DNA of 64,000 nucleotides from Penicillus capitatus. Taxonomy: Eukaryota > Plantae > Chlorophyta. Positions within the stretch are counted from its first letter, which is position 1. The number at the start of each line of letters is the position of its first letter. The translations under genes and the position numbers were made by a program. Under the pieces are notes generated by a model, which ran no database searches, had not been told where the DNA came from, and saw nothing but the letters and a program-made list of their open reading frames with translations. Shown here one piece after another: positions 1 to 64,000 of the stretch. Location of the stretch: positions 496,001-560,000 of the forward strand of contig OZ287695.1 in NCBI GenBank assembly GCA_965649825.1, in the 5' to 3' direction.

Positions 1-627
1 GTAGACGCCTATGTCTGGTCTACTCTTGACCATATTTTTAACTCTTTCGATAATTCCGCCTTCGTCGACGATTCCAACATTTGGAATTCCATCCGTAAAG
101 ACGAACACGGCGCGGACAAATGGATTTTCCTCTATGTCTTCTTGCTGCTGAGTGAAGCCCTGTTTGATGCCGTCATAAAGATCAGTGTCATCCTGGGCAT
201 GAGTTTTCATGATGTCGTCACCGATCTTCTTGGCCCTGGCCGGAGTTACGGCTGCCAGATCTTCCAACTTAGTGACACGGGTAGAGAACTTGAAAGCGCC
301 GTATTTGTGAGGCGGGGCACGGTTGACGAGGGAGTTCACCAGGTAAACGTTTGCCTCGTGCAACATGTCGATGTCACCTCTCATAGATCCGGAGACATCC
401 ATAACCGACGTCAACGACACCGGAGCTTTCAGACCCATTCTTGCCTCCACAGTGAGTAGTGCTCTAACCTCCGTCTTGTCCCCATTGCACTCGCAATTAT
501 CGTACAGATAGGTAAGCTTCGAAATCGTACAAGACTCCGGATTATAAAGCAGTCTCTTGTTGATCTCTTCTGCGTTGGACAAAGTGACAAAAACGAGTAA
601 CGCAAAGATGCCACGCAGTCGCTTCAT
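1..627 (-). CDS. Secreted VWA-domain protein, paralog A (5' part only; runs off the window start)
   Basis: Not in the ORF track because it has no stop in the window. Manual translation from ATG 627: MKRLRGIFALLVFVTLSNAEE...VSLTSVMDVSGSMRGDID...DDTDLYDGI...VRAVFVFTDG. Signal peptide plus intact MIDAS (DxSxS..T..D); aligns to the gene at 26428. Confidence 0.88.
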   Translation of the reverse strand, partial: MKRLRGIFALLVFVTLSNAEEINKRLLYNPESCTISKLTYLYDNCECNGDKTEVRALLTVEARMGLKAPVSLTSVMDVSGSMRGDIDMLHEANVYLVNSLVNRAPPHKYGAFKFSTRVTKLEDLAAVTPARAKKIGDDIMKTHAQDDTDLYDGIKQGFTQQQEDIEENPFVRAVFVFTDGIPNVGIVDEGGIIERVKNMVKSRPDIGVY

Positions 628-674
628 CGTCGTTATAGACAATGGGCGAAAGCCTGTCGCGTCAAACATCTCAC

Positions 675-770
675 AGCTCGAACGCAAAGCGGAAGCCTGC
701 TGCGTGGAAAACTCGCAGCTCGAACGCAAAGCGGAAGCCTGTTGCGTGGAAAACTCGCAGCTCGAACGCT
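675..770 (+). repeat. 42-bp tandem repeat, about 2.3 copies, just upstream of VWA paralog A
   Basis: agctcgaacgcaaagcggaagcctg(c/t)tgcgtggaaaactcgc starts at 675 and 717; a partial third unit starts at 759. Confidence 0.92.
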
Positions 771-2714
771 ACACGGAAGAAGCTTGCCGTGTCGCGGCAA
801 AACGGAAAAACACGTGCGATCCGAACGAAACCCGGTAATGGCAAACAGAACTCTCCGTTCTTCAATTTATACCCCAGGAAGTGCCTTTTTGTCCCCCAAG
901 AGATGCTTACCAATATCTTACGTAAAGGGTATTTTCGTGTTTTTTTGGGAAGACAGCACGGACCTCGATAAACGTGGTTCTCGTTCGCCTGTCTCGAGAA
1001 TATCTAATGGATTTTATTCAGATATGCCGACGTCATCGCGAAGATGCAGTGATGTGACTGGCGATGGTAGGCGTAACGTCTGCTCTGCGTGCTGTCGATA
1101 CAGCACGGAGCATGCTGTCTGTCTTCAGGCACGCTACGCCCTCAACGTTGGCCGAAACCTGGTGCTGTCTGCGAGAAGCTCTCGAGAAAAATCTTTCTTC
1201 TACGCGAAAGACCATCCCTGGTGATCTGATCTAAATGGACACTCGGAGAATCTCACCCTTTCCTTGCCCTTTATTGACTGAAAATCACATCCTCCATGCA
1301 GTTTTAGACGGGTATTGCGCTTGCTGTCCTAAAACTGTTCTCCTGTAGAGACGGCTGATGCAGATCACTATCAAGACAAACCCTCTGGCTGAAGCATTGG
1401 AATGAACGCGCGAGGTCACACTGTTGGAATGAGAGAAGGCTTTTGGACTTCATGGCAGCCCAGTGAGAGATGCCGCAGTGTTCTGATAATGCTGAAAGGA
1501 CCGACGGATCAGCAATCATCGTTCCCTCTGTGATGGACCTAAAATAGAGTGCATGAGATACGGCGCCAGGCATGTGTTTCTTTTCTGCCGTGATTAATGA
1601 CTGCAGATTTCGTTGCATTCTTTCGATGATCTTTCTCCCATCAGGAGAGCATCAAAGATCATCGTGTAACTCAGATTTACACACGTTTTGTCCCGGGCTG
1701 ATTAAAATGAACGTGCAGATATGCGGTTGATGCAAGCAGTGAGCCGGATTATGATGAGACAAAGAGGTGGATTCCCCAGGTGAAGGTCCGGTACATGCAT
1801 ATATGGCCTTCAGTTGCAGGAATTGCTGCTATCCGTGTGAAGAATCTAGTTAGAGGACATTCTGTAGACGCTACCTGGAATCGTCAGATGAGTGGCACTA
1901 GTGGCTTTTTGATTGCATCCGCGTCGGGTCTTTGGCGTGACATCAAGTGTCGGGGGACTATCCAGACGTGATCTGACAGCATCGGCCGATTCTTTCTCCG
2001 CCCCTGGGGGAGGCCAAGCCATAGTCTGGAGCAACAACGCCCTTGCCGATAGCTGCCTCTTCTCCCAATTCGACACGTCTCGAAGCAGGCGATTGGTTTG
2101 AGTTTCTTGCGATTCCGAGCGTCAGGGGATGATCATATGAATAGTGGCTCATGCAGTCGGGAACATTTGTTCTAGGAGGACAGCGCACAGATCATGATTT
2201 AGTACTGCTTGGTGCAAAAGTTGTACAACGGATGCGTGGAAACAGTGCAGCACACGAAGATCGAATGAAGCGCTTCATTGATCGAAAAAGTGAAAGTAGT
2301 CATGCGCGCGAATGCGTTTTCGATGATAATAATGATTGCGTTTCTGGGTTATGGTGTGCGGTTTTCAGCGCGAGGAGTCTTTGATTTCATTGAGAGGGGA
2401 TGAATTATTGAATCATGAGATGACACTGAGGGTTTTGGTGTCGGTGATGACTCGCGATGGGGCAGGTGACGTGACCCACTGGCGGCGGAAGGAGTGACAA
2501 GCTGCCTCGTGTAGTCAATCGTTCGCGTTTTTTGGTCCTGTCGGCCACAGACAGTAGTCGAGCGCATTCTTGCGATGACGAGACGAACGTCAAGACACAG
2601 CGAAAATGGCGATGCCGTCTAACGTATGAAATGATTCGAGATCCATTCGGTACAACAGATGACTCGGGACTGGTTGACTGTTTTTGCATCTACACGCCAT
2701 TCGCGTTGGAGAAG

Positions 2715-5306
2715 ATGTTCGCGCTTCGTCGGTCTTCGACAAAAGCACACTTCTCAAAGAAATGGCTCTTCGCGTTGACGTACTTGACGATGCACTCGCT
2801 GTTGCTGACGGCATGCGCGTCTGCCGATACTCAAGGTATGGTCAACCCAAACACCTGCTTTCGTACGAAGTTCACTTCTGCTGCGAAGCTTTGGACAACA
2901 CCGACCTGAGCTCCGAGTCGACCATAACCACGTACGAGAAAATAGTGGTAAGCGGTAGGATGTTTGTGATGCGAAAAATTGAGTCAATGAATGTTATGCA
3001 GGGAGGTGATACTGCGCCGCCTGGGAGGTTTCCATACACATGCAGCCTGAGAGAACGTGGCACTCACCGCCATATGTGTGGAGCGACGTTGTTCAGACGC
3101 GACTGGGTCCTGACGGCGGCTCACTGTGTGGACGTTAACTCTCGCGCCGCCATTGGCCTGTTGCCCATCGTCTACTGCGGAATACGCCACCGCAAGAAGG
3201 CGGAAGACGACCAGGTAACTGCGAATTACTCTCAAACAAAAGCAAGGCCTGTTGTATTGGCGTAGGTCTTCGATTCGGTCGCAGGATACATTCACCCCGA
3301 ATGGACAGGCGGCGCTGCACACGGACACGACGTGGCTATACTGAAGCTAGACAGAGACGCAAATTTGACATTGCCGCGTTTGGGTACGGGCAACTTCGCC
3401 TTGGACAAGGGACGGCTTCTTGCTGCCACGGGATGGGGACACACGGATTCCGGCGTCCCAGCAAAGAATTTGCAAGTGACGACGAAACTTGCCGTGGTCG
3501 GGCAAGACAAATGCAAAACACAACCCCAAGGCGTCGACGCTAAGAGCTGGATCTGCGCTGGAGGACTGCAGGAGGACACCTGCAAAGGTCATCTGGACTG
3601 ACCCTGCCCCATCGTCTGACGGGTAACATTCCGCGTTGTTCGGTAGGGGACTCTGGAGGTCCGCTGCTGCTGATGGACGCTCCTTACGGACAAATGGAGG
3701 ATGGGAAGCCGCAACGAGACATGATCGTCGGCATCACGTCATTCGGCTATACGGAAGATGACGCCGAGCCGTGTTCTGGAATTGAGCCTGCGATTTACAC
3801 GAGTGTCGACTATTTCCTCGAATGGATTGAACGGACCATCAACTGTCATCAGGAAGTGAGATCCGATAGTCACTCTTCGTCTTCAACACATGTACGCAGC
3901 ATTCGAGCTGCGTCGTGACGCACCAGATTAAGTTGATGGAGAAGAAGAAGCTCTATGCAACGTTCTCGGAATCAAAGATGATCGAAGTAAACTGCATACA
4001 AATCGGACAGTACACAGTTCTTTCTGCAGGAGATGCTCCGTGCCATTCGAACGGATAACTCCCTTGACGCTGAGGCTCTTATCTTGGCCGGTCTTTGTGT
4101 CAACACCACCTACGGAAAGAAAAACGATCCGTCACTTCCGAAACCAGATCGCTCGACTCTGCTACATGCAGCTGTCGCACTCAACGCTGTGCATTGCACT
4201 GAGGCAAGGCCGGAGAACGAATTAGCCGGACTTTAGACTTGTCGTCCTCTGGTGCTGGTCGTGGCCTATAGGTATTGATAAAGCATAAAGCAGGAATTGA
4301 AATCCGAAATGTCGATGGAGAGACCGCTATGCATTTGACGGCATCGCACGATAGCGTCGCGGTCGCAAAGGTCGACGAGATTGCTCTGCATTACATCGCT
4401 TTCTGACCATCGGTCGTGCAATCAGATGTTGCTACATCACGGGGCGGATCCAAATACGTCCTCCCGATACGCTTGGACACCGATTCTGCATGCGGTTAAT
4501 CATAGGCGCGTTCAACTCGTAAAGGTAAAATCCCTGTTTGTTTCGAGTCTCATGACAAAGATGGCTGAAGCTTCTCGTCGCCCATGGCGCGGACGTCAAT
4601 GCAGTTAACAACGTGTGTTGGACCCCGCTGTTTGTGGCAGCCGACAAAGGATACACTGCAGTTGTAAAAGTAGGAATCCCTTCCTTGTTCACCTGTTCCT
4701 TTCAAGAACGACGGATGGCAGATCTTACTTGATGCTGGGGCGGAGGTCGATGTTTTCGACGAAAAGAATTGGACGCCACTGCAGAAAGCTGCAAACCATG
4801 GATTGATACAAATTACGAAGGTCAGAATCACGCCTTCGCTCTTTTGTAGACTGAAAGACGATGAGATGCAGATGCTTATTGAAGCCGGTGCGAACATCAA
4901 CACCGCCAGCGACGATGGTGTGACTCCATTGCACGAAACAGCTTATCATGCCCACATCGAGATTCAAAAAGTGAACTGCGATTGTATCGGATAGCCGTGT
5001 CGATAGAGATGTTTGAAGATCCTCCTTGAACACGGTGCAGATACCGAAGCATTCACTTCTGGCGATGCAATGACTCCACTTCATATCGCAGCTTATCATG
5101 GGAAATTGCAAATGGCTAAGGTAAGCCGCCGATAACATTAACCTTCTCTTAAGTATAGGCATGGGCAGATGCTCGTAGCAGCCGGAGCAGACAAAACGAG
5201 CAGAGACAGGGGTGACAAGATTCCGTTCGAGCGTGTCTGCGAAAACAGAAACGCAAAGTGCTCGGAGAAAACTCGAGTGGCGCTCAACGAACTCTTGCGT
5301 GTTTAA
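2715..5306 (+). CDS. Secreted trypsin-like (S1) serine protease fused to C-terminal ankyrin repeats, multi-exon
   Basis: Signal-like exon 1; spliced activation site YEK|IV-GG; LTAAHC, HDVAILKL and CKG-DSGGPL triad motifs intact; then ankyrin exons (TPLH/GADVN motifs) 4272-4370, 4426-4524, 4571-4669, 4722-4820, 4872-4970, 5019-5120; stop TAA 5304-5306. Confidence 0.88.
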
Positions 5307-6262
5307 ACCTCTGCATCTCTTTGTCCTCTCCGCAGCAACGAATCCTGACCCTATGTGTTGTTCTTGTGCCGTTTAACGCTCTCTGTAACGTAATTGCTAG
5401 GTCTGATCGTCGTCTCCATTACGTTTACCGCGAATTCGGACGCCCATTTTATCGAGAAGGCACAAAACGGTCAAGTTCTGAAAGTGTCGGTTCCGTGAGC
5501 AACATGCGTTCCCATAAGGGGCGATGCCGAATGAGAAAGACGCTTACGCTCCTGGCTGGAACCTTTGCATCGATCGCGGTTGTCTAATCGGTTATTTACA
5601 CCGTCGTCAATTGCGAGCGAAACAACAGCGTACATAGAACACAGACATTCTTATGGCTGACGTTATCTTCGTCACCGAGTGATACTCAATCTAATGGGAC
5701 AATACTGGATAGAGTTTGATACGCAGATAGATCACTAACCAGCTTCTTGAAGAAATCGAGGATTCCACTCACTCTCGTCTCGCAACGGATACGAGGATCC
5801 GATTCCTACAATGATGGTACAAAACACGTTCCTCGTGACCATGAATGTCTCCAAAATCCAGGACGATGCTTCACAGGTGATTAATCGTTAACTTTAAAAC
5901 GGATCTGCTCACTATCTGTAAGCGAGTCGGATTCAAAATGGATCGCCGTGTGGCAAAAAGCAGCTCGGTTATATAGGATGGTGTTGCTCGTCTAGATATA
6001 GTAGTGAGGAGAAAAGACTTTTCAGAAGTCGAACAGTCTAACAGCGTTAGGAAATTCTCAACCACGAACTTCCTCGCCTGTTCCGCCACGTAAATCTGAA
6101 TGCCAAACGCTTGAGGCCTATCAAAAAATGCGTGTCTGTATGATAAGATCCGTGTTGTTAAATCAATAAGTAATCACATCGCACAAATACAGAACATGAT
6201 TTTCAGGATCTAGACCGTCTGACTCTTCAAGCGATTCACGTTTACGAGCGATTTCGTCGCAA

Positions 6263-7642
6263 TGGTTTCGGAGCGGCAAGCTTCGTTCATTCGTCAAGGA
6301 CGGGGTATACTCCGATTAGCCCGCCTTTTGTTGTGAGACACTTGCTTTCATGCCCAGCTCGTGGTGTGACGTTGTTGACCGACCCAAAACGTGGGGCTTG
6401 CAGTCTGCGGTGTGCTCGAGGACAATGATTAGTGAAGGTGTGTATGGTTTTCGCTGGAACTATAGTTTTACCTGTTTACTGTCTTGAACGTTTGCACGTG
6501 CGCAATTGACGAGAGGGGTCAGAAAAGCCAGATGATAGCAAAGGACACAAATGTTTAGGATTGATGCAATGCAGAGGCCTATGAACACTCAAGTGATAAT
6601 GTTGGCGTTCTTATGTTAGGAAATGTTGTGACAGTCCGAGAGAAACACTGAAATGCGCAGCGAGATGAGGGTGTCGTATTATTTTGCAAAGACTTAGGAA
6701 CGTGTTGGCACAAAAGTCTTTCAAGGCATTCGGTATGAACACCGATATTGATAGAGGAAATGAAGGCCCTAAGAGCATGCACAAAATTATGATAGAACGC
6801 GGAAAGCAGTTACTCCAAAAGAATCTCACAATGGCAAAATTCTTCACGTAGTGCAATGTACAGATGCTTTAAGAAGACAGGTCGACAAGGCACATCAGAA
6901 TTCGAAAACGGTCGAGCTCACACAAGAAATGATCTTACTAAATAAGAGTCGTCGGAGGGAGAGAGAAAAATAGAGCAAGGAAAACGCGAAGAGTGAGGAT
7001 AATCCCGCGGGATCGGAGAAAAGACGAAGATGGAAGACCTTCATTTCAAGCAGACTATCTAAACCTGCCGAAAGGGTTATAACTTTCGAACGTCGTGAAG
7101 ACGCAGTTCGTTGTTTCCGCATATGTTTCATCTGCTGGCGGAAGCCATATGACATCTTACCGGTTGTGCTTTTTTGCGATTCGTGGTTCTATATCCAAAC
7201 GGTTGGTTCACAAGTACCAAAGGCGGCCTTGTAGTCTACTGCTCTGTATTTTTTGGTTTTATCGCTTGGATCATTCTCAGGTTCAGCTCCATATGAGAAG
7301 GCGTCACGATTATTTCTCTCGCTTTCTTCAGCAAGTGGTTTCGGATCAAGGCCACAAACCACACTCCTTTCATAAACTTTTCCTCGTCGGTGATTCTCCT
7401 GTTGCAGCATCATCTTACCTTGACGTCGAAACAAGCTCATTATCCTCCGTTTGCAAAATGCCGATGTGACACCAGCATTGCAAAGCTGGCTCATTAATCT
7501 AGTCGAGACGAGTTCCATCAGAGATCACGAACGTCACGTTGATGTGACTACCGTCACGCAGCATCTGTTACGGCCGCGAGATAAAGGAAGACAATCCGGC
7601 CACACGCGAGTTAAAGAACAGCAAGAGAGTAGAATATATTGA
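6263..7642 (+). pseudogene. Possible decayed LTR-retroelement remnant (PBS-like motif plus a stop-riddled frame)
   Basis: CA-a-TGGTTTCGGAGCG at 6260-6275 is the same 13-mer as the Gypsy PBS at 34321-34333. A mostly open frame at about 6850-7642 has scattered stops. No recognisable domain. Confidence 0.25.
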
Positions 7643-10083
7643 AAAGAAAGTGGACAGTGGAAAAGCAGTGACTCAGTCTGTTCGGATCTTTGGTCGTCTA
7701 TCACGATCAGCCACCTATCGACAGATCGCCGTTTCCTCTCAGAAAACAATCCAGTTCTTACCCTTGCTGAATTGAAGTTGCTGTGTGACGTACCTTTGTA
7801 CGGGTACGCGTATTCTGTCGCATTTGCTGTACGGTTGACTTATATATCGCTTATGTATTTTGCAAGAAGGCTGCGTTAAAATTGTCGAGCGAGCAGAGTT
7901 TCACGGATCGTCGTTTTAGAGACTCCGTCACTTTGCAGGTTCTTAATAGTCATACCTCCAGAACTAAGAGTTTCACCCACCACAGCAAATTCTCCGACGT
8001 GCGATTCCTGTCTTAACAAACAAAGAAAAACTGCTCGAAACGGTAGGCTGTGTTTTCCACCCTCGGGTCGCCGATATCTCTTCTTATCCAACTCACCGGC
8101 GCGTTTCGCTCGACCTAGTACTTGCGCTTCGCATGGCGTTCACGATTCTTTAAACAGGAATTCGTTCGCATATGTCATTCCCCATGACGACCACCGCGAT
8201 CTCTCATGCCAAGAAACTTCCTCCTCTAGCCTCGGCCTTTACTGACACCGTCGAGACCGCCTGGGTATCCCTGCATCAAAACACTGACTGCCTCATGTCT
8301 TGACATAAAAAGCACGGCGGGTCCATTTCCAGACACAAAAACGCAAAAGTTTCCCCGAAGGCGCCGCCTTACGCGCGAGATCTGCGGCTTCAGCGTCTTC
8401 ATTCGCGCCGCGCTGAAAAATATCTTCCCCTCTCCGTCTTCCTCTCTCGCATCTTCTGCCAACGCACTGGACGGTAACTACTCCGCATCGTTAAACGCAT
8501 TTCCCTAACCAGACGACACGACACCTCCTCGATGCTCTTTTTCAATCGGCGGTAGTATTCCGTATCGACATTCCTCGCCTACACATCCGTCTCTTAGAGC
8601 ATATTCCGAGATCACACCATCACACCTTTCTCTGCAGTTCTTCCCACGTCTCCATGTATCTCGAGAGCGTCGTCGAATGTCTGGCGTCACTGCCTGTTGA
8701 CTCGTACCACGGCATGGTGGACGTTTTACATGTGGTCATTTGCTTTGTCGTTCATTTGCCGCGTCCAGCCACGCTGTCCTTAACGCATTCGCAAACGCAT
8801 TCCGTCATTCGTCTTGTCTTGACTCGCTACGTCGAGCACGACACGTCCAGGAGGGCATTCACCGGCAATAGGGTTCGCTGACTTGCATTTAACCGTCGAC
8901 GAACGCGTATTTCATGTTTCGCTCGTTCCCGCTTCATTCATGTCCGTATTCCCTTTTACTAGGGTCGCTCGAAAATAGGCATCGCACGAAGCGCACTGTG
9001 TGTTGAAAATGGGCTTGGCTCCATTGAATACGCCACTTCATGCGAACCCTCGGTCCAGGCGACCGGCCAATGCGGGAATCAACAACACATCGATACCGAT
9101 GCCTGGACCTTCGCAGCAACCCCGACGACGTACGACACGGAAAATCTCGAAACGGACGCACGTGTCTTTGTGAAGTGATGAGCCCGACGTCCGACGAAGC
9201 AACGAGTCCCAGAGCGACAGAGAACATGAGTTCCTACAGTCCCACGCACAGAACCTTATCGACGCCGACCGATTTCGGTACCTCTCCCTCCTTTTCACCC
9301 CCTCTCCCCAAGCAGAGCACCTTTTCAGCTGATAAAGTCGTCGAGGATGTGTTGGATGATGCGTCTGAGGAGGAGGTCGACGAATCGATTCTTCTGGGTC
9401 ACGAACTCTGGGCGGCATTGGCCAGTCGTCCTTTCGAAGAAAGGTCGATGCTTCACCGGCCTGATGGGACGTGTAAAGATCTGTGCCTCCAGGAGCGGCT
9501 TGGGATGGAAGGGATGGCTCGGTGTTGCTGCAGTGAGTGTGGTCTGCGGAAGTGTGCTCATGATCGCGGGAAACGCACGGAAGGTGCCGTGCGATGAGAA
9601 AGAGGGTCCCTCTTACTGTCTACAAGATCGCCCCTATCATTGATACCGATCATGCGCGAAGGGGAGCAGCTTCATCGCTGCGGCCATGATGGCGGTCCCG
9701 GGAATCATGCATGTACGTCTGTTGATTTTTTGTTTTTTGTTCTCTACCTGAATGGCAGCGAAAGGATGTTTCTATCGGAAGATGCCGCGACGGGAGTCTG
9801 GATGTTGTACAGTTCCGTTTCACCCGTGAAGCTTTTTGTCGCGACGGATGGCACCTTCATGTCTTGCCCAGGCCCAAATTTACATACACAGCACTTTGTC
9901 AGTATTTGACGTTCGGAAGCAATGCATGACGCCATCGTCGCTTCTTTGATTGGTGGTGCATTGATATGCTCCTGATGTGCTAAACGACAAACTGCCAAAG
10001 ATCGTTTATGTAACGGAATATCATTACCAGTAACGCCATCTCGTTCGGTGTGACACTGACAGGCAGATCACGCGAGCGACGTC

Positions 10084-10568
10084 ATGGCGGCGGCAATGAC
10101 GACGACACCCGGTGGCGATTCTTTTCGCCGTTACCTTGAGGAATCTGGCGCCGTCGACGTGATCTCTACGGGTACGGCTATCGTCGAAACGGCGACGTCG
10201 TCGGTCAACGGGATGAAATCTGTAGCGCTGGCGTCGTTGTATGAAGAGGAAGAGAGGCCGGACAATGCCATTGAGTGAGATCTCATTGCGCCACGCAAAT
10301 TGACGACATGTGGAAACACGGCAATGACAGTTTCTTGAAAGAGCAATTGGGCGCACCGACGGCGCAAGATTACGCGAAACTCGAAGAAGAGAAACGCCGT
10401 CTCGAACAGGAGCTCGTCGACGCTCGGACGCGCATTACCGACCTCGAGACGCAAGTGCGATCCATACGCAACAAAATTTAAAACAAAACGCCGCTGCCAA
10501 CGCAGCTCGACGAAAAAAGAGAATGTCCGCCGCCATCCGAATCTCCATCCGACCAACCAAGTCCATAA
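10084..10568 (+). CDS. MYCBP: c-Myc-binding protein (MYCBP/AMY-1) homolog, about 4 exons
   Basis: Spliced product FRRYLEESGAVDVISTALASLYEEEERPDNAIDFLKEQLG followed by a coiled coil; matches the family pattern FRRYLEKSG...LVALYEEPEKP..ALDFLK..LG. Confidence 0.85.
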
Positions 10569-10609
10569 ACACCGCGTCCTCACGCGTTTGCTCTCTCAAG
10601 CAAGCGCCA

Positions 10610-12650
10610 TCAATGTTTGGACATCCCGGGCGACTGAAGGGGTGTGAATCGCGGCTTCTTTGCCTTCAGGATGTTGTACGTTAGCCAGTAATTGAAGAGC
10701 ATGACCTTGGCGTTGCGCAAGATCGATGCTTCGACGGTTATGTTGTCGAATCCAAGCCACGACAAAACATCGTCGCCGTTTTTCATCATCGCGCGTTCTT
10801 TGCCCGAATCGTCTTCGCCGAATTCCACTCCGGAGAACTCGTTAATGCACATCCCTTGAAAGCCATTCTGAATCAGTGATGCATTGGGCACCCACTTCAG
10901 CGCTTTGGCCGTGCTGTGCGTGGCTTTGAATTGGCCGCCGAATACGATAAACAACAACATGACCATGGGGCCCATGCTCATCGCCACGTCCGTGTTCGGC
11001 GCCAGTCCGCCGACCGAGAGGCCGAGCGCCGCACTGGCAAAGGACTCCACCAGCACGATGCCGATGAACCTCGAGGCACGGGTGTGTGACGGATGGAGTC
11101 CAGCCATTGAGTAGAGGATCGTGCCGAAAGTGCACGACAGCAAAACGCCGACCGGAATCTCCGACAGAATCTTGGCAAAGAGATAAGGCAGCACGCCATA
11201 CGCTTTCTTGGCGCGTTCCCGCGTCACGATTGTCTGCTCGGACGGGAAAACGTTGAGCGTCTTGACGAGCGACGACATCGCAGCATTCACCGCCGTCAGC
11301 TGCAGCAATCCCACACGATCTTGCACGGCTGAGGCCACGAGCTTCGTCCGGTAATAGATGCTTCCAAAGATCAAGGCGGATCCAACGTTCATACCCAGAC
11401 GGGCGACGTTTGTCTTCTTATCACGGCGCGCCTGTTTCCAAGAGCGACCGAGGAGCAAACGAAAATCGCGTAGCCAGCTGGAGCGACGCGTAGATGTCGC
11501 GCCTACGGTTACGCCGTTCGGCACGATCTCTTTGTTCGTCGGAGCTGGTGGCTTGAACTCTTCGTGCCGGTGACGGTCCCATTCCCGAATGAGCTGCTCG
11601 ATGCGCTTCTCTGAGAGCTGGAGTGCATCGGGCGAGGAGGTATCCAACGAGATCAAATCTGCAAAGTACTCGGCGGGGTTGTAGTGATCCGGACACATAT
11701 GGCCGAGCAATGCAAAGTACCCCATCGCCCGTTCGGCTTCACCGCAGTAGACGATCTTGCCGTTCGCCATCAAGACGAGATCGTCAAAAAGTGAGAAGAC
11801 ACTGCTGCGGGGTTGGTGGATGGTGCAGATGATGGTGTGCCCGTCGTGAGCGAGGCGTTTGAGTGCACTCATGACCTTCTCGGCCTGAAAGGCATCGAGT
11901 CCCGTCGTTGGTTCATCGAGAAACATCAAGACGGGCGAATTGAGCAATTCGCACCCAATACTTAAGCGCTTCTTCTCGCCGCCACTCAATCCACGCGTCG
12001 AGGCGTCGCCGATGTACGTGTCGGCGCAACTGGCCAGACCGAGCTTGTCGATGAGGGCCGTCACCAGACGATTGCGTTCGGCGATGGACATGTCGGGCGG
12101 CAGACGCAGGGCGCAAGCCATCGTCAGTGTCTCGCGCAGCGTCAGCTGAGAGTAGAAGAGATCTTCTTGCTGGACATACGCCTGCCGAATGGCGTCGTCG
12201 GTCGTCACCGAGATGTCGTTCATCTCGATCCTCCCCGTGAACTTCATCTTCGCTGAGAAAGGGACCTGACGGGCCAGAGCGTTGAGGAGGGACGTCTGTG
12301 TGTGAGAAAGAGTGAGAGAGGTGATGTGACAGGTGTTCGTATACTTTGCCGGCGCCCGATGGGCCCATCACGGCAAGGAGACGACCAGGATGCGCGACTC
12401 CGTTGACGCCATCGAGGATGTGACGTGTCGTCGTGCCCTCTCGTGTCTTCTGTTCGAGATCGAGTCGCAGATCCGTCCATCTGAGTGTGACCCCCGATTC
12501 GGCAGAGGTTGCGAGGTCGACACCATCTTTTGCCTCATCACGTCGTCGTCTGAAAAGACCCTTGATGGCCTTCGTCCCGCAATACGCGGCGAAAATCGGC
12601 AGCTGATAATTCGAGGAGACGATCGCCGCGCTTCCGAGCAAAAACTCCAT
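10610..12650 (-). CDS. ABCG (White-type) half transporter, plant ABCG7-like
   Basis: Walker A GPSGAGK, signature LSGGEKKRLSIG, Walker B FLDEPTTGLD, TIHQP, then an ABC2 membrane domain. One intron near 12300-12345; the start could lie further upstream. Confidence 0.93.
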
Positions 12651-13112
12651 CCTCAGAAATGTAGGTACGTTCGGTGCGACACGAAATCCTGATCGATCGA
12701 TCGATCGGACGAGATGCGATGTGATGTGACGTCCACAGTCCAAGACAAAGACAACAAAGAAGAATGCGCAGTCATAGATACAAAGGAAGCCAAAAACGAA
12801 TAAGAGATGGTGTAAGAGTGCGTCACGGTAGTTGTTGAGTCCGTCATCATCATGACCATCATCAAGCTGTCGATTGAGAGCAATAAAAAATCGTGATCGA
12901 CTGGAACAGCATCACATCATATTCAAGCTTTAAATGTGCACGTATGTGTGAGAAGGAGAGACCATGTGTGCCTCATTAAGTCTTCTAAGGGAAAGGTCAA
13001 CAGGAAAGAGGGTATTCATGCAATACCTCCCTCCGATGGATCTCGACAACGCGTTTCTTTCCCACGGCAATGTAACAAAGAGCGGATCGATGGCGATACG
13101 TGGTGCTCCGTT

Positions 13113-15974
13113 TTAGAGCAACGCACAGAATTGACGATAGAGATAGCACGGACGGCATCTCTTGCCGGCTCTCAGTGTACAGCTCCATGCCATTCCTTGC
13201 TTCCCATACTGTCCAGCAGAGCTCGGATGCAGAATCCTGGCCAACAGTTCCAAACCGTCGATCAACCGAGGACCCGCCATCGAAAACAGTTTGTGATCAC
13301 AGACGTACAGCTGACCCGTTTTCATGGCCGGCATTCCCCACCACCCCGGGAGACTTGCTAACTGTGCGAGTTCCTGCTTGGTCTCTTCCCACGATGCCGC
13401 TGCCAAGATCATGACCTCAGGTTCCATGGCCTTCAGTTCTTGCCATGTCATGCGCTGCGGTGCATGACCAGGTCTGGCACCCAGAGGCTCGCCACCTGCT
13501 AAGGATACCATTTCTGGAATCCAGTAACCGCCGATCATGAGTGGATTCAGACAGGTGAGCACCACCACCTTCTCCACAGGAAAATCCGATGCCACCAATG
13601 TGCCGATTCTGGCGACTCTGGCGCGCAGACGGTCGACGATTTTGGACGCCGCGTCCTCCACTCCAGCCGCTTCGGCAATTTCGAGCATAAACTCCAGGAT
13701 CTCACTCAAATGACGGCACTTGTGTGCCAGTATCGTTGTCGGTGTCGTTCGGCACAGACCGGTAAAGGATCCCTTACGTGCCTTGAAGATCTGTTCCATT
13801 TTCGATCGATCTGGATCGCCGCCGTCTTCCACCACCACCAAAGCCGGCTGCTCCATTCTGAGGAATTCCTCATTGATGTCAAAAGCGCTCTCCTGACGGC
13901 ACCAGTAGTCTTTGAGTTTCAGTTCCAGTCGACTGTCGTCTAGGTGCATCGCCTCGAACTTTGTCGTGGCGACGACGGTTCGGCCCGATTGAACGTCGGG
14001 GGGATAGGTGCAGATATTGGTCACGCCTACCAAACGTTTCTCCAGTCCGAGGGCGCAAATCATTTCGACGCCTGTGACGGACATCCCAACGATCTTTCCA
14101 TCGTCCACGCTATCCTTAAGACCCACAGCAGGTGTCACATCACTCGTCACAGTACATGATTTGTGGGGGAGGTTTTTCTTGGTCGAAAACATATCCGTCG
14201 GTAAATCCGGCACCGGTACTTCGCAAGCAAGCACCGGAATCTGAAAAGGCGTCTTCTTCTGCGGGAAGTCTTGGCTGTGGCGAGGGAAGGAGGCGTTGGA
14301 GACATTCCATTGCTTGCAGACTTTCTCCTGCGGCATGCCGGAATCGAGGGACGGCATTTTCTGGCTGACGAAATTGCGTTTGGCGCTTTCAAAAGCATTC
14401 ATCTTCATCCAGCTGCGGTGCATAGCTTCTTGACACTTGAGAAGATTCACGCGACGGCATCGATCGACAAAAGACGGTGCCAGTCTTGGATTGCTGGCGA
14501 ATTGGAGATGGACGTAACTGGCGAGGACGGCGTTGCGTGTGTAGCCCTCCTTCGCGACGCCGTGTTTCGAGATCTCACCCGACAGACGGTAGGTATAATC
14601 GAATTCCAGCTTCTCTCCAGCTTCCACGCTTCCCCACGCCGAACGCACGATCTCTTGGACGATGTGACTGCCGTGGCAGATGTGGCCTTTGGCCTGTAAA
14701 CCGGACGTGAACAGCGGGCAGTTGTTGAGAATCTCCACCGATACGTAGCCGCTTTCGTCTGGCGATCCTTCAGACATGCGTGTGCGGAAAGGAAAGACGC
14801 CGACCATGTTGTACGGGGGATACTCATTGAGTTGTTCAATGCTGCGTGAGAGATAGAGCAATCCGCCGCCTTCGGCATAGATCACACCACCCGATGCCGC
14901 AAAGGCACGAATCGACGCCATGAGTGCGGCGTTCTTAGACAGACGCGCGGCGTGGAGTTCCGGATGACCACCTCCCAAGTAGATTCCCGAAACGTCTTTG
15001 GGCAAACGAACATCTTCTAGGGGGGAAAAGAAAACAAGTTCTGCTCCAGATCTTTCCAACATCATGAAGTTCCTATGCATCACACATAGCAAAAGAGTGA
15101 GATGGTGGGCACGGGGAAAAGAGTGAGAGTGCGTACTCGTGATAGTAAAAAGAAAAAGCAGCATCTTTCGCAACAGCAATTTTGACAGCGTTCTGCGCAA
15201 CGGGCAGCGTCGCATCATCGTCCGGGCCTTTCGGCACCTTCGCCAGCATCGAAACCTCGATGCACTTTGAGGTATTGAGTTCCTGTGCCATTTTGGAGAG
15301 GTCGTCCAAGAAGGTCTCCATCGATGCACGATGTCCATCTCGCGGCGTCTTGGGTGTGATATCCATAGCCGTAGCGATGGCAGCATTCTCCGGTAAGAAT
15401 CCCAGACTCTGTGCCTTGACGCCCACTTTTTCGAACGTCTTCGTCAGCATGGCGGCGTGATCGGCATTGTGGACACGATTGAGGACGATCCCTGCGACTT
15501 TGACTTTCTTATCGAACGTTTCGAATCCCTTGACCACTGCGGCGCAGCTCTGCCTCATGGGTGCGGCATCGACGACCAAGATAACGGGCGAGGCGAGAAA
15601 ACGAGCCAGTTCAGCTGTACTCCATTCGTCCGTATCGCTTCGACGGTCAAAGAGACCAGCGCTGCCGTCCACGACGGCGACATCGCACTCGGCGCCGTAG
15701 CGATGGACACATGAGAGCAGACAGTCCCTCGGTACATTCCAGGGATCAAGATTTACCGCCATGCGTCCCGTTGCGGCCTCAAACAAATCGTTCTCGCTAA
15801 ACCCTGGTCCGAATTTGAACGCTTGAACCCGAAGGCCTTGTTTCCTGTGCAGATGTGACCATCGCGATGCGCCGAGGAAAAGAGGGTGCCCAACCTGAGG
15901 CCATTCATAATGGAGATCGAGACGGTGGTGGACCCGGCGCCGCTGTGGGTACCCGATACGACAAGCACTTTCAT
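13113..15974 (-). CDS. cobB: CobB/CbiA (cobyrinate a,c-diamide synthase)-like pseudoenzyme fused to a C-terminal BtuF/TroA-type binding domain
   Basis: MKVLVVSGTHSGAGSTT...VQAFKFGP..LDP, VVDGSAGLFD, GIVLNRV, IAVAKDAAFSFYY, YLGGGHPEL, IYAEGGGLLYL, ASYVHL; then KIVGMSVTGVEMICALGL..RLVGVTNICTYPP, IGGYWIPEMVSLAGG, FSMAGPRLIDGLELLARILHP. Three short introns. Confidence 0.9.
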
Positions 15975-16233
15975 TTTGTTGCGTCGGTCGGTTTGTTCGT
16001 TTGTTCAGCTATGGGTTGGTACGTTCGTCTATTGTGGACTGTCTGTATGGACGATGTGGCTGGACGGCGACGACGGTGTTGATAAGAATCGAAAATGAAA
16101 ACGCGAAAAACGCAGAGATAGATGCATGCGCGATTTCGGATAGACACCTTGCTGTTAACAAAATGCAAACGTCACATCATTCTCGCCAACGTTTGGTACG
16201 ACTAGATGGATGGCTGAACATCGAGACATGCGT

Positions 16234-18227
16234 TTAGAAATCGCCGAGATTCCACATATTGTCCGGGTCCATCTTTGACCAGGTCGATCGATCTTGCTCG
16301 AGCTCCGCTGGCGTCAGGAGGCATTCTTCGAGGGCGGATCGAATAGCAGGGAGGTGCGCCGCTTCGCCGATGACGACGATCTGCTGCTTGCGATCGCCAA
16401 AGACGGAATGCCAAGATGCGTCCGTTTCTGCCCAGAGCTCTTCGGGAAGCATCGACGAGCGCCACGTTTCGATCATATTGAACTGAACGGAGCGTCCGGC
16501 AGTAGACCAGTTGAGCTTGACATCGAAGTACGTGGCTATGTAGAAAAACCCTTTCGATCGGTATGCTTTGAGCATAAGGGAATCTTCTGCCATCATCAAT
16601 TTCTCATAGTTATCGTCATCGTCATCGTCCTCTTCTTTCTCTTCTTTCTCATCCTCCTCGTCGTCCTCATCTCCGTCCTCTTCATCGTCCTCATCTTCCT
16701 CCGTCGCTTCTTCGGTAGCTTCATCGTCCTCGTCGTCTTCAATGTCGCCAAAAATAAGTCGGTGGAGACGACCGGGATGAAAAGGCAGATGAGAGGTGAA
16801 GACGAAACTGCCGATGCCGAACTCTTCTGTTTCAGGGGTATGAGGCGAGATGAGCTCCGTGGCGAAGCCTTCGAATTCCGCTGCCTTCTTTGGGTCAAAC
16901 CGTCCGGTATGCATGACTTCGTTCAGGTCGATCTGGGCCCGAATGGAGGACAGCTGTTTCGCCGTTGGATTGAGATGCTTGAGCAGACCCTGGATCTTCT
17001 GAACCTCAGGCTTCGAGATGAGGTCACACTTATTGACGATCAGCGTGTCGGCGAATTCCACTTGCTCGATCAGGAGGTCCGTGATGCTACGGATGTCGCC
17101 ATCGTACGCAGACATATTGCGATCCTTCAACAGCTGGTTCTTCTTGATCTCTTGCATAAAGAGACTCCCATCGATCAGCGTCACCTACAGTGCACGTGCT
17201 GGTGGGGCAGAGGTGTCGGGGAAGGACCATGTTGTCGATTTTGAAGAATTCTTTCAGGGAACGCCCTTCGGCGTCTTGAGCAGCAAAGCTCGCTGCGACA
17301 GGCATCGGCTCACTGATGCCCGTCGCTTCGATCAGGATCGCGTCAAAGCGTTTTGCACAGAGCATCTTGGTCGCGGCCTAGTCACACTTTCTCACACATT
17401 GTGATCCGCGTGTCAAGTCGCTGACTTTGATGAGATCGCCGCGTAAAGTACAGCACACACAGCCGTTTGTGAGTTCTACCAGCTCCTCCTCTACTTCGGA
17501 AAAAGAGTGACTTTGCTGCACGAGATGGACATCGATATTGATTTCGGCCATGTCATTGACGAGCACGGCTATGCGCTGGCCATCAGCGGACTCAGAGAGC
17601 AAACGGGTCAGCAATGTCGTTTTCCCTGCGCCGAGGAATCCAGAGAGCACGACGACGTCGATGGGTTGCTCAACACCTGTCACATCAAACTCATACACAG
17701 ATTTTTTGCTGACGTGACCTGCAGCGCGGATCTCCTCGAGAGCATCGCGAATCAGTGTCGGATCCTCGTCATCATCATCAGGCGCCACGCGCATAGCGGC
17801 GATGCGAGATGTCATATAATCCCAAGTGGGATTCTTTGCGTCCACGGCGCGTCCTTGAGAGATGATTTTCTCTGCCTCGTCGAAGAGATTTTGCTGCACG
17901 AGTACCAGAGCTTGACGCTGATAGCCGCCACCCCATTCGGGTCGCATCTCCACCACACGCTTCGCATCGGCCAGCGATAAATCGTGCTTGCCTTGCAAAT
18001 CGTACGCCATCGACCGGTCGCACAAAATGCGCGTCACCTGTTCCGCGTCAACGCCAAGCGTCGTCGCCCGCTCCAACGCAGCCGAATACATCTCCACCGC
18101 CTCGTCCCATCGCTCTATTTCGCACAGCGCGTCACGCATCAGCCGAAAGGCGGTGCGAGGGTGAACCTGTGACGAAGAGAATGTCGCCTTTCTTCTTCAG
18201 CGACTCCAGAGAGTCGGCGTCGCTCAT
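16234..18227 (-). CDS. TPR-COG0523 (CobW/ZigA/YciC family) G3E GTPase metallochaperone, copy 1
   Basis: MSDADSLESLKKKGDILF..TPR; LSGFLGAGKTT, VNDMAEINID, GCVCCTLRGDL, EATGISEP, EQVEFAD, NKCD, CobW_C (RSKG, GDRKQQIVVIG). D/E-rich insert at about 16605-16745. Three introns. Confidence 0.92.
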
Positions 18228-18293
18228 GTTCCAGAAGGCCAAAGAAATGCGCAGCGCAATGGATCATTATGAAGCGACGTGGCCCACAAGACG

Positions 18294-18879
18294 ATGTTCG
18301 TCCTGCGTCGAACAGCAGGACGCTATGTTGCCCCATTCACCTCGCTTGTCTCCAGTCCTCTCTCGATCCCTCACGCCACTGCGCTCTGGCAAACGACTGG
18401 GGGGACACTCGGCGGCGGCGGCGGCGCCGAAGACAGGCGACACTTGTCTGAGATGACGCGCGAGGCGGTGCTCGGGTGGAGTCCCGTCGAGACCGTCGCC
18501 GTTACACTGGACCGTCTGCATCATGCGACGCAGCTGCCGTGGTGGGCGATGCTTTCGCTCACGGCTATCAGTCTGCGAGCCACGATGTTTCCCTTCACCA
18601 TCAAACAGGCGAGAGATGTGCGTCTCTTCTGTGCTCTGTATCCGATCTCCGCCGTGGACGCAGATCCAGTCGACGGGACCCACGATGAGCTGCATCTCTC
18701 AGGCGGTCAGAATTGTCCGCGCCAAGAAAAAGAGTGAGAAGAATACGAAATGGTCCTTGGTGGATGCAAAGAATGTGCTCGGTAAATTTCGAAAGCTGGC
18801 AAAGTACTCCGATGCACCCCATCCGGCTTGGGTGATCTGTGCCCCTCTCATCCAAGTACGCACCATCTGTGTTCACCTG
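18294..18879 (+). pseudogene. Disrupted OXA2-like insertase, copy 1, 5' part (the interrupted intron resumes at 34694-34752)
   Basis: Near-identical to 37296-37878. Interrupted in an intron by the LTR element; the 3' half is deleted. Confidence 0.9.
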
Positions 18880-18998
18880 TGTAGACCAAGCTTACCAAGG
18901 TAGTAACCAGCAGCTCCAAAAGTTGAACTGCAATCATTCTCTTACAACAGAATATCTGATGACAAGAATGAAGAAAACATTTATCTTTCGTCTCGACA
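18880..18998 (-). repeat. 3' LTR, internally deleted (119 bp)
   Basis: Matches both ends of 34334-34693 but lacks 242 bp between two gttacc sites. A purine-rich GGGGAGCG abuts it on the minus strand. Confidence 0.9.
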
Positions 18999-19099
18999 CG
19001 CTCCCCGAGTTGCGACTCCGACTCTTGGGAAACGAATTCTAACAAATCATTGCCGTGAACCCTGATCTTTCTGCCTTGCTTGCGGATATCGTAATGCCT

Positions 19100-21921
19100 G
19101 GATTCTAAGCATTGAAGAATGAGGTATGGCCCAGACCAAGGAGCTTGCAGCTTTGACAGGATTTTCCTAGGACGTTCGACAGAAGGACTTGTATTCCAGC
19201 TCTCAGTTTGGGCCCTTTTCTACGGACAGCTTCACGTTTTTCATGCCATTTGAGGCGTTCTGTACGTGTGTTTGCCCTAGCAAATTCCTTTCGTTTTGTC
19301 CATTCTGCAGGATCCAATAAATCGCCCTTGTAATCGAGGCCAAATCTGAGTTCTTTCGGGAAGCAACGCGTGACCCTGTGAACAGAGGAATTGATTGCGT
19401 CCTGAGATCTCTACACGAGCTGATTCCAAGGGTTGTGCGTTGCCATCTGTAAACGTCGAATCCTGCCCAAGAGCGTCTGAATCGTTCTCTCGACAAGACC
19501 GTTGGATGAGTGAGGATACGATGCGCTGAATCTGAGATCCATCCCACGATGCTTGCTCCAAGCGACGAAAACGGGAGAAGTGAATTGAGAACCAGAGTCC
19601 GCCACGACCATCTGAATCTTCCTATGTTTACGTATCCAATCGTCGAGGAGTTCCTCAACTCGTTGTCGTCTGGGAGAGCGCACTGTGCGTGTCTCCACCC
19701 ATCGGGAGAAGTAATCGACGGCAACCAGAATACATTTCGACGGAGCTCTGGTTTGTTGTGACAACGGTTCCAATACGTCGATATTAACCACGTCTGAGAC
19801 TTCACTGGCTTCTACGAATCCCAGATCTTCTCTGAATCTGCGTTTTGCACAATTGACAGGCCTCACAAGTCTTGGACACGTGCTCAGCAAATTTTTTTTG
19901 CCGCGGGACCATCCCACGGAGTCTTGGAGAGAGATAGTTTCAAGTTTGACGCCGAATAGTGTCCCCGCGCATGAGTGTCTTCTATTCACTCCCTGGCTTG
20001 CCCGTCAAGTTCCTGTTGAGCCGCCACTGGGTAGGCACAGACTTCAGACGACGACGCAGATTCGTTGCTTTCTTCATCGCTGTAGACATACGACTCTTGT
20101 AACGACGCTGTTTCACAGTGATCGTCCTCCATCTCACTCTCCATCTCACACTTGTTGTCTTCGCCGTCATACATCAAGAATTTCTGGCGCGAGAGAAGGT
20201 CCGCCAGTTGGTTTTCCGAGCCCGCTTGAAATCTTACTAAGTGATAATCTCTCAGGACCTCTTCCATTCTTCTCAGCATGAGCGTACTCTGGCTCTTCCA
20301 ATTCCACATTTTGGCAGACGCCCAGCTGTCTGTGAAAACGACAATCTGCCGTCCTAGGGCCAGGTGACGAAACGTTCTCAACGCTTGCGGCAGCGCATCC
20401 AATTCGGCTTCTGACGAGTGAGCCCACGGTTTCTTGTTCCTCCTGCTCATCATTGCGACAACGTTGCCGCTTTTGTCCATTAACGCCGCACCATAACCGG
20501 CAGCAGAGGCATCTACCACCATCTTCAACGACCCACTCCCATTCCAGTAACCAAGCTGTTGAAGTTGGTCTTGACAGGAGCGCAACAGACACTCCCAGAA
20601 TCGTCCAAACTCTGTCGTCTGAAATCTCTTGGCTTCCGCCTTTTTCCATGGTTCTAATGTGCGAAGTATGACGTCTCGACGCCAGGAATAACGATTCAAT
20701 TGTAACAACAGCCCTTCGACCGTTCTCAGATCCTTTGCACATTTTGGCTTGGGCAGATCGTTAAGCTTCCTTATCAAACCGTTGCTCGGTCTGATTCCTT
20801 CTGGGCATAGTTCGGCACCAAGGCACTCAACGGAATCGGTGCATCACTTGGATTTCTCGGCATTTAGCCACCACCCATCATGACCGAGCTCAGAGAAAAC
20901 AGTGTTTAAGTCCCGCAAGTGTTCCTCTGGGGTGTCTGATCCCAACATCAAATCACCAACATAGTAAAACAGAACACTAGATCTGTTCAGTTTTTTCACA
21001 ATTCGGGACAAAGTTATAGACAGAGCTTTTTGGAAATGTCCCATGCTCGATACCCAGCCAAAAAAGCATGTCTTGTATTGAAAGAATCGTGACTTGAAGA
21101 AAACCCCAAAAAAAGTCCGAATCTCTGGAGCCAGAGGCACCTGCATGAATCCCTTCCTCATATCGATGACAGACCAGACCGTCTTCTTCGGCATGTGTCC
21201 CAATAAACACATCCTGTCTATGGGAATTCCTTGCACCGAAACAGTCGCAGAATTCAGCGCTCGGAAGCTCATAACCACTCTTTTCTTGTTTCCTTTCTGT
21301 GGCACGGGTATGAGTGGCGTCAGGATGGTGGGAGGCCTTGCCACTTCTTCAACCGCACCGATCTCGACGAACTCCTGTATCTGGGCCTGAATCTGATCCT
21401 CCACGGCAGGTGCCAACGGACGGCATGGAATCGCTGAGCAGTCGACGTAATCTTTGAGTCCGAGATCGTCCACACAGTAGTGCTTCACACCTGGGAACTT
21501 CCTTTCGCACAGACGCGGGTATTGCCTCCAGAGGTCGTCCATCGACCGCTCTTCGTCCTCAGCATCATCGATGTCTGACACTTCGCCGTTTTCCTCTCGC
21601 GTTACTGTGTTCAGCTTCTGGCGACGCTGTCGTTCCAAAGCGTCTCTCGGTAAGAGACTCGACCCGCCGACTTTCTTCAGAACCACTTGCTCGTCTGCCT
21701 TGACTTGGAAGGCTGCCATCATGAATTTGCTTCCCAGCTGTTCAGGCCGGTCGCCTGGATTCCTCAGAGACATTTTGATCCTTTTTCCAGCTCCTTTAAT
21801 GCACGGCTCGATCATCACACTTCCTGCGTTGCCAGTGGGCATCAACGCGGCGTCTCTGTTCAAGATTCGACACGGTAGTTGGAATCTCACGGATGATCTG
21901 GGGCGAGAAAGGCGGACTTCC
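19100..21921 (-). pseudogene. Gypsy pol: RT, RNase H and integrase (frameshifted, with stops)
   Basis: RT VIDMRKGFMQVPL..FFG..YYVGDLML (YVDD changed to YVGD); RNase H VVDASAAGYGAAL..ELDAL..VFTDS; integrase NIDV..VDYFSRW..VADSGSQFTS..SNGLVER, and PWSGPY. Confidence 0.92.
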
Positions 21922-24194
21922 ATCTTTCCTATTCTCCGTACGGCACTTACGTTCCGCCCGCTAATTTCCCTTACTGAACGCCGGTGTCCGCACACGAGAA
22001 CAACGCACGATGCAGCCTTCCGGCTCGACGTCCGAAGGCCCTGGCACCGCCCCCGACACCGTGCGCACGGCGATAGCCCAAGCGGCCCACACGGTTCGGT
22101 ACCGACGCGATCTGCGCCGGTCCCCCGAGGTGCTCGCAGCTATGAGCAAGGACGAGCTCATACTGGTCAACGCCGCTGTCAAGGCCTGCTCCACTCAAGT
22201 CGCCGCCACCTTGGACTCCGCACAGCTCGTCGAGAAGATCAACGCCTACCCGACTGCCCACGAGCGTCGAGATGCCGAGCAGCTCCACCTCATTAGCCTA
22301 CACGAGCGCTCCAGAGAATCGCTTCTGCTGGCTCCCGAAAGGCCCATCTACGACACGAAATCCCCGGTGCCCTGTCTCTCGCAGACCGTTCGTTTCCAAG
22401 AGAAAGTTACTCCCTCAGATCTCCTGTCAATATTCACTGTTGTATTGGCTTCTTCATAAGGGTCATCATGAAGATGAAGGGAAGATGATGCGCGGAACAT
22501 AAGACGTCGCTGTCGCCGTTTGATAGGTCTGCTTGCTCCTCTTCGCCAATGTACGTCTCGGAAGGCCCGGGGTCACAAGGTCGTCGGAGCGAAGGCCACG
22601 AAGTCGATGCCTCGGTCCGCGGAGCTTTGCTAGGTGTTATAAAGTCCAACGTTGTGGACGATCTGCTCCGCGCCCCGCTGGAGGAGCTACGCGTGTTCCC
22701 CTCGACGGAACTGGTCGAGATCCTCCTGGAAAGTTGGCTATTGCGGTCCGTACGGAATATACGCGGGTGTACTGTCTTACTCGGTGTCGTCGTCATAGAG
22801 ACAGAGAAAGCCGAGATGAAAGGTTAACAACAACAAACAAAGGGCAAACAACACAGCGTATCCTGAGCCTCTTATTCAGTCTAGGCGATGTGACATTCTA
22901 GGCAGATGATTCATCTTACTTCTACGACCAAAGAAAAGCGTCCCTTGAAGCCCAAGGGTCCCTTCTGACATGACAGCCAGCATCCGTGTCAAAGAATGGC
23001 GCAATTTTGATGGAGCGTTGATGGGACGGTAATTTAATCAGTGGCATTTCTGTCACTTGGTGTTTCGTGCCTTTGGCCGCACGACGTGACCGTCGCCGCT
23101 GAGTCACGATGAGTAGGGATAAATCGCGATGACTAGGAGTGAGTTCTTGTGAAGTTTGCGCTGAAGTTCTTTAAAGCTTCTAGAATCTCATTGGGGACTC
23201 ATCCTGGAAATTCACATGTTTTCCCGCCATCGCGTCAGGGACCAAGTATTCAAGCAAGAGTCGGACACATAAAACATCTATCAGTTTACGTTTACCTCTA
23301 CGTCTGTGTCTACGAACACTTCACTCGTCAAAAACATCGGTTGTTCTTGCTGTAATAAAATTGTCTCTTGCCTGCACTTCTTGCTTGGTTCTCGACATCC
23401 TAGCCCTGCCTGGTGTCATCTTATTCTAAGACTTCCGTCGCTTGTGAGATGAGTCAACACGGAGACGATTCCCGGTCTCTCACTCCTCCCCCTGAAGTCT
23501 GAGAGCAATATGGAAGCGAAAGCGGCATCCATGTCAACGTTAGTAATATCTGGGACGAAGTGGAGAATGAGAAAGCCAGCAAGCAATCGTCACGCGTGAA
23601 CTTCAGCTAGACAGCCGAGTCCGGACTGGATGGCGAACCGCACAGGGAAACTGACGGGGATTCGACAGACTCTGGCACGACGCGAACGCGCCAACGCGTG
23701 TGCGGAGATAAAGGAACTGACTAGAGTCAAAGCTAAGACTGATTACATGGTGAGTCCAGTCGGTTAAGTACCCTCGGCACCCGCGGACCCCTGTCACGTC
23801 AGGAAACGGACAGCCTGTCCGGTCCGCAGGGGCCCCAACCGTTGTCCTCTACCCATCAGAAACCCTGTCCGCAATGTAGACATACATACTTAGACGAATA
23901 CATCAGAACAGTTCCCTTGTAAATACTCGGAATGACGTCAGTCCTCTCTTATGCCATCATCGTGCATGATGAGCCTTTAGCGCAACGAACGTCACCATCT
24001 GTTCAAACACATGACCCCTGTCTTCCAAGATATGCACATCGTCATGAGAATCTTAGCGACAGTTATATCGTTACAAGAGGCATGATAGCATCATGACGTA
24101 AGGCATGAATGACATCATGCATAGAAAGAATATAAAAAGTTGGTCTTCGTACAGAACAGAACTTTTAAGACTCTCCTCTACTTCGTTTCAAAAA

Positions 24195-24378
24195 CAAAGC
24201 TTCGCAGAAGTGAACGTCGTGCGGAAGCAGATGTTTCGGTTTTCCGAACCTTGAGTCTCGGCAGACGCGCGTGCCGTCAGCAACAGCGTGTGCAGCGTCG
24301 AGTTCGTCAGCGCGAAGAGAGATTTCTTCGAGAAGTATGCTTGCGCAGAAGACCGACGAAGCGCGAACTTTTTCCAAC
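24195..24378 (-). pseudogene. 5' fragment of the trypsin-ankyrin gene
   Basis: Homologous to 2715-2893. The ATG context gagaagATGttc has become gaaaaagttc, the intron acceptor is altered, and the copy is truncated before IVGG. Confidence 0.85.
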
Positions 24379-27066
24379 GCGAATGGCGTGTAGATGCAAA
24401 AACAGTCAACCGGTCCCGAGTCATCTGCTGTACCGAATGGATCTCGAGTCATTTCATACGTTAGACGGCGTAGCCCTTTCGACTATGTCTTGCCGTTCGT
24501 CTCGTTATCACAGAAAAAGCGTTTGAGTACTATCCAGGTCCGATAGGACCAAAACGCGCGAACGATCAACTAGACGCGGCGGCCAATCACTCGTTCTATC
24601 ATCAGCGGGTCACGTCATCTGTCCCATCGCGAATCACCGTCGGCACCAAAACCCTCAGTGTCATCTCATGATTCAATAATTCGTCCCTCTCAATGAAATC
24701 AAAGACTCCTCGCGCTTAAAACCGCACACCATAACTCAGAGACACAATCATTATTGTCATCATCGAGAACGCATTCGCGCGCATGACTACTTTCACTTTT
24801 TCGATCAATGAAGCGCTTCATTCGATCTCTGTGTGCTGCACTGCTTCCACGCATTCGTCGCACAACTTGACCATCAAGCAGTACTCAATCATGATATGCG
24901 CGGCTGTCTTCCTGGAACAAACGTGCCCGGCTGCACGAGCCATCATTCATATGATCATCCCCTGACGCTCGGAATCGCAAGAAACTCAAGCCAATCGCCT
25001 TCTTCGAGACGCATCGAATTGGGAGAAGAGGCAGCTGTCGGCAAGGGCGTTGTTGCTCCAGACTCTGGCTTAGCCTCCCCCAGGGGCGGTGAAAGAATCG
25101 GCCGATGCTATCGTGTCATGTCTGGATAGCTCCACCACACGTGATGTCACGCCAAAGACCGTACGCGGATGCATTCAAAAAACCACTAGTGCCACTCATC
25201 TGACGATTCCAGATAGCGTCTACAGAATGTCCTCTAACTAGATTCTTCACACGGATAGCAATTCTTGCAACTGAAGGTTATATACGCATGTACCGGATCT
25301 TCATCTGCGAAAAAAGTGAGAATCCACCTCTTTGTCTCATCATAATCCACCCCACTGCTTGCATCAACCGCACATCTGCACGTTCAGTTTGATCAGCCCG
25401 GGACAAAACCTGAGCGAATCTGAGTCGCTCAGTGATCTTCTCTGATGCTCTCCTGATGGAAGAGAGATCATCGCAAGAATTCGACGAAATCTGCAGTCAT
25501 TAATCACGGCAGAGAAGAAACACATGCCTGGCGCCGTATCTCACACACTTATTTCTAGGTCCCTCACAGAAGGAACGATGATTGCTGATCCATCGGTCCT
25601 TCAGCACTATCAGAACTCTTTGGAAACTTTCACTGGGCTGGCATGAAGTCCAAAACCCCTTTTCATTCCAGCAGTGTGACCTCTCACGTCCATTCCGATG
25701 CTTCAGCCAGAGGGTGTGTCTCGGCAGTGATCTGCACCAGCCGCCCAAAAGAAAGCACTTTTGGTTTACAGCTAGGGCAATACACGTCCAAGAATGCATG
25801 GAGGATGTGATCTTCAGTCGGCATAGGGCAAGGAAAGCGTGAGATTCTCCCAGTGTCCATTTAGATCAGATCACCCGGGATGGTCTTTCGCGTAGAAGAA
25901 AGATTTTTCTCGAGAGCTTCTCGCAGACAGCACCAGGTTTCGGGCAACGTCGAGCGCGTAGCGTGCCTGAAGACAGACAGCATGCTCCATGCTGCATCGA
26001 CGACACGGAGAGCAGACGTTGCGCCTACCATCGCCAGTCACATCACGGAATCTTCACGATGACGTCGGCATGTCTAAACAAAATCTGTTAGATTCTTTCG
26101 AAACAGGCGAACGAGAACCACGTTTATCGTGGTCCGTGCAGTCGATCCGAAAAAGCCACGGGATGCCCTTACGTAAGATATTGGTAAGCGCCTCTTCGTC
26201 GCAGAAAGGCACCTTCTGGGGTATAAATTGAAGAACGGAGAGCTCCGTTTGCCATTCCCGGGCTCTGTTCGGATTGCACGTGTTTTTCCGTGGTCGTCTG
26301 ACACGGTAAGCTTCTTGCGCGTTGAGATCGTGCTGTGATTCTTCGACTCGATAGGCTTCCGTGTTGCGAACGTGTCGTCAGATCTCCGACGCGACAGGCT
26401 TTCGCGCTCCGTCCATCTATAATGACGATGAAGCGTCTTTGTCGCATCTTTGTGTTGCTCGTTTTTGTCGTTTTGTCTGATGCAGACGAAGCCAACGAAG
26501 AACCGATTTCTAGTTGCAATCAGCAATCATGCACGAATACAAAGCTTGTCTATATGTACAAGAATTGCGGATGCGAAGGGATGGATTTAACAGCATTACT
26601 CGAAGTGAACGCAAGAAAGGAGAACAGCAAAGAACCTAGGGTGTCGTTGACGTCGCTCTTGGATGTATCTGGATCTATGTCGGAGGAGATGGACCTCTTG
26701 CACAGTACAAACAAGTTCCTGGTGGATAGCCTCAGCAGCCGTGCCGAGCCTCACAAATTTGGCAGCATCAAGTTCTCAACCTACGCCGAACCGTTAACGC
26801 CTCTGGAGCTCCTGACGCCCAGTTCGGCAAAAAGGGCCGATGAAATGATCGATAGCACTACATCAGGAGGCGGTACCGATCTTTTTGCCGGCATTGAGAT
26901 GGCCTTCGAGCAGCAGAAAGAAGACACAGGAAACGATGCAGATGTCCGCGCCGTGTTCATCTTTACGGATGGACTGATCGACACAGATAAAGGAATCACA
27001 GACGAAGACGAAATCATTAGAAGAATCGAAGCAATGGTTACAGACCGCCCAGACATAGCATTCTAC
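24195..27066. repeat. Inverted segmental duplication, arm 2 (pairs with 1-2893)
   Basis: See arm 1. Confidence 0.95.
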
Positions 27067-29832
27067 ACGTTCGTCTTAAGAACCAATGTGAACGACAAAC
27101 TGTTACGCCGCATTTCTAATGTCGGGAGAGGTACTTTTTCGGTTATCCTAAATGATGAACAAATGGCATGTGCATTCGGAAAAGCCATAGGAGGTAATTG
27201 CGTCTGCCCCTGTTTTCCCTGTTTTTGCTAAACTAGCGCGATTTCTTCCGTAGGTGTGGAGAGTGAGGTGGGGAAGGTCAAGTTTACGATCACTCCCGAA
27301 CCAGGGGTCATAATCAAGTCTGCGTTGCCAGACGAATTAGTCAGTGAAGCCGGTGACAGTACCATAGTCGTGGTAGACTTGAAAGACCTACAGAAAGAAG
27401 AACGAAGAAGCGCCGTCCTCAAAATCCATCTGGATAATGGTTGCGTCCTACCCGAACCTCTGAAGGTACAGGGAGAGTGCAAGGATACTGGTCTTCGCTG
27501 TGCCATTCAAGAGAACGTCGACGTGGATCTCCTCGAATTGGACAAAGATGCACCACCTGGATGCTCTGCAAACAATCAAGTGATCGCCGAAACGCTTCGT
27601 TATGAGGTGTATGAGCAGCGGTTGGACGAGGCAATAAAAGCAGCAGAAGCAAAAGACTATCTCGGGGCCGCAGACCTGCTGGACCGTCTTTTGTTTGATG
27701 TCGAAGATGCACAAATGGACAACGAGGAGGAATGGATGGTCAAGGCCAAAAAGGACATCAACCAACTGATAGATGACCTGAGAGGCATGACGAATCAATT
27801 GAATCCGGATGTCTTAATGCTTGATGATATGTATGCTGTCCGTGATTCCATCGTCAAGCAGAGGACAGGATCAACAAACGAAAACTTCGAAAGCGTTGGA
27901 TATGTCACGACGACCGCCAAAACGGCGATGATTACGTCAGCAAAGAGGCAAGTAGCACACATCATACCCGCCTCGCCTTTCACATTCTCGGTGAGCGAGG
28001 CAGTTTCTCAAAAGACGACAGACGGAGGATTGCATTATGTCGATGTCATGTATACCCTTGAGGCGCAGTCTATCAAGGAAGACCGACCGCCACTGTCTCT
28101 CACAGTCGCGGTTGATACATCGCAGTCGATGAGTGCCGATGCTATCAAGATCCTTGTGGACACATTGAAGCGCCTGGTTGAGTGGATCACTTCAAAGAAA
28201 GAGGCCAACGTCCGCCTTGGCGTCATCACATTCGGGGATACAGTTAAAGAACTGCTTGCCTTGTCCAAGCTCAGTGCAATCGACATTTCAGAAGTCGAGA
28301 AATCGTTCGATGCCATCCAAGCCAGTGGAACAGCGAAGATCGAAGAGGCTCTGACTAAGAGCATCAATCAACAGCGTCTCAAAGCGAGCTGCACTGGATA
28401 CAAGGCGGTATTTCTCCTGTCAAACAGCGCATCATCATCTTCCAGTGATTCCATCGTCAAGACCCTTCAAGCGCAGCTCGATGCATCAGATCCCGTGTAC
28501 GTGTACACATTTGCCTTGAAAGACTCTGATACTGTGCAAATGGGGGAGATCGCCGCAGCAGGAAACGGGCAGAAGTACATTCTGCAGTCGCCAAATGATA
28601 TTCCTTACAGCTTCGGCGACGCCATTGGTGGATTGATAGGTGTATCTGCCAAGTCCATCAAGGTCCAATTCACCCCTACCGATAAAGATGTTAAGATCGC
28701 CAGTGTCTTCCCTGGAGGGGAGCCTCAAGGACAACAAGGCCCCTTCAACGCTTCCACACTGAATGTGTTTGAGGAGGAGGAGATCAAGTTCCTGGTGTCT
28801 GTCTGTTTCCCCGAATCGAGCAGTCCCGCTTCATTACTGAGCATCTCGACATCTTATACCAATGTCTCCACATGCGGGATCGCCAACAGCGAAGTTGCTT
28901 CGATTGGTGCCGGCGAAAAATCGCCGACGACAATCGATCGACGACGTTCGGAGAGGGATGTCGCAAGCAAACTGAAGGAGGCCGCTGACGTATGCATGAA
29001 TGCTACAGATCTGGAAGTCATCAAGAATATAAGCAATAAGGCGTTATATATTGCCGATAAGGCAACAGAAACCGATTACAGAATCTCACTCGTCAGCGAC
29101 GTTGCAGATATCATTTTTGCCTTGCCCGATGTGAAGGACGGTACCAAATCCAGAAGCGATGTTTGTGCACAGTTAAACGCCCTGATCGATCTGTTGGAAT
29201 CGGAAAGATCGAAAGGCACCGGGAAAAACAACTTCTATATCTCCAAGTTCTATGACTCCGAGATTCGAAAGAAGAGTAGAGAGGAAATGGCTGAGGGAGT
29301 TGTCTCGACAACCGCGTGCAAAGAATGGACTTCAGCTGCCTCGCAGCTTCAAGCTCAGATCCGTGCCTGGAACGGAGATACAGATGCAACCAGTCCTTAC
29401 TGTCTGTACACCAAGTCTACCGAGCACTGTGGTGTAACATCAATGCATGATAAGATTGGCAGTATCTTTCAAAGCGATGTTACGGAAGAGCAGGACTCAG
29501 TGGCAGCGGCATTGATGCAGACGTTTACCCGAATTAAAGATGCCATTGGGCGTGATGACTTCTTAATGGCTATGAACGAAGCCTCTGCCGCCCTGCAACG
29601 TTTGAAGGAATTTCCTTGCAATCGTGAGCATGTCACTGACGCGTTTGCTTGGCATCTGATCGTAAGAAGCAAGGACCTGGTTGAATCTGTCCAAGCCAGA
29701 TGCAGCGAAGGACATGGGTCTGTGGCACAACAGCTCGATTTCATGGTCGACGAGGCAGTGAAAGACAAAGAGGTGAAGCCCTGGATGGAAACGGAAGGCT
29801 CCGCTTGGGGAGCGATCTCGTTTGCTTACTGA
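26428..29832 (+). CDS. Secreted double-VWA protein, paralog B (about 1110 aa, one intron at about 27193-27252)
   Basis: MKRLCRIFVLLVFVVLSDA signal; VWA1 LLDVSGSM..GGTDL..IFTDG; VWA2 AVDTSQSM..SGTAKI..FLLSNS. Each VWA is followed by a beta-rich and a helical segment. No TM segment. Confidence 0.92.
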
Positions 29833-31872
29833 AGCTTTTTTGAGTGGCTTAATGTGCACATTGCACGTGCTACAGCAGTTGGATGCGTTTTGGTTTTTTC
29901 TTTTCCCTGCATGAAACATCGGCGCTGTTTTGCCGGTCCTCAAGCTAACCTAATGCGTCCTGCTTTCCATTGCTGTCTGCTGTCGAATGGAAAGGGCCAT
30001 TGGTGTTATCAAGCCTCAACTCTTCGAGTGTTGAACACTCTTAGTAATCAAAGTCCAAATCATTGAGTAGAATTGCGTTTCTCTTCGCCTCCGATACGAC
30101 AACGTTATTCGCAACGATTCAAATGTCCAGCTTCTGATTCACTATAGCCTCTCAGACCAGAAGGAAGCTTGGTTTTATTATCCAACATCCATCCGGTGCG
30201 CGATTAGGACAGAAATGCTTCGCTTACAATCCGTCCTATTTCGAATTCTTCGCGAAGACGTCGCGGTCACACACTTCAGAGCCTCGAGATGGCGCGACAA
30301 TACACTTGTACAGTTGCAGGTTCACCAATTCCAAACGTCGTCCAGCATCACTCTCGAAAGTAAGTCGTTCAATCCGTCGTACGTCGTCCCACAGAGGAAA
30401 GTCGTCACCGCGGTGTCGACAGGAACGCCGATCCTCGCACGACTAGGCCTGATGCGGCGGCAGCTCGACTCGTACCCACGCTGCATTCTTCAAATCCCCA
30501 TCCAAAGTGATGATGGCTTCCATCGAACGATGCCATCGAGAATCTTCATTTTGTTTGTGCCGTGTTCCTTTCCAATGGCAGTCCATCATTAGTATTGTCG
30601 TCAATAATGTTCGGTGATGGACAATTACAGATCTCGATGGGCAAAAAATTGAATAACACGCGGTCTTGTCAACCTTTAGTGACTGACCTTTTAAAGTGTC
30701 TTCGAATTCTGTTTCCATGCGTTATATTTTACGTGCTTAGCTCTCCTGACGAGCCGTCGTCCACAAGTATCATTCTCGCCCTTGCCCAAGACCTCGAAAG
30801 AGTTCCGTGCAACCTGGCCACCTACTTCAACGTCATTCCGAAGGAGAACCAAGCGTCTTACAATCGAGCCCGCCGTTACCTCGACGAAATGCAGTCCTGC
30901 CTTCGGTTCCACAGCATCATGGCCCCGTACACACCTCTACCCGCAGAGAACACCCCAGTGCCCAGCGCCTCGACCCGCTCATACCGTGACGCCGCCCGCA
31001 AAGCCATGCCCCATGAGACACCCCAACCACTGACCCCCGCCCAAGTGCAGAGATCTACCCAGACACGAGCGATCCGGCAGCAAACCCAAGCGGTCAAGGC
31101 CCAGATCCGATGAGACGAACGCAGTTTCCAGCTCTGTCCAGTGACCCTGAAGGGAGACCGTCCTTCGTTCCGTCAACTCGGCATCAGCCTAGAACGGGCG
31201 CTGAAGATCACGAACCTGAAAGAGTATGTGGAAGACATCCGATCTGATCACGGCGGCAGATATTACGTGCAAATCCGAACAGATCTGGTCAAGCAGTTCG
31301 AAAGATCGCTCGACTGCTGCCTAGAATGCGCCGGTGCCACATGGGAATTGGAGCTCAACGACATCGGAACCTTCACGGTCAATAACTCGTACCTGTCGCC
31401 CGCGAAAGACAAGATCCCAGTAGTCATCAGTAACGTCGACACAGACATCGACCCAGAAGCAGCTATCACAGCCATCACAGAACAGAACACAGCCTGCTGG
31501 AAGATACCGGCAGCAGAACTCGAAGACTCGCACTTCGCCGCCCCGTACCGATTGAATCGCTGGAAACGCGATTCCTCAGGACAGTCCCTTCCAAAATGGA
31601 CACCGAGCAAGAACTTGAAAGTCTTCATATCGAAGACACTTCACGAGCAACTTCTTGGAGAACACAAGGCCCCGTTTGCCACCCTGGACTACATGATACT
31701 GCCAATCTGCCCGTTCGCCCGATTTCCCAGTTTCCCTCGCGGAAACACCTGATTGTTTTCGATTGGTTCAATGTGTTGGACACAATGATTGTTACACTCA
31801 ATGTACAGATGCACTCCTAATCTTATCAAAAAGGAGTTGTAGAAGCAATTAAATTAAAAAAGGCGGACTTCC

Positions 31873-33452
31873 CCAGAGATAATAAAATAAGCGTTCCTTC
31901 TCTCCTAGGCTGAGTTGCTCTACGTTCGTCTTCTTGAATGTAAACCACAGACTCTATCAGTTCTGTACACGTTTGGTCAATGAAATGGTCTGTACAGTTG
32001 TCTTCATCAGGCCCTACTGATGGTCCTCCGCTTCTCGGGCCTGAGCTTGCTGGCAGAGGCGGTCGTTTGACTTCACACAATGAATGCATCTTTCCGATCC
32101 ATCCGGCAACTTGACAGTGATCGTGCACCTGCTCCAGTCGACCAATGCTTCCATCTTTGCGGGAGCTAACGGCCCCAGAATCACTTGTCGAGCGCTGTCG
32201 AGAACGTCGAAATCAATTTGGCACAATGCCGGAGAGGATCCAAGCTGCACCTCAAGAGTGACCGTTCGCAAACTCGTTTCCACGGAGCCGTTGAATACTC
32301 TCACCTTTTTCTTCACCGATTCATCAACGAACTACCCTTGACGAGATGCCAGCTTCAGCGGCATCACATTAAGTTCCGCTCCCGTGTCAATCGGACATTT
32401 TCGACGAATCACATCGCTTGCATCAGCAGCCAGGCCACACTTCAACTGCAATTGCTCGTCGGGACTTCCCAAGTCAACCTCGATGACTTGATCGAGCTTC
32501 TTCTTTGGCAGACTCTCCACAAACGGCGCTTCCGTCTTTCGAGACTTTCGCCCCTTCTTCGTTCTTCTTCTGATCATTCAGACACAGCCAGCAATCGGCA
32601 CGACGATGACCTGGTTTCCCGCAATAGTAGCAAACAATAGGTGATCCTTGTCTGCCCCACGTCTTCCTCTTCCTCCGAAAGTTCGGAACCCTGAACGATT
32701 TCGGCTTAAAGATCCGGAGGGCTTACCAGGAGGGCTTCCTTGCCCTTGCGCATTTGATGTACGTTGTCGTGTTTGTCGACGGACAACGGGTTAACGACGA
32801 AGGCGTATGGATTACAAAGACTGTTGTAACAATTAATCGTTCGGATTTATACGCGTCAAATGTCACACACATCAACGCGTCCCGTGGCAGCTGCACGAAA
32901 GTGGACAGCTGTTCACTGACAACGCCGCCGGCCACAGCTCCCGTGTGCTTGTCTTCTTGATCATCCCTGTCGTTGGGATCTTGATCTTAGCTTCTGCAGC
33001 TCTCAATGAGACGCTTTTGTGGCTCTCAGATCCTCTTTGTAAAGTCTTCTTCCACTTTAGATATCTCTTCGCTTCTGCCGCTATCGTTTCAATCGACAAT
33101 TCATCGACGTCGTAATTGTCTTCCAGTCTATTCCTCAGTCGTGAAGGGAGCTTCGCCAGCAAAATCTCTCTTGCCCTCGGAAGCAGAACGGACGTCAAAA
33201 CCGTCTTCATCGTCTGGTGGTATCGTACTACGAAAGAGTGGCAGCTTCATCTCGCTCAAAGCTGTACTTGAGCAGATGTTTTTCTGCGTCCAAATCGACT
33301 CCAACTTCAATAATCATTGAGCCCAGATAAGACTTGATCTCAAGCCACATGGTCTCGAGCGTCTGTTCTTCTTCCTTCGTCGTTAACTTACGGGCCCGAC
33401 GGCAGGCTGCTCATGCGACGCCGAACGATGGATTCGATTTCTGCGGACATGG
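31873..33452 (-). pseudogene. Gypsy gag and aspartic protease (decayed)
   Basis: Zinc knuckle CYYCGKPGHRRADC near 32600-32640; protease IDTGAELNVM near 32370; several stops and frameshifts. Confidence 0.88.
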
Positions 33453-33569
33453 TGTGAAACCCAACTCGTGATCAGGACGAATAAAGGGGGAATGAGAGAG
33501 ACGATTGGCGGCAAGAGAATAAAGGAGGAAGCTGAACAGTCGTATCGTATCTTCCAGCGTTTACCTGTG

Positions 33570-34253
33570 TCAAACGTTTACCAATCTGTAAGCGAGAGTT
33601 TGTCTGGGCGTCGAAGCGTGTCCGTCGTCATGGGCCCGAGACGCGATTTCACACATGGCAGCCCCGGTTCCTCTAGATTGATCGAACGATTCCAGAAGAG
33701 TAAGGATTCTCTTGCCGATGAATCTGTGTGTTATTTCAAGTCGACCCAGTAATCTCTCGTGTGGCTTCTGCGTCCACACTGTAACATTCTTCAGATCGTC
33801 CCTTTTGATGGTCAACGGTGACTGCGAATACGCTCGCGCGTTCGAGTCGGATATTCCGCCTGCTGTGTCTATTACTTTTGATTGTGCTGTCCAAAAAGGG
33901 CCACACAGCAGATCGTCAATCCTCGTCAAGACGATTGGCGATGTCCATACGTATATCAGCCATAGCCACCTCGCCTGTCCGGGGTACTCTCTATTAAACA
34001 AGGACTCACAAAACGCGATCGCCGGATTAAGGCAACGAGGCAGCAGAGTAATGCCTCGCGCCCAACGACTTTTCGACGTCTCGACGGCTCGGTCTGCAGC
34101 TTGACCTAACCTTCCATCCCAAAAAGCCTGCGAAAACGTAGCGTCCACAACGGCTGCCTGCTCTCTCGTGAGGGGACGTTGAAATTCGCCGCCTGGAAAA
34201 AGCTTGCGGTTCCTCACAAATGCGACGTTCTCAGCCTTCGGCTCCACTCCCAT
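33570..34253 (-). CDS. Extra ORF of unknown function between the PBS and gag (about 227 aa from ATG 34253)
   Basis: Uninterrupted frame inside the element; no recognisable motif. Confidence 0.4.
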   Translation of the reverse strand: MGVEPKAENVAFVRNRKLFPGGEFQRPLTREQAAVVDATFSQAFWDGRLGQAADRAVETSKSRWARGITLLPRCLNPAIAFCESLFNREYPGQARWLWLIYVWTSPIVLTRIDDLLCGPFWTAQSKVIDTAGGISDSNARAYSQSPLTIKRDDLKNVTVWTQKPHERLLGRLEITHRFIGKRILTLLESFDQSRGTGAAMCEIASRAHDDGHASTPRQTLAYRLVNV

Positions 34254-34321
34254 GGAGTTCAACGCGAACCCCAGGACGACGGCGACTGTAGCGAGTCCGG
34301 CCGCAGTCGCGTGTGAGCCTC

Positions 34322-34333
34322 GCTCCGAAACCA
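34322..34333 (-). promoter_or_regulatory. Primer-binding site, variant of the tRNA-iMet type
   Basis: TGGTTTCGGAGC directly after the LTR CA, versus the canonical TGGTATCAGAGC (2 mismatches). Confidence 0.75.
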
Positions 34334-34693
34334 TGTAGACCAAGGTTACCGTCACCGCGGAAGTGCCGCGCCAAACGATAACAGCGGAAGACTTGTTACA
34401 GTGTTCGGAGAAGGTCTCGAAAGGTTCAACTTGTCCATTACATACTCGCGTGGTGACGCGACATGTCTAGGCAGTTGAGTCATCCAACCTCCAGAACCAG
34501 AGAAGAGGGCCTCGGATGACTCAACCAGCACCCCCCTAAGCTGTGAGCCATTCAACAACGAGGCAGAGTCCCATCGCCCGGCGACAGTTACCAAGGTAGT
34601 AACCAGCATCTCCAAAAGTTGAACTGCAATCATTCTCTTACACCAGAATGTCTGACGACAAGAATGAATAAACATTTATCTTTCGTCTCGACA
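34334..34693 (-). repeat. 5' LTR (360 bp)
   Basis: TG...CA ends; homologous to 18880-18998. Confidence 0.92.
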
Positions 34694-34752
34694 ATCTGTC
34701 ACCTCACAGGCAGATTCTGTCACTCCAGATTCCTGCCTTTCTCACATGTGTG

Positions 34753-35160
34753 GTCTATAGTGTGAGCAGATATACCCAGCGATCAACGAAATCTTACTGT
34801 ACACGGCAGTCCTGTCGAATGCAGTCCTGTAAAGGGAGGGAGGGGGTCAGTCGATGGTAGACACGGCAGGGTAAGGTGGCGGCCTACCTGCATCGGCGGT
34901 ATGGTGATGATTGTTTTTCTTCTTTTCTTCGATGTCGTTCAAAACGTGATCGATATCCGAAACGTGCCCTTGGTTCAAACACTTGAGGACGGCGGCGACG
35001 TGCGGCATGACGTGACGATTGAGCTCCTGGACATTGAGAGGCTCTTCCCCCTGCAGATTCACGTAATCGACCAAGAAGGCAAACGCCACGACGCTACGGC
35101 GCTTTGCGGTACGGGTGCCCAAAATTTGGTGAAGAGGTACTAGAGGCAGGACTGCAAGGT
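34753..35160 (-). pseudogene. Internal ORC5 fragment (copy 1)
   Basis: Matches 39364-39769; joined to the OXA2 remnant by a deletion of about 1.43 kb. Confidence 0.9.
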
Positions 35161-35245
35161 TTGCTGTTAACAAAATGCAAACGTCACATCATTCCCGCCA
35201 ACGTTTGGTACGACTGGATGTTTGGCTGAACATCGAGACATGCGT

Positions 35246-37229
35246 TTAGAAATCGCCAAGATTCCAGATATCGTGCGGGTCCATCTTTGACCAGGTCGAT
35301 CGATCTTGCTCGAGCTCCGCTGGCGTCAGGAGGCATTCTTCGAGGGCGGATCGAATAGCAGGGAGATGCGCCGCTTCGCCGATGACGACGATCTGCTGCT
35401 TGCGATCGCCAAAGACGGAATGCCAAGATGCGTCCGTTTCTGCCCAGAGCTCTTCTGGAAGCATCGACGAGCGCCATGTTTCGATCATATCGAATTGAAC
35501 GGAGCGTCCGGCAGTGGACCAGTTGAGCTTGGCATCGAAGTACGTGGCTAAGTAGAAAAAACCTTTAGATCGGTATGCTTTGAGCATAAGGGAGTCTTCT
35601 GCCATCGTCAATTTCTCATCGTCCCCGTCCTCTTCTTTCTCATCTTCCTCCATCGCTTCTCCATCCTCCTCGTCGTCCTCGTCTCCGTCCTCTTCCTCAT
35701 CTTCCTCCATCGCTTCTCCATCCTCCTCGTCGTCCTTGTCGTCTTCAATGTCGCCAAAAAAGAGTCGGTGGAGACGACCGGGATGAAAAGGCAGATGAGA
35801 GGTGAAGACAAAGCTGCCGATGCCGAACTCTTCGGTTTCAGGGGTATGAGGCGAGATGAGCTCCGTGGCAAAGCCTTGGAATTCCTCTGCCTTCTTTGGG
35901 TCAAACCGTCCGGTATGCATGACTTCGTTCAGGTCGATCTGGGCCCGAATGGAGGACAGCTGTTTCGCCGTTGGATTGAGATGCTTGAGCAGACCCTGGA
36001 TCTTCTGAACCTCAGGCTTCGAGATGAGGTCACACTTATTGACGATCAGCGTGTCGGCGAATTCCACTTGCTCGATCAGGAGGTCCGTGATGCTACGGAT
36101 GTCGCCATCGTACGCAGACATATTGCGATCCTTCAACAGCTGGTTCTTCTTGATCTCTTGCATAAAGAGACTCCCATCGATCAGCGTCACCTACAGTGCA
36201 CGTGCTGGTGGGGCAGAGGTGTTGTGGATGGACCATGTTGTCGATTTTGAAGAATTTTTTCAGGGAACGCCCTTCGGCGTCTTGAGCAGCAAAGCTCGCT
36301 GCGACAGGCATCGGCTCACTGATGCCCGTCGCTTCGATCAGGATCATGTCAAAGCGTTTTGCACAGAGCATCTTGGTCGCGGCCTAGTCACACTTTCTCG
36401 CACATTGTGATCCGCGTGTCAAGTCGCAGACTTTGATGAGATCTCCGCGTAAAGTACAGCACACGCAGCCGTTGGTGAGTTCTACCAGCTCCTCCTCTAC
36501 TTCGGAAAAAGAGTGACGTTGCTGCACGAGATGGACATCGATGTTGATTTCGGCCATGTCATTGACGAGCACGGCCATGCGCTGGCCATCGGTGGCCTCA
36601 GAGAGCAAACGGGTCAGCAATGTCGTTTTCCCTGCGCCGAGGAATCCGGAGAGCACGACGACCTCGATGGGCTTCTCAACACCTGTCACATCAAACTCAT
36701 ACACACAGATCCTTTGATGACGTGACCTGCAGCGCGGATCTCCTCGAGAGCATCGCGAATCAGTGTCGGATCCTCGTCATCAGGCGCCGCGCGCATATCG
36801 GCGATGCGAGATGTCATATCATCCCAAGTGGGATTCTTAGCGTCGACGGCGCGTCCTTGAGAGATGATCTTCTCTGCCTCGTCGAAGAGATTTTGCTGCA
36901 TGAGTACCAGAGCTTGACGCTGATAGCCGCCACCCCATTCGGGTCGCGTCTCCACGACGCGCTTCGCGTCGACCAGCGCATAATCGTGCTTGCTTTGCAT
37001 ATCGTACGCCATCGACCGGTCGCACAAAATTCGCGCCACCTGTTCCGCCTCAACGCCAAGCGTCGTCGCCCGATCCAGCGCAGCCGAATACATCTCCACC
37101 GCCTCGTCCCATCGCTCTATTCCGCACAGCGCGTCACGCATCGGCTGAAAGGCGGCGCGAGGGTGAACCTTTGACGAAGAGAATGTCGCCTTTCTTCTTC
37201 AGCGTCTCCAGAGAGTCGGCGGCGCTCAT
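35246..37229 (-). CDS. TPR-COG0523 GTPase metallochaperone, copy 2
   Basis: Same exon structure and motifs as copy 1, all frames open. The acidic insert is rearranged (39-bp unit repeated 57 bp apart at about 35640-35735). Confidence 0.92.
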
Positions 37230-37295
37230 GTTCCAGAAGGCCAAAGAAATGCGCAGCGCAATGGATCATTATGAAGCGACGTGGCCCACAAGACG

Positions 37296-38880
37296 ATGTT
37301 CGTCCTGCGTCGAACAGCAGGACGCTATGTTGCCCCATTCACCTCGCTTGTCTCCAGTCCTCTCTCGACCCCTAACGCCACTGCGCTCTGGCAAACGGTT
37401 GGGGGGAAACTCGGCGGCGGCGCCGCCGAAGACAGGCGGCACTTGTCTGAGATGACACGCGAGGCGGTGCTCGGGTGGAGTCCCGTCGAGACCGTCGCCG
37501 TTACACTGGACCGTCTGCATCATGCGACGCAGCTGCCGTGGTGGGCGATGCTTTCGCTCACGGCTATCAGTCTGAGAGCCACGATGTTTCCCTTCACCAT
37601 CAAACAGGCGAGAGATGTGCGTCTCTTCTGTGCTCTGTATCCGATCTCCGCCGTGGACGCAGATCCAGTCGACGGGACCCACGATGAGCTGCATCTCTCA
37701 GGCGGTCAGAATTGTCCGCGCCCAGAAAAAGAGTGAGAAGAATGAGAAATGGTCCTTGGTGGATGCAAAGAATGTGCTCGGTAAATTTCGAAAGCTGGCA
37801 AAGTACTCCGATGCACCCCATCCGGCTTGGGTGATCTGTGCCCCTCTCATCCAAGTACGGACCATCTGTGTTCACCTGTCACCTCACAGGCAGATTCTGT
37901 CACTCTAGATTCCTGCCTTTCTCACATGTGTGATCAGCATCCGGCGAATGTGCCAACAGCAATGGCCTGGATTTACTGAAGGCGGAATTCTGTGGTTCAG
38001 CGATCTCACGCAATCGACGGCCCACTTTGCCGAAATGACAGCACAGATAGGACCCATTGGCGCTACCTTGCCCATCGCGATCACCGTCTCTTACCTGCTC
38101 CACATCCAACTGTCTTTTCGCAAGGGTCACATCGCCGCCAGTGCGACACAACCCTCAAGTCTCTTCCCATATCCTCCTGTCTGACGTCCATCCATTCTTG
38201 CAGACACAGGTCAGGCGCTGTCTCGGTTGTTGAAGGTGGCGCTGGAATGGCTCTGCGTTCCTATTCTCGTCGTTACCCTTCAGTTACCTCAAGGTGCGTT
38301 AGTCTACTGGCTCACAAGTTCGCTCTGCTCTGTGAGTCAAAGCGTCCTGTTGGGTAACAGCGCCATTCGTCAATCGCTGCGTCTGCCGAAGCTCCAGGAG
38401 ACAAGTCATCACGACATCCTGTCTCGATTCACGCCCCAAGTGATGGATCTCTTTATTCGCGCCGCCGAACAGCGCGCCAAAGGAAGCTACGAAGAAGCTA
38501 TCGCGACACTGCGACACATCGTCCAAGTGGATCCCCACAATCCCCGTGCGCACTACGCCTTGGGGCAGCTCTTCGGCGAACAGCAGAGATGGGAAGACGC
38601 CGCATCGAGCTATCGATCGAGTCTGACCTACGAACCCGATCCCCAGCTGCGCTCCAGAGGTTTTCTGGGCCTCGGCGTGGCAGAGTTCATGAAAAGCGAT
38701 TTCGACGCCTCCGAGCGAAGCTTGACGTCTTCCCTGAAGCTCGATCGCTCGAACGTCGCCGGATGGATGGCGCTGTGCAGTCTCTATAAGAGGATGGGCG
38801 ACAGCGACCGCGCCGCCGCCGCCCTGCAACACGCCATCGACCTCGATCCGAAGTGTAAACAATGGGAAAAGCATCTCTAG
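37296..38880 (+). CDS. Mitochondrial Oxa1/COX18-family insertase with C-terminal TPR (plant OXA2-like)
   Basis: Presequence MFVLRRTAGR; LHHATQLPWWAMLSLTAISLRATMFP; GGILWFSDLT; GALVYWLTSS; C-terminal TPRs; stop TAG 38880. Confidence 0.88.
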
Positions 38881-38909
38881 TCTTCCCTTCCTTCCATTAC
38901 AGCACGGCA

Positions 38910-40566
38910 CTAAGTATCCAAGTAATCTGGCAGATTGAGTTTGAGTCCTTCGGCCAGCTTCGTCGCAAATTCACGGTCCACAGAGCACACGTACTTGGCG
39001 TTTCTCAATGGATCACCCGTCACCTGGAAAGCAGCCCCTTAACGGCGAAGAAGCGACGCCGTTGTACGCGTTTGATGAAGGAGAAAGCCTCAAGGGTGGC
39101 AAATTGCGAGGCGTATTGGGTGGAATGCATCGCCGTGAGATCTTCGGCCGCATCCACGTCTTGCATCAGGCGTTGTGCGATCATGAAATGCCGTTCGTAA
39201 TCAAAAGCCAAAGGCGTCCCTCTTTTCTTTTCGTGATTGGAGACGGGCGTCAGCTACGACAGCACACAAGGTGAGTGGACGCGATCGGATCGATGTCCCC
39301 AAGGGCGCGACCTTTCTCCGCTTGCTGTTCTGTGCCGGATCGAAAAGGATTCGATCCTGTTCCGGTCGATTGTGTGAACAGATATACCCAGCGATCAACG
39401 AAATCTTACTGTACACGGGCAGTCCTGTCGAATGCAGTCCTGTAAAGGGAGGGGGTCAGTCGATGGTAGACACGGCAGGGTGGGGTAGCGGCTAACCTGC
39501 ATCGGCGGTATGGTGATGATTGTTTTTCTTCTTTTCTTCGATGTCGTTCAAAACGTGATCGATATCCGAAACGTGCCCTTGGTTCAAACACTTGAGGACG
39601 GCGGCGACGTGCGGCATGACGTGACGATTGAGCTCCTGGACATTGAGAGGCTCTTCCCCCTGCAGATTCACGAAATCGACCAAGAAGGCAAACGCCACGA
39701 CGCTACGGCGCTTTGCGGTGCGGGTGCCCAGAATTTGGTGAAGAGGTACTGGAGGCAGGACTGCAAGGTCGATGGATCGGTGGTGCATCGCATCATGGTC
39801 GGTATCACACCTAAACCATCTCTTCTCTCTTATGAGACTCTCTCACTCTTTATTGGCTCACTTTTTATGAAATCTTGTGAGATGTTGTCGTGTGCATTGA
39901 ACGGCAGGAATCGCTTTTCCATCACGGAGATCATTTCTTCGATGGAGTAGCCCTCGAGCGTCACCGATAGCGGTGTTCGTGAGGCGGCGGCGGCGGCGTC
40001 TTTGGGAAGCCAGTCCTTTGCAGACGGTGCAAGGAAAATGACAGAGAGGTGGATCTCCGGATCCTCTTCCACCTTCATCAACAACGGCAGCAGGGCAGGA
40101 GACGACAAGCATTCTGGATTCTCTAGCACGAGATGATGCAGGGGGCCGTTCTTGGGACAAAGCTCTGCGAATGTGAGCATCAGCGTTGTCATTCCGTCGG
40201 GGTTCGACCTGGAAGGCACTGGACGAAACGCACGGCGGTGAGGCGTCGACGCGACGGGGCCTCCGTCACGGAAGGCGACGCGAGTCGCTTGATAATCGTC
40301 GAGAGAACATTCTCGAGGCAATCCGTCAAACAACACGTGATCCATACATAAGGCCTCTCGAGCTCCTCAAGCACGGCCCTACTGAGTCACCCATCCATCG
40401 CGTCTTTACCAGCGACCTATCGCTCTCACTTAACGATGGACGCCTTTCCGCCGTGATGCCGACCCCACACGACGAGATTCGGAACGCATGGACCGTCGTT
40501 CGAGAGCAGAGCTTTGAAGCGATGGACGTGCGCGACGCGCTCGGGAAAACGCTCGAGGATCGACAT
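38910..40566 (-). CDS. ORC5: Origin recognition complex subunit 5
   Basis: VVWGRHHGGKASIV (Walker A-like), TLEGYSIEEM, SKISLIAGYICSHN, and C-terminus AKYVCSVDREFATKLAEGLKLNLPDYL. Confidence 0.8.
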
Positions 40567-40693
40567 GGCGTTTTAATAAGGCGTAGAGCAAAGACAATTC
40601 GTCGTAAGTTCGAACAGTAATAAGCAAACAAACGTCCCATCAATGCACAAGAAGATGTCCGGTGAACGCACGACGGATAGGACGACGGGCTTC

Positions 40694-41493
40694 TCAGCCG
40701 GCAGGGGTGAGGACTTGGTCAATCACATGCACAACGGCACCGCATGATGCCGCGACATCTGGCACGGTAACTTGTGCCTCGACGCCTGAAGGCGCCACGA
40801 TGAAGACGTCGCCATCGCGGATGGATACCGTCAGGGATGCACCCTCAGCAGCTGTCTCAATTTCTTGCCCGTCTTCTAGATCCGCAGCCATGGCGACGAC
40901 GCCAGGAATCACATGGATCAAAAGCACCTGCGATGGGTATTCGATCAAGGGAGGTGGATACATGAGTGCGGCGCACGGACTTGTGTGAGGAGGTCTGTGT
41001 CGGCGAGGAGCTCGTCTGCGGTGAGTTCGAGGTCTTCTAGGAGACTGGCGAAGGCGTCTTCTGTCGGAGCGAAGACAGTGCCTTCAAAATCCGGCCCCAG
41101 TGTATCGACCAACGAAGCCGCGGTGACGGCGGCAATGAGCGTCGTCAGTTCTGCATTGACGGCGACGTCGACGACGGACGTGCACGTGTCGAAGTCTGGG
41201 AATTCGTCCATGTCTGCAAGGATGAGGCATTCGGTGGCGGAATCCTCTGTCTCGGGCCCCTCGGCTTCGACTTCGGATTCGGGTCCTTCGGCGCCTTGGT
41301 TCTGCAACTGTCGCGTCGCGAACTGCGTTTTCCATGGCGCTGACCCGTGGGCCGCTTCTGCTCGGTGGATTGAGCGGTCGTGTGCTGCACAGCCTGCGGC
41401 AGCATGGGATGCTGTAGGTCGACCTTCGGATGGAGAGAATCTACCTGCAAAGGAGAGAGCGAGCAGAGCGAAGAGGTAGACGAAGAGACGCAT
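40694..41493 (-). CDS. Secreted fasciclin (FAS1) protein 1
   Basis: Signal peptide; TVFAPTEDAF (H1) and VVHVIDQVL (H2); two introns. Confidence 0.9.
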
Positions 41494-41931
41494 GTTGTGA
41501 ATAGGAGAAGGCAAATGCAAACAAGTGGCGATGCGACGAAGCGCGCAGAATAAGAGGTGGAAGCGGCAAGAGGATCACGGCGAACTTCGCGGTGCGTTCT
41601 GAGGTTAGGTAACCATGATGTGACAAGACATCTCAAATAACGTGAACGCATGCCGTCGCTATCAGAGTCGCTGTCATCGGATACGAAATAATCGAGATGG
41701 GGACGCGCGTGCAGATCGATGGATCGATCGAAAAACATCGCGTCTCGATTGCGCACGTATGACACGTGTCATCGTAAGAGAGATCGTGACTCAGTCGAAG
41801 CATGGACGTCGAGCTCGACGTCAATTTTGCTCGAGAATTCAGCGACGTGTAAAAGCGTCTGTCTCCACACCTTTCAGCAACATCGAATAAAGAATCGATC
41901 ATAACGGCAAATGCGCCGCCGGAAAGGAAGG

Positions 41932-42706
41932 TTAGGATCCAGCCGGTGTGAGGACCGCGTCAATCACATGCACGATGGCGTCGCACGCTTCAATGTCTGC
42001 GGTGATGACCTGTGCCCTGATGCCTGACGGTGCTACGATGAAGATGGCGTCATCTTCGATGGATACCGTCAGCGAAACGCCCTCGGCGGCGGTCGGGATC
42101 ATCTGACCGTCTTGCAAATCTTCCGCCCTGGCAACGACACCAGGCACCACATGAATCAAGAGCACCTGCTCATGCGGTCTCACTCGGCGAAGGAACAGAG
42201 AGAGCAGCTTACTTGTGTGAGTAGGTCTGTATTCGCTAGGAGCGCATTCGCCGTGAGGTTGAGATCGCTCAGTAGCGTTGTAAAGGCTTCTTCGGTTGGG
42301 GCAAAAACCGTACCGACGAAATCTGGCCCCAATGTCTGCGCCAATTCGGCGGCGTTGACGGCGGCGACGAGTGTGTTGAGTCCTGCTGCTTCTGCCGTGT
42401 CGATGACGGATGTACAAGGGTCTTCGTTTTCGAGGTCTTCGGATGGGAACGTATCCGCCTCCATCGGCAGACACGGCTGCGCCATTTCTCCCCCCATTGC
42501 GACGTCCATTTCCGCATGGACGGTGGCTGGCGCCACAATGAGATATCTTCTCGGTATGAGAACGAAGACGCCGCTGCGATGAGAATGTCTCCGGTGTGCT
42601 TCACACACTGCAACGCTCGAAGTTAGCGTCGAATGCTGCCACGATAGGTGAGCTTACCCGTAGAGAACAGCGCCACTAGGGCGAACAAACATACAAAGAA
42701 ACGCAT
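41932..42706 (-). CDS. Secreted fasciclin (FAS1) protein 2, tandem paralog
   Basis: Signal MRFFVCLFALVALFST; TVFAPTEEAF; IVHVIDAVLTPAGS; same intron position before VLLIHV. Confidence 0.88.
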
Positions 42707-44864
42707 GATGCAACAAGCAGCAGAGGGGAAAGAAAGAATGGACGCGGGTGGATGGGTTGCAGGTATATGAGGTACTCCGGTGTGGGATCCGGGTGAAGTT
42801 CTTCATGTAGATCGTGTTAGGTAAACCCTTCCAGCGGATGACGTAATAGAGAAGCGCAGGAATTTCGCCAACGCAGTTGAGGAAACTTCGTCAAGGCGTG
42901 AAACCGAACCATCGCCCCTGCGTACAGCCGCAATATCATGGACGCAGGAAACAGGACGCGCGTGATTGGACGACGTGCGAAACAGTTTACCCGTATCTCA
43001 CACTGAACAATGCGTTTGGTGTGTGGACGTACCATGTTCGCTTGCTCGACTGAGGCTGGCCGTTAACGGTTCAGGAGATGCTTAACGGTAAACGGTAGTA
43101 GGAGATGTCTCTGTATCTGGCATAGCATCCATGCTGCTTGCTGTATATACCCGAACACAAGATGGGCACTCTCTTGTTCGACGATGACCGCGTGTTCGGT
43201 CACTCGGAATTGAGATAACGCGTTAGGTAGAGTGGAAGAGATCACTAAGACGTCTGTCCTGTTTGACCTCCCAATGGCTAGAAGATGCGAAATCTATTTG
43301 TCGGCGAGTAAGGATTATGATTATGCATTCAGCTGGATGGGCATATCGGCCGCTGGCTTCAGCATTAGGATGTCGTACAGTCTCCTTTCATTGTGCAGTA
43401 CTGTTGCGTGAATGCTGCGTTTGTACATCGAAGTGCGGCGCTTTCCTGTTGAGCGTCTTTTTTCGTCGTGCAGAAGAAGCACAGCGGCGTTTAGGTGGCA
43501 CATGGTATGCATCCACGTCCTGCAGTTCGGGCAACAGGTGCGTATTGTTTCTGTTGAGATGATGTGACGTTCGGATGTGACGGACGTCTTGTTCAGCCGG
43601 CGTCGGGAACGCGTCGACGAAGAGCGCAGTTGTGAGGCACCGAGAGAGAAGACAGCGACGACGTATACTTCGAAACTATACAACGCCACGATGAAAACAT
43701 CTCCCCACCTACCGTCACCGTTACAGAAACTCTATGTGTACGCGCCGCCATTTCTTGACCGTCTACACATTTAAAATGCGCACGACGACGTCGGGAACAA
43801 TGCTCTTGAGCATGAGCTAGAAAAAGAAACCCAGAGGCGGCTGAATGCGCGAGACAACGCTCTTGTGTGAGGAGACATCTATCTATGTTGGCCAAGAGCT
43901 CGTTCAAAGAGATACTAACTCACGCGGCATATAGACAAATGCTTCTTCGTATGCGGCAATGCAGTCGATGACGGGATAGACATCGGACAGGAAAGGGTCG
44001 AGCAATACTTATTACGAACAGCGAATGGACGCCGTGTGCGTTTAGGGTATGTCGAGAAAACGGTAGGCCATGGTGACGCGAAAGAGACTTCTGTTCGCGT
44101 CGAAGGGTCAAAGAACGGATACCGTCTGCGTTGGATATTCGTCCAAGCAGCGTCTTCTCTACCTTTCGAATTGCGAATACCGGCTTCTCACGTACGGTCG
44201 TTGAGGGCGTAAGATGTCGTAAAAGGGATACGGCGACGTCACGCCACGATGTCTGCGGTGCCGACCGACCCCGAAGGATCGATCTCCGCTCTCGATTATA
44301 CGTTCTTCGGGGAATGTTTTAAGCCGCCGCCATATCACGTCCATCTCGAACGCTGTCGATGATGTTGCGCGGGCATCTTTCAGAAAGGCGGCTCGAGAGA
44401 GTTATGTTCGATACCTTCTTTGAGGATCCAGTCTTTCGCAGATGGCGCGAGGCGAAATGCAGAGAGATGTGTCTCCACATCTTCCTCCTTCATCAACAAC
44501 TTCAGCACCGCAGCAGACGACAAGCATTCCGGATGATCTGGCACGAGATGATGCTAGAGCCGCCACGAAGGACAAGCACACTAACCGTCAGCAAAAATCA
44601 GCACACGGCCCTCAGACGAACACAGCCGCCGATAAGGTACAGAACGCGATACGCGAATTCAAGGCCCCACTCAAAACAAAGAGTTAATAACAGTTGACTG
44701 CACAGTCTAAGGAGAAGAATCTGTATTGTCGACGAAGACGATGGGACGTGCGTGAGTTTACGAGCCGACAGATGAACTGCATTCGAGTAGATGCTCCAAG
44801 GGCAGATTGACAGCAAGCGTCCATAGAATACAAAAGAAAAGACGTTTCTGTTTCGCAAGACAGA

Positions 44865-44960
44865 TCTTGTGCAGCACCAGGGGTGGGGACTTCGTCAATC
44901 ACATGTACAACGGCATCGGTGAATGACAATCGTGCCATCGCTCCCGAAGACGCCGCAACG
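44865..44960 (-). pseudogene. Remnant of a third FAS1 copy
   Basis: DAVVHVIDEVPTPGAA resembles GAVVHVIDQVLTPAG; no intact upstream domain was found. Confidence 0.35.
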
Positions 44961-45371
44961 GATAACCTATACTTATACTCCGTGATAGACATCTTTAGGA
45001 ATACGCATCCTACAGACGTCTCTGTTTCTGCGCGTTAGATCAGAAGAAAGAACGACGACACGCGAGATCACGCGATCCAGAGCAGCATCTAAGGTATCTG
45101 TCACCCATCGTAAGGGGGAAGAAGGGCAGACCTATGTTGAGCGATGCACCGGCGTCAGCAGTGGCGGCGGCGGCGAACGCAAGCGACACACAATGATGGA
45201 GGTCTGTATGTGAACAGAGCGCAGAGTGCGGTCGATGTTTGCTGTCAACCAGCAAGTGACGATGGTGTGGGCGATGCTCTATCGAAGGGCAGACGTCGTT
45301 GACAGATGTGATGGAACCGTGACGTGACAGCACACGTTACATCATCGCCATCTCAAGCGACGAAGCTCCTC

Positions 45372-46025
45372 TCAAGCAATGCCTTTTGACAATGCCTCCA
45401 TCTTCGCTTCAAAGATATGCGATTTCAGTGGCTGGGAAAGACAACACTCGCCTCTCCAGCATCGGCAAAGATGAGCCTTACCGTGCCGAATGTGTAGAAA
45501 GGGTTGGAGACGGCATTGACATAGGCACTGTAGAATTGCTGAAAGATCTACACGTCACATCATGACCCTTCGATCACGGCGATCAGCTTCTTACCAGTTT
45601 CACATCGTCTTCTTTCAGAACGGGATCATCGAAGACCAAAACGAATTTGGTGTTCGTGCTGCTGATGAACCTGCGATTCCATAACCGTCACTCTTTTGGG
45701 CTCACAAAGAGTGACCGACCCATAGACTCTGAAATCTTCTGTTGGGTACAGGAGGCCCAGATAGGATTCCAGTGACTCGTTTGGTTTCTTCGGCATGGTC
45801 AGGACTGAGAAAAGAGTGAGAGAGTGAGCAGGTAATAGGTCACACTTTTCTCTTCGACAGCATCCAAGGCGCAATGAACGATGTAGTTGAACTTGATGGT
45901 CGCATCGATGTTGTCTTCCGCATAGCAGCGGATATAGAGTGGTCGGTTCTGAAAAGCACACCATCGCTTGTGCCCTTTTCGCCGTATCTTACCGTTTGGC
46001 CCACCACAGCGGCACAGACAATCAT
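45372..46025 (-). CDS. TRAPPC2L: TRAPP complex subunit 2-like (sedlin family), 5 exons
   Basis: MIVCAAVVGQT|NRPLYIR..KFNYIVHCALDAVEEK..YLGLLYPTEDFRVYG|FISSTNTKFVLV..AYVNAVSNPFY. Confidence 0.92.
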
Positions 46026-46153
46026 CCCGTGAAGCGCGGAGAAATGCAACGGGACGTGTTGATGTGACGGACGCTGCTCTGCTTGAGATTGACTAGTCCA
46101 CGACCTCACGCCGCCGCGATCGCTCTCTTCCCTCAGGACAGTCGCATTGCTCC

Positions 46154-47100
46154 GCCGCACAGATGACGACGCAGAGGATGCGTGTGGCAAAGAGCGAAAG
46201 CGAGAATGCCGGTAGAGATTTGACGCGGGGTGGAATGCGCCGGCGCCAGCATCGCTCTGCGTTGAAGGGCACGCGTACTGTGCAGGCAACGGTGTGCTGC
46301 ACCATTGGATCCGACGGTTTCGCGAAACGCCACGGACGACGTGGCCAGATCGAGAGAACGTGTCGCTCTTCGGACCAGCAGACGTGGAGCTCTTCAAAAC
46401 GCACCTCTCTATGCGGTGCCCCATAACCAAAACCTGGACGCCGATGCGCACGGTACCCCTGTTCTGAACACGCATCCTGCCCGACACCCTTGACCAGAAC
46501 CCGACGAACGACGTGCTGAAATCCCTCGACGTGTTGAATCTTCAGTCCGATGTCACGCTGAATCACTGCGAGCTCTTCTTGCGTAAGAGTGCCGCATACG
46601 ATCGGTTGCTTCTGCGTCTGCTGAACAAATATCCGCTGCCATCGATACGACAGAAGGTGCTGCTCATGTACAGAGGGGATGCGATGGGATGATGCATCTC
46701 CAGGTCGAGAGGATCACGAACGCGTCGCCGGCGACGGAGAATGTCACCAATCGCATCAAACGACTGTACGAGGAAGAAAGGGACGCGATGTCGGGACGGT
46801 GGTCAGATGCCTTCGGTATTCCGTTGGATCTCGACGAGAGCGGTAACGCTGCGCCACTCCTTTGCGTGAAAAATCACCATTCGGTCACACTTCCTGCGGT
46901 CACTCTTTCGGAAAAGCATCACACTGCTGCTCACGTGTCTGCCCCTGCGCTATGTACTGCAGCGATCGATGGGTTTGCGCCGAGTGTGGTATGCAAAACG
47001 CGACAGGCGAATGTGTGTTTAGAGAATCGTGTTTGGACAAGATTGTCTCAGATCTCATAGAAGGCACCGTCTACAAGGCATTCTCGTCCAAAAGGCGTCA
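46154..47100 (+). CDS. Hypothetical multi-exon gene
   Basis: Plausible spliced frame VLHHWIRRFRETP..HLSMRCPITKTW..NPTNDVLKSLDVLNL with GT-AG gaps; no family recognised and ends uncertain. Confidence 0.3.
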
Positions 47101-47160
47101 ATGCTCACATCGACAGCGCTCCCGCGTGCGAGACACGCTCAGCTGACAGCCACGTGCGTT

Positions 47161-48529
47161 TTAGGGATCGTCATCGGAACCGTCGGACGAATGGAAGTCT
47201 TTGTTCTGTACAAAACTGGCGGCTTGGTTCTCGTAGAACTCCTTCAGCTCTCGAACGCCGACGCCGTATTTTTTGGCCGCCTGCTTTAGACTAACGCCCT
47301 TCATGTAATGTTCGATCGATGCTTCTTTCAGACAGTCATAGCGCGTCTTCGGTTGAGACGACACGGCGTCGTTTTCCGCCTCTCCTTGGTGCGCTTCGGA
47401 ACTCATGATATGGACAAATGCGCGATGTACGTCACATGCGTCGATGAACGGACACGAGCAATCGTCAAACGTCACATCATCATGCAAATGGAACCACTCA
47501 ACAGACGACATCCCTTCGGAATCACCCCATCCCTTTCTCACCGCCACAGCGAAAAAAAAACGCCACCGTCATCATCGCAGCAGTAAACAACTGAGGATTG
47601 ATAACGGAAACGTCACATCGGAGGCATGGGATGGGAACCTCGGCGACATCCGTTTCGATGTACTCATGACTGGCGCTTTGCTCTTATACCATGGAGGATT
47701 GGATATCGTTCTTCCTCGGGCACCACTCGCTGTCGTTTTGCTCGGTCGTTTGTTTCCGTCACCTCTTCGACGGTTAATGATCGAGAGGGTGCTTGTGGAG
47801 GTAGCGATGCGTCGTCTTCTTCGTCTCCCTCTGAGTCTGTTCCGAGAGACGGTCCTCGACGTCGCACTGTATCTGGGAACTGTCCCGTGATACCTTCCGG
47901 CAGGCCGATATCGACCAAATCTCGTTCGCACATGTCCCCAGCGATATCCCCCTCATCTACTGACCATTCATCCAAGCACGGTAACATGGCGCCGCCCTCT
48001 TCCGTCTCCACATCACCGAGGCTGCGAGATCTGAGATGCTCCGAGAGCGTCGTGCTGGACGGAAGCGTCGCTCCTTCACCGAGTTGCTGAATCAGATGTT
48101 CCAAAACGTGCTCCTCCAACTGCATTCATACGAAACGTCACATCAGCGCGTTTGGATGAGACGCGACCTTGAGTCGACGTTTCTGATGACGGACCACTGT
48201 CTGAACCTTCTCCAAAAGATCTCGCTCCAACTTCAATGCATCGAGAATGGCCTGAGTCAAACGTCAACGCACTCGAGGTGCCATCCAAGCGAAGAATGCG
48301 TACTTTTGGGTCCTGGCAAAAAACACTGCGTGGTCCAAAGCGCATGTCAGTTGGGGGATTTGAGTAAGATATTGTATGGTCCTTATCCACGGCCTTCCTT
48401 CGTGGCCTTCACGTTCGCGCTGTCACATCACACGAATGGCCACTGTCAGACGTAATAATAACATTCCTTTACGACCTTCCGCATTTGTGGTCGTTCCGTT
48501 TCTCCGTCTTCCCGATTCCTCGTTCCCAT
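47161..48529 (-). CDS. Hypothetical nuclear protein: N-terminal coiled coil (SNAPc19-like) and C-terminal HTH-like segment
   Basis: Spliced AILDALKLERDLLEKVQTVVRHQKRRLK|LEEHVLEHLIQQL; last exon SIEHYMKGVSLKQAAKKYGVGVRELKEFY. Start uncertain. Confidence 0.45.
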
Positions 48530-50061
48530 GTCGACATTGGTTCTCATCCCTGTGGACGGTCCTCCGGAAATTCTCCCGACAGGAACGCGTCCCGTCGATG
48601 TCTTTCAACAAGTGCGTCGTCGTTTGCCACTCCTCCCCCCGACGCTGCTCTCCAGGTTCCTCTGCTCTGTCACCAGCTATCTGAGGCCACCACTATGTTC
48701 TGGATGCACTCCGCCTACCACTACCAACAGGCACGTTCCCGATAGACGGCATTGACACGGAGCGACGGTGGTGTGCCACAGTTGAACGAGTACGGTACTC
48801 GTGTGGCAGGCTATGCCGTTCTTGGCGACATCTGTCTCGTACACAACAAGACACTGTCTGACGTTGGACTCGAAGCCTTTCTGCGCCGCTTTCAACGCTT
48901 CTCCAAAATCGACGCCTACGTTCAAAACCGTACCATGCAGCGCGATCTCGCCGACCGAAAAGTGCGCCGCCACTCGTGCAACACTGTGAGGTTAAAGATG
49001 GACTGCAGGCGGTGCGTCATATCTCCCAAATCGATACAGGTTGTGCCAAGGATGTTGTTCCTTTAAGCAAACGTGTCGATGTCGAAGAACGCGAAAAGTT
49101 GCTGTCCACCTTAAAGAGTCGTCAAAGTGGCGGATGTACCTTGGGCTGCTGTGCCTTGGCTAACCGTTGTCGTGCGTCTGCTCCTGCTCCTGCGCCCCGT
49201 GCGGATGATCAGAAAGGCTGGGCTTCGCTGCCAAAAGATCTCATGGCCGCTGTCCTGCGCCATGTCTCGTCTGGCAGTGATGTGATTGCTCTCTCTGGGG
49301 TCTGTTCGCCATGGCGCAGAGCGACTCTGGAGGCGAAGGAATGTTTGATACAGGCGTCCTTCTCACTAGATCCACTACGTCCTTTCTCCGAGAGTCAACA
49401 GCGGTTTCATTCCATATACGCTGAGCTGATGCCAGCCGTCTTTTGCAAGGTAGCTACTAACCGTAAGACGTTTAAGTGTTAGAAAGAGTGAGATCCAATT
49501 GATCAGCAGATTAACAGGCTGCGGCATGTTCTGTCCATGGACCTTGTTTGCTGTGCTCTTCGTTTTATGCGTCGGCATTTGGGTATGCAGGCTATGAAAG
49601 CGGACAATCTCACCGCGCTGCGCAGCTATGGAATGCTGTTGGATGAGGCGGATCTAGGACAACGAAGCGTCAAAACATGGAAGAGACTGTATCGCCTAGG
49701 TGATGTCTATGGCTGCTGGAAGATCGGAGAGATCCTCTACGAGGGACGCGATTACATGCCCATGGATCAGCCAGAAGCTTACCACGCACTCTCCCGCGCC
49801 GCCAAGAAGGTAAGGCACCTTAGGCGCCATCCGTGCTTCGATGGCGCATCTCAGGCCAAAGCACTGCCGGATGGACGCGTGAAGAGTCAGATCTTGGGAA
49901 AGGTCGGCATCTATTTGGGATACTGTTTCCTCGACGGCGATGCCGGACAAAAAGAAGACAACGAGACAGCCGTCGAGTGGTTCCGTCTAGCAGCAGCTCA
50001 CGGAAACGAAGATGCCCAGCGTGTCTGTGGATGGATATTCAACACTGGAATGTATGGATAG
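48528..50061 (+). CDS. F-box protein with Sel1-like repeats and an uncharacterised N-terminal domain
   Basis: WASLPKDLMAAVLRHV..LSGVCSPWRRA (F-box); LGYCFLDG..DNETAVEWFRLAAAHGNEDAQ (Sel1); N-terminal exons 48528-48611, 48656-48730 and from 48782. Confidence 0.8.
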
Positions 50062-50426
50062 CCCGATCGAGAGAGCGGTAAGAGAATCTCCGAAAGAGCT
50101 CAAGAGTCGTCATTCCGTCCACATGCTTTTTTATCTTTTCGTCGAATGGAATAGGAGTGTACAAAGAAAAGCCTTGGGCAGATGCCTGATAGAGTCTCTG
50201 GACTCGAGGCGGCTGACACAACAACAATACCCACACACATTAAACAACATCCTCTGCATCGTGGCACCGACGCAGGCGTCAAGCATTTAGCTCTGTTTCG
50301 GCAGAGATACCGTAAAGCAACAGTCCTAAGCACGATTCCTCTACTCTGGCATACAGATTTCGTCTGACGGATCAAATTCCTATCGTTGGTCCTATTCGAA
50401 AGAATTCTAATCGATCAGCAATCGGT

Positions 50427-51449
50427 TTATCGGGTAGTCAAGCGTTGGTAAGGGGGTTCTACGAAATGTTCATCAGATGGATTGCGGTGGGAAGAACGAA
50501 TCATGAGGTAAAAAGGATATGGTAGAATAACAATCATCCAAAAGGGCAGTACACACATAACGGCAACCGTACCACCATAGAGAGTGACCACACTCATGAT
50601 GATCATCGTGATCAGCAGACTGAGCGGGAAATAGTGATTCTGTCGCGCAGAGTGCAGCGAAGCCACGACAAGAACGATCAAAAAGACGACGCCTGAAAAG
50701 TAGCCAACCGTCAGAGCCAGGCCAAGATCACACCACCCAGCTGGATGCTGGTCACAGCGCTGCAGCCTTCTGGTGACGCAATACCATTCTGCACAGTATT
50801 CCCCTGCACGGAAGGTGCAGCGGCAGAGAGATTCGCCGACGTCTTTTCTAGATCTGATGGTGCCATTCCAACGTGAACAGAATCCACCCGCGTCTGCATC
50901 GTCGCAGTGGTAGGTCTCTCTATAATCTCTGCCCTCTTCCCAGTTGCTGCAGTTCCATGTTTGGCAGGAGGTGTTGTCATTGGACCAGCTGCTGCAGGAA
51001 CAGGGTGTCATCGCATTTTCCTGGCGGGTGGCATTCCTCCCGTTGCTGTTGGGCACGGACTCTGTTCTTGAGCACGACCAAGACTTGCAACACGTGCTTG
51101 CATGATTCGGCAGGCAGCTGCATGACTCGTTCACTTCATTATCGCCGCTGGCGGCTGTAAGAGTCCATGAATGGCAGCAGCGGTCTGCGTCGTGGCTCTG
51201 GCAGTTGTAGATTTTGAGGTCCTCGCTTGTTCGGCGTCTGTACAAGCCGCCTTGGTATCTGCCACTCTCTGAAAAATAACCGGCTTCGATGCGTAATCTC
51301 TTCCATGCAGTCAAGCGTTCTCTCAACCCTGTCGACGTCGGTGCCGTTGCAGGTTCTGTGCTATCGGCAACGGTCGCGAACGCGAGAGTGGCAAAGGCCA
51401 CTGCAAATAGAAATACGTTGGCGGCTGAGTAAACGGGAAAAGGGTCCAT
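50427..51449 (-). CDS. Intronless membrane protein: signal peptide, Cys/Trp-repeat ectodomain, 2-3 C-terminal TM helices
   Basis: Hydrophobic N-terminus from ATG 51449; repeated C-x-x-W-x-C units; hydrophobic C-terminal segments. Confidence 0.75.
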   Translation of the reverse strand: MDPFPVYSAANVFLFAVAFATLAFATVADSTEPATAPTSTGLRERLTAWKRLRIEAGYFSESGRYQGGLYRRRTSEDLKIYNCQSHDADRCCHSWTLTAASGDNEVNESCSCLPNHASTCCKSWSCSRTESVPNSNGRNATRQENAMTPCSCSSWSNDNTSCQTWNCSNWEEGRDYRETYHCDDADAGGFCSRWNGTIRSRKDVGESLCRCTFRAGEYCAEWYCVTRRLQRCDQHPAGWCDLGLALTVGYFSGVVFLIVLVVASLHSARQNHYFPLSLLITMIIMSVVTLYGGTVAVMCVLPFWMIVILPYPFYLMIRSSHRNPSDEHFVEPPYQRLTTR

Positions 51450-52426
51450 GGCGCAACTGAGTTCTTTTTTGCCGAACAGAATATTCAAGGTTTCGGAAGG
51501 GTGAGAAGACGTCTGTCGATGCCGCTCTCTTAGCAATAAATTCTGGGCAGTACAGCGAGACGCGTGGTGCGGTTAGTTCGCAACGAGGGGGGAATGGCCA
51601 CGGCTTTGAGCGTTTCTTCGACTGTCAGACGGTCGCCATCGATGCTGCGAAGTTCCTCGTTCAGAATGCGTCGTCTTGAATGACATCTGCGACATCGCCG
51701 ACGGCTTGGCCGTCATCCGCATTGCAGCTCCTGTCTGTGTCGTACACTTTTTCGCTGGCTTAATGCTGAACGTCTTTTGCCACGAGGCTCCTGGAGGGAA
51801 GCGTCCAAGTCGAGGGCCGGCGATGGAGGATCTCAAAGAGCGGGACATGACTGGAAAGCGCAAGCACGCTTTGTTTGCTTCGCAATGGCCTGTCTGTGAG
51901 AATGGACGACTCTTCTGAGGCTACCTGCTTCGCCCCATTTAACGTGATTTCTCACTATCTGATAGGATCTCTGGGAAGAGGACGTTTTTGATCAAGACAG
52001 GACGGTATGGACGTCGATTCTTAGGAGAACGACGTCTCTGTTATGGTTCTGTCCACATTCGATGCTGACTGGTCGTGAACAAGCCTTCCCCTCTCGTCGT
52101 TTGGCAGAGGTCTCAAACGAGACAGTTTTCACTCTCTCGGAGTTAATCTTTCTGAAGAAAGCCTCTCCAAGCGAGGCAGGTGATCCAAACGCTGGTTGCG
52201 AATGATGGATGATGATTTTTCGACGTTCTTTTCCTGACTAATCAAAGGATGCACGGGTGTCGATTCGTGGAGGCGTAAGGGTTCTATCTTTTGCATTTAC
52301 GTCATCTGTCGTCGTTAGTTGACTGACGCAAAGGGTTCTAATGAGCGCGTGTCTAACGGAGTCCTTTTCTCGGTTTCTCGGTCATAGCGTTCGTATGGTG
52401 TGAAACTCTTCTCTCGAAGCATCTGA

Positions 52427-54025
52427 ATGAAAGGCAACCCAGAAACAATGGACGTCGAGTCGAACAGCTTCAACAGGGGTGACGTTGTCTGGCGGCGCGA
52501 CAAAACGTTGAGATGGTCGTGTGCGTGTGGAGGTTACTGAATGGTCGTTTCGTCCAACGGCTGTCGGCGTCGTCGGTTCCTTCGTCGTCGCTATCATCGC
52601 ATTGGGGATCGGTATCGCTGCATTCAAAGAGGTGGACGACAACGACACGTCAGTAACAGACTACAGCGGCACCGTCGCCACTGTTCACTCCCAAACGAAT
52701 GAGATCGCGGAAGGAGCAAGACCTCCCAATGCCAACCGACCGTTGCCAGGGAGTGAAGACGACGATGGCTACCATCCCATCTCGGACAACAGATTTACAC
52801 AGCACCTGGACGTGGCTGTTCGCAATCACGTCTCACGGCAGCATTCTACTTGACTGCAGAAAAGCATTGAGGATTCCTCTCGGCTTTTCAAGTGCCTTTT
52901 ACTGTCTGTCTATTTGTCCATGTCTGACGTTATGCTGTAGTCTAGACGTCTCATACTTTGATCCTGAAGGGCCCGATTTATTAGCCGATCGTGAAGCCAT
53001 TGCGGAGCACATCTTGAATTCGCGCCGTTCTCTGAAAAACGCCCTTGCTGTCTCGTTTAAGGAACATTCTGCCGATTTGGTCCGAGTCTTGAATGAAGCC
53101 GCCGATGACATGTCTGTGCTGTCTTTGCTGCTGGATCACAAAGTATATGAGGAAAGCAGCGTTAATACCTTTGCCAATCTGGGCTTTGCCGATGAGTTAG
53201 TTGGGAGACTGGCTGGAGAACGATTCCGCGATGCGGGCATTCAACGTGCCCTGTGTCTGAAGAACGATCAGGACAACTTTGGCGAAACGCCCTCCTGCCG
53301 GGCGTTCGAGAGCGCGCTGCAGCCAGAGGTGAACATCTCAAGTACTGTTGATGCATCGGTGAAGCACATGGTGTCCTGGATCAATTTTCTCACGCTACGA
53401 TCATGTCACAGGATCCAGAGCTAATGCGAAGACGCGTGGAAAGCGCCGTCAAAGAGGACGAAGTGAAAGGGATCTTAACGATCAGTGCTGAAGGTTATGC
53501 AGCAGCCTATGAGTACTTAGACGACAACGGACTCCTTTGCACAAGACAACGTAACATCAACAACTCTGACTGCGTTCTGTTGGCGACATTTGACGCGACG
53601 GATGAGACACTCCAAGTGCGTCGATTGTTGTCCATGGCACATGGATGCACTAGAGGTGTTCAGGGCATCGAGGATGGACACGTTTCCTTTGCGATGGATA
53701 ACCAGCATACCTGCAGGGCTTTATGACCATTGTGTTTCTCAGAATCCGCGCCAGCTATCGTTACATTCCTGGCGTCGGATGATCTGTCTTGACAGGTAGG
53801 AGGGGACCGGAGAGAGTGTCATAGAGTGTGATGCTGTATAAAGGTCCCGTCATCATCAGTGATGCAGACGAGGCCAATCGTCGATTGAGAGGAGATCTGA
53901 TGGGCGGCAAGACGATCGATAATCGCGAGGCGAAAGACATCGACGTGCGCTTCATCGTCCACGGCAAAGTATCTGATCCTTTCTGGACAGAAGTGAAGAA
54001 CGGCAGCAACAACCTTGAATGGTAA
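52427..54025 (+). CDS. Membrane-anchored type-1 periplasmic-binding-protein (sugar ABC SBP-like) domain protein, possibly truncated
   Basis: TM VGVVGSFVVAIIALGIGIAAF; NLGFADELVGRLAG..ALCL..CRAFESAL; ATFD; FAMDNQ. A second domain begins FIVHGKVSDPFWTEVKNG and then stops. Several introns. Confidence 0.6.
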
Positions 54026-56454
54026 ACCTCGGTAAGGTTATTCCTTTAGCAATCTGTTCTTCTCCAACACATATAGGTTTTTAATGGCTCTTTGAGGGAA
54101 TAACACAGATAGACATTCAGATGTCGGAGTGAAAAAGATCTCTTATGAGTTCTCCCGTCATTCTTCGTCTAAATCGGTAGTTAGTCTTCTTCGCTGTCTA
54201 TCCAGAACGCTAAAGAATACAACTCCTGCGTGGTCTTTCATCCTGTCGGACACACTCTTACTCTAAGTTTCCTCAGCTGCATCTAAAGCATTATCTTGAC
54301 ATCGGTGCAGATGGATTTTGTATCTAAAGAACTCATACGCTCGCTGCCACTGAGATCGCCGTTCTGGGGCTCTTATAAAGTTATGCAATTGACGGATACG
54401 ATCGTTGGCCGACTTTGAGTGAAGAAGACACTTCATCATTCCATGCTTCACATATCTAATCGCCTATCGACAAGTCTTCATCACATTTGCCAATGGCAGC
54501 TTGTATTCTCTTTAGTGCGTTATTATATTCTTCTCCCTTCTTTGATTTCTGATGCCCTTGTGTTACGACGGATCTCGGTTAAGCACACCGACCGATCCAA
54601 AGATGTAGCCTCGTCTTAACGCTAAGTATGACCCACCCATCTAAGCGTGAAGCCCGTTGTACCTAGTAAGAGCTTCATCAGAGGTGTGTCTTTGCGTCTG
54701 ACTTATGACCTCTGAAACAGCTGTCGTTTCTCTCTGCCTTCACCTTTGGTTACTGTGCGTCGTTTACTACAGGCTCGGACCTGTCATCTATGCCGTTCGT
54801 TGCTGCGATAATGTTGTCTGCAACGTTAGCGGTCTATTCCACTTAACAGTCAGTCACTTATCTACATGAAAACCATACCTGGTGTGCAATATGTACTTCG
54901 CACTTGCCTTGCTCTCTCCAGTCTTCTATTGAGCTCATCTGTGCTCAAGTTGTCTTGCTCCGGAAGATCAGTTGCTTTCATACAAACTACAGAATGGTGT
55001 TGTCGGTCGATGGCAAAAAGATTCAATGGCAAACTGCGGCGAGAAACGTATGAATGTCCGGGAGTTTTCTCAGTACCTCTAAAGGCCCCTTATAACCCGT
55101 GGGAAATCAAGTAAAACTCTTCATCTAGTAAGGTTCCAAGCTGCAGACGAAGCTGTTATGCACGGTGAACTTTTACAAGAAACTTTGATAACGAATTTCA
55201 AAGATGGAACAGCTCCAAGCCTGGCATGTCAAAGCGTATTAATTGTTAAATCAACAGATGTGCTTATTACTTTAAACACGAGATGTCTGGAATGAACAAT
55301 CAAGAGTGTAAAAGTTTAAAGAAATCACAATAACTGAAGTTAGGACAATAGTCTTCTCTGAAAATGTTGCAAAGCACAAAGGTGGCATTGCCAGGTCTTT
55401 TGTGTAATCTCTACTCCACTTCGTAACGTCAACCATGTTATTTAACCAGATGGAGACAATAACAGCGCATTTGATTTGGATAGATTGGAAGAGATTCCCA
55501 ATCGCTTAATTGAATCAATCTTGTGGCACTTCCATTTGATATATTGAGCAACCAGTTTTTTGGAAGATCACACTCAGACGATTAAAATCGAAGGACAGCA
55601 AAAGATAGATACTCTAGGTGGATGTTCACAAGGATACATACTATTTATCACTTGGTCTCTTTCTAAAAACAATCAAACCGATGTTAGCTACACCTTGCAA
55701 ATGCAAGCAGAGTTTGGAACGTTGTCATTTTCAAGGTTTTGCAGAGGGTCGTGGCATCGGATTCGTGTTTGTGCTTCCGGTGCCCTTTTTTAGTCGAATG
55801 TCTCAAGCATCCCGAACGTGTGGAACAAACGTTCACGGTAATTGCCATGCTGAAGATGATGCACCCGCTAACGGAAGGATCAACAGAAAGGTTAAATAAC
55901 TCTTAGAAGCCGGATTGCTGAACTGTGTCCTTTGCGCGAGCTTTTAAGAAAATGGCTTATCGACAACGGGTTACGGATTGGACAGGTTTGTGACGCCTTA
56001 AATCGTATGATCCTACCTCTCATAGACAAGCGGTACTCCACCGCCATTTTCGCTATCTTGTGTTCTTAGGGAACGACGGGGGAAGTAATGATGAAAGCGA
56101 TATGAAAGTATCCATGTCAGCCGAAGACGATGATCTAATCGTGTTTCAATCGTGCATGGTTCAAAGCTTTGCGTGCCTTGACCAATGGGACATGTTCAAT
56201 ATAAACTACCTTGCACTGAAGGCGCTTGAGTACTACGAGAGACAGGAAGGACCCTATAGATCCAACAGTCGGCAGATCTAGAAGGCCCTACGACGCAATA
56301 TCGTCAGGAATATGTGCGCGAGTACGAGCGAACGGGGGTTCTTGTAGGAACAGCGTGGCGATATGACAGTTAAGGAAAAGCTACCGTCCGTTTACAGGGT
56401 GGACATCCCTGATCCTGTTCATGCTGTAATAGTGGACACACGAAGGCGACCGGT

Positions 56455-56965
56455 TCACATCTGCGTCTGCATCTTGCACTGCTGAAGCACGTCGAAGTAG
56501 AATTGGCAGGCGGCGATGTCTCCGTTGTTCGCCGAGACACAGTCGGCGAAGGCCTTGGACTGGTGGTGACAGGCGTCGACGGACTGGGACGCAGCAGGGG
56601 CAGCAGCCTCCTGCGGAACGGCCTCTCCGCGGCCACCCATGAGGCCGTCGACGGCGCGGTGGGCGAATGCGCTTCCGGTTCCCAGAGCGGCTCCCTGCAT
56701 CATGGTTCCGGCCAGGCCTGAGAAGAGACCTCCTCCCTGGCTCTGCTGTGGAGGTGGAGCGCCTGGAACACAAAGGATGTTAAGGGAGAGGGTTTGGACA
56801 GACGGTGGTCGTCGGTCTTACGTGCAGTGGGTGTCGGTGGCGGTGACTTGGAAGCGCTGCTCGAGAAACCTCGTCGTCCGGATGGACGCGAACCTCCTAA
56901 GCACGCGAACTCGCCTTGTCGACTTTGACGCCGCTCAGCGAGTCGTTACCGCGACGGCGTGCCAT
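56455..56965 (-). CDS. CHCHD2: Twin CX9C mitochondrial protein CHCHD2/10 (Mic17 family)
   Basis: GLAGTMMQGAALGTGSAFAHRAVDGLMG and CHHQSKAFADCVSANNGDIAACQFYFDVLQQC. Confidence 0.93.
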
Positions 56966-57380
56966 GTTGTTGAGTCGATTGAGGAAGAACTCTGTGAAGC
57001 CGAGAATAACAAACGATTGCGTCAATGACACCGATGATGCAAGTATTCCCGTAGGATGCGTACCCATTTAACTGTTCTTTTTTGCGGACGTCATCACATG
57101 ACGCTCACCTTGACATCGACACGACGAAAATCCCCTTCCTAAGTGCTGTCAGTCGTCATCGAGCTTCGACACCGTTTTCTCCCTCTGTACTCAAATCCAT
57201 CCACCTTTTATAATGATGAAGACGAAGGCGTCATTCAGTTAACACGCGTCCATGCAAAGCACAGAACATGTAAGGTCTGCCTGTCGGTGGGAGTTGCATT
57301 CAAGCTCTTGAATGCAACAGCGTCCCATGTCCGTGTCACTTCTGCGTCGTGCACAATTCGGTATCCCTAAGAAAAGGGTC

Positions 57381-58708
57381 TTAAACGATTTCAGAACATG
57401 CCGCATCCATTGATGTTTCTTCCCAGTGACGTAGATGCGTGTTCCACACACGGATCCATTCCCGACCGTTCACTTCTCCGCGCTCCACGAGAGGGACAAC
57501 GTCCATTTGGTCCTGAGGAACATTGGCTCTGCTATAGACATAGACGTCTTCCGCCTTCTGCACGCGTCCGTTCTCAATCTCCACCAGGCAGAAATGATGC
57601 GTCTGAGCTGGGGCGGATTGGCCTCGAGATCCAACGGGCGTCAGTCGACGAACGACGGCGCAGTTGAGAAACAACGTCTCGCGCGTCGCATCGTAAACAA
57701 CCCTTCGCCGGTACTCTTGTGCCCTCCCTGCACCACACCGATCATCTCCACTCCGGCGTGGCATCTCACAGACCGTCGAACCGACGGATCTTGTGATGCA
57801 TGTGACCGAAAGTCACAAGAACAGGTGATCGATCGTGTTCTTTTAGGCGCAGAAGGGCCATCTCCAGATCCTCGTCTCCGTGATCTCCCTCCTCCGGAAG
57901 AAAATCCACTCCGCAGATGTCATAACGTTTATCTCCTGAGGGCATCTCTTGCATGAAGGAAAGGACTTCAGCGTGACGGCGTGCCTAGTCCAGTCGGTCC
58001 GTTGTGGGCCACAATGACGACGGCGTTGCCAGGGGGCGCTGAAAGCGCCGTCTCTGCGATGACCTCTGCGTACTGATCCACTCCTTCGTATCCGTAGAGG
58101 TTACGCACAATGGCCGGATGTCTGTTCTTTCCTCCCTAGACAGCCACAGGGCGAGTCCGTTTCCGCAGGCGGATATCAGCAAACGAACGCTCGTGAAGGG
58201 TCGAGCGCCGACGATGGAGACGGGCTTCCCAGGCAGCGAGCGCATACGGAATCCGATGTGATCGTCGCCCAGAGCGTCGAGCTGGCGATTCACTTGGTCG
58301 ATATGCTGCGTGCGATCCAGTGTTGCCCGAATCATGGGATCCGGCGTATGCCTGATGAAGCACGACGGATCGATCTCGCACCAGTAAGAGTGAGGTCGTA
58401 CCAGGCGTCGTGGTTTCCCAGAATCACGAGCTTCGGAATGTCCATCGTCGCGATGGCTTCCACCGTCTTGAAGGCTTCGTTTCCGATGTCGCCCACGAAC
58501 AGGGTCATGTCCGGATGCAGTGCTCTGAGAATAGCGGCGTCGGCATCCGACCATTGCTTCACTCGGCCATCGTGCACGTCGCCGACCACTACCAACCGCG
58601 TCACTACACGCGACACGCGTCAGTCTCTGTGACGCTCCACTTATGACTGCCTGAGTTTAGCGGAGGTGGAGGGAGAGGACGTCGCAAGCAGCCGAGAAGG
58701 GCATTCAT
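57381..58708 (-). CDS. Calcineurin-like metallophosphoesterase, TIGR04168-like
   Basis: VVGDVH, LFVGDIGNE, ILGNHDAWY, VTFGHMHH, FLNCAVVRR; multi-exon; start exon inferred. Confidence 0.85.
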
Positions 58709-58744
58709 CTAGACGTCGATAGGTACGACGTGTCGCTCTCCGAT

Positions 58745-60861
58745 ATGCGTTGCCGCATCGTTTCCACACGTCTCGCCACGCGACCCGTCCACGCCGGGCG
58801 TCGCTCATGCGTCGCTCTGTCTCGAGCCATTCCTGTCCGTCGACGCCTTGCGACGCGCCTCTGGACGACGCGGCACTTCGGTCGTCTCTACGCCGAAGCG
58901 GACAAGGATTTGACGTCTCCCCGATTCGCAAACATTCACGACTCGACGCAAGAGGAAGACGACACGGACGATGACGGCAGCCTGTGCGCCGCCAGCGCCC
59001 TCGACAGTGCGAATCCTTGCATCGACCCCACTTTCGGCGGCCCCGATTCGCTCCTGATCAAGACACTCCGCAAATGCCTTAAAAAGAGGTACGAGGCCGC
59101 ACTCCCATGTCCTGACTGTTCATTGTAGCGCGTCTCTAGGGACAGTCCGTTTGTAGAGGACAGTGTCCGAGGCGGCGCCTTTGGTACGGCAGACGCATTG
59201 GAATTACGATCTCCGAATAGGAAAAGTGTGATTTTTAGTGGACGATGGAGATATGATCAATCTTCACAGTGTCCGCTTTGGCAGTCGGGAATCTGTGGGT
59301 AAGAATTGATCGCATCGTCCCTGACGCGCAACGCTGTCCTTTAGGCAGCGAGTGTGGACATGGCATCGCCGACGTGTCAATGGAAGACGACGTCTGCCTG
59401 TCCCTGCCCACCTACGCCGTGCGTTCCGGTCCCCGTCGTCAGATCTACTTCGATCCCAAGACGGTCTCGGCGGCGGTGGTGACCTGCGGCGGACTGTGCC
59501 CTGGACTCAATGACGTCGTCCAGGCGATTGTGACGACACTCAATGACTACGGCGTCCCTGAAGACAACGTTCTGGGTACCTTCCTTGCTGTTCTGTCCTT
59601 CCCATCAGCGAGTGCCGGTCAGGAATTCGTTACGGATTGAAGGGATTCTACAAAGGCGACTGTCGCCCCATTGCTTTGAAGCCAGAGCTGGTGGACGGCA
59701 TCCACTTGAAGGGAGGGACGGTGTTGGGGACGTCGCGTGGAGGTGCCGATATCTGTCGCATCGTGCGGCGCATCGATCTGTGGGGACTCAATATGTTGTT
59801 CGTCCTGGGCGGCAACGGAGGCAATGCCGCGGCCAATGCCATTCAGGAGGAGTGCGAACGACAGAATGTCTTGTGCTCCGTCATCGCTGTGCCAAAATCC
59901 ATCGACAACGACATCCTGATCGTGGACAAGTGCTTTGGATTCGATACGGCCGTCGAGGAGGCAGAACGCGCACTGCTCGCGGCGAAGGTCGAAGCGAAGA
60001 GTGCCAGAAAGGGTGAGCGGCATCGCAGCTTCCGAACAGCTTCTCGCATGTCGTGTCGAGCAGGCATCGGTTTGGTGAAGCTGATGGGACGGCAATCGGG
60101 TTTCATCGCCATGAAAGCGTCGATGTCTTCGGGTAACCGATCCTAACGACGGCGGCATTCCAGAGGCGGCACTGTAGGCGTGGTGGACGTGTGTCTGATT
60201 CCGGAGGTGCCCTTCTCTATCGAAAAGCTCTGCGACTACGTCGCCTCGGTGATCGCCAAGAAAGGACACTGCGTCATATGCGTTGCAGAAGGCACCTTCT
60301 CCCCAGCTTCCCCTCTCTCACTGATCCCATCTCTGCAGGGGCTGGTCAGGATATGATCGGGGTGTCCGGACAGAAAGATGCCTCCGGTAATCCGGTTCTG
60401 AACGAGATCGGCGACCTGCTGCGAGAGCAACTGAACACGTACTTCGAAGTAGGCAGACCGTCCATGCCATTCACTCCAACGCTCGGTTCTGCCTTGCTAG
60501 CACGACTGCGACATCAAGTACATCGATCCCACTTACATGATCCGCGCCATCCCGACCTGCAGCGGCGATCACGTCTACTGCAACATCTTGGGACAGGGAG
60601 CCGTTCATGCTGCCTTTGCCGGATTCACTGGTCTGTCCGCCTACAGTTCCTGCTGCTCGATGACGTGTAATCCTAGGCGTGACCGTCGGACTGGTCAACA
60701 CGAAATTTGCGCTGCTACCTATTCCGACCATCATCCAGGCCCCACGTCGCGTCGATCCAAACGGACAGTCGTGGAACAGGTGACAGACGCTATGTCTTCA
60801 AGTCACGTCATTACATCTCTCTAGGTTGAAGACTTCTATCTGTTTGCCTCAACTTGTCTAA
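58745..60861 (+). CDS. PFK: ATP-dependent 6-phosphofructokinase, plastid PFK5-like
   Basis: Transit-like N-terminus; [68 protein letters not shown]. Confidence 0.95.
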
Positions 60862-61226
60862 ACGGACGAGACACACAACAGCACGGACGTACAGATTCCC
60901 CAATTTCCTTGGAACGCTCCAGTTGTCAAAGAAACGCTCCGTTTAAGTTCATAATCCTTAGTGCTTTAAATGATCGCACTTATGGCATCTTATTGTTTTC
61001 TTGCGCGATAGATGTAAACACGAGTAAAGTCAGTAGATGAAAAAAGGCTGAACGAAGAAACAGACAAAGGAGAAGTCGCTATTCCTTCATTCCGTCATCA
61101 ATCCTCGGACTCATCAAATAACTCCGGAGTGAGGTCGAGCCAATCAATCATCAAAGTCAAAATCAAGAGATAATACGCACTTGTCACCCAACAGATTCCA
61201 ATCCACGTTGGGATTCGTTTATTTTC

Positions 61227-64000
61227 CTAACCAAAGGACTCTTTCATAAATAGAAATTTTGTCGGCCCTCTGCTGTTCTGTCGGCACATTTTGTCGAGGA
61301 TCTTTGCGATCGTATTGGGGCCACAGTAGAAGACTCCCACATTCGGTTCACACGGGAAGTCGACTTTGACTTTCTCAAAAACTTCGTTCCAGTCAATGCG
61401 GCCAAAGCGCGTGACGGTGCGAGAATGGGCGTCCGATGTCGAAGGCTCGCCACTTTCGTACTGCGCGAGGCGCAGCATCATCGTCCTGAGGTCATTGGCG
61501 CGCTTGATGCCCGTGATGTTCACGTGGATGTCCAGCAGACCGTCTTCATCGCGCAAAGAGATGGCCTCCAGGAGATGCTTGAACCACGATGCCTCGGATC
61601 GCGATCGCACTGTCCAGTAAAAGTAGACCTTCTTGATACGGGTGCGCATCAGGTGCGGATTACTGTAGCCGCACTTTGGGCAGGCGCACTGCTTGAGTGA
61701 ATCGAGCAGATCGGTGAGGACCGATGCGAAAGGAGTGACGCCGATTCCGGCGCCGATGAGCACAATGACCTTGTAATCGGCATAGTTCTGTGCGGGGGCG
61801 CCGAAAGGCCCGTCCACAGAGATGCTGAAATTGAATCGCTCGACGACATCGAACTCGTCGCCGAGCACAGGCTTGACGTGGTATCTCGAGCACGCAGAGA
61901 ACGTCCCGCTGTTCTCCGAGCAGGATCCGGCCCTCTTGCGGGCGTGCTCTTCCACCAGTTGATGCAACGCCGCCGTCCAGTCTCCAGCCTTGCGCACGTG
62001 GACGCCGAGATAGGAGTCTCCGGGACATGACGTCAATGTGAACGGATGCCACTCGAATCGGGAGATCTGAGGGCAGCGGATGAAGACGTACTGGCCCGGT
62101 GTGTAAGTGAATCCGCGGGGACGGAGAAATCGCAGGCCAACGACGTCGCCGTCTAGCGGCTCTGCGCTGACGACTCGGGTGTTGCTGGTGCTGCGTTTGA
62201 CTCGGACGACACGTTCTGTCAGGTAGATCGCCACAGGGACTCCGACCCACAGCCAGGAATCGCTCCAGCCCCATTCGTTGCGCTCGTCTGGAAGATTGGG
62301 CATCGGGTGAAAGAGAAGTGCCATGTAGAAAATGCTGAAGAGGTGATGCGAGTACCAGAAGTTGTTGAAGTCGTTCAGCCACTGACCCACGGCGAGGACC
62401 CACACTCGCCAAGGCTTCTCCTCGTCGCTGTCTTGTCGCTTGAAGATGGAGAGCTTCTTTGGGTAGTCGAACGCAAAGAGCGCGGCCACAGTGTAGATGA
62501 CGATCAGAATGATGCCAGTGATGGCCACGCACGACGTCAAGATGTCCTTGAGGGTCGGCTGGGGTTCGTCGTTGTAGAACATCCGCGGCATCCCATCTTT
62601 GCTGCTCTCGTCGTCCTGCATCAGACGACCGTCCTCGTCGTGCATCGGAATGCCGCTGTCGTCGCGCAGAATGCCTTTCATGTCCTGCGGTGCCCGATCC
62701 TCGGGAAAGGCCCAGGACCAGTAACGATAGCGATCTGAGTCTTGCCAGTTGATCACGTCAACGACGTGACAGATGGTGTGCGTCCACGCCAACCAGAATC
62801 CAATCTTGCCAAGAAATCTGCACACAGACCACAGTGACAGCATCGGACCCGGAAAGGCAGACAGGTGCGTTGTTACCTGTGAAACTCAATAGCTTGGTCG
62901 AACAAGAAAAATCGTCTGAGAACGGTGTCTCTCAGGGTGGTCATGAGGTTTCTTGATACGGGCAGGAGGATGAGCGTAAAGGTGACCTTCATTGCCTGGC
63001 CACAACCCTTTGCAACAGGAAGCGTCCAACTGAGAAGCCTTCGCTTTCGAGCGTCTCTGCACTCGATTGGATCGTATTCCGCCATAGCCTTGCTGAAAAC
63101 CATGTAACGCACGTCGTCTGCCCGCATACCCATGTCGCTCTTATTCTTCGAGAGATCAACGATGTCTTGTCGGGAGTATCCGGTAACGGGATCCTCCATG
63201 TTCATATCCGCGCCGTCGCAGTCTCCTGCGTACTTCATGAATCGCCACAGAAAACACCCCAGAAGGACCAAAATGACGGCGCCGTAGGTGAAGAGACACT
63301 GGGGATTGTTGATGATCCAGGAGACTGCCTTGCGCACCCGTCTGAAGCGCTTCTTTGGGACACGACTGGCAGGCGTCATCGTTCGCATGCCAAATCGTCC
63401 AAAGGTCAGACCACTGAGCAAATCTGGGTAGGTGGTGATCACGCTCTCGAACTCGCAATAGCTGATGTGTGACGTTGCATCGGCATCAAATAGCTGCAGT
63501 AAAGAGCTCACCAAGCTCGCGTTCTCTTCTTCGGTGAGCAGACCGCCCTCTTCCTCCACACTTGCCTCGAGGACGGTCTTCAACTCTTCTCCGCTTATAA
63601 AACCGTCGCCGTCCAAATCAAAGATGCTGAAGACGAATTGAATGCGCTCGGTTATGTCCCTGGCTCGGAGCTTCTGCAGACCGGCGATGAAGTCTTCCAG
63701 GGTGATGTCGCCTGTGTGATTGGCGTCGATGGATTCGAAGAGCTTCCGGGCGAAGATATCGCTCTTGCATCCCACAGCCCGGATGAACTCGGGAAGGTTC
63801 ATCGTGCTCTTCCCATTTGTCCCTTCGTGAAACTGGCTGATAATCCAGGCCGGATTGTTAAGGAAGCTCCGTGAGCTGCGAACTTCGTGATTCGCCGCCA
63901 TTGGCACACCTAGACGGAAAAGGGTGTCTGTCTGCGGACGACGGGTCGAGGCGCGAGTGGACCTAGCAAGACGGGTGAAGGCAGGGTACCCGTCACTTCT
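61227..64000 (-). CDS. RBOH: NADPH oxidase / respiratory burst oxidase homolog with EF-hands (5' end probably outside the window)
   Basis: EF-hands DLDGDGFISGEEL; haem His in TM segments; EWHPFTLTS, VDGPFGAPAQ, GAGIGVTPFAS, VFYCGP, terminal KESFG. Introns at about 62832-62876 and probably near 63910-63965. Confidence 0.96.

What the first reader, a model, noticed from the sequence alone, without database searches (positions are those of the whole stretch)
1..627. VWA paralogs diverge faster in coding sequence than in their non-coding flank: a diversifying-selection signature
Sampled upstream non-coding windows of the two arms differ by about 9-15%. A 47-codon VWA core differs at 38/141 nt, with 18 amino-acid changes and only 4 of 29 conserved residues changed synonymously. 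The next ~95 residues are only ~46% identical. Changes cluster in loops beside the MIDAS (MRGDID vs MSEEMD, HAQDDTDL vs TSGGGTDL, GIPNV vs GLIDTDK) while the MIDAS residues are kept. This fits a secreted recognition or adhesion family under positive selection (self/non-self, microbe or gamete recognition); the function is inference and the counts are by hand.
Basis: partly seen in the sequence, partly recalled or inferred. Interest (0 to 1): 0.75.

Follow-up and report, generated by a model that had tools for sequence, protein, structure and literature searches.

The report
Hypervariable secreted VWA gene pair
Two inverted copies of a secreted adhesion-type (VWA) gene in an uncultured diploid microbial eukaryote really do differ more in their coding sequence than in their flanks, partly because the flanks were homogenised and partly because about a tenth of the protein is changing under positive selection.

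Summary
Window 627→1 holds the first 209 codons of gene A. A is a 1,115-codon, two-exon gene for a secreted protein with two VWA domains. Its inverted paralog B lies at 26,428-29,832.

A and B are 71% identical in coding DNA and 57% in protein, against 88-89% in the distal 5' flank.

- Four-fold synonymous sites differ by 27%, against 11% in the flank.
- Gene-wide dN/dS is 0.65-0.83, below 1.
- The 380 nt nearest the ATG are as diverged as the coding sequence.
- The flank is a gene-conversion mosaic.

The conclusion still survives better tests:
- Codon site models on four genes give M2a over M1a, LRT 100, with about 11% of codons at ω≈5.
- Null simulations and a control using sister paralogs (ω 0.16) are clean.
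- Selected sites concentrate in VWA1, including the MIDAS loops, and in the helical linker that follows.

Unexpectedly, two haplotypes at the A locus are 99% identical in the DNA around the locus but carry alleles only 57% identical in protein. One allele groups with a gene from a sister species.

The function is unknown. The family is confined to this lineage.

The parts
1..627 (-). Codons 1-209 of VWA gene A, exon 1: signal peptide, Cys motif, and VWA1 up to strand beta-5. The rest of the gene lies beyond the window start and is recovered in L002 10670-13444.
   Evidence: Translation; Pfam. Window 1-10669 is 100% identical to L002. The full CDS is intact at 1,115 aa.
628..1000 (-). Proximal upstream region and 5' UTR of gene A. 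It includes a 42-nt x3 tandem repeat (670-795). It is as diverged between copies as the coding sequence (72-77% identity).
1000..2900 (.). Distal non-coding flank of arm A. Identity to arm B is 84-89%. It is a mosaic of conversion tracts. The part from about 850 to 2448 has no counterpart in the sister species.
2712..3918 (+). Trypsin-like serine protease gene, transcribed divergently from A. Its exon 1 (2712-2837, signal peptide) lies inside the duplicated unit.
   Evidence: ORFs with the LTAAHC motif; Pfam Trypsin; tblastn
24200..26427 (.). Arm B flank, the inverted copy of 628-2900. It carries a relic copy of trypsin exon 1 at 24248-24373 (minus strand) but no further trypsin exons.
26428..27193 (+). 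Gene B exon 1: signal peptide plus VWA1, with MIDAS residues D79, S81, S83, T150 and D181. All 9 coding differences between the two haplotypes of B fall in codons 121-207.
27194..27253 (+). 60-nt GT..AG intron of gene B, in phase 1. Its position is conserved in A, A' and C.
27254..29832 (+). Gene B exon 2: beta-sandwich, helical linker (hypervariable), VWA2, beta-sandwich and a C-terminal all-helical domain. The last ~100 codons are 89-96% identical among copies.
29833..30600 (.). 3' flank of the duplicated unit, 83-84% identical between A and B for about 770 nt.

Best explanation
Window 1-627 is the 5' end of gene A. A is one of two inverted copies (A and B) of a 6.4-kb duplicated unit. The unit encodes a secreted protein of about 1,115 aa, organised as [VWA - beta-sandwich - helical region] twice.

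The family is small and confined to one lineage of uncultured diploid microbial eukaryotes. It has three loci in two sister species.

Most likely mechanism (inferred): VWA1 binds a ligand through its intact metal-ion site (MIDAS). The loops around that site and the helical linker that follows are under diversifying selection. About 10% of codons have ω≈5, and gene-wide ω is 0.65-0.83.

At the same time, copies and alleles exchange DNA by gene conversion. This keeps the distal flanks and the 3' end of the gene similar. The N-terminal half stays deeply diverged.

The contrast between coding sequence and flank therefore has two causes. One is a raised non-synonymous rate (shown). The other is a flank that is younger or homogenised relative to the coding sequence (shown).

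At the A locus the two haplotypes carry alleles A and A' that are only 57% identical in protein, inside DNA that is 99% identical. This suggests old allelic lineages kept by balancing selection or swapped in by ectopic conversion (inferred).
For: Anatomy:
- Intact ORFs of 1,109-1,115 codons in A, A', B and C, with a conserved intron.
- Signal peptide and no transmembrane segment.
- VWA fold and MIDAS.

Rates:
- NG86 for A-B: dN 0.325, dS 0.50.
- ML for A-B: ω 0.83, dS 0.44.
- Controls between the two species: ABC transporter ω 0.09; locus-2 VWA ω 0.14 at dS 0.37-0.49.

Site models:
- M1a -12030.7 against M2a -11980.5, LRT 100; M8 against M8a, LRT 99.
- With a strict gap filter the LRT is still 100.
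- All four partitions are significant: 32, 35, 9.7 and 13. Residues 251-480 have M0 ω 1.11.
- Nine null simulations gave LRT of at most 3.8.
- The negative-control quartet gave LRT 0.

Conversion:
- Heterogeneity of flank site patterns, p<0.0005, with a run of 25 consecutive A'=B sites.
- Heterogeneity in the CDS, p=0.0015.
- Flank A'-B is 92.7% identical against A-B 87.7%, while the coding sequences are equidistant.

Age discordance:
- In the same trypsin-side segment, A-B is 84.1% identical and the two species are 73.0% identical.
- Yet A-B dS equals the between-species dS.

Alleles:
- L002 against L003 is about 99% identical over 7.7 and 5 kb, with a 5.5-kb island at 55-90%.
- Best tree is ((A,B),(A',C)), better by about 50 lnL units.
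- Gene B polymorphism is confined to VWA1 codons 121-207.
Against: - Gene-wide ω is below 1.
- Site-model tests can give false positives under recombination, multi-nucleotide mutations, variation in synonymous rate, or misalignment. Residues 351-450 are only 27-40% identical.
- Only four sequences were used, and the codon-model code is my own.
- MIDAS-loop enrichment holds only for the top sites (P>0.9). For P>0.5 it gives p=0.13.
- That A and A' are alleles is inferred from synteny in a metagenome assembly, not from reads.
- There are no expression, localisation or ligand data.
- The organism is unidentified.
Confidence: 0.62

Rival explanations
1. No positive selection. The genes are old paralogs under weak constraint. 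The contrast between coding sequence and flank exists only because gene conversion recently homogenised the flanks. The M2a signal comes from recombination and rate heterogeneity.
For: - Synonymous sites are as diverged as non-synonymous ones; four-fold sites differ by 27%.
- Gene-wide ω is below 1.
- Mosaicism is clear in the flank and in the 3' third of the CDS.
- The topology switches in residues 761-1115.
Against: - All four genes keep ORFs of about 1,110 codons, the intron, the cysteines and the MIDAS at dS of about 0.5.
- The LRT stays significant in N-terminal partitions that share one topology and have their own branch lengths.
- Null simulations and the paralog control give no signal.
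- ω is five to eight times that of the sister paralogs.
Confidence: 0.22
2. The distal flank is conserved because it is functional: a shared bidirectional promoter or enhancer, or a non-coding RNA. On this reading it is not a neutral yardstick, and no conversion is needed.
For: - Alignable intergenic DNA between the two species is about 80-87% identical, while four-fold sites differ by 25-28%. Intergenic DNA in this compact genome therefore diverges more slowly than synonymous sites in general.
- The flank lies between two divergently transcribed genes.
Against: - About 1.6 kb of the flank has no counterpart in the sister species, either at the empty site or upstream of gene C.
- Blocks of 97-100% identity between A' and B alternate with blocks of 82-89%. 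That is a conversion pattern, not uniform constraint.
- There are no Rfam hits.
- In arm B the trypsin gene is absent, so a shared-promoter role cannot apply there.
Confidence: 0.1
3. Artefact. The 'alleles' A and A' come from different strains or species mixed in a metagenome, or from a mis-assembly. The extreme divergence would then not be within-species polymorphism.
For: - Both contigs come from a metagenome assembly.
- Coverage of 24x against 28x does not settle the question.
- The window itself matches neither large contig throughout.
Against: - The flanks are 99% identical over more than 12 kb with identical gene order. The true sister species is only 73-87% identical.
- The window independently joins A to a B region that is 99.87% identical to ctg340412.
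- The sister species also assembles as two haplotypes, 99.4% identical.
Confidence: 0.06

Closest known systems
Inter-alpha-trypsin inhibitor heavy chains (ITIH1/ITIH4), VWA domain
   Same: - Best PDB profile match: 6fpy at E 1e-12 and 9c4f at E 8e-10.
- Best structural matches, TM (target) up to 0.82.
- Extracellular VWA of the MIDAS type, followed by beta-rich modules.
   Different: - No VIT domain.
- Two VWA modules plus helical domains.
- Sequence identity is only 16-20%.
- No evidence of hyaluronan coupling.
Mussel byssus proximal thread matrix protein 1 (PTMP1)
   Same: A secreted protein built from two VWA domains, with an adhesive or matrix role. It is found by both the profile search and the fold search.
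   Different: PTMP1 is about 450 aa and lacks the linker and C-terminal helical domains. It is not known to be hypervariable. The relationship is at the level of the domain only.
Apicomplexan TRAP/MIC2-family adhesins
   Same: - An extracellular MIDAS VWA domain that binds ligand.
- The VWA domain is known (from my own knowledge) to carry selected polymorphism.
- P. vivax TRAP appears among the fold matches.
   Different: No TSR domain, no transmembrane segment and no cytoplasmic tail. The lineage is unrelated.
Hyperpolymorphic recognition loci (fungal het genes, Hydractinia Alr, sponge aggregation factor, MHC, self-incompatibility loci)
   Same: - Deeply diverged alleles inside otherwise similar haplotypes.
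- Divergence peaks at the presumed binding region.
- Gene conversion occurs among clustered paralogs.
- ω>1 at a subset of sites.
- The sponge aggregation factor also contains VWA domains (PMC11670116, title and abstract only).
   Different: No functional link to recognition has been shown. Only two haplotypes were seen. The domain architecture is different.

Membership tests
VWA domain superfamily (Pfam PF00092 / PF13519 / PF13768) | Profile HMM score above the curated cut-off | tested here: met
   Gene B scores PF00092 75.9 bits against a cut-off of 23.8, with two VWA stretches. The 209-aa fragment of A alone scores 26.4 against 27, just under the cut-off. The full exon-1 protein P0010 carries precomputed VWA hits.
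VWA domain superfamily | Rossmann-like alpha/beta fold | tested here: met
   In the AF2 model, residues 67-255 have pLDDT of about 90 and the strand/helix order typical of a VWA domain. Foldseek gives probability 1.0 and TM (target) 0.82 to solved VWA domains.
MIDAS-type (ligand-binding) VWA | DxSxS in the beta1-alpha1 loop, Thr in the alpha2-alpha3 loop, and Asp after beta4 | tested here: met
   D79, S81, S83, T150 and D181 (gene B numbering) are invariant in A, A', B, C and the locus-2 proteins. Metal binding itself was not tested.
ITIH family | A VIT domain N-terminal to the VWA domain | tested here: not met
   The Pfam scan of full-length B finds only VWA models.
TRAP/MIC2 adhesins | TSR repeat, transmembrane helix and cytoplasmic tail | tested here: not met
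   No TSR match in Pfam. The only hydrophobic 19-mer is the signal peptide.
Genes under pervasive diversifying selection | A site class with ω>1 supported by a likelihood-ratio test | tested here: met
   M1a/M2a LRT 100 and M8a/M8 LRT 99. The result is robust to gap filtering and partitioning. Null simulations and a negative control are clean. Caveats: four sequences, recombination, and my own code.
Genes under pervasive diversifying selection | Gene-wide dN/dS above 1 | tested here: not met
   ω is 0.54-0.83 by pairwise ML and 0.73 under M0. Only residues 251-480 reach 1.11.
Balanced or trans-species polymorphism | The alleles sit at one locus and are older than the species split | tested here: inconclusive
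   The two haplotypes share synteny and 99% identical flanks. A-A' dS is 0.45, about the same as the between-species dS. A' groups with the species-2 gene C. However, C is not at the same position, and only two haplotypes are known.

The most novel reading that the evidence does not exclude
The A locus may be a true recognition locus, for mating or gametes, for self/non-self, or at a host-parasite interface, in a diploid microalga. Ancient allelic lineages, as old as the split from the sister species, would be kept by balancing selection. The neighbouring paralog B would serve as a conversion partner. This would be an MHC-like or het-like system built on a MIDAS VWA domain.
Probability: 0.25. 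Interest if true: 0.8.

Novelty: new member of a known kind. Interest (0 to 1): 0.6.

Why it matters
Recognition and adhesion genes with very high polymorphism are well known in animals, fungi and plants. They are hardly charted in free-living microbial eukaryotes. This locus offers a compact and tractable candidate:
- a secreted protein with a defined metal-dependent binding face;
- alleles that differ at 43% of residues inside haplotypes that are 99% identical;
- a nearby paralog that exchanges sequence with it;
- sister paralogs under ordinary constraint that serve as built-in controls.

The case also gives a methodological warning. A coding sequence that is more diverged than its flank is not a signature of selection when the flank has its own genealogy.

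Tried and rejected
- An exact look-up of a guessed ORF product near the window start found nothing. The rest of gene A was reached through a homology search instead.
- Rfam and tRNA scans of the window found nothing.
- The bacterial promoter/terminator scan of the flank is uninformative for a eukaryote and was at chance level.
- A single-sequence PDB search gave no hit. A profile was needed.
- The JGI metagenome scan found no relatives.
- Paper searches for the assembly accessions, and for a described VWA family of this kind in algae or protists, found nothing specific.
- The AF2 model of exon 2 has low confidence (pLDDT 53). I used it only for the order of secondary-structure elements and did not send it to the fold search.
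- Pseudogene or relaxed constraint was considered and rejected as the sole explanation, because all ORFs are intact and M2a beats M1a.
- A hidden gene in the flank was considered and rejected: mismatches show no 3-base periodicity and indels are mostly 1 nt.
- My first conclusion, that the flank must simply have been converted, was tempered. Between-species controls showed that intergenic DNA diverges more slowly than four-fold sites across the genome. I then used a same-segment calibration instead.
- The organism could not be identified with the tools available.

Full report
**What is at the coordinates**

Window 627→1 (minus strand) is an open frame of 209 codons. It starts MKRLRGIFALLVFVTLSNA... 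and runs off the window edge. It matches Pfam VWA_2.

The window is eukaryotic:
- It has short GT..AG introns, an LTR-retrotransposon pol at 19.2-22 kb, an ABCG transporter, CobW genes and an EF-hand NADPH oxidase.
- It has no tRNA or Rfam hits.

A repeat search shows one large inverted repeat. Arm A is about 1-2,900 and arm B about 24,200-27,100.

Arm B holds the complete paralog, gene B. Exon 1 is 26,428-27,193, a 60-nt intron follows, and exon 2 is 27,254-29,832. The product is 1,114 aa with two VWA domains. Only these two copies are in the window.

**Recovering the rest of gene A, and the family**

A homology search with the A fragment found its exon-1 product (P0010) on a 19.3-kb contig of ENA assembly ERZ25074695, fetched as L002. 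Window 1-10,669 is 100% identical to this contig. That gives the full gene A: 1,115 aa with the same intron position.

The same search found P0011 on the 613-kb contig that also carries gene B (L003).
- L003 has the same gene order as L002: ABC, trypsin, VWA, bestrophin, kinesin.
- Its VWA gene, here called A', is very different from A.
- The window's B region is 99.87% identical to that large contig.
- I therefore read the window as one haplotype and the 613-kb contig as the other.

A second assembly, ERZ26696514, holds a sister species. It is 87% identical in syntenic DNA. Its related gene C has 1,109 aa.

Two further loci (2 and 3) exist in both species.

An exhaustive profile search of 1.84 billion representatives found the full architecture only in these loci. 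All other hits cover only the VWA2 region. JGI metagenomes hold no relative.

**Checking the observation**

Identity between A and B, by segment:

| Segment | A-B identity |
|---|---|
| Full coding sequence, nucleotides | 71% |
| Full coding sequence, protein | 57% |
| Distal flank (window 1000-2448) | 88.8% |
| Trypsin-side segment (window 2448-2900) | 84.1% |
| 3' flank | 83-84% |
| Intron | 44/54 |
| Proximal 380 nt upstream of the ATG | 72-77% |

The flank is non-coding. Mismatches show no codon periodicity and indels are mostly 1 nt. The exception is exon 1 of a divergently transcribed trypsin-like gene at 2712-2837. Arm B carries only a relic of that exon.

- Synonymous sites are also highly diverged. 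NG86 gives dS 0.50, ML gives dS 0.44, and four-fold sites differ at 81/303 (27%). The distal flank differs at 11%, Fisher p=3e-11.
- The proximal upstream region is as diverged as the four-fold sites (p=0.27).
- Gene-wide ω is 0.65 by NG86 and 0.83 by ML, significantly below 1 (LRT 4.3).
- The flank has its own genealogy. A'-B is 92.7% identical, against 87.5-87.7% for the other two pairs, and blocks of 97-100% identity alternate with blocks at 82-89%. The three coding sequences are equidistant.
- Pattern heterogeneity is significant in the flank (p<0.0005, with a run of 25 sites) and in the coding sequence (p=0.0015).
- A same-segment calibration shows that the ages disagree. In the trypsin 5' region, A-B is 84.1% identical and the two species are 73.0% identical. 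On that measure the flank duplication is about half as old as the species split. Yet A-B dS equals the between-species dS of 0.37-0.49.

A caution about the yardstick. Alignable intergenic DNA between the species, at 80-87% identity, diverges more slowly than four-fold sites across the genome. The flank is a poor neutral standard in any case.

**Why the conclusion nevertheless holds in part**

At equal dS, the ABC transporter has ω 0.09 and the locus-2 VWA ortholog pair has ω 0.14-0.21. The locus-1 genes have ω 0.54-0.83. Their divergence is almost flat across codon positions, at 0.29/0.25/0.32. All four ORFs nevertheless stay intact.

I wrote a four-taxon codon-model likelihood (GY94, F3x4).

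| Analysis | Result |
|---|---|
| Best tree | ((A,B),(A',C)), better by about 50 lnL units |
| M0 | ω 0.73 |
| M1a against M2a | -12030.7 against -11980.5, LRT 100, p about 1e-22 |
| M2a site classes | 38% at ω 0.15, 50% at ω 1, 11.5% at ω 5.2 |
| M8 against M8a | LRT 99 |
| Columns within 4 residues of a gap removed | LRT 100 |
| Partition, residues 1-250 | LRT 32 |
| Partition, residues 251-480 | LRT 35, M0 ω 1.11 |
| Partition, residues 481-760 | LRT 9.7 |
| Partition, residues 761-1115 | LRT 13, topology switches |
| Nine simulations under the fitted M1a | LRT 0-3.8 |
| Control quartet from loci 2 and 3 | ω 0.16, LRT 0 |

Twenty-four sites have posterior probability above 0.9. They cluster in three places:
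- VWA1, at residues 83-184 of A;
- the helical linker, at residues 358-431;
- residues 864-865.

In the confident AF2 model of VWA1, the top sites are enriched in the three MIDAS loops: 5/33 against 4/154, p=0.0096. The broader set (P>0.5) is not enriched (p=0.13).

**The unexpected part: haplotypes**

L002 and L003 are about 99% identical over 7.7 kb on one side and 5 kb on the other. Between them lies a 5.5-kb island at 55-90% identity. The island starts exactly at the outer boundary of the duplicated unit and ends near codon 1020.

Alleles A and A' are 57% identical in protein, with dS 0.45-0.51. A' groups with the sister-species gene C.

Gene B differs between the two haplotypes at only 9 coding positions. 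All lie in VWA1 codons 121-207: E121N, G149S (next to the MIDAS Thr), L183Q, D185N, D194G, D206E, and two synonymous changes. There are no differences in 2,579 nt of exon 2 or in 2,228 nt of flank.

In the sister species, the interval between trypsin and bestrophin is an empty site. There, 120 nt stand in place of the 6.26 kb that hold the distal flank, gene A and its 3' flank. Its gene C lies elsewhere, between ABC and trypsin.

Arm B carries a copy of trypsin exon 1. B was therefore copied from the A locus.

**Architecture and relatives**

- The protein has a signal peptide and no transmembrane segment.
- Secondary structure suggests VWA1, beta-sandwich, helical bundle, VWA2, beta-sandwich and a C-terminal helical domain. 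The exon-2 model has low confidence.
- The closest solved relatives are the VWA domains of ITIH1/ITIH4, mussel PTMP1 and alpha2delta. The resemblance is at the domain level only.

**Verdict**

Independent codon-model, control and polymorphism evidence supports diversifying selection on part of the protein.

The function is not known. Likely roles, all inferred, are cation-dependent binding of a variable partner: cell-cell or gamete recognition, or an interface with microbes or parasites.

The main caveats are these: only four sequences, recombination, my own implementation of the codon models, a metagenomic origin, and an unidentified organism.

Noticed in passing
L002 vs L003 (window ~2900 -> beyond window start): Two haplotypes are about 99% identical in their flanks. 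They carry VWA alleles (A and A') that are only 57% identical in protein. The island of divergence starts exactly at the boundary of the duplicated unit.
   Followed up: yes
window 26788-27048 (gene B codons 121-207): All 9 coding differences between the two haplotypes of gene B cluster here (6 replacements, 2 synonymous codon changes). There are none in the rest of the 6.4-kb unit. No sampled copy is a clear donor.
   Followed up: partly
L010 17445-17566 (sister species) vs L002 8222-14479: The sister species has an empty site. It has no VWA gene between trypsin and bestrophin. Its related gene C lies between ABC and trypsin, so the gene has moved or been copied since the species split.
   Followed up: partly
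window 670-795: A 42-nt tandem repeat (3 copies) sits just upstream of the ATG of gene A. It is absent from A' and B.
   Followed up: no
L002 13904-14314 (just outside the window): A 411-nt insertion lies downstream of gene A. It is absent from A' and B, and no other copy was found in the loci fetched. It may be a small mobile element.
   Followed up: partly
window 19203-21995 (-): LTR-retrotransposon pol (reverse transcriptase, RNase H, integrase), lying between a CobW gene and arm B.
   Followed up: no
window 16149-18976 and 35161-37711: A direct segmental duplication, 84-99% identical and about 19 kb apart, that contains a CobW/TPR gene. Related repeats lie at 34588-35136 and 39364-39745.
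   Followed up: no
window 40065-44920 (-): Tandem paralogs whose ORFs carry fasciclin-like motifs (TVFAPT..AF, HVIDxVL). This looks like a second family of secreted adhesion-type genes in the window. There was no Pfam hit for the one ORF I scanned.
   Followed up: no
window 13113-15386 (-): An ORF that fuses a CobB/CobQ-type glutamine amidotransferase domain with a periplasmic-binding-protein domain. It lies next to CobW genes, which suggests a cobalamin-related gene cluster in a eukaryote.
   Followed up: no
P0023, P0024 (50%-representative library): Short fragments of further family members: one like gene C, and one piece of the C-terminal domain. More alleles or species therefore exist in public data.
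   Followed up: no

What the first reader, a model, noticed from the sequence alone, without database searches (positions are those of the whole stretch)
10610..18227. Operon-like co-oriented trio: COG0523 GTPase, CobB-BtuF and ABCG transporter
Three adjacent minus-strand genes, 260 bp and about 460 bp apart, combine a metallochaperone family, a corrinoid enzyme/binding-protein fusion and an ABC transporter. These functions co-occur in bacterial cobalamin and metal loci. Caveats: the GTPase motifs (NDMAEINID, GCVCCTLRGDL) fit the YciC/ZigA/nitrile-hydratase-activator side better than true CobW, and the ABCG is of eukaryotic type, so the linkage could be chance in a compact genome.
Basis: partly seen in the sequence, partly recalled or inferred. 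Interest (0 to 1): 0.7.

Follow-up and report, generated by a model that had tools for sequence, protein, structure and literature searches.

The report
Neighbouring algal genes, not an operon
Three adjacent same-strand genes of a siphonous green alga are real: a zinc-chaperone-type GTPase, a catalytically dead CobB enzyme fused to a BtuF-like binding domain, and the plant-wide ABCG7 transporter. Their adjacency looks like ordinary inherited gene order in one algal lineage rather than a vitamin-B12 or metal operon, and the dead-enzyme fusion is the only unusual part.

Summary
Three spliced minus-strand genes lie 259 and 462 bp apart: a TPR-COG0523 GTPase (616 aa), a CobB-PBP fusion (915 aa) and a half-size ABCG (663 aa).

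The window is a metagenomic contig of a green alga of Bryopsidales, nearest to Caulerpa.

The functional-cluster reading is not supported.
- The ABCG is the orthologue of land-plant ABCG7, which is present throughout Viridiplantae.
- The GTPase is ZigA-like, not CobW. It is the intact copy of a recent 2.7-kb duplication.
- The trio, or the CobB-PBP/ABCG pair, recurs only in close relatives whose flanking genes are collinear too.
- The genes are unlinked in Bryopsis, Ostreobium, Chloropicon, Myrmecia, Trebouxia, an unnamed alga and the oomycete Aphanomyces.
- The ORFs are far too long for the known green-algal polycistron mechanism.

The interesting part is the fusion. It belongs to a eukaryote-only clade of CobB homologues joined to a leaderless, Cys-motif binding-protein domain. 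In Bryopsidales this protein has lost the P-loop lysine, the glutamine-amidotransferase (GATase) cysteine, other catalytic motifs and a CxxC, yet it stays well conserved. I read it as a non-catalytic cytosolic tetrapyrrole or corrinoid binder. The ligand is untested.

The parts
16234..18227 (-). TPR-COG0523 (G3E) GTPase gene, copy B, intact. 616 aa; 4 exons (18227-18167, 18114-17426, 17377-17228, 17184-16234). N-terminal TPR, Walker A GFLGAGKTT, CxCC (GCVCC), acidic insert, CobW_C.
   Evidence: model, Pfam. ZigA 393.5 bits, CobW 114.8; bacterial ZigA at 48-52% identity; TPR-bearing orthologues in Bryopsis, Ostreobium and Coccomyxa.
15975..16233 (-). Spacer of 259 nt between the COG0523 stop and the CobB-PBP start.
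   Evidence: No TGTAA or AATAAA; no Rfam family.
13113..15974 (-). CobB-PBP fusion gene. 915 aa; 3 exons (15974-15895, 15844-15137, 15072-13113). No N-terminal leader.
   Evidence: NF002204 CobB 357.9 bits against cut-off 254.
15927..15953 (-). Degenerate P-loop GTHSGAGST (residues 8-16). The Lys of GK[ST] is replaced by Ser15 (codon 15932-15930).
   Evidence: GK[ST] is present in the other relatives listed, apart from a few gapped or misaligned rows.
14868..14870 (-). Gly331 at the position of the glutamine-amidotransferase nucleophile Cys (YAEGGGL instead of YAECGGL).
13206..14090 (-). Class III binding-protein domain (Peripla_BP_2), residues about 591-885. Keeps Cys617 (NICTYPP), GGYWIPEM and GPRLIDG; lacks the family's CxxC.
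13116..13205 (-). 30-residue C-terminal tail with G-K-R-C-R-P. It is the best conserved stretch of the protein (90-96% to Caulerpa and P0001).
12651..13112 (-). Spacer of 462 nt between the CobB-PBP stop and the ABCG start.
10610..12650 (-). Half-size ABCG transporter (NBD then TMD), 663 aa, 2 exons (12650-12345, 12295-10610). Orthologue of plant ABCG7.
35246..37229 (-). Second COG0523 copy (A) in the same exon layout. A 2-nt TG insertion at 36706-36707 shifts the frame between the TPR and GTPase parts, so it is a probable pseudogene or an assembly error.
16149..18880 (.). Proximal arm of a 2.7-kb direct duplication (95% identical to 35161-37879).
35161..37879 (.). Distal arm of the same duplication. 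It adjoins the ancestral upstream neighbours (TPR gene, ORC5-like, fasciclin at 37.9-42.2 kb).

Best explanation
The region holds three separately functioning nuclear genes of a siphonous green alga (Bryopsidales, on the Caulerpa side). Their adjacency is inherited gene order, not a functional unit. Gene 1 is a TPR-tagged COG0523 GTPase of the ZigA/YciC type. By homology it most likely works as a GTP-dependent zinc metallochaperone. Gene 2 is a member of a eukaryote-specific clade of CobB/CbiA homologues fused to a leaderless class III binding-protein domain. In Bryopsidales both catalytic centres are gone, so it cannot make amides. I infer that it works as a cytosolic binder (carrier, buffer or sensor) of a tetrapyrrole, most plausibly a corrinoid. 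Gene 3 is the orthologue of plant ABCG7, a half-size exporter-type ABCG found in the chloroplast outer envelope in Arabidopsis. Shown here: gene structures, family assignments, loss of the catalytic motifs, distribution of the adjacency, and the duplication. Inferred: the zinc role, the ligand class, cytosolic location, and separate transcription.
For: Adjacency is limited to relatives that are collinear over the whole block. L004/L005 carry the trio, and their flanks also match the window in order: L004 129-3717 to window 42171-37460, and L004 10501-12065 to window 10463-8988. L006 and L011 carry CobB-PBP followed by ABCG plus the next downstream gene; their near-identical spacers show they are one lineage. 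Elsewhere the genes are unlinked. Ostreobium, Chloropicon, Myrmecia, Trebouxia, alga L012 and Aphanomyces also lack the linkage. ABCG7 orthologues at 46-49% identity occur in land plants, and no land-plant CobB-PBP appeared in the search. COG0523 scores ZigA 393.5 bits against CobW 114.8. None of 80 metagenomic loci holding relatives of the binding domain has a COG0523 neighbour. The ORFs of 1.85, 2.75 and 1.99 kb contrast with the short ORFs (medians 444-876 nt) of green-algal polycistrons. Catalytic loss: P-loop Lys and GATase Cys are missing only in the window/Caulerpa/Bryopsis/Ostreobium clade plus a few scattered sequences. GPDxxD, VEG and PERHLGL are altered as well. Continued constraint: synthetase 56-59%, GATase 63-64% and PBP 73-75% identity to Caulerpa, against about 20% in the linker.
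Against: The CobB-PBP to ABCG adjacency persists in three lineages at 59-76% protein identity with short spacers (146-462 nt). After the COG0523 duplication, the copy next to CobB-PBP stayed intact while the distal copy carries a frameshift; that could hint at position-dependent value, or be chance. Expression was not testable. In the Caulerpa lineage only one contig pair (L006/L011) could be checked; the published Caulerpa genome was not. No ligand has been shown for the fusion.
Confidence: 0.7

Rival explanations
1. One reading: the three genes form a co-regulated corrinoid/metal module. The chaperone loads metal, the fusion binds or modifies a corrinoid, and the ABCG moves it.
For: Same strand and short spacers. 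The trio is kept in L004/L005. In bacteria CobB precedes cobalt insertion; from general knowledge, CobW supplies that cobalt. The alga's relatives use B12 (Ostreobium has METH).
Against: No linkage outside the collinear clade. The GTPase is ZigA-like. CobB is catalytically dead here. ABCG7 also exists in land plants, where no CobB-PBP was found. From general knowledge, a binding protein docks on type II importers of the BtuCD kind, not on ABCG exporters. No riboswitch or other Rfam element was found. L006 has 937 bp upstream of CobB-PBP with no COG0523.
Confidence: 0.08
2. Only the pair is functional. In the Caulerpa-side lineages the non-catalytic CobB-PBP hands a tetrapyrrole to the plastid-envelope ABCG7, and selection keeps the two genes together.
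For: The pair is adjacent in the window, L004/L005 and L006/L011. ABCG7 is a chloroplast outer-envelope protein in Arabidopsis. The binding domain belongs to the haem/B12 structural group.
Against: The gene beyond ABCG is conserved in the same contigs, so general collinearity explains the pairing. Bryopsis and Ostreobium have the same dead-enzyme fusion and ABCG7 unlinked.
Confidence: 0.1
3. The genes are expressed as one polycistronic mRNA of the kind described in Chlamydomonas and Chromochloris.
For: Spacers of 110-460 nt overlap the reported inter-ORF medians of 212-260 nt. No TGTAA signal lies between the genes.
Against: Reported polycistronic ORFs are short (medians 444-876 nt) and a later study attributes their translation to leaky ribosomal scanning. 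Here the upstream ORFs are 1.85 and 2.75 kb. TGTAA is also absent downstream of the last gene, so its absence says nothing.
Confidence: 0.03
4. The CobB-PBP protein is still an amidotransferase that uses non-canonical residues.
For: The whole-protein score passes the CobB equivalog cut-off. His396 of the GATase motif is retained, and all domains are under constraint.
Against: Five separate catalytic motifs changed together on one long branch. Gly cannot replace a thiol nucleophile, and the Walker A Lys is missing.
Confidence: 0.05

Closest known systems
CobB/CbiA, cobyrinic (hydrogenobyrinic) acid a,c-diamide synthase, and its paralogue CfbB (Ni-sirohydrochlorin a,c-diamide synthase)
   Same: Same two-domain architecture (DTBS-like ATP-binding synthetase + GATase_3). 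It is homologous end to end over residues 1-470. NF002204 scores 357.9 bits, TIGR00379 315.3 and CfbB 298.6.
   Different: It is eukaryotic and fused to a binding-protein domain, with no corrin pathway around it. In this clade the Walker A Lys, the Cys nucleophile, PERHLGL and acidic residues are lost. It is a pseudoenzyme, not a member by function.
BtuF (periplasmic B12-binding protein) and ShuT/PhuT/RhuT haem-binding proteins
   Same: Class III (PF01497) two-lobe fold. The AlphaFold model (pLDDT 87.5) matches 4m7o, ShuT 2r7a and BtuF 5ysc/1n4a with TM-scores (normalised to the target) of 0.75-0.81.
   Different: It is not secreted: it sits at residues 591-885 of a leaderless protein. Haem binders and B12 binders score alike. 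The BtuF equivalog model gives no hit. Its true relatives are leaderless proteins of about 315 aa carrying Cys and CxxC motifs.
ZigA / YciC-type COG0523 zinc metallochaperones (eukaryotic counterparts: ZNG1, Chlamydomonas ZCP; named from my own knowledge)
   Same: G3E GTPase with CxCC and a CobW_C domain. Best NCBIfam model is ZigA, with 48-52% identity to bacterial ZigA over the core.
   Different: It has an N-terminal TPR module and an acidic insert. The score is below the ZigA equivalog cut-off (393.5 against 600). Metal specificity is untested.
CobW (cobalt chaperone of the aerobic B12 pathway)
   Same: Same COG0523 superfamily and motifs.
   Different: TIGR02475 scores 114.8 bits against a cut-off of 332.1. 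No cobN/S/T was found nearby.
Plant ABCG7 (WBC7; AT2G01320)
   Same: Half-size NBD-TMD ABCG, with 46-49% identity over more than 90% of its length. Every land-plant hit in the best 120 that carries an ABCG number is called ABCG7. ABCG7 is reported in the chloroplast outer envelope.
   Different: Its substrate is unknown in any species, and localisation in this alga is untested.
CBA1, the algal B12 acquisition protein with a BtuF-like predicted fold
   Same: It is a eukaryotic algal protein whose predicted fold resembles BtuF, and it is proposed to bind B12.
   Different: CBA1 has a signal peptide, is ER-targeted and has no CobB part. The present protein is leaderless and fused to CobB. No sequence relationship between the two was tested.
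Bacterial cob/btu operons and green-algal polycistronic loci
   Same: Co-oriented, closely spaced genes.
   Different: The trio has no conserved linkage across lineages. The ORFs are too long for leaky scanning, and each gene has its own introns.

Membership tests
CobB/CbiA a,c-diamide synthase | End-to-end homology to the family model above its curated cut-off | tested here: met
   NF002204 scores 357.9 bits (cut-off 254) and TIGR00379 scores 315.3 (cut-off 261.4).
CobB/CbiA a,c-diamide synthase | Walker A P-loop GxxGxGK[ST] with its lysine | tested here: not met
   The window has GTHSGAGST. GK[ST] is present in nearly all other sequences of the 91-sequence set; the Lys is absent only in the window, P0001, P0002, Caulerpa, Bryopsis and Ostreobium.
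CobB/CbiA a,c-diamide synthase | Glutamine-amidotransferase nucleophile Cys (AECGG) | tested here: not met
   YAEGGGL in the window and in P0001-P0010. Cys is present in the other relatives except P0019, P0046, P0060 and P0068.
CobB/CbiA a,c-diamide synthase | Conserved GPDxxD, VEG and PERHLGL motifs of the synthetase domain | tested here: not met
   GPGFSEN, VDG, and PERHLGL absent in the window.
CobB/CbiA a,c-diamide synthase | ATP- and glutamine-dependent amidation of a corrin or sirohydrochlorin | not testable with these tools
   This needs an enzyme assay.
BtuF | Class III binding-protein fold (PF01497) | tested here: met
   Pfam E-value 7e-16. Foldseek TM-scores up to 0.81 (normalised to the target) to BtuF and ShuT.
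BtuF | Match to the BtuF equivalog model, or closer to B12 binders than to other ligand classes | tested here: not met
   No NF002894 hit at E <= 1e-3. Profile against PDB: 4m7o 2.3e-20, ShuT 2.8e-17, Vibrio BtuF 8.2e-17, E. coli BtuF 5e-6.
BtuF | Secreted, periplasmic, and partnered with a BtuCD-type importer | tested here: not met
   The domain is internal to a protein that starts directly with the CobB P-loop. The neighbouring transporter is an ABC2-type ABCG.
BtuF | Binds cobalamin | not testable with these tools
   This needs a binding assay.
CobW | Score at or above the TIGR02475 cut-off | tested here: not met
   114.8 bits against 332.1.
CobW | Genomic association with cobN/S/T | tested here: not met
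   No such domain in the 26 large ORFs of the window that were scanned.
ZigA/YciC-type COG0523 | Best-scoring subfamily model and nearest homologues | tested here: inconclusive
   ZigA is the best model (393.5 bits) but is below its 600-bit equivalog cut-off. The nearest bacterial hits are named ZigA, at 48-52% identity.
ZigA/YciC-type COG0523 | G3E GTPase motifs and CxCC | tested here: met
   GFLGAGKTT, GCVCC and NKCD are seen in the model sequence.
Plant ABCG7 | Half-size, NBD before TMD, nearest named homologues ABCG7 | tested here: met
   No explicit ABCG-wide tree was built.
Green-algal polycistronic locus | Short ORFs on one capped transcript, translated by leaky scanning | tested here: not met
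   The ORFs are 1851, 2748 and 1992 nt, against reported medians of 444-876 nt. The transcript itself is not testable here.
Conserved functional gene cluster | Adjacency retained in lineages that have otherwise lost collinearity | tested here: not met
Linked only where the flanks are collinear.

The most novel reading that the evidence does not exclude
The eukaryotic CobB-PBP proteins are an unrecognised class of cytosolic corrinoid or tetrapyrrole handlers. They would be catalytic in trebouxiophytes, Chloropicon, oomycetes and others, and converted to a binding-only carrier in Bryopsidales. In the Caulerpa-side lineages this carrier would work together with the adjacent ABCG7 (and perhaps the COG0523 GTPase) to move a corrinoid or other tetrapyrrole across the plastid envelope. 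That would make the neighbourhood a genuine eukaryotic functional gene cluster.
Probability: 0.07. Interest if true: 0.75.

Novelty: new variant of a known kind. Interest (0 to 1): 0.3.

Why it matters
As a 'B12 operon in a eukaryote' the finding does not hold, and this is worth recording so that it is not propagated from domain names alone.

What remains is useful in a smaller way. A CobB homologue with no pathway around it is conserved in green algae and oomycetes, always fused to a leaderless binding-protein domain. I found no description of this family in the papers searched; records label it 'hypothetical protein', 'Fe/B12 periplasmic-binding domain-containing protein' or 'CobB/CobQ glutamine amidotransferase'.

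Bryopsidales offer a natural experiment in which catalysis was discarded but the protein was kept. How algae handle B12 inside the cell is poorly known; the CBA1 work says the mechanism is still unclear. A cytosolic tetrapyrrole-binding protein of this kind is a cheap, testable candidate.

The result also warns that 'cobalamin synthesis' annotations (CobW, CobB, BtuF) in algal genomes and transcriptomes should not be read as B12 metabolism.

Tried and rejected
1. Synteny in more distant ABCG7-bearing contigs (L010, L013). Both contigs end about 250 bp upstream of the ABCG gene, so they say nothing.
2. Poly(A) signal test (TGTAA, AATAAA) for separate transcripts. The signals are absent from every spacer and also downstream of the last gene, so the test is uninformative.
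3. Rfam scan of the whole window for a cobalamin riboswitch or other element: nothing found.
4. Bacterial context of the binding-domain family as a clue to function.
   - Neighbours are heterogeneous: squalene/phytoene synthase plus amine oxidase in many loci, and GFO/IDH, DapB, NamZ or aldo-keto reductase in others.
   - A CobB gene lies next to it in only three or four of about 66 loci.
   - Those CobB genes fall outside the eukaryote clade, so they do not explain the origin of the fusion.
5. The bacterial CobB-PBP fusion P0032 as ancestor. Its binding domain lacks the Cys1, GGxW and GPRL motifs, so it is an independent fusion.
6. Single-sequence PDB search of the binding domain was too weak to classify it. 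The profile search and the fold search placed it in the haem/B12 group without separating the two ligands.
7. Literature searches for a described eukaryotic CobB-binding-protein fusion. They found only a passing note of a CobB-like transcript in a prymnesiophyte.
8. Caulerpa lentillifera gene order could not be examined, because only EukProt protein records are available here.


Full report
**What is there.** The stretch 10610-18227 holds three minus-strand genes of a eukaryote.
- Reading the sequence and splicing at GT..AG introns of 43-64 nt gives clean reading frames.
- The first gene encodes a 616-aa protein with N-terminal TPR repeats, a cobW GTPase domain, an acidic insert and a CobW_C domain.
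- The second encodes a 915-aa protein with a CbiA/AAA_26 synthetase domain, a GATase_3 domain, a poorly conserved linker and a Peripla_BP_2 domain.
- The third encodes a 663-aa half-size ABC transporter, with ABC_tran followed by ABC2_membrane.
- The spacers are 259 and 462 nt.

**Where it comes from.**
- The window is part of a 613,634-bp contig of an ENA metagenome assembly (ERZ25074695).
- The fusion protein's closest named relatives are two paralogues of Caulerpa lentillifera (56-58% identity), then Bryopsis and Ostreobium (49-51%).
- In a tree of the CobB part, the window sits beside the Caulerpa sequences, with Bryopsis and Ostreobium outside. The two trees differ on whether Bryopsis and Ostreobium branch successively or group together.
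- The successive order, Ostreobium outermost, is the published order of the Bryopsidales suborders.
- So the organism is a siphonous green alga on the Halimedineae side. Unnamed metagenomic relatives reach 68-77% identity (P0001, P0002, P0007).

**Test of linkage.**
- I fetched the genomic surroundings of the fusion gene, or of the ABCG gene, in every relative that had a usable contig.
- The full trio, in the same order and orientation, is present in L004/L005 (Logan SRR33785046/45).
- The pair CobB-PBP followed by ABCG is present in L006 (JGI 3300001264) and L011 (ERR4592244).
- L006 and L011 have nearly identical spacers. In the tree, L006's protein (P0006) groups with Caulerpa paralogue b.
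- In these same contigs the genes outside the trio are collinear with the window as well.
  - L004 129-3717 (fasciclin, ORC5-like, a TPR gene) matches window 42171-37460 in order.
  - L004 10501-12065 matches window 10463-8988.
  - L006 also keeps the gene beyond ABCG.
- The 937 bp upstream of CobB-PBP in L006 hold no COG0523 sequence.
- Outside this clade nothing is linked.
  - In Bryopsis the fusion gene has LRR, TIP41 and unknown neighbours.
Its TPR-COG0523 is on a different contig.
  - Ostreobium, Chloropicon, Myrmecia, Trebouxia, an unnamed high-GC alga and the oomycete Aphanomyces also have other neighbours or different contigs.
What exists is ordinary collinearity among close relatives.

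**The ABCG.**
- Its homologues at 46-56% identity over more than 90% of the length span green algae and land plants. Every land-plant hit in the best 120 that carries an ABCG number is called ABCG7.
- Arabidopsis ABCG7 is reported in the chloroplast outer envelope.
- The gene is therefore present throughout Viridiplantae, including land plants, for which the search returned no CobB-PBP. This argues against a dedicated partnership.

**The GTPase.**
- The best NCBIfam model is ZigA (393.5 bits), far above CobW (114.8 bits; cut-off 332.1).
- The closest bacterial proteins are named ZigA, at 48-52% identity over the core. TPR-bearing orthologues exist in Bryopsis, Ostreobium and Coccomyxa.
- The gene is one arm of a 2.7-kb direct duplication: 16149-18880 against 35161-37879, 95% identical.
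- The distal copy (37229-35246) keeps the exon layout but has a TG insertion at 36706-36707. This breaks the frame between the TPR and GTPase parts.
- dN/dS between the two copies is 0.35.
- The roughly 16 kb between the copies hold a retrotransposon (RVT_1, RNase H, rve at 19411-21995) and VWA-domain ORFs.
- Comparison with L004 shows that the ancestral state was a single COG0523 gene between the TPR gene and CobB-PBP.

**The fusion protein, CobB part.**
- It passes the CobB equivalog model (357.9 bits against a cut-off of 254), so homology is not in doubt.
- Against 90 relatives it lacks the Walker A lysine (GTHSGAGST where others have GK[ST]). It also lacks the amidotransferase cysteine (YAEGGGL where others have AECGG).
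- It has further changed GPDxxD to GPGFSEN and VEG to VDG, and has lost PERHLGL.
- All these changes are shared by Caulerpa, Bryopsis and Ostreobium, and lie on one long branch.
- Fusion proteins of Myrmecia, Trebouxia, Chloropicon, Aphanomyces and unnamed picoeukaryote-like contigs keep every motif.
- CobB, CbiA and CfbB use ATP and glutamine to amidate the a and c acetate side chains. That the lysine and the cysteine are essential for this chemistry is my knowledge of the family, not a test made here.
- The Bryopsidales protein is still under constraint. Identity to Caulerpa is 56-59% in the synthetase domain, 63-64% in the GATase domain, 73-75% in the binding domain and 90-93% in the last 30 residues, against about 20% in the linker.
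- It is therefore a retained pseudoenzyme.

**The fusion protein, binding part.**
- An AlphaFold model built on 12 homologues is confident (pLDDT 87.5, pTM 0.85).
- It matches class III binding proteins. Haem binders (ShuT, PhuT, RhuT), B12 binders (BtuF) and an uncharacterised staphylococcal protein all score alike. A profile search of PDB sequences gives the same picture.
- The BtuF equivalog model gives no hit. 'BtuF' is thus a fold label, and the ligand class (haem-like or corrin-like tetrapyrrole) is an inference.
- The domain's real relatives are a large family: 1,389 clusters at E <= 1e-30 in the representative library and more than 511 metagenomic loci.
  - They are proteins of about 315 aa that are matched from their first residues. 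In 62 of 66 examined there is no room for a signal peptide.
  - They carry a Cys in xECDYPP (61 of 66) and a CxxC (63 of 66).
- Eukaryotic fusions outside Bryopsidales keep both Cys motifs. The window's clade has deleted the CxxC.
- The eukaryotic CobB parts form one clade (SH-like support 0.95, 27 tips). This points to a single origin of the fusion.
- A bacterial CobB-PBP fusion (P0032) has a different binding domain and is independent.

**How it most likely works.**
- Shown: the three gene structures, the family assignments, the motif losses, the distribution of linkage, and the duplication.
- Inferred for the GTPase: it acts as a GTP-dependent zinc chaperone whose TPR module recruits a client.
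- Inferred for the fusion protein: it has no leader and is probably cytosolic, and it binds a tetrapyrrole without modifying it. A corrinoid is the most plausible ligand, given the CobB ancestry and the fact that Ostreobium at least uses B12.
- Inferred for ABCG7: it does whatever it does in all green plants.
- I put 0.7 on the statement that the three act independently and are transcribed separately.
- The known green-algal polycistrons have ORFs with medians of 444-876 nt, and a later study attributes their translation to leaky scanning. Upstream ORFs of 1.85 and 2.75 kb do not fit that mechanism.

**What keeps the door slightly open.**
- The CobB-PBP/ABCG7 pairing persists in three lineages with short spacers.
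- The COG0523 copy next to the fusion gene is the one that stayed intact.
- Expression, interaction and the Caulerpa genome itself could not be examined here.

**Verdict.**
- The functional-cluster interpretation is not supported beyond lineage-limited collinearity.
- The CobB-PBP pseudoenzyme is a new variant of a known enzyme family, and the only part that merits follow-up.

Noticed in passing
window 16149-18880 and 35161-37879: A 2.7-kb direct duplication (95% identity) carries the whole COG0523 gene and its upstream region. The distal copy has a +2 (TG) frameshift at 36706-36707. dN/dS between the copies is 0.35.
   Followed up: yes
window 19411-21995 (minus strand): Retrotransposon pol ORFs (RVT_1, RT_RNaseH, rve) lie directly upstream of the trio, inside the ~16 kb that separates the two COG0523 copies.
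   Followed up: partly
window 725-2893 versus 24195-26368 (inverted, 86% identity); also 34752-35160 versus 39364-39769 (96%) and 18892-18998 versus 34588-34693 (94%): Further segmental repeats occur around VWA-domain ORFs (1-768, 26326-29829), with small rearranged fragments at the duplication borders. They suggest a locally unstable region.
   Followed up: no
window 61230-64000 (minus strand): ORFs with EF-hand pairs followed by FAD_binding_8 and NAD_binding_6 domains. This is a respiratory-burst (NADPH) oxidase-like gene, cut off by the window end.
   Followed up: no
L007 13555-14401 (Chloropicon) and L008 17395-24434 (Myrmecia): In two distant chlorophyte classes the gene immediately downstream of CobB-PBP, tail to tail, encodes a TBP-domain protein. 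This may be an ancient microsynteny. It is not seen in the window.
   Followed up: no
L015-L093 (JGI metagenome contigs), e.g. L027 951-1895: A large uncharacterised family of leaderless binding-protein homologues of about 315 aa, with a conserved Cys plus a CxxC. Many sit just upstream of squalene/phytoene synthase and a flavin amine oxidase. A few sit next to a CobB gene (L015, L050, L053).
   Followed up: partly
P0017, P0018 and the long proteins (1,200-2,400 aa): The oomycete-type versions of the fusion carry extra Kelch/beta-propeller repeats and a Cys-rich C-terminal domain (PF17653) after the binding domain.
   Followed up: no
P0004 and P0005 (Caulerpa lentillifera g2325, g4404): Caulerpa has two paralogues of the dead-enzyme fusion. 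This fits the whole-genome duplication proposed for Caulerpaceae.
   Followed up: partly
window spacers and L004/L006/L011 spacers: Neither TGTAA nor AATAAA occurs after any of the stop codons examined. This lineage may use a different polyadenylation signal from Chlamydomonas.
   Followed up: partly

What the first reader, a model, noticed from the sequence alone, without database searches (positions are those of the whole stretch)
13113..15974. Doubly inactivated CobB/CbiA fused to a BtuF-like domain in a eukaryote: candidate intracellular B12/corrinoid sensor or chaperone
Eukaryotes do not make cobalamin, yet this intron-containing gene keeps the whole CobB architecture. The P-loop Lys is Ser (GAGSTT, codon TCC at 15930-15932, three changes from AAR). 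The glutaminase nucleophile is Gly (AEGGG vs AECGG, 14868-14870) and HEFH reads HICH. A full BtuF/YvrC-like binding domain (about 13200-14100) is appended, with no signal peptide. An intact frame with both catalytic sites lost points to a pseudoenzyme repurposed to bind corrinoids. Similar fusions may exist in other algae; I could not search.
Basis: partly seen in the sequence, partly recalled or inferred. Interest (0 to 1): 0.85.

Follow-up and report, generated by a model that had tools for sequence, protein, structure and literature searches.

The report
Dead CobB–BtuF-like fusion protein, conserved
A green seaweed gene encodes a vitamin-B12-pathway enzyme fused to a B12/heme-type binding domain; it has lost its catalytic residues yet is strictly conserved, and it belongs to a widespread, unstudied eukaryotic protein family.

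Summary
A three-exon gene on the minus strand (13113-15974) encodes a 915-aa protein with three parts: a CobB-type ATPase domain, a CobB-type glutaminase domain and a Peripla_BP_2 (BtuF/heme-binder fold) domain. There is no leader peptide. The P-loop Lys is Ser (TCC, 15930-15932) and the glutaminase Cys is Gly (14868-14870).

It is not decay. The same substitutions are fixed in a monophyletic clade of Bryopsidales green algae (Caulerpa x2, Bryopsis, Ostreobium, plus environmental relatives). dN/dS is about 0.05 in every domain.

The GPDxxD and PERHLGL motifs of CobB are gone, and so are three of four invariant Cys of the binding domain.

The fusion is ancient and widespread. It occurs in many green algae, a liverwort, Selaginella, a haptophyte, oomycetes and Chromera, mostly with catalytic motifs intact.

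The C-terminal domain descends from a leaderless prokaryotic BtuF-like family. That family lies in cobalamin-riboswitch operons beside canonical BtuF.

So this is a conserved pseudoenzyme from a corrinoid-linked lineage. The "B12 sensor/chaperone" role is plausible but untested, and some evidence weighs against it.

The parts
13113..15974 (-). Whole gene: 3 exons, 915-aa CobB-like / BtuF-like fusion protein (stop codon at 13113-13115)
15895..15974 (-). Exon 1 (residues 1-27, includes the P-loop)
   Evidence: same exon end in L091
15845..15894 (-). Intron 1, GT..AG, 50 nt
   Evidence: position conserved in L091; absent from the mRNA-like contigs L002/L003
15137..15844 (-). Exon 2 (rest of the ATPase-like domain and start of the GATase_3 domain)
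15073..15136 (-). Intron 2, GT..AG, 64 nt
   Evidence: position conserved in L091
13113..15072 (-). Exon 3 (GATase-like domain, disordered linker, binding domain, Cys-rich tail)
15367..15962 (-). CbiA/DTBS-like ATP-binding domain, residues 5-186 (interrupted by intron 1)
   Evidence: Pfam PF01656, 54.9 bits
15930..15932 (-). Codon 15, TCC = Ser, at the P-loop Lys position (GAGSTT)
   Evidence: K in 20/20 prokaryotic CobB; S/T/A in the dead clade
14490..15183 (-). GATase_3 (CobB/CobQ-type glutaminase) domain, residues 248-457 (interrupted by intron 2)
   Evidence: Pfam PF07685, 100.4 bits
14868..14870 (-). Codon 331, GGC = Gly, at the nucleophile Cys position (AEGGG)
   Evidence: C in 20/20 prokaryotic CobB; G in 8/8 of the dead clade
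14673..14684 (-). H393-I-C-H396 (consensus HEFH): both His retained, F395->C is clade-specific
14109..14357 (-). Disordered, fast-evolving linker, residues 502-584
   Evidence: pLDDT below 50; dN 0.71 against 0.09-0.13 in the domains
13293..14075 (-). Peripla_BP_2 (class III solute-binding fold, BtuF/heme-binder type) domain, residues 596-856
   Evidence: Pfam PF01497, 58.2 bits; Foldseek TM-score (target-normalised) 0.78-0.83 to BtuF and ShuT
13809..13832 (-). VEDGGDPD (residues 677-684), which replaces the family motif TQxLCxVC; both Cys are lost
14010..14012 (-). C617, the only one of the four family-invariant Cys that is retained (NICTYP for HECDYP)
13116..13220 (-). Conserved C-terminal tail, residues 881-915, with G-K-R-C-R-P-C...F-C-A-L-L; no Pfam match
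   Evidence: (dN 0.012)

Best explanation
The gene encodes a cytosolic, catalytically dead but selectively maintained derivative of an old eukaryotic fusion protein. That fusion joins a CobB-type ATP- and glutamine-dependent tetrapyrrole amidotransferase to a leaderless BtuF-like binding domain.

Shown. The fusion arose before the divergence of many eukaryotic lineages, and most members keep all catalytic motifs. On the stem of the Bryopsidales lineage to which this alga belongs, the following were replaced: the P-loop Lys, the CobB GPDxxD and PERHLGL motifs, the glutaminase Cys, and three of the four invariant Cys of the binding domain. The new residues then became fixed under strong purifying selection.

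Inferred. The protein can no longer activate a carboxylate with ATP or hydrolyse glutamine. It works by binding rather than catalysis, as a carrier, buffer or adaptor. The binding domain and tail are its most constrained parts. The likeliest ligand class by descent is a tetrapyrrole of the corrinoid type, but the pocket has been remodelled and the ligand may have changed.
For: - Architecture and CobB membership by score.
- Substitutions and coordinates.
- Same state in Caulerpa (two paralogs), Bryopsis, Ostreobium and environmental relatives.
- The clade is monophyletic in 200/200 NJ bootstraps, with the longest internal stem after the branch separating the bacterial outgroup (0.235).
- NG86 dN/dS for P0001 vs P0002: 0.05 overall (dS about 1.0); 0.07 ATPase, 0.04 GATase, 0.035 binding domain, 0.03 tail. 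Window vs P0001: domain dN 0.09-0.13 against linker dN 0.71.
- The replacement residues are themselves invariant within the clade (D86, G331, G681, P683, T769 and G794, each 8/8).
- Relatives are represented by intron-free, roughly 3-kb mRNA-like contigs.
- Confident fold (mean pLDDT 85.3), with the C-terminal domain matching BtuF and heme-binding proteins.
- The parent prokaryotic family of the binding domain is leaderless. It lies in cobalamin-riboswitch operons beside BtuB-like, BtuC/D-like and BtuR genes and a separate signal-peptide BtuF.
Against: - No binding or expression data exist for this protein itself.
- The binding domain has lost most residues that are invariant in its corrinoid-linked parent family, so ligand continuity is an assumption.
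- Family members persist in Selaginella and Riccia. METH was found in no land plant outside hornworts (PMC11439496), which weakens a B12-specific reading of the family.
- Foldseek cannot separate B12 binders from heme binders.
- dS between the window and its nearest relatives is saturated, so the clean dN/dS value comes from two relatives, not the window sequence itself.
- No solved CobB structure was found, so the roles of the lost CobB motifs rest on conservation only.
Confidence: 0.55

Rival explanations
1. One reading: a dedicated intracellular vitamin B12/corrinoid sensor or trafficking chaperone. The dead CobB part and the BtuF-like part both hold corrinoid. The protein hands it to B12 enzymes or reports B12 status.
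For: Both halves descend from corrinoid-handling families. The protein has no leader and is predicted cytosolic. It is strongly conserved. Ostreobium, a member of the clade, has METH and relies on external B12 (bioRxiv 10.1101/2020.07.21.211367).
Against: The conserved motifs of both putative corrinoid sites are replaced, not kept. No B12-related element or gene is linked to it beyond a generic COG0523/CobW-like neighbour, and that adjacency is absent in Bryopsis and Ostreobium. The family also occurs in plants without known B12 enzymes. The fold is equally close to heme binders.
Confidence: 0.25
2. A non-catalytic scaffold or regulator whose ligand or partner is no longer a tetrapyrrole. The burst of substitutions on the clade stem would mark a change of function, not just loss of catalysis.
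For: The dead clade has the longest internal stem after the branch separating the bacterial outgroup, followed by tight constraint. Pocket-motif replacements are fixed and clade-specific in all three domains. Other lineages lost the glutaminase Cys independently, which shows the family tolerates loss of catalysis: Riccia, Selaginella, Tetraselmis, Pedinophyceae and Flechtneria.
Against: There is no positive evidence for any alternative ligand or partner. The overall folds of all three domains are retained with high confidence.
Confidence: 0.25
3. Still an enzyme. It would use free ammonia and a non-canonical nucleotide site, or catalyse a different ligation, despite the missing Lys and Cys.
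For: The Walker-A Thr (T16), D93, D119, N149, H156 and the glutaminase H396 and GGG-PE motif are kept. The CobB equivalog model still scores above its cut-off.
Against: The P-loop Lys is invariant in all 20 prokaryotic CobB compared and in every eukaryotic member that has an aligned canonical P-loop outside this clade. D41/D44, E86 and the whole PERHLGL motif are changed at the same time. It follows from established knowledge of P-loop/DTBS-like amidoligases that loss of the Lys abolishes phosphoryl transfer.
Confidence: 0.06
4. Simple decay: a pseudogene, or a recently inactivated gene drifting neutrally.
For: Key catalytic residues are missing.
Against: The 2748-nt frame is intact, with two correctly placed and conserved introns. 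dN/dS is about 0.05. The same state is held across Caulerpa, Bryopsis and Ostreobium at 50-60% identity. mRNA-like contigs exist for relatives.
Confidence: 0.02

Closest known systems
[quoted passage not shown]
   Same: Same two-domain architecture (DTBS-like ATPase plus GATase_3). The score is above the CobB equivalog cut-off (357.9 vs 254 bits). Identity to bacterial enzymes is 31-40% over the CobB part.
   Different: P-loop Lys -> Ser and nucleophile Cys -> Gly. The GPDxxD and PERHLGL motifs are lost. A binding domain is fused at the C-terminus. The gene is eukaryotic and spliced, and no other cob genes lie nearby. The CfbB 'exception' cut-off (560 bits) is not reached (298.6 bits).
BtuF, the periplasmic vitamin B12-binding protein of BtuCDF, and the heme binders ShuT/PhuT/BhuT
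   Same: Class III solute-binding fold. Foldseek TM-score (target-normalised) is 0.79-0.81 to E. coli BtuF, 0.78 to V. cholerae BtuF and 0.83 to ShuT. Profile E-values are 1e-18 to 1e-31.
   Different: No signal peptide, and the domain is fused to another protein. It carries an insertion of about 30 residues in the N-lobe that the solved proteins lack. The window protein gave no match to the BtuF equivalog model at E <= 0.01; a prokaryotic relative scored 38 bits against a cut-off of 234.
Uncharacterised prokaryotic leaderless 'cobalamin-binding protein / iron complex SBP' family (about 300 aa; HECDYP, TQxLCxVCAV, PCGF)
   Same: These are the closest non-fused relatives of the C-terminal domain: 24-34% identity over 88-95% of it, with the same N-lobe insertion and no leader.
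   Different: The window protein keeps only one of the four invariant Cys and has lost LLPSATE, E-W and the R of SRPGPR. The prokaryotic genes lie in cobalamin-riboswitch operons, often overlapping a Diphthami_syn_2 (PP-loop) gene.
CBA1, algal cobalamin acquisition protein 1 (PMC10828217)
   Same: An algal protein with a BtuF-like predicted fold that is implicated in B12 handling.
   Different: CBA1 has a signal peptide and is associated with the ER or plasma membrane. It has no CobB part and is required for uptake. Direct sequence comparison was not possible because no CBA1 sequence was on hand.
Precedents for non-catalytic relatives of enzymes (from my own knowledge, not tested here): MMADHC/CblD in B12 trafficking, and the DTBS-like N-terminal domain of bacterial phosphotransacetylase
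   Same: An enzyme fold retained for binding, adaptor or regulatory roles. The Pta model PRK05632 gives a weak hit to residues 71-164.
   Different: Unrelated or only distantly related sequences. No evidence links their mechanisms to this protein.

Membership tests
CobB/CbiA a,c-diamide synthase | Whole-protein score above the curated NCBIfam equivalog cut-off | tested here: met
   NF002204: 357.9 bits against 254. TIGR00379: 315.3 against 261.4.
CobB/CbiA a,c-diamide synthase | P-loop GxGKT with Lys in the ATP-dependent synthetase domain | tested here: not met
   GAGSTT; S15 where 20/20 prokaryotic CobB have K.
CobB/CbiA a,c-diamide synthase | Nucleophile Cys of the GATase_3 domain (AECGG) | tested here: not met
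   AEGGG; G331 where 20/20 have C.
CobB/CbiA a,c-diamide synthase | Invariant His of the GATase_3 domain (second His of HEFH) | tested here: met
   H396 is retained.
CobB/CbiA a,c-diamide synthase | Conserved synthetase motifs GPDxxD, VEGxMG and PERHLGL | tested here: not met
   GPGFSEND, VDGSAG, and the PERHLGL region replaced by MDITPKTP.
CobB/CbiA a,c-diamide synthase | ATP- and glutamine-dependent amidation of the a and c acetates of a corrinoid | not testable with these tools
   Needs an enzyme assay.
CobB/CbiA a,c-diamide synthase | Occurs with other cobalamin biosynthesis genes | tested here: not met
   No other cob biosynthesis gene was seen among the window ORFs checked. The neighbours are a TPR-CobW (COG0523-type) gene and an ABCG7-like gene.
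BtuF (periplasmic B12-binding protein) | Class III SBP fold / Peripla_BP_2 | tested here: met
   PF01497, 58.2 bits. TM-score (target-normalised) about 0.8 to 1n2z and 5ysc.
BtuF (periplasmic B12-binding protein) | Signal peptide and export to the periplasm | tested here: not met
   The domain is internal to a leaderless eukaryotic protein.
BtuF (periplasmic B12-binding protein) | Score above the BtuF equivalog cut-off (NF002894, 234 bits) | tested here: not met
   No match for the window protein at E <= 0.01.
BtuF (periplasmic B12-binding protein) | Binds cobalamin | not testable with these tools
   Needs binding assays. The fold search does not separate B12 binders from heme binders.
Leaderless CxxC BtuF-like family (prokaryotic, uncharacterised) | Full-length similarity including the N-lobe insertion, and no leader | tested here: met
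   E-values from 1e-33 down; 24-34% identity over 88-95% of the domain.
Leaderless CxxC BtuF-like family (prokaryotic, uncharacterised) | Four invariant Cys (C30, C92, C95, C227 in P0125 numbering) | tested here: not met
   Only C617 is kept. C92 and C95 are replaced by G681 and D684. The position of C227 reads Ala/Ser (AAASW) by motif alignment.
[quoted passage not shown] | CbiA + GATase_3 + Peripla_BP_2 in one polypeptide, with a G-x-R-C-R-P tail | tested here: met
[quoted passage not shown] | Groups with the eukaryotic members rather than with bacterial CobB | tested here: met
   NJ tree on 458 columns. It nests inside the eukaryotic group, sister to Caulerpa. Only three bacterial outgroups were used.
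CBA1 | Sequence similarity to Chlamydomonas/Phaeodactylum CBA1; signal peptide | not tested
The absence of a leader here differs from the published description.

The most novel reading that the evidence does not exclude
The eukaryotic CobB/leaderless-BtuF fusion family would be an unrecognised intracellular corrinoid salvage or repair system. The same would hold for its prokaryotic counterpart, the leaderless CxxC binding protein paired with a PP-loop amidoligase-like gene in B12-riboswitch operons. In this reading the binding domain presents an incompletely amidated or de-amidated corrinoid to an ATP-dependent amidoligase. Eukaryotes would then chemically modify the corrin ring rather than only import and remodel the lower ligand. 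In Bryopsidales the enzyme would have been converted into a non-catalytic cytosolic corrinoid carrier or sensor.
Probability: 0.18. Interest if true: 0.88.

Novelty: new variant of a known kind. Interest (0 to 1): 0.66.

Why it matters
Eukaryotes are thought only to import B12 and, in some algae, to swap its lower ligand. This family challenges that view. It is widespread and mostly keeps the catalytic motifs of a corrin-ring amidotransferase, fused to an intracellular BtuF-like domain. That makes it testable whether algae, oomycetes and others chemically process corrinoids or another tetrapyrrole.

The window's gene is the extreme case. All catalytic signatures are erased, yet selection is as strong as on an enzyme. 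It is therefore a clean natural example of pseudoenzyme neofunctionalisation in the giant-celled Bryopsidales, which include reef-boring Ostreobium and the seaweed Caulerpa.

The work also exposes an unstudied cytosolic component of bacterial B12-riboswitch operons.

Tried and rejected
1. CobW neighbour as a functional partner. The TPR-CobW gene lies directly upstream, and the order TPR-CobW / CobB-like / ABCG7 is kept in one near relative, L091. It is absent in Bryopsis (L004) and Ostreobium (L005). I treat it as local synteny, not a functional link.

2. A second gene copy. The window holds a 2.7-kb duplication at 95% identity (16149-18880 vs 35161-37879). It ends 175 nt upstream of the ATG and contains only the CobW gene. 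tblastn finds no second CobB-like copy.

3. Riboswitch or other RNA elements in the window. No Rfam match reached a gathering score.

4. The C-terminal tail as a partial DUF5522. Oomycete members carry Kelch repeats plus DUF5522, but the tail has no Pfam match at E <= 1.

5. A solved CobB structure for mapping the lost residues. The PDB sequence search of the window protein returned only solute-binding proteins. CTP synthetase (rank 41) was the only match to the N-terminal half among the 50 best Foldseek hits shown.

6. CobB next to the leaderless binding-protein gene in prokaryotes. This was seen once, in archaeal-looking L009. No CobB-like ORF was found in the 80 bacterial loci, so the eukaryotic fusion does not mirror a common prokaryotic operon.

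7. Literature. Searches on algae, diatoms, Bryopsidales, oomycetes, CobB/cobyrinic acid, pseudoenzymes and PF01902/corrinoids found no description of the fusion family. The only mention is a 'CobB-like' transcript in Chrysochromulina (PMC4057078). The sample accessions are not cited in any held paper.

8. The word-index search with the C-terminal domain did not return the full-length relatives again. The exhaustive representative search was needed to see the breadth of the family.
Full report
**Observation**

The region holds a real gene on the minus strand. Reading the sequence and splicing two short GT..AG introns (15894-15845, 50 nt; 15136-15073, 64 nt) gives a 2748-nt CDS of 915 codons, from the ATG at 15974 to the stop at 13113-13115.

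- Pfam finds CbiA (residues 5-186), GATase_3 (248-457) and Peripla_BP_2 (596-856), all above the gathering score.
- The NCBIfam CobB equivalog NF002204 scores 357.9 bits against a cut-off of 254.
- Codon 15 is TCC (15932-15930) in GAGSTT, and codon 331 is GGC (14870-14868) in AEGGG. At both positions all 20 prokaryotic CobB compared have Lys and Cys.
In 'HICH' both His are kept, including the invariant H396, and the Glu is not conserved even in motif-intact eukaryotic relatives. Only F395->C is specific to this lineage.
- The protein starts directly with the first strand and P-loop, as bacterial CobB do. An in-frame stop lies 11 codons upstream, so there is no leader.

**Whose gene it is**

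- The window is part of a 613-kb contig of an ENA metagenome assembly.
- The adjacent ABCG7-like gene has Ostreobium quekettii (54%) and Bryopsis (56%) as its best named relatives, followed by other green algae and land plants.
- In a neighbour-joining tree of the CobB part, the window protein is sister to the two Caulerpa lentillifera paralogs, inside a clade that also holds Bryopsis and Ostreobium.
- The organism is therefore a green alga of or near the Bryopsidales.
- An independent genomic relative (L091, 67-72% identity) has both introns at the same positions and the same order of TPR-CobW, CobB-like and ABCG7 genes.
- Two roughly 3-kb contigs from other samples carry the uninterrupted ORF with short flanks. 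They look like spliced mRNAs of relatives at 76-77% identity.

**The family**

The fusion is neither unique nor confined to algae. The word-index search, the exhaustive representative search and the cluster look-ups place the CbiA + GATase_3 + Peripla_BP_2 architecture in these lineages:

- Green algae: Tetraselmis, an Ostreococcus cluster, Auxenochlorella, Chloropicon, a pedinophyte, Trebouxia, Myrmecia and the Bryopsidales.
- Land plants: the liverwort Riccia and the lycophyte Selaginella.
- Other eukaryotes: the haptophyte Diacronema lutheri; the oomycetes Saprolegnia and Aphanomyces (with added Kelch repeats and DUF5522); Chromera velia; and the cercozoan Flechtneria.

Most members keep GxGKT, GPDxxD, VEGxMG, PERHLGL, AECGG and the His. 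They also keep the Cys motifs of the binding domain.

The glutaminase Cys was lost independently several times: Riccia GEGGG, Selaginella GEAGG, Tetraselmis AESAG, the pedinophyte AEGTG, Flechtneria, P0196 and P0200. The P-loop Lys is lost only in the window's clade, where it is S, T or A.

**Not decay**

- The dead clade is monophyletic in 200 of 200 bootstrap NJ trees. It has the longest internal stem in the tree after the branch separating the bacterial outgroup (0.235).
- Nei-Gojobori estimates for the two closest relatives of the window (P0001 vs P0002; dS about 1.0) give dN/dS of 0.05 overall. By region: 0.07 ATPase-like domain, 0.04 glutaminase-like domain, 0.035 binding domain and 0.03 tail.
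- Between the window and P0001, dS is saturated. Even so, dN is 0.09-0.13 in the domains against 0.71 in the linker of the same gene.
That criterion is not met.

**How far the loss goes**

I listed every position that is at least 85% conserved in 20 prokaryotic CobB or in 23 prokaryotic relatives of the binding domain. The motif-intact eukaryotic members keep most of them. The dead clade has replaced the following:

- CobB part: K15; D41 (partly); D44->E; H48->F; E86->D; M89; G94; the whole PERHLGL motif; L265->F; C331->G; F395->C.
- Binding domain: LLPSATE->MSVTGVE; E616; D618; Q678->E; C681->G; C684->D/G; E769->T; W770->C/G; L794->G; R861->M.

Many replacement residues are invariant within the clade (D86, G331, G681, P683, T769 and G794, each 8/8). 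The pattern is a burst of change on the stem followed by tight constraint. That fits a change of function rather than simple loss.

**Origin of the C-terminal domain**

Its nearest non-fused relatives are prokaryotic proteins of about 300 aa, at 24-34% identity over 88-95% of the domain. They share an N-lobe insertion of about 30 residues that solved BtuF and heme-binding proteins lack. They have four invariant Cys (HECDYP, TQxLCxVCAV, PCGF).

They are truly leaderless. In about 30 of 65 loci the longest possible ORF begins two residues before the MRIxSLLPSATE motif.

At least 586 genomic matches exist across many phyla. Clustering the neighbours in 80 loci gave these counts:

- a Diphthami_syn_2 (PP-loop) gene in 19 loci, usually directly adjacent;
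- a TonB-dependent receptor in 18;
- a FecCD permease in 11;
- DUF6580 in 9;
- BtuR/CobO in 6.

All 8 receptor-containing loci scanned carry a cobalamin riboswitch upstream on the same strand. In total 10 of 28 scanned loci do.

In complete operons the order is: riboswitch, receptor, PP-loop gene, leaderless CxxC protein, BtuR, permease, ATPase, and then a second, signal-peptide-bearing binding protein without the CxxC motif. The leaderless protein is therefore an extra, intracellular component of B12 uptake/salvage operons, not the periplasmic BtuF.

I found no description of this family in the paper library.

**Structure**

AlphaFold2 on a 61-sequence alignment gives mean pLDDT 85.3. The three domains are confident and the linker (502-584) is disordered.

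Foldseek matches the C-terminal domain to class III solute-binding proteins. These include V. cholerae and E. coli BtuF (TM-score normalised to the target 0.78-0.81) and the heme binders ShuT, PhuT, BhuT and RhuT (0.73-0.83). The fold says 'tetrapyrrole-type binder' but cannot choose between B12 and heme.

No solved CobB turned up in either PDB search. Among the 50 best Foldseek hits shown, the N-terminal half matches only CTP synthetase, which has the same amidoligase-plus-glutaminase layout.

**Interpretation**

Shown:
- a real, spliced, eukaryotic gene;
- membership of a broad fusion family;
- lineage-specific replacement of the catalytic and pocket motifs in all three domains;
- strong purifying selection afterwards;
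- a corrinoid-linked genomic context for the prokaryotic parent of the binding domain.

From established knowledge: CobB/CbiA and CfbB amidate the a and c acetates of corrinoids or Ni-sirohydrochlorin using ATP and glutamine (PMC7242693). Loss of the P-loop Lys and the nucleophile Cys abolishes such chemistry.

Inferred: the protein acts by binding, as a carrier, buffer or adaptor, in the cytosol. A corrinoid-type tetrapyrrole is the likeliest ligand by descent.

Two facts weaken a B12-specific reading:
- The binding domain's own conserved motifs are gone in this clade.
- The family survives in Selaginella and Riccia, although METH was found in no land plant outside hornworts (PMC11439496).

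Ostreobium, a member of the dead clade, does have METH and depends on external B12. B12 use in the clade is therefore not excluded.

**Comparison and novelty**

The protein passes the score test for CobB but fails the P-loop, nucleophile and motif tests. [quoted passage not shown] It has the BtuF fold but no leader and no BtuF-level score.

CBA1, the known algal B12 acquisition protein with a BtuF-like model, is secreted or ER-associated and has no CobB part (PMC10828217). I could not compare the sequences.

In the searchable literature I found only a passing mention of a CobB-like transcript in a haptophyte (PMC4057078). I rate the finding a new variant of known kinds:
- an uncharacterised eukaryotic fusion family;
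- within it, a fully pseudoenzymatic, conserved Bryopsidales form.

**Limits**

- The tree is distance-based with three outgroups.
- The clean dN/dS value comes from relatives rather than the window sequence.
- 'Intact' means motif-intact, not assayed.
- The absence of an intact paralog in Bryopsidales is judged from search hits only.

Noticed in passing
L038, L043, L049, L046, L034 (about 7000-14300 in each); L026 2329-6788: Bacterial cobalamin-riboswitch operons contain a leaderless BtuF-like protein with four invariant Cys. It is usually start/stop-overlapped with a Diphthami_syn_2 (PP-loop, amidoligase-like) gene, and it comes in addition to a canonical signal-peptide BtuF. The pair appears to be an undescribed cytosolic component of B12 uptake/salvage.
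   Followed up: partly
Proteins P0186 (Riccia), P0192 (Selaginella), P0184 (Tetraselmis), P0290 (Pedinophyceae), P0206 (Flechtneria), P0196, P0200: The glutaminase Cys of the eukaryotic fusion family was lost independently in several lineages while the P-loop Lys was kept. These include land plants, where METH was found only in hornworts.
   Followed up: partly
window 16149-18880 and 35161-37879: A 2.7-kb direct duplication (95% identity) carries a TPR + CobW/COG0523 GTPase gene. Its proximal copy ends 175 nt upstream of the CobB-like ATG. A further 0.4-kb repeat lies at 34752-35160 and 39364-39769.
   Followed up: partly
window 10610-12743 (-); L091 8526-10514: An ABCG7-like half-transporter lies directly downstream of the CobB-like gene. 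The order TPR-CobW / CobB-like / ABCG7 is conserved in a relative at about 70% identity, but not in Bryopsis or Ostreobium.
   Followed up: yes
window 19986-21995 (-): Retroelement remnant: reverse transcriptase (RVT_1) and RNase H-like ORFs.
   Followed up: partly
window 725-2893 and 24195-26368: Inverted repeat of about 2.2 kb at 86% identity. Its content was not examined.
   Followed up: no
window 26335-29832 (+): Two adjacent ORFs with von Willebrand factor type A domains. The first has a hydrophobic N-terminus and a Cys-rich end.
   Followed up: partly
window 61227-63907 (-): EF-hand plus ferric-reductase FAD/NAD-binding ORFs, i.e. a respiratory-burst-oxidase-type NADPH oxidase gene split by an intron.
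   Followed up: partly
L009 3539-7553: In an archaeal-looking contig, a leaderless BtuF-like gene lies two genes away from a stand-alone CobB (CbiA + GATase_3) and an Asn_synthase-domain gene. This was the only prokaryotic CobB/binding-protein proximity seen.
   Followed up: partly
Proteins P0017, P0018, P0197, P0198 (oomycetes); P0210 (Chromera): Some family members carry extra C-terminal modules: Kelch propeller plus DUF5522 in Saprolegniales, and a PH domain in a 2426-aa Chromera protein.
   Followed up: partly

Follow-up and report, generated by a model that had tools for sequence, protein, structure and literature searches.

Nested insertions in a duplicated Oxa1-like gene

The window (the whole 64,000-nt stretch of DNA that we analysed) carries a tandem segmental duplication of a block with a CobW/TPR gene and an Oxa1-like gene, and a nest of insertions within copy 1 of that block (Table 1). 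Scanning the window for Rfam families and for tRNAs gave no match. In copy 2 the Oxa1-like gene is complete, and its conceptually spliced product scored 37.1 bits for the 60KD_IMP domain (cutoff 35) and also carries C-terminal TPR repeats; judged by this domain, the gene is predicted to encode an insertase of the Oxa1/YidC/Alb3 type. Its 54-nt intron is intact (37855-37908) and reads ...gttcACCTGtcacctcacag... In copy 1 the same intron is split: it runs as ...gttcACCTG up to 18875-18879, is followed by inserted DNA that begins with TGTAGACC and ends with CGACA (18880-34693), and resumes from 34694 onward as ATCTG tcacctcacag.

The inserted DNA is organised in three levels, a Gypsy element in the intron, a non-LTR retroposon in the Gypsy element and a segment of host DNA (the cargo) in the retroposon, and we could resolve this nest at base level. 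All three layers have an uninterrupted relative, and each boundary is therefore known to the base. The original prediction of a three-level nest was borne out in full as regards the nest itself, its boundaries, both target duplications and the 8.3 kb cargo, each of which lies where it had been placed. It had also located the nest inside one short intron. This is correct: the intron is one of the Oxa1-like gene and measures 54 nt. In the interrupted copy, however, the exon that follows is cut down to 24 nt and 1,431 bp (37933-39363 in copy 2) are missing, so this copy is a truncated, non-working duplicate.

Table 1. Coordinates of the features at the locus, as positions in the window; L001 and L002 are loci with uninterrupted relatives.
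Feature	Position	Strand	Description
Locus A	1-2893	-	5' end of second VWA gene (runs off window start) and its 2.2 kb upstream block
Copy 1 of tandem duplication, left part	16149-18879		95.0% identical to 35161-37879 (self-BLAST); CobW/TPR gene (minus), Oxa1-like 5' exons (plus, from ~18279), first 24 nt of intron (18856-18879); Pfam cobW, CobW_C, 60KD_IMP
Gypsy target duplication, left copy	18875-18879		ACCTG; single at empty site 37874-37878
Gypsy 3' LTR	18880-18998	-	119 bp, TG...CA; aligns to L001 LTR 7679-7795
Gypsy pol 3' part	19411-21921	-	Integrase (19411-19989), RNase H (19986-20777), RT (20844-21921); 87% identical to L001
Retroposon target duplication, left copy	21908-21921		AAAGGCGGACTTCC, exact 14 bp
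Retroposon 5' part	21922-22429	+	5' UTR and N-terminal part of single ORF; 93.7% identical to L002 9276-9770
Cargo	22430-30776	+	8,347 bp host DNA; no target duplication, no terminal repeats
Upstream block common to locus A	24195-26368	+	86% identity; no long ORF, no Rfam match
Cargo gene	26422-29832	+	Intact; exon 1 26422-27193, intron 27194-27253, exon 2 27254-29832
Retroposon 3' part	30777-31858	+	ORF remainder, hairpin 31814-31848, A-rich tail; 91.7% identical to L002 9771-10741
Retroposon target duplication, right copy	31859-31872		AAAGGCGGACTTCC, exact 14 bp
Gypsy 5' internal part	31873-34586	-	gag-like ORFs, pol N-terminal region; 75-89% identical to L001 7779-9907
Gypsy 5' LTR	34587-34693	-	94.4% identical to 18892-18998; compared with L001
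Gypsy target duplication, right copy	34694-34698		ATCTG; one mismatch to ACCTG
Rest of copy 1	34699-35160		Last 30 nt of intron (34699-34728), 24-nt exon stub (34729-34752), then match to 39364-39769
Copy 2 of tandem duplication	35161-39769		Complete Oxa1-like gene, intact 54-nt intron (37855-37908), empty Gypsy site (37874-37878)

The Gypsy element and the retroposon

The outermost insertion is a Ty3/Gypsy-type element on the minus strand, 5.9 kb in itself and spanning 18880-34693. It shares with Ty3/Gypsy elements (Metaviridae) the paired TG...CA LTRs, a short target duplication (5 bp, within the 4-6 bp range) and the order of pol domains, RT, RNase H and integrase last (Pfam matches on the minus strand: RVT_1 20844-21995, RT_RNaseH 19986-20777, rve 19411-19989). 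It differs from them in its very short LTRs (119 bp), in its small size, in the absence of any protease or gag Pfam match (none at E up to 1 in the gag/protease region) and in that this copy is dead: pol is degenerate, with frameshifts that spread it across several frames, and the 5' LTR has lost its inner ~12 bp together with the start of the primer-binding site. In element orientation the LTRs begin with TGTCGAG and the 3' LTR ends with TCTACA. LTR identity, a figure that comes from 107 aligned bases only, was 94.4%, compared with 95.0% between the tandem copies. The predicted target duplication acctg/atctg was found as a 5-bp repeat with one mismatch next to TG..CA LTR ends, and the target is single in the tandem paralog. 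Removal of the Gypsy element restores the intron, as had been claimed, since the same 54-nt intron is uninterrupted in that paralog. The ~4.6 kb CobW/Oxa1-like block was duplicated first, and the Gypsy element then integrated into the intron of copy 1.

The retroposon lies on the plus strand, measures 1.6 kb in itself and spans 21922-31858; it ends in a conserved 3' hairpin and an A-rich tail, and the 3' part of its ORF contains one stop (31111-31113). The same 14 bp flank it on both sides. By our estimate chance alone would give ~0.2 exact 14-mer pairs in a region of 11 kb, so this repeat by itself is weak evidence. The uninterrupted Gypsy relative L001, which aligns to the window up to 21921 and again from 31859, has its two alignments overlap by exactly 14 bases (L001 9894-9907), and the target is present once in this intact element. 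The exact 14-bp duplication proposed earlier is thus upheld. Removal of the retroposon had further been expected to rejoin the protease and RT regions through the peptide ISG/EVRLSRPRSS. At the nucleotide level this join stands, and the intact L001 is contiguous across it. The peptide join does not: it crosses frames, the frame being closed upstream of the junction, and the sequence of the intact relative through this site is LGKSAFLAPRSSVRFQLP. The protease label likewise lacks support, with no protease Pfam match; a protease is suggested solely by position and a D-S-A motif in 32014-32316. That the Gypsy insertion preceded that of the retroposon follows from topology. The retroposon entered pol upstream of RT and duplicated 14 bp, in all likelihood via target-primed reverse transcription with a machinery borrowed from an unseen autonomous LINE.

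The retroposon belongs to a family of which we saw six copies, the one in the window and five relatives, each 1.6-2.2 kb long with a single ORF1-type protein. Neither an RT nor an endonuclease was found in the window copy or in the five relatives. The description "LINE-like element" therefore holds in so far as the element is LINE-derived, with a target duplication and an A-rich tail, but it is not an autonomous LINE. Target duplications follow the A-rich tail in the window (14 bp) and in L002, L004, L005 and L006 (15, 13, 12 and 13 bp, respectively); none was found for the L003 copy. A 3' hairpin motif of ~35 nt is almost invariant in the six copies, and their ORFs are only ~58% identical. 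Having no variation, the hairpin shows no covariation; it may be recognised by the partner RT. A profile of the family ORF matched residues 8-255 of the protein P0046 (hhalign probability 98.9%, E 1.9e-17), which continues into a LINE endonuclease domain, Exo_endo_phos_2 (PF14529), at 404-525. P0053 has the same arrangement, and P0072 has a weak zinc knuckle. On sequence grounds, we classify the family as ORF1-only, HAL1-like, non-autonomous LINE derivatives. The retroposon ORF had no Pfam match, and neither a Foldseek search of the PDB, made with an AlphaFold2 model of poor confidence (pLDDT 52), nor a PDB profile search gave a significant match. No autonomous partner LINE with the same 3' end was present in the fetched loci, and scans of JGI metagenomes for the 3' motif and for the ORF were both empty. 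The family, with its conserved 3' hairpin, was previously undescribed and is a by-product of this analysis that may be of use. As a side observation, the loci of two relatives from a related assembly (L005 and L006) contain PPR and pheophorbide-a-oxygenase (PaO) genes, and L002 contains gyrase-type genes; these genes hint at a plastid-bearing alga.

The cargo and its VWA gene

The retroposon is interrupted in turn by the cargo. Window positions 21935-22429 correspond to L002 9276-9770 and positions 30778-31755 to L002 9771-10741, which are adjacent bases in L002; this relative is thus contiguous across the point at which an 8.3 kb gene-bearing cargo had been proposed. Together with L001 at the retroposon site, it also bears out the expectation that uninterrupted family members join at the insertion points. 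The join is clean: the pre-insertion sequence TCA/GCC is kept with no duplication and no base lost. The cargo starts with ATATTCAC and finishes with CATTCTC, and its ends show neither terminal repeats nor a duplication. Its junctions also carry no microhomology or filler that would mark a repair pathway.

The cargo gene encodes a secreted-looking product of 1,116 aa with two VWA domains (two PF00092 matches), in whose translation both MIDAS DxSxS motifs are found (DVSGS and DTSQS). Its intron is 60 nt long, is bounded by GT..AG, contains an in-frame stop and has a position in common with the paralog at locus A. Self-BLAST aligned 725-2893 with 26368-24195 at 86% and 88-737 with 26973-26314 at 71-78%; the full locus A gene is present in L009, and homology between the cargo and locus A extends over 24195-30589. 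At the protein level the cargo gene and its locus A paralog are 57% identical, with dS ~0.5. Set against the 94.4% identity of the LTRs and the 95% of the tandem copies, this divergence makes the gene much older than the nest. Thus, of the "new intact gene" that the nest was said to host, the intact ORF is confirmed but the novelty is not: the gene is a divergent paralog of the one at the window start, moved or copied here with its own upstream region. The 3.35 kb ORF would remain open with P ~0.02 after 2.8% neutral substitutions. The Gypsy element and the retroposon are both dead, while the VWA gene is still open and probably functional; its sequence suggests an adhesin-type, fast-evolving gene with two VWA domains. 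A cluster of SNPs in VWA exon 1, considered as a conversion tract from locus A, showed a mixed pattern that gave this no support.

We found neither a donor locus nor an empty donor site of the cargo, and locus A itself was rejected as donor because it is too diverged (86% in non-coding sequence, dS 0.5). When the spliced VWA protein was used to search for homologs, the only hits were the product of the window itself and two distant VWA proteins, and at 90% identity the product clusters with no other sequence; the negative from this protein search is not strong, because the record's own exon-1 product was also missed. The locus illustrates that the gene of a fast-evolving secreted two-VWA protein can relocate with its upstream region into a dead transposon and keep its reading frame open. 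Should it be expressed at this site, the locus would be a minor example of how genes for rapidly evolving surface proteins can use transposon-rich DNA as a landing pad.

Origin of the cargo and comparison with known systems

Three successive insertions best explain the nest: those of the Gypsy element and then of the retroposon are shown by the evidence above, and the host segment was probably joined in last. In this last step the retroposon ORF would have broken cleanly and taken up an 8,347-bp chromosomal stretch, most likely during double-strand break repair by end joining; nothing was duplicated and nothing lost. The VWA gene, its intron and the 2.2 kb upstream block would have been moved or copied together, the gene being an old paralog that was not created there. 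Clean end-joining of 8.3 kb without target loss is not the most typical repair outcome. The original prediction held that the order of events could be read directly, which is true of Gypsy before retroposon; the timing of the cargo, however, we infer from the retained intron and the missing second copy, both of which argue that it arrived last.

In principle, the retroposon could have contained the cargo already before it transposed. The cargo would then have entered the retroposon elsewhere, and a 9.9 kb composite, transcribed from the retroposon promoter, would have been retrotransposed as a unit into the Gypsy element. One 14-bp duplication pair flanks the whole 9,937 bp, as a single jump would leave, the VWA gene and the retroposon share a strand, and the gene long predates the nest, so that capture could have come before the jump. 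However, the 60-nt GT..AG intron of the same-strand VWA gene is still there, no second gene copy at at least 90% identity exists in the collection, and the composite would be 5-6 times the length of all five other family members, none of which carries the cargo; we consider transposition as a unit unlikely. For an ORF1-only retroposon to have carried an 8.3 kb intron-containing gene and its promoter region internally, via an RNA intermediate, to a new site is distinctly improbable. If true, it would mean LINE-driven duplication of whole regulated genes.

The base-perfect join, without duplication or loss, is also what homology-directed copying gives, and the family is multi-copy, so the cargo might have been copied out of a cargo-bearing family member through ectopic gene conversion or a double crossover, with the 0.5 kb and 1.1 kb arms as homology. 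A template copy should then persist, yet none was found, and such copying merely shifts the question of the cargo's first entry into a retroposon; we regard it as very unlikely. There is a slim chance that the 8.3 kb segment represents a mobile element, so far unrecognised, of a kind that makes no target duplication (a Helitron, a Crypton or similar). The insertion is indeed clean, with no duplication, and small patches of the cargo's left 1.8 kb recur in L002. Against this, the segment is single-copy and lacks terminal repeats, no transposase, helicase or recombinase Pfam match was obtained in the cargo ORFs tested, and homology to locus A breaks off at 24195 and 30589, short of both ends of the segment. 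Helitron-type capture was rejected because the ends are not 5'-TC...CTRR-3' and the target is TCA/GCC, not A/T.

A second public contig, ctg340412, shows ~0.2% divergence from the window, in a pattern that looks like natural polymorphism, and has the same structure over 10844-41747, which takes in every junction and the empty site. A 1-nt indel between these two haplotype-like contigs falls within the VWA gene intron, which fits with an intact gene. The sequence stems from a metagenome assembly, and its junctions are situated in repeated families, but a chimeric join of repeats is scarcely credible as an explanation of the nest, given that the interrupted elements are split into halves complementary to the base, with target duplications, unlike a repeat mis-join, and that the second contig repeats the structure with differences that are mostly synonymous in a neighbouring gene.

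Insertion of the cargo by end-joining, the reading that we prefer, can be compared with capture of DNA at double-strand breaks, with which it shares a chromosomal insert, the lack of a target duplication and the lack of transposon termini. It differs in that a whole gene and its upstream region were carried and the target lost no base. At 8.3 kb, the insert is also much larger than expected for fragments captured at breaks. Insertions of genomic fragments at Cas9 breaks have been reported (PMC9237045). As in LINE-mediated retrocopies and 3' transductions, host sequence lies within LINE-type duplications and an A-rich tail; in contrast to these, the cargo is internal to the retroposon, not downstream of it, and has retained both the intron and 4 kb of upstream sequence, with no poly(A) of its own. 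A processed retrocopy or LINE transduction was rejected because the intron is retained, no A-tail is present at 30776 and the cargo ends are not flanked by a duplication.

The retroposon family has its closest parallel in HAL1 ("half-L1"), a non-autonomous mammalian L1 derivative that encodes ORF1p only (PMC5753468, citing Smit 1999, Bao & Jurka 2010). Both are LINE-derived and multi-copy with target duplications, and both keep an ORF1-type gene and the 5' and 3' ends and lack ORF2 (endonuclease, RT). The lineage here is unrelated, however: no resemblance of its protein to L1 ORF1p (coiled coil, RRM, CTD) was detected, either in sequence or in fold (model pLDDT 52), so HAL1 proper was rejected, and its 3' end is a conserved hairpin, like that of stringent-type LINE/SINE pairs.

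Nested insertions are common, and the present nest, although real, is an unremarkable accumulation of mobile DNA. It does not change existing knowledge of how such elements work, and its main value is as a clean worked example. Like the nested LTR-retrotransposons of plant intergenic regions, it consists of elements split by later ones, each with its own target duplication, and their relative order is readable from topology. It differs from them in being set in a microbial eukaryote whose genome is compact and gene-dense, inside a 54-nt intron, and in having host DNA, rather than a transposon, as its innermost layer.

The duplicated host locus and the Gypsy element

The window is eukaryotic; its GT..AG introns are short, and it contains an LTR retrotransposon as well as a retroposon of LINE type. 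Self-comparison placed the nest (a Gypsy element holding a retroposon that holds an 8.3 kb cargo) within a tandem segmental duplication whose copies are 95-98% identical. In both copies a CobW/TPR gene lies on the minus strand, and an Oxa1-like gene begins on the plus strand; the conceptually spliced copy 2 protein matched 60KD_IMP above the Pfam cut-off and has C-terminal TPR repeats. The Oxa1-like intron is 54 nt long, and its removal joins ...APLIQ in frame to IPAFLTCVISIRRM.... An insertion of 15.8 kb, between 18879 and 34694, splits copy 1, which also lacks 1,431 bp present in copy 2, whereby most of the Oxa1-like coding sequence is gone. Because only 24 nt of downstream exon remain ahead of this 1.4 kb gap, the copy 1 gene is a truncated duplicate regardless of the effect of the insertion. 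A short tandem repeat (35616-35683 vs 35676-35740, 91% identical) also lies in copy 2, the contig versions differing by 6 nt at 35688, and dispersed internal repeats follow the duplication at 39999-44915 (39999-40139 vs 44417-44554; 40702-40739 vs 44878-44915; 40770-40931 vs 42008-42169).

Features of the nest and its host duplication (window coordinates)
Feature	Position	Strand	Details
Copy 1, left part	16149-18880		95.0% identical to 35161-37879 (self-comparison)
Copy 1, right part, intron end and exon stub	34696-34752		matches 37876-37932 (self-comparison)
Copy 1, right part, remainder	34752-35160		matches 39364-39769 (self-comparison)
Copy 2	35161-39769		continuous (self-comparison)
Oxa1-like intron, copy 2	37855-37908	plus	54 nt
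Sequence missing from copy 1	37933-39363		1,431 bp
Gypsy insert	18880-34693	minus	bounded by direct repeats
Gypsy direct repeats	18892-18998; 34588-34693		94.4% identical (self-comparison)
Exact 14-mer	21908-21921; 31859-31872		flanks retroposon
Retroposon insert	21922-31858	plus	
Cargo	22430-30776		8,347 bp
Gene B	26422-29832	plus	one 60-nt GT..AG intron containing an in-frame stop

A second version of the locus, the 613 kb contig ctg340412 (ENA ERZ25074695), aligns to window 10844-41747 with about 0.2% difference: the first 21 kb contain 43 substitutions and two 1-nt gaps, and the second, overlapping stretch of 20.6 kb contains 22 mismatches plus a few small gaps. These differences are clustered, and 13 of the 15 in the ABC-transporter gene (10610-12223) are synonymous; they are natural variants, probably two haplotypes. 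Window 1-10899 matches ctg313902 (19 kb, same assembly) exactly. All nest junctions, together with the empty site, are the same in the window and ctg340412; this shows the nest in either version and argues against an assembly artefact. The nest of the original prediction is real and its anatomy essentially right, although its reading needs five corrections.

In copy 1 the intron runs ...gttcACCTG, then the insert (TGTAGACC...CGACA), then ATCTG tcacctcacag; its uninterrupted counterpart in copy 2 reads ...gttcACCTGtcacctcacag. The LTR is 119 bp long, from TGTCGAG to TCTACA in element orientation. Pfam models for RT, RNase H and integrase matched the minus strand in that order; neither a protease nor a gag model matched in the element, and the region previously labelled PR thus owes that name to position only. 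Without its insert the Gypsy element is 5,863 bp and degenerate, with pol across several frames. Relative to the uninterrupted Gypsy element at locus L001, on another contig of the same ENA assembly, its 5' LTR has lost about 12 bp of the inner end and the start of the primer-binding site. The L001 element has a single recognisable LTR and lies inside a direct repeat of at least 7.2 kb with a 13.66 kb period (1-7203 vs 13657-20856, 93.7% identical) that holds genes with faint Chlam_PMP/beta-helix matches.

The retroposon and its LINE ancestry

The retroposon is flanked by the exact 14-mer AAAGGCGGACTTCC. Chance alone should give about 0.2 such pairs in an 11 kb region (our own estimate), so this repeat is not decisive by itself; the decisive evidence is the uninterrupted relative in L001. 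The alignment that ends at window 21921 ends at L001 9894, and the one that begins at window 31859 begins at L001 9907; the two overlap by exactly 14 bases, and the target is present in L001 once (GGAAATCCGCCTTT). Gypsy insertion before retroposon insertion is fixed by the topology of the nest. The retroposon ends in ...AATTAAATTAAAA directly ahead of the target duplication, and the window Gypsy copy has a one-base deletion right after the target compared with L001. The L001 frame crossing the target reads LGKSAFLAPRSSVRFQLP; the join ISG|EVRLSRPRSS proposed earlier is not supported, its frame not being open upstream of the junction.

For the C-terminal ORF of the retroposon, the protein collection contains 14 relatives, every one from an ENA assembly. 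We compared the window copy with five fetched loci: all six copies share the 3' hairpin motif CACTCCTGATCTTnnCAAAAAGGAGnTGTAnAAGCAA with an A-rich tail after it, and in four of the five relatives a 12-15 bp target duplication directly follows the tail. Elements are 1.6-2.2 kb long with one ORF each of roughly 340-500 codons; between the two assemblies these ORFs are only about 58% identical, yet the hairpin motif is the same. On its own the ORF gave no Pfam, PDB-sequence or fold match, and its structural model was poor. An exhaustive profile search yielded 59 cluster representatives, two of which (P0046 and P0053, both 686 aa) extend into a PF14529 endonuclease domain (E about 1e-13), a domain typical of LINE ORF2. 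Because the retroposon profile aligns to P0046 (residues 8-255, 98.9% probability), which continues into this endonuclease, and because reverse transcriptase and endonuclease are absent from all six copies, the retroposon is a LINE derivative in which ORF2 has been lost but an ORF1-type gene and the 3' recognition end remain. The earlier description as "LINE-like" holds for its descent, but not for its coding content, which is an ORF1-type ORF only. Scans of JGI metagenomes with the 3' motif and ORF found no autonomous partner LINE. Two of the other ORF1-only copies (L003 3118-14715 and L005 2871-8945) likewise adjoin Gypsy-type protease/RT/integrase sequences, which could reflect target preference or just transposon-rich islands.

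The cargo and gene B

Comparison with uninterrupted relatives, as the original prediction had proposed, bore out the nest: L001 joins at the retroposon target, and L002, the locus of the closest related retroposon, is contiguous across the cargo site. L002 9276-9770 corresponds to window 21935-22429 (93.7%) and directly abuts 9771-10741, which corresponds to window 30778-31755 (91.7%). The pre-insertion sequence ...CTCCTGTCA|GCCCTTGCC... is wholly kept around the cargo, which breaks into the retroposon ORF after ...SDLLS and ahead of ALAQDL.... The cargo ends showed no target duplication, lost base, terminal direct or inverted repeat, or Helitron-type end. Towards its left end, short stretches of the cargo (22546-22985 and 23657-23870) have diverged relatives at several sites in L002 (11739-12090, 12912-13100, 13285-13497, 16254-16775 and 17468-17722) and are an uncharacterised low-copy repeat.

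The cargo gene is intact, as predicted: gene B encodes a 1,116-aa protein whose N-terminus resembles a signal peptide and whose two VWA domains have their DxSxS motifs intact. Its paralog, gene A, is found in inverted orientation at the start of the window (locus A); the complete gene was recovered from ctg313902. The genes share an intron position (54 nt in A), and homology spans 24195-30589 on the cargo side (the gene together with a 2.2 kb block upstream of it and 0.75 kb of downstream sequence), leaving the left 1.76 kb and last 0.19 kb of the cargo outside. The proteins are 57% identical (dS about 0.50, dN/dS about 0.65). The upstream blocks (725-2893 vs 24195-26368) are 86% identical, compared with the dS of about 0.5 between the genes, and contain no long ORF or Rfam match. 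Either constraint or homogenisation by conversion may act on them. This divergence rules out locus A as the cargo donor. A trypsin-family serine protease gene (2684-3918, plus strand) adjoins gene A, and both products are probably secreted. Since A/B divergence exceeds that of the Gypsy LTRs and the tandem copies (95%), gene B is much older than the nest and was not created by it, contrary to its earlier description as new. Gene B is an old, fast-evolving paralog that probably arrived as DNA with its intron and upstream region. No second copy was visible, its product being the sole member of its 90%-identity cluster; this negative is only moderate evidence because the same search missed the record's own exon-1 product.

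The Gypsy element and the retroposon around gene B are both broken. Under neutral drift by substitutions only, its 3.35 kb ORF would stay open with P about 0.02 if divergence is 2.8%, and 0.22 if it is 1%. Between contig versions, a one-base indel falls within the intron. Nine substitutions lie within 260 bp of exon 1 (26788-27048, first VWA domain): two in one codon, one replacement in each of five further codons and two synonymous. Elsewhere the gene shows no substitutions, and the variants showed no consistent match to gene A. Gene B is therefore either under selection or a very recent arrival.

Origin of the cargo and comparison with known systems

The order of events had been described as directly readable; this stands for Gypsy before retroposon, but the timing of the cargo we infer. 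Its entry after the retroposon had landed in the Gypsy element is favoured over transposition of a 9.9 kb composite whose source retroposon already held the cargo, because the gene B intron, on the retroposon's strand, is still unspliced, no source copy was seen, and none of the other five family members, which are all short, holds cargo. The clean, duplication-free join points to a double-strand break repaired by end joining. Minor alternatives are that the cargo was copied in by ectopic conversion from a different copy that already held it, or that it is itself an unrecognised mobile element.

Nested transposon insertions are commonplace (PMC6911290), and the Gypsy element and the retroposon are new members of kinds already known. 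The retroposon family resembles mammalian HAL1, which has an ORF1-type gene without ORF2 (PMC5753468), in architecture, but comes from an unrelated lineage. Only one thing stands out as unusual: the innermost layer is a whole host gene that arrived cleanly, by a mechanism that we infer. There is published evidence that breaks can capture genomic fragments (PMC9237045), but an 8.3 kb insert without loss at the target is unusual.
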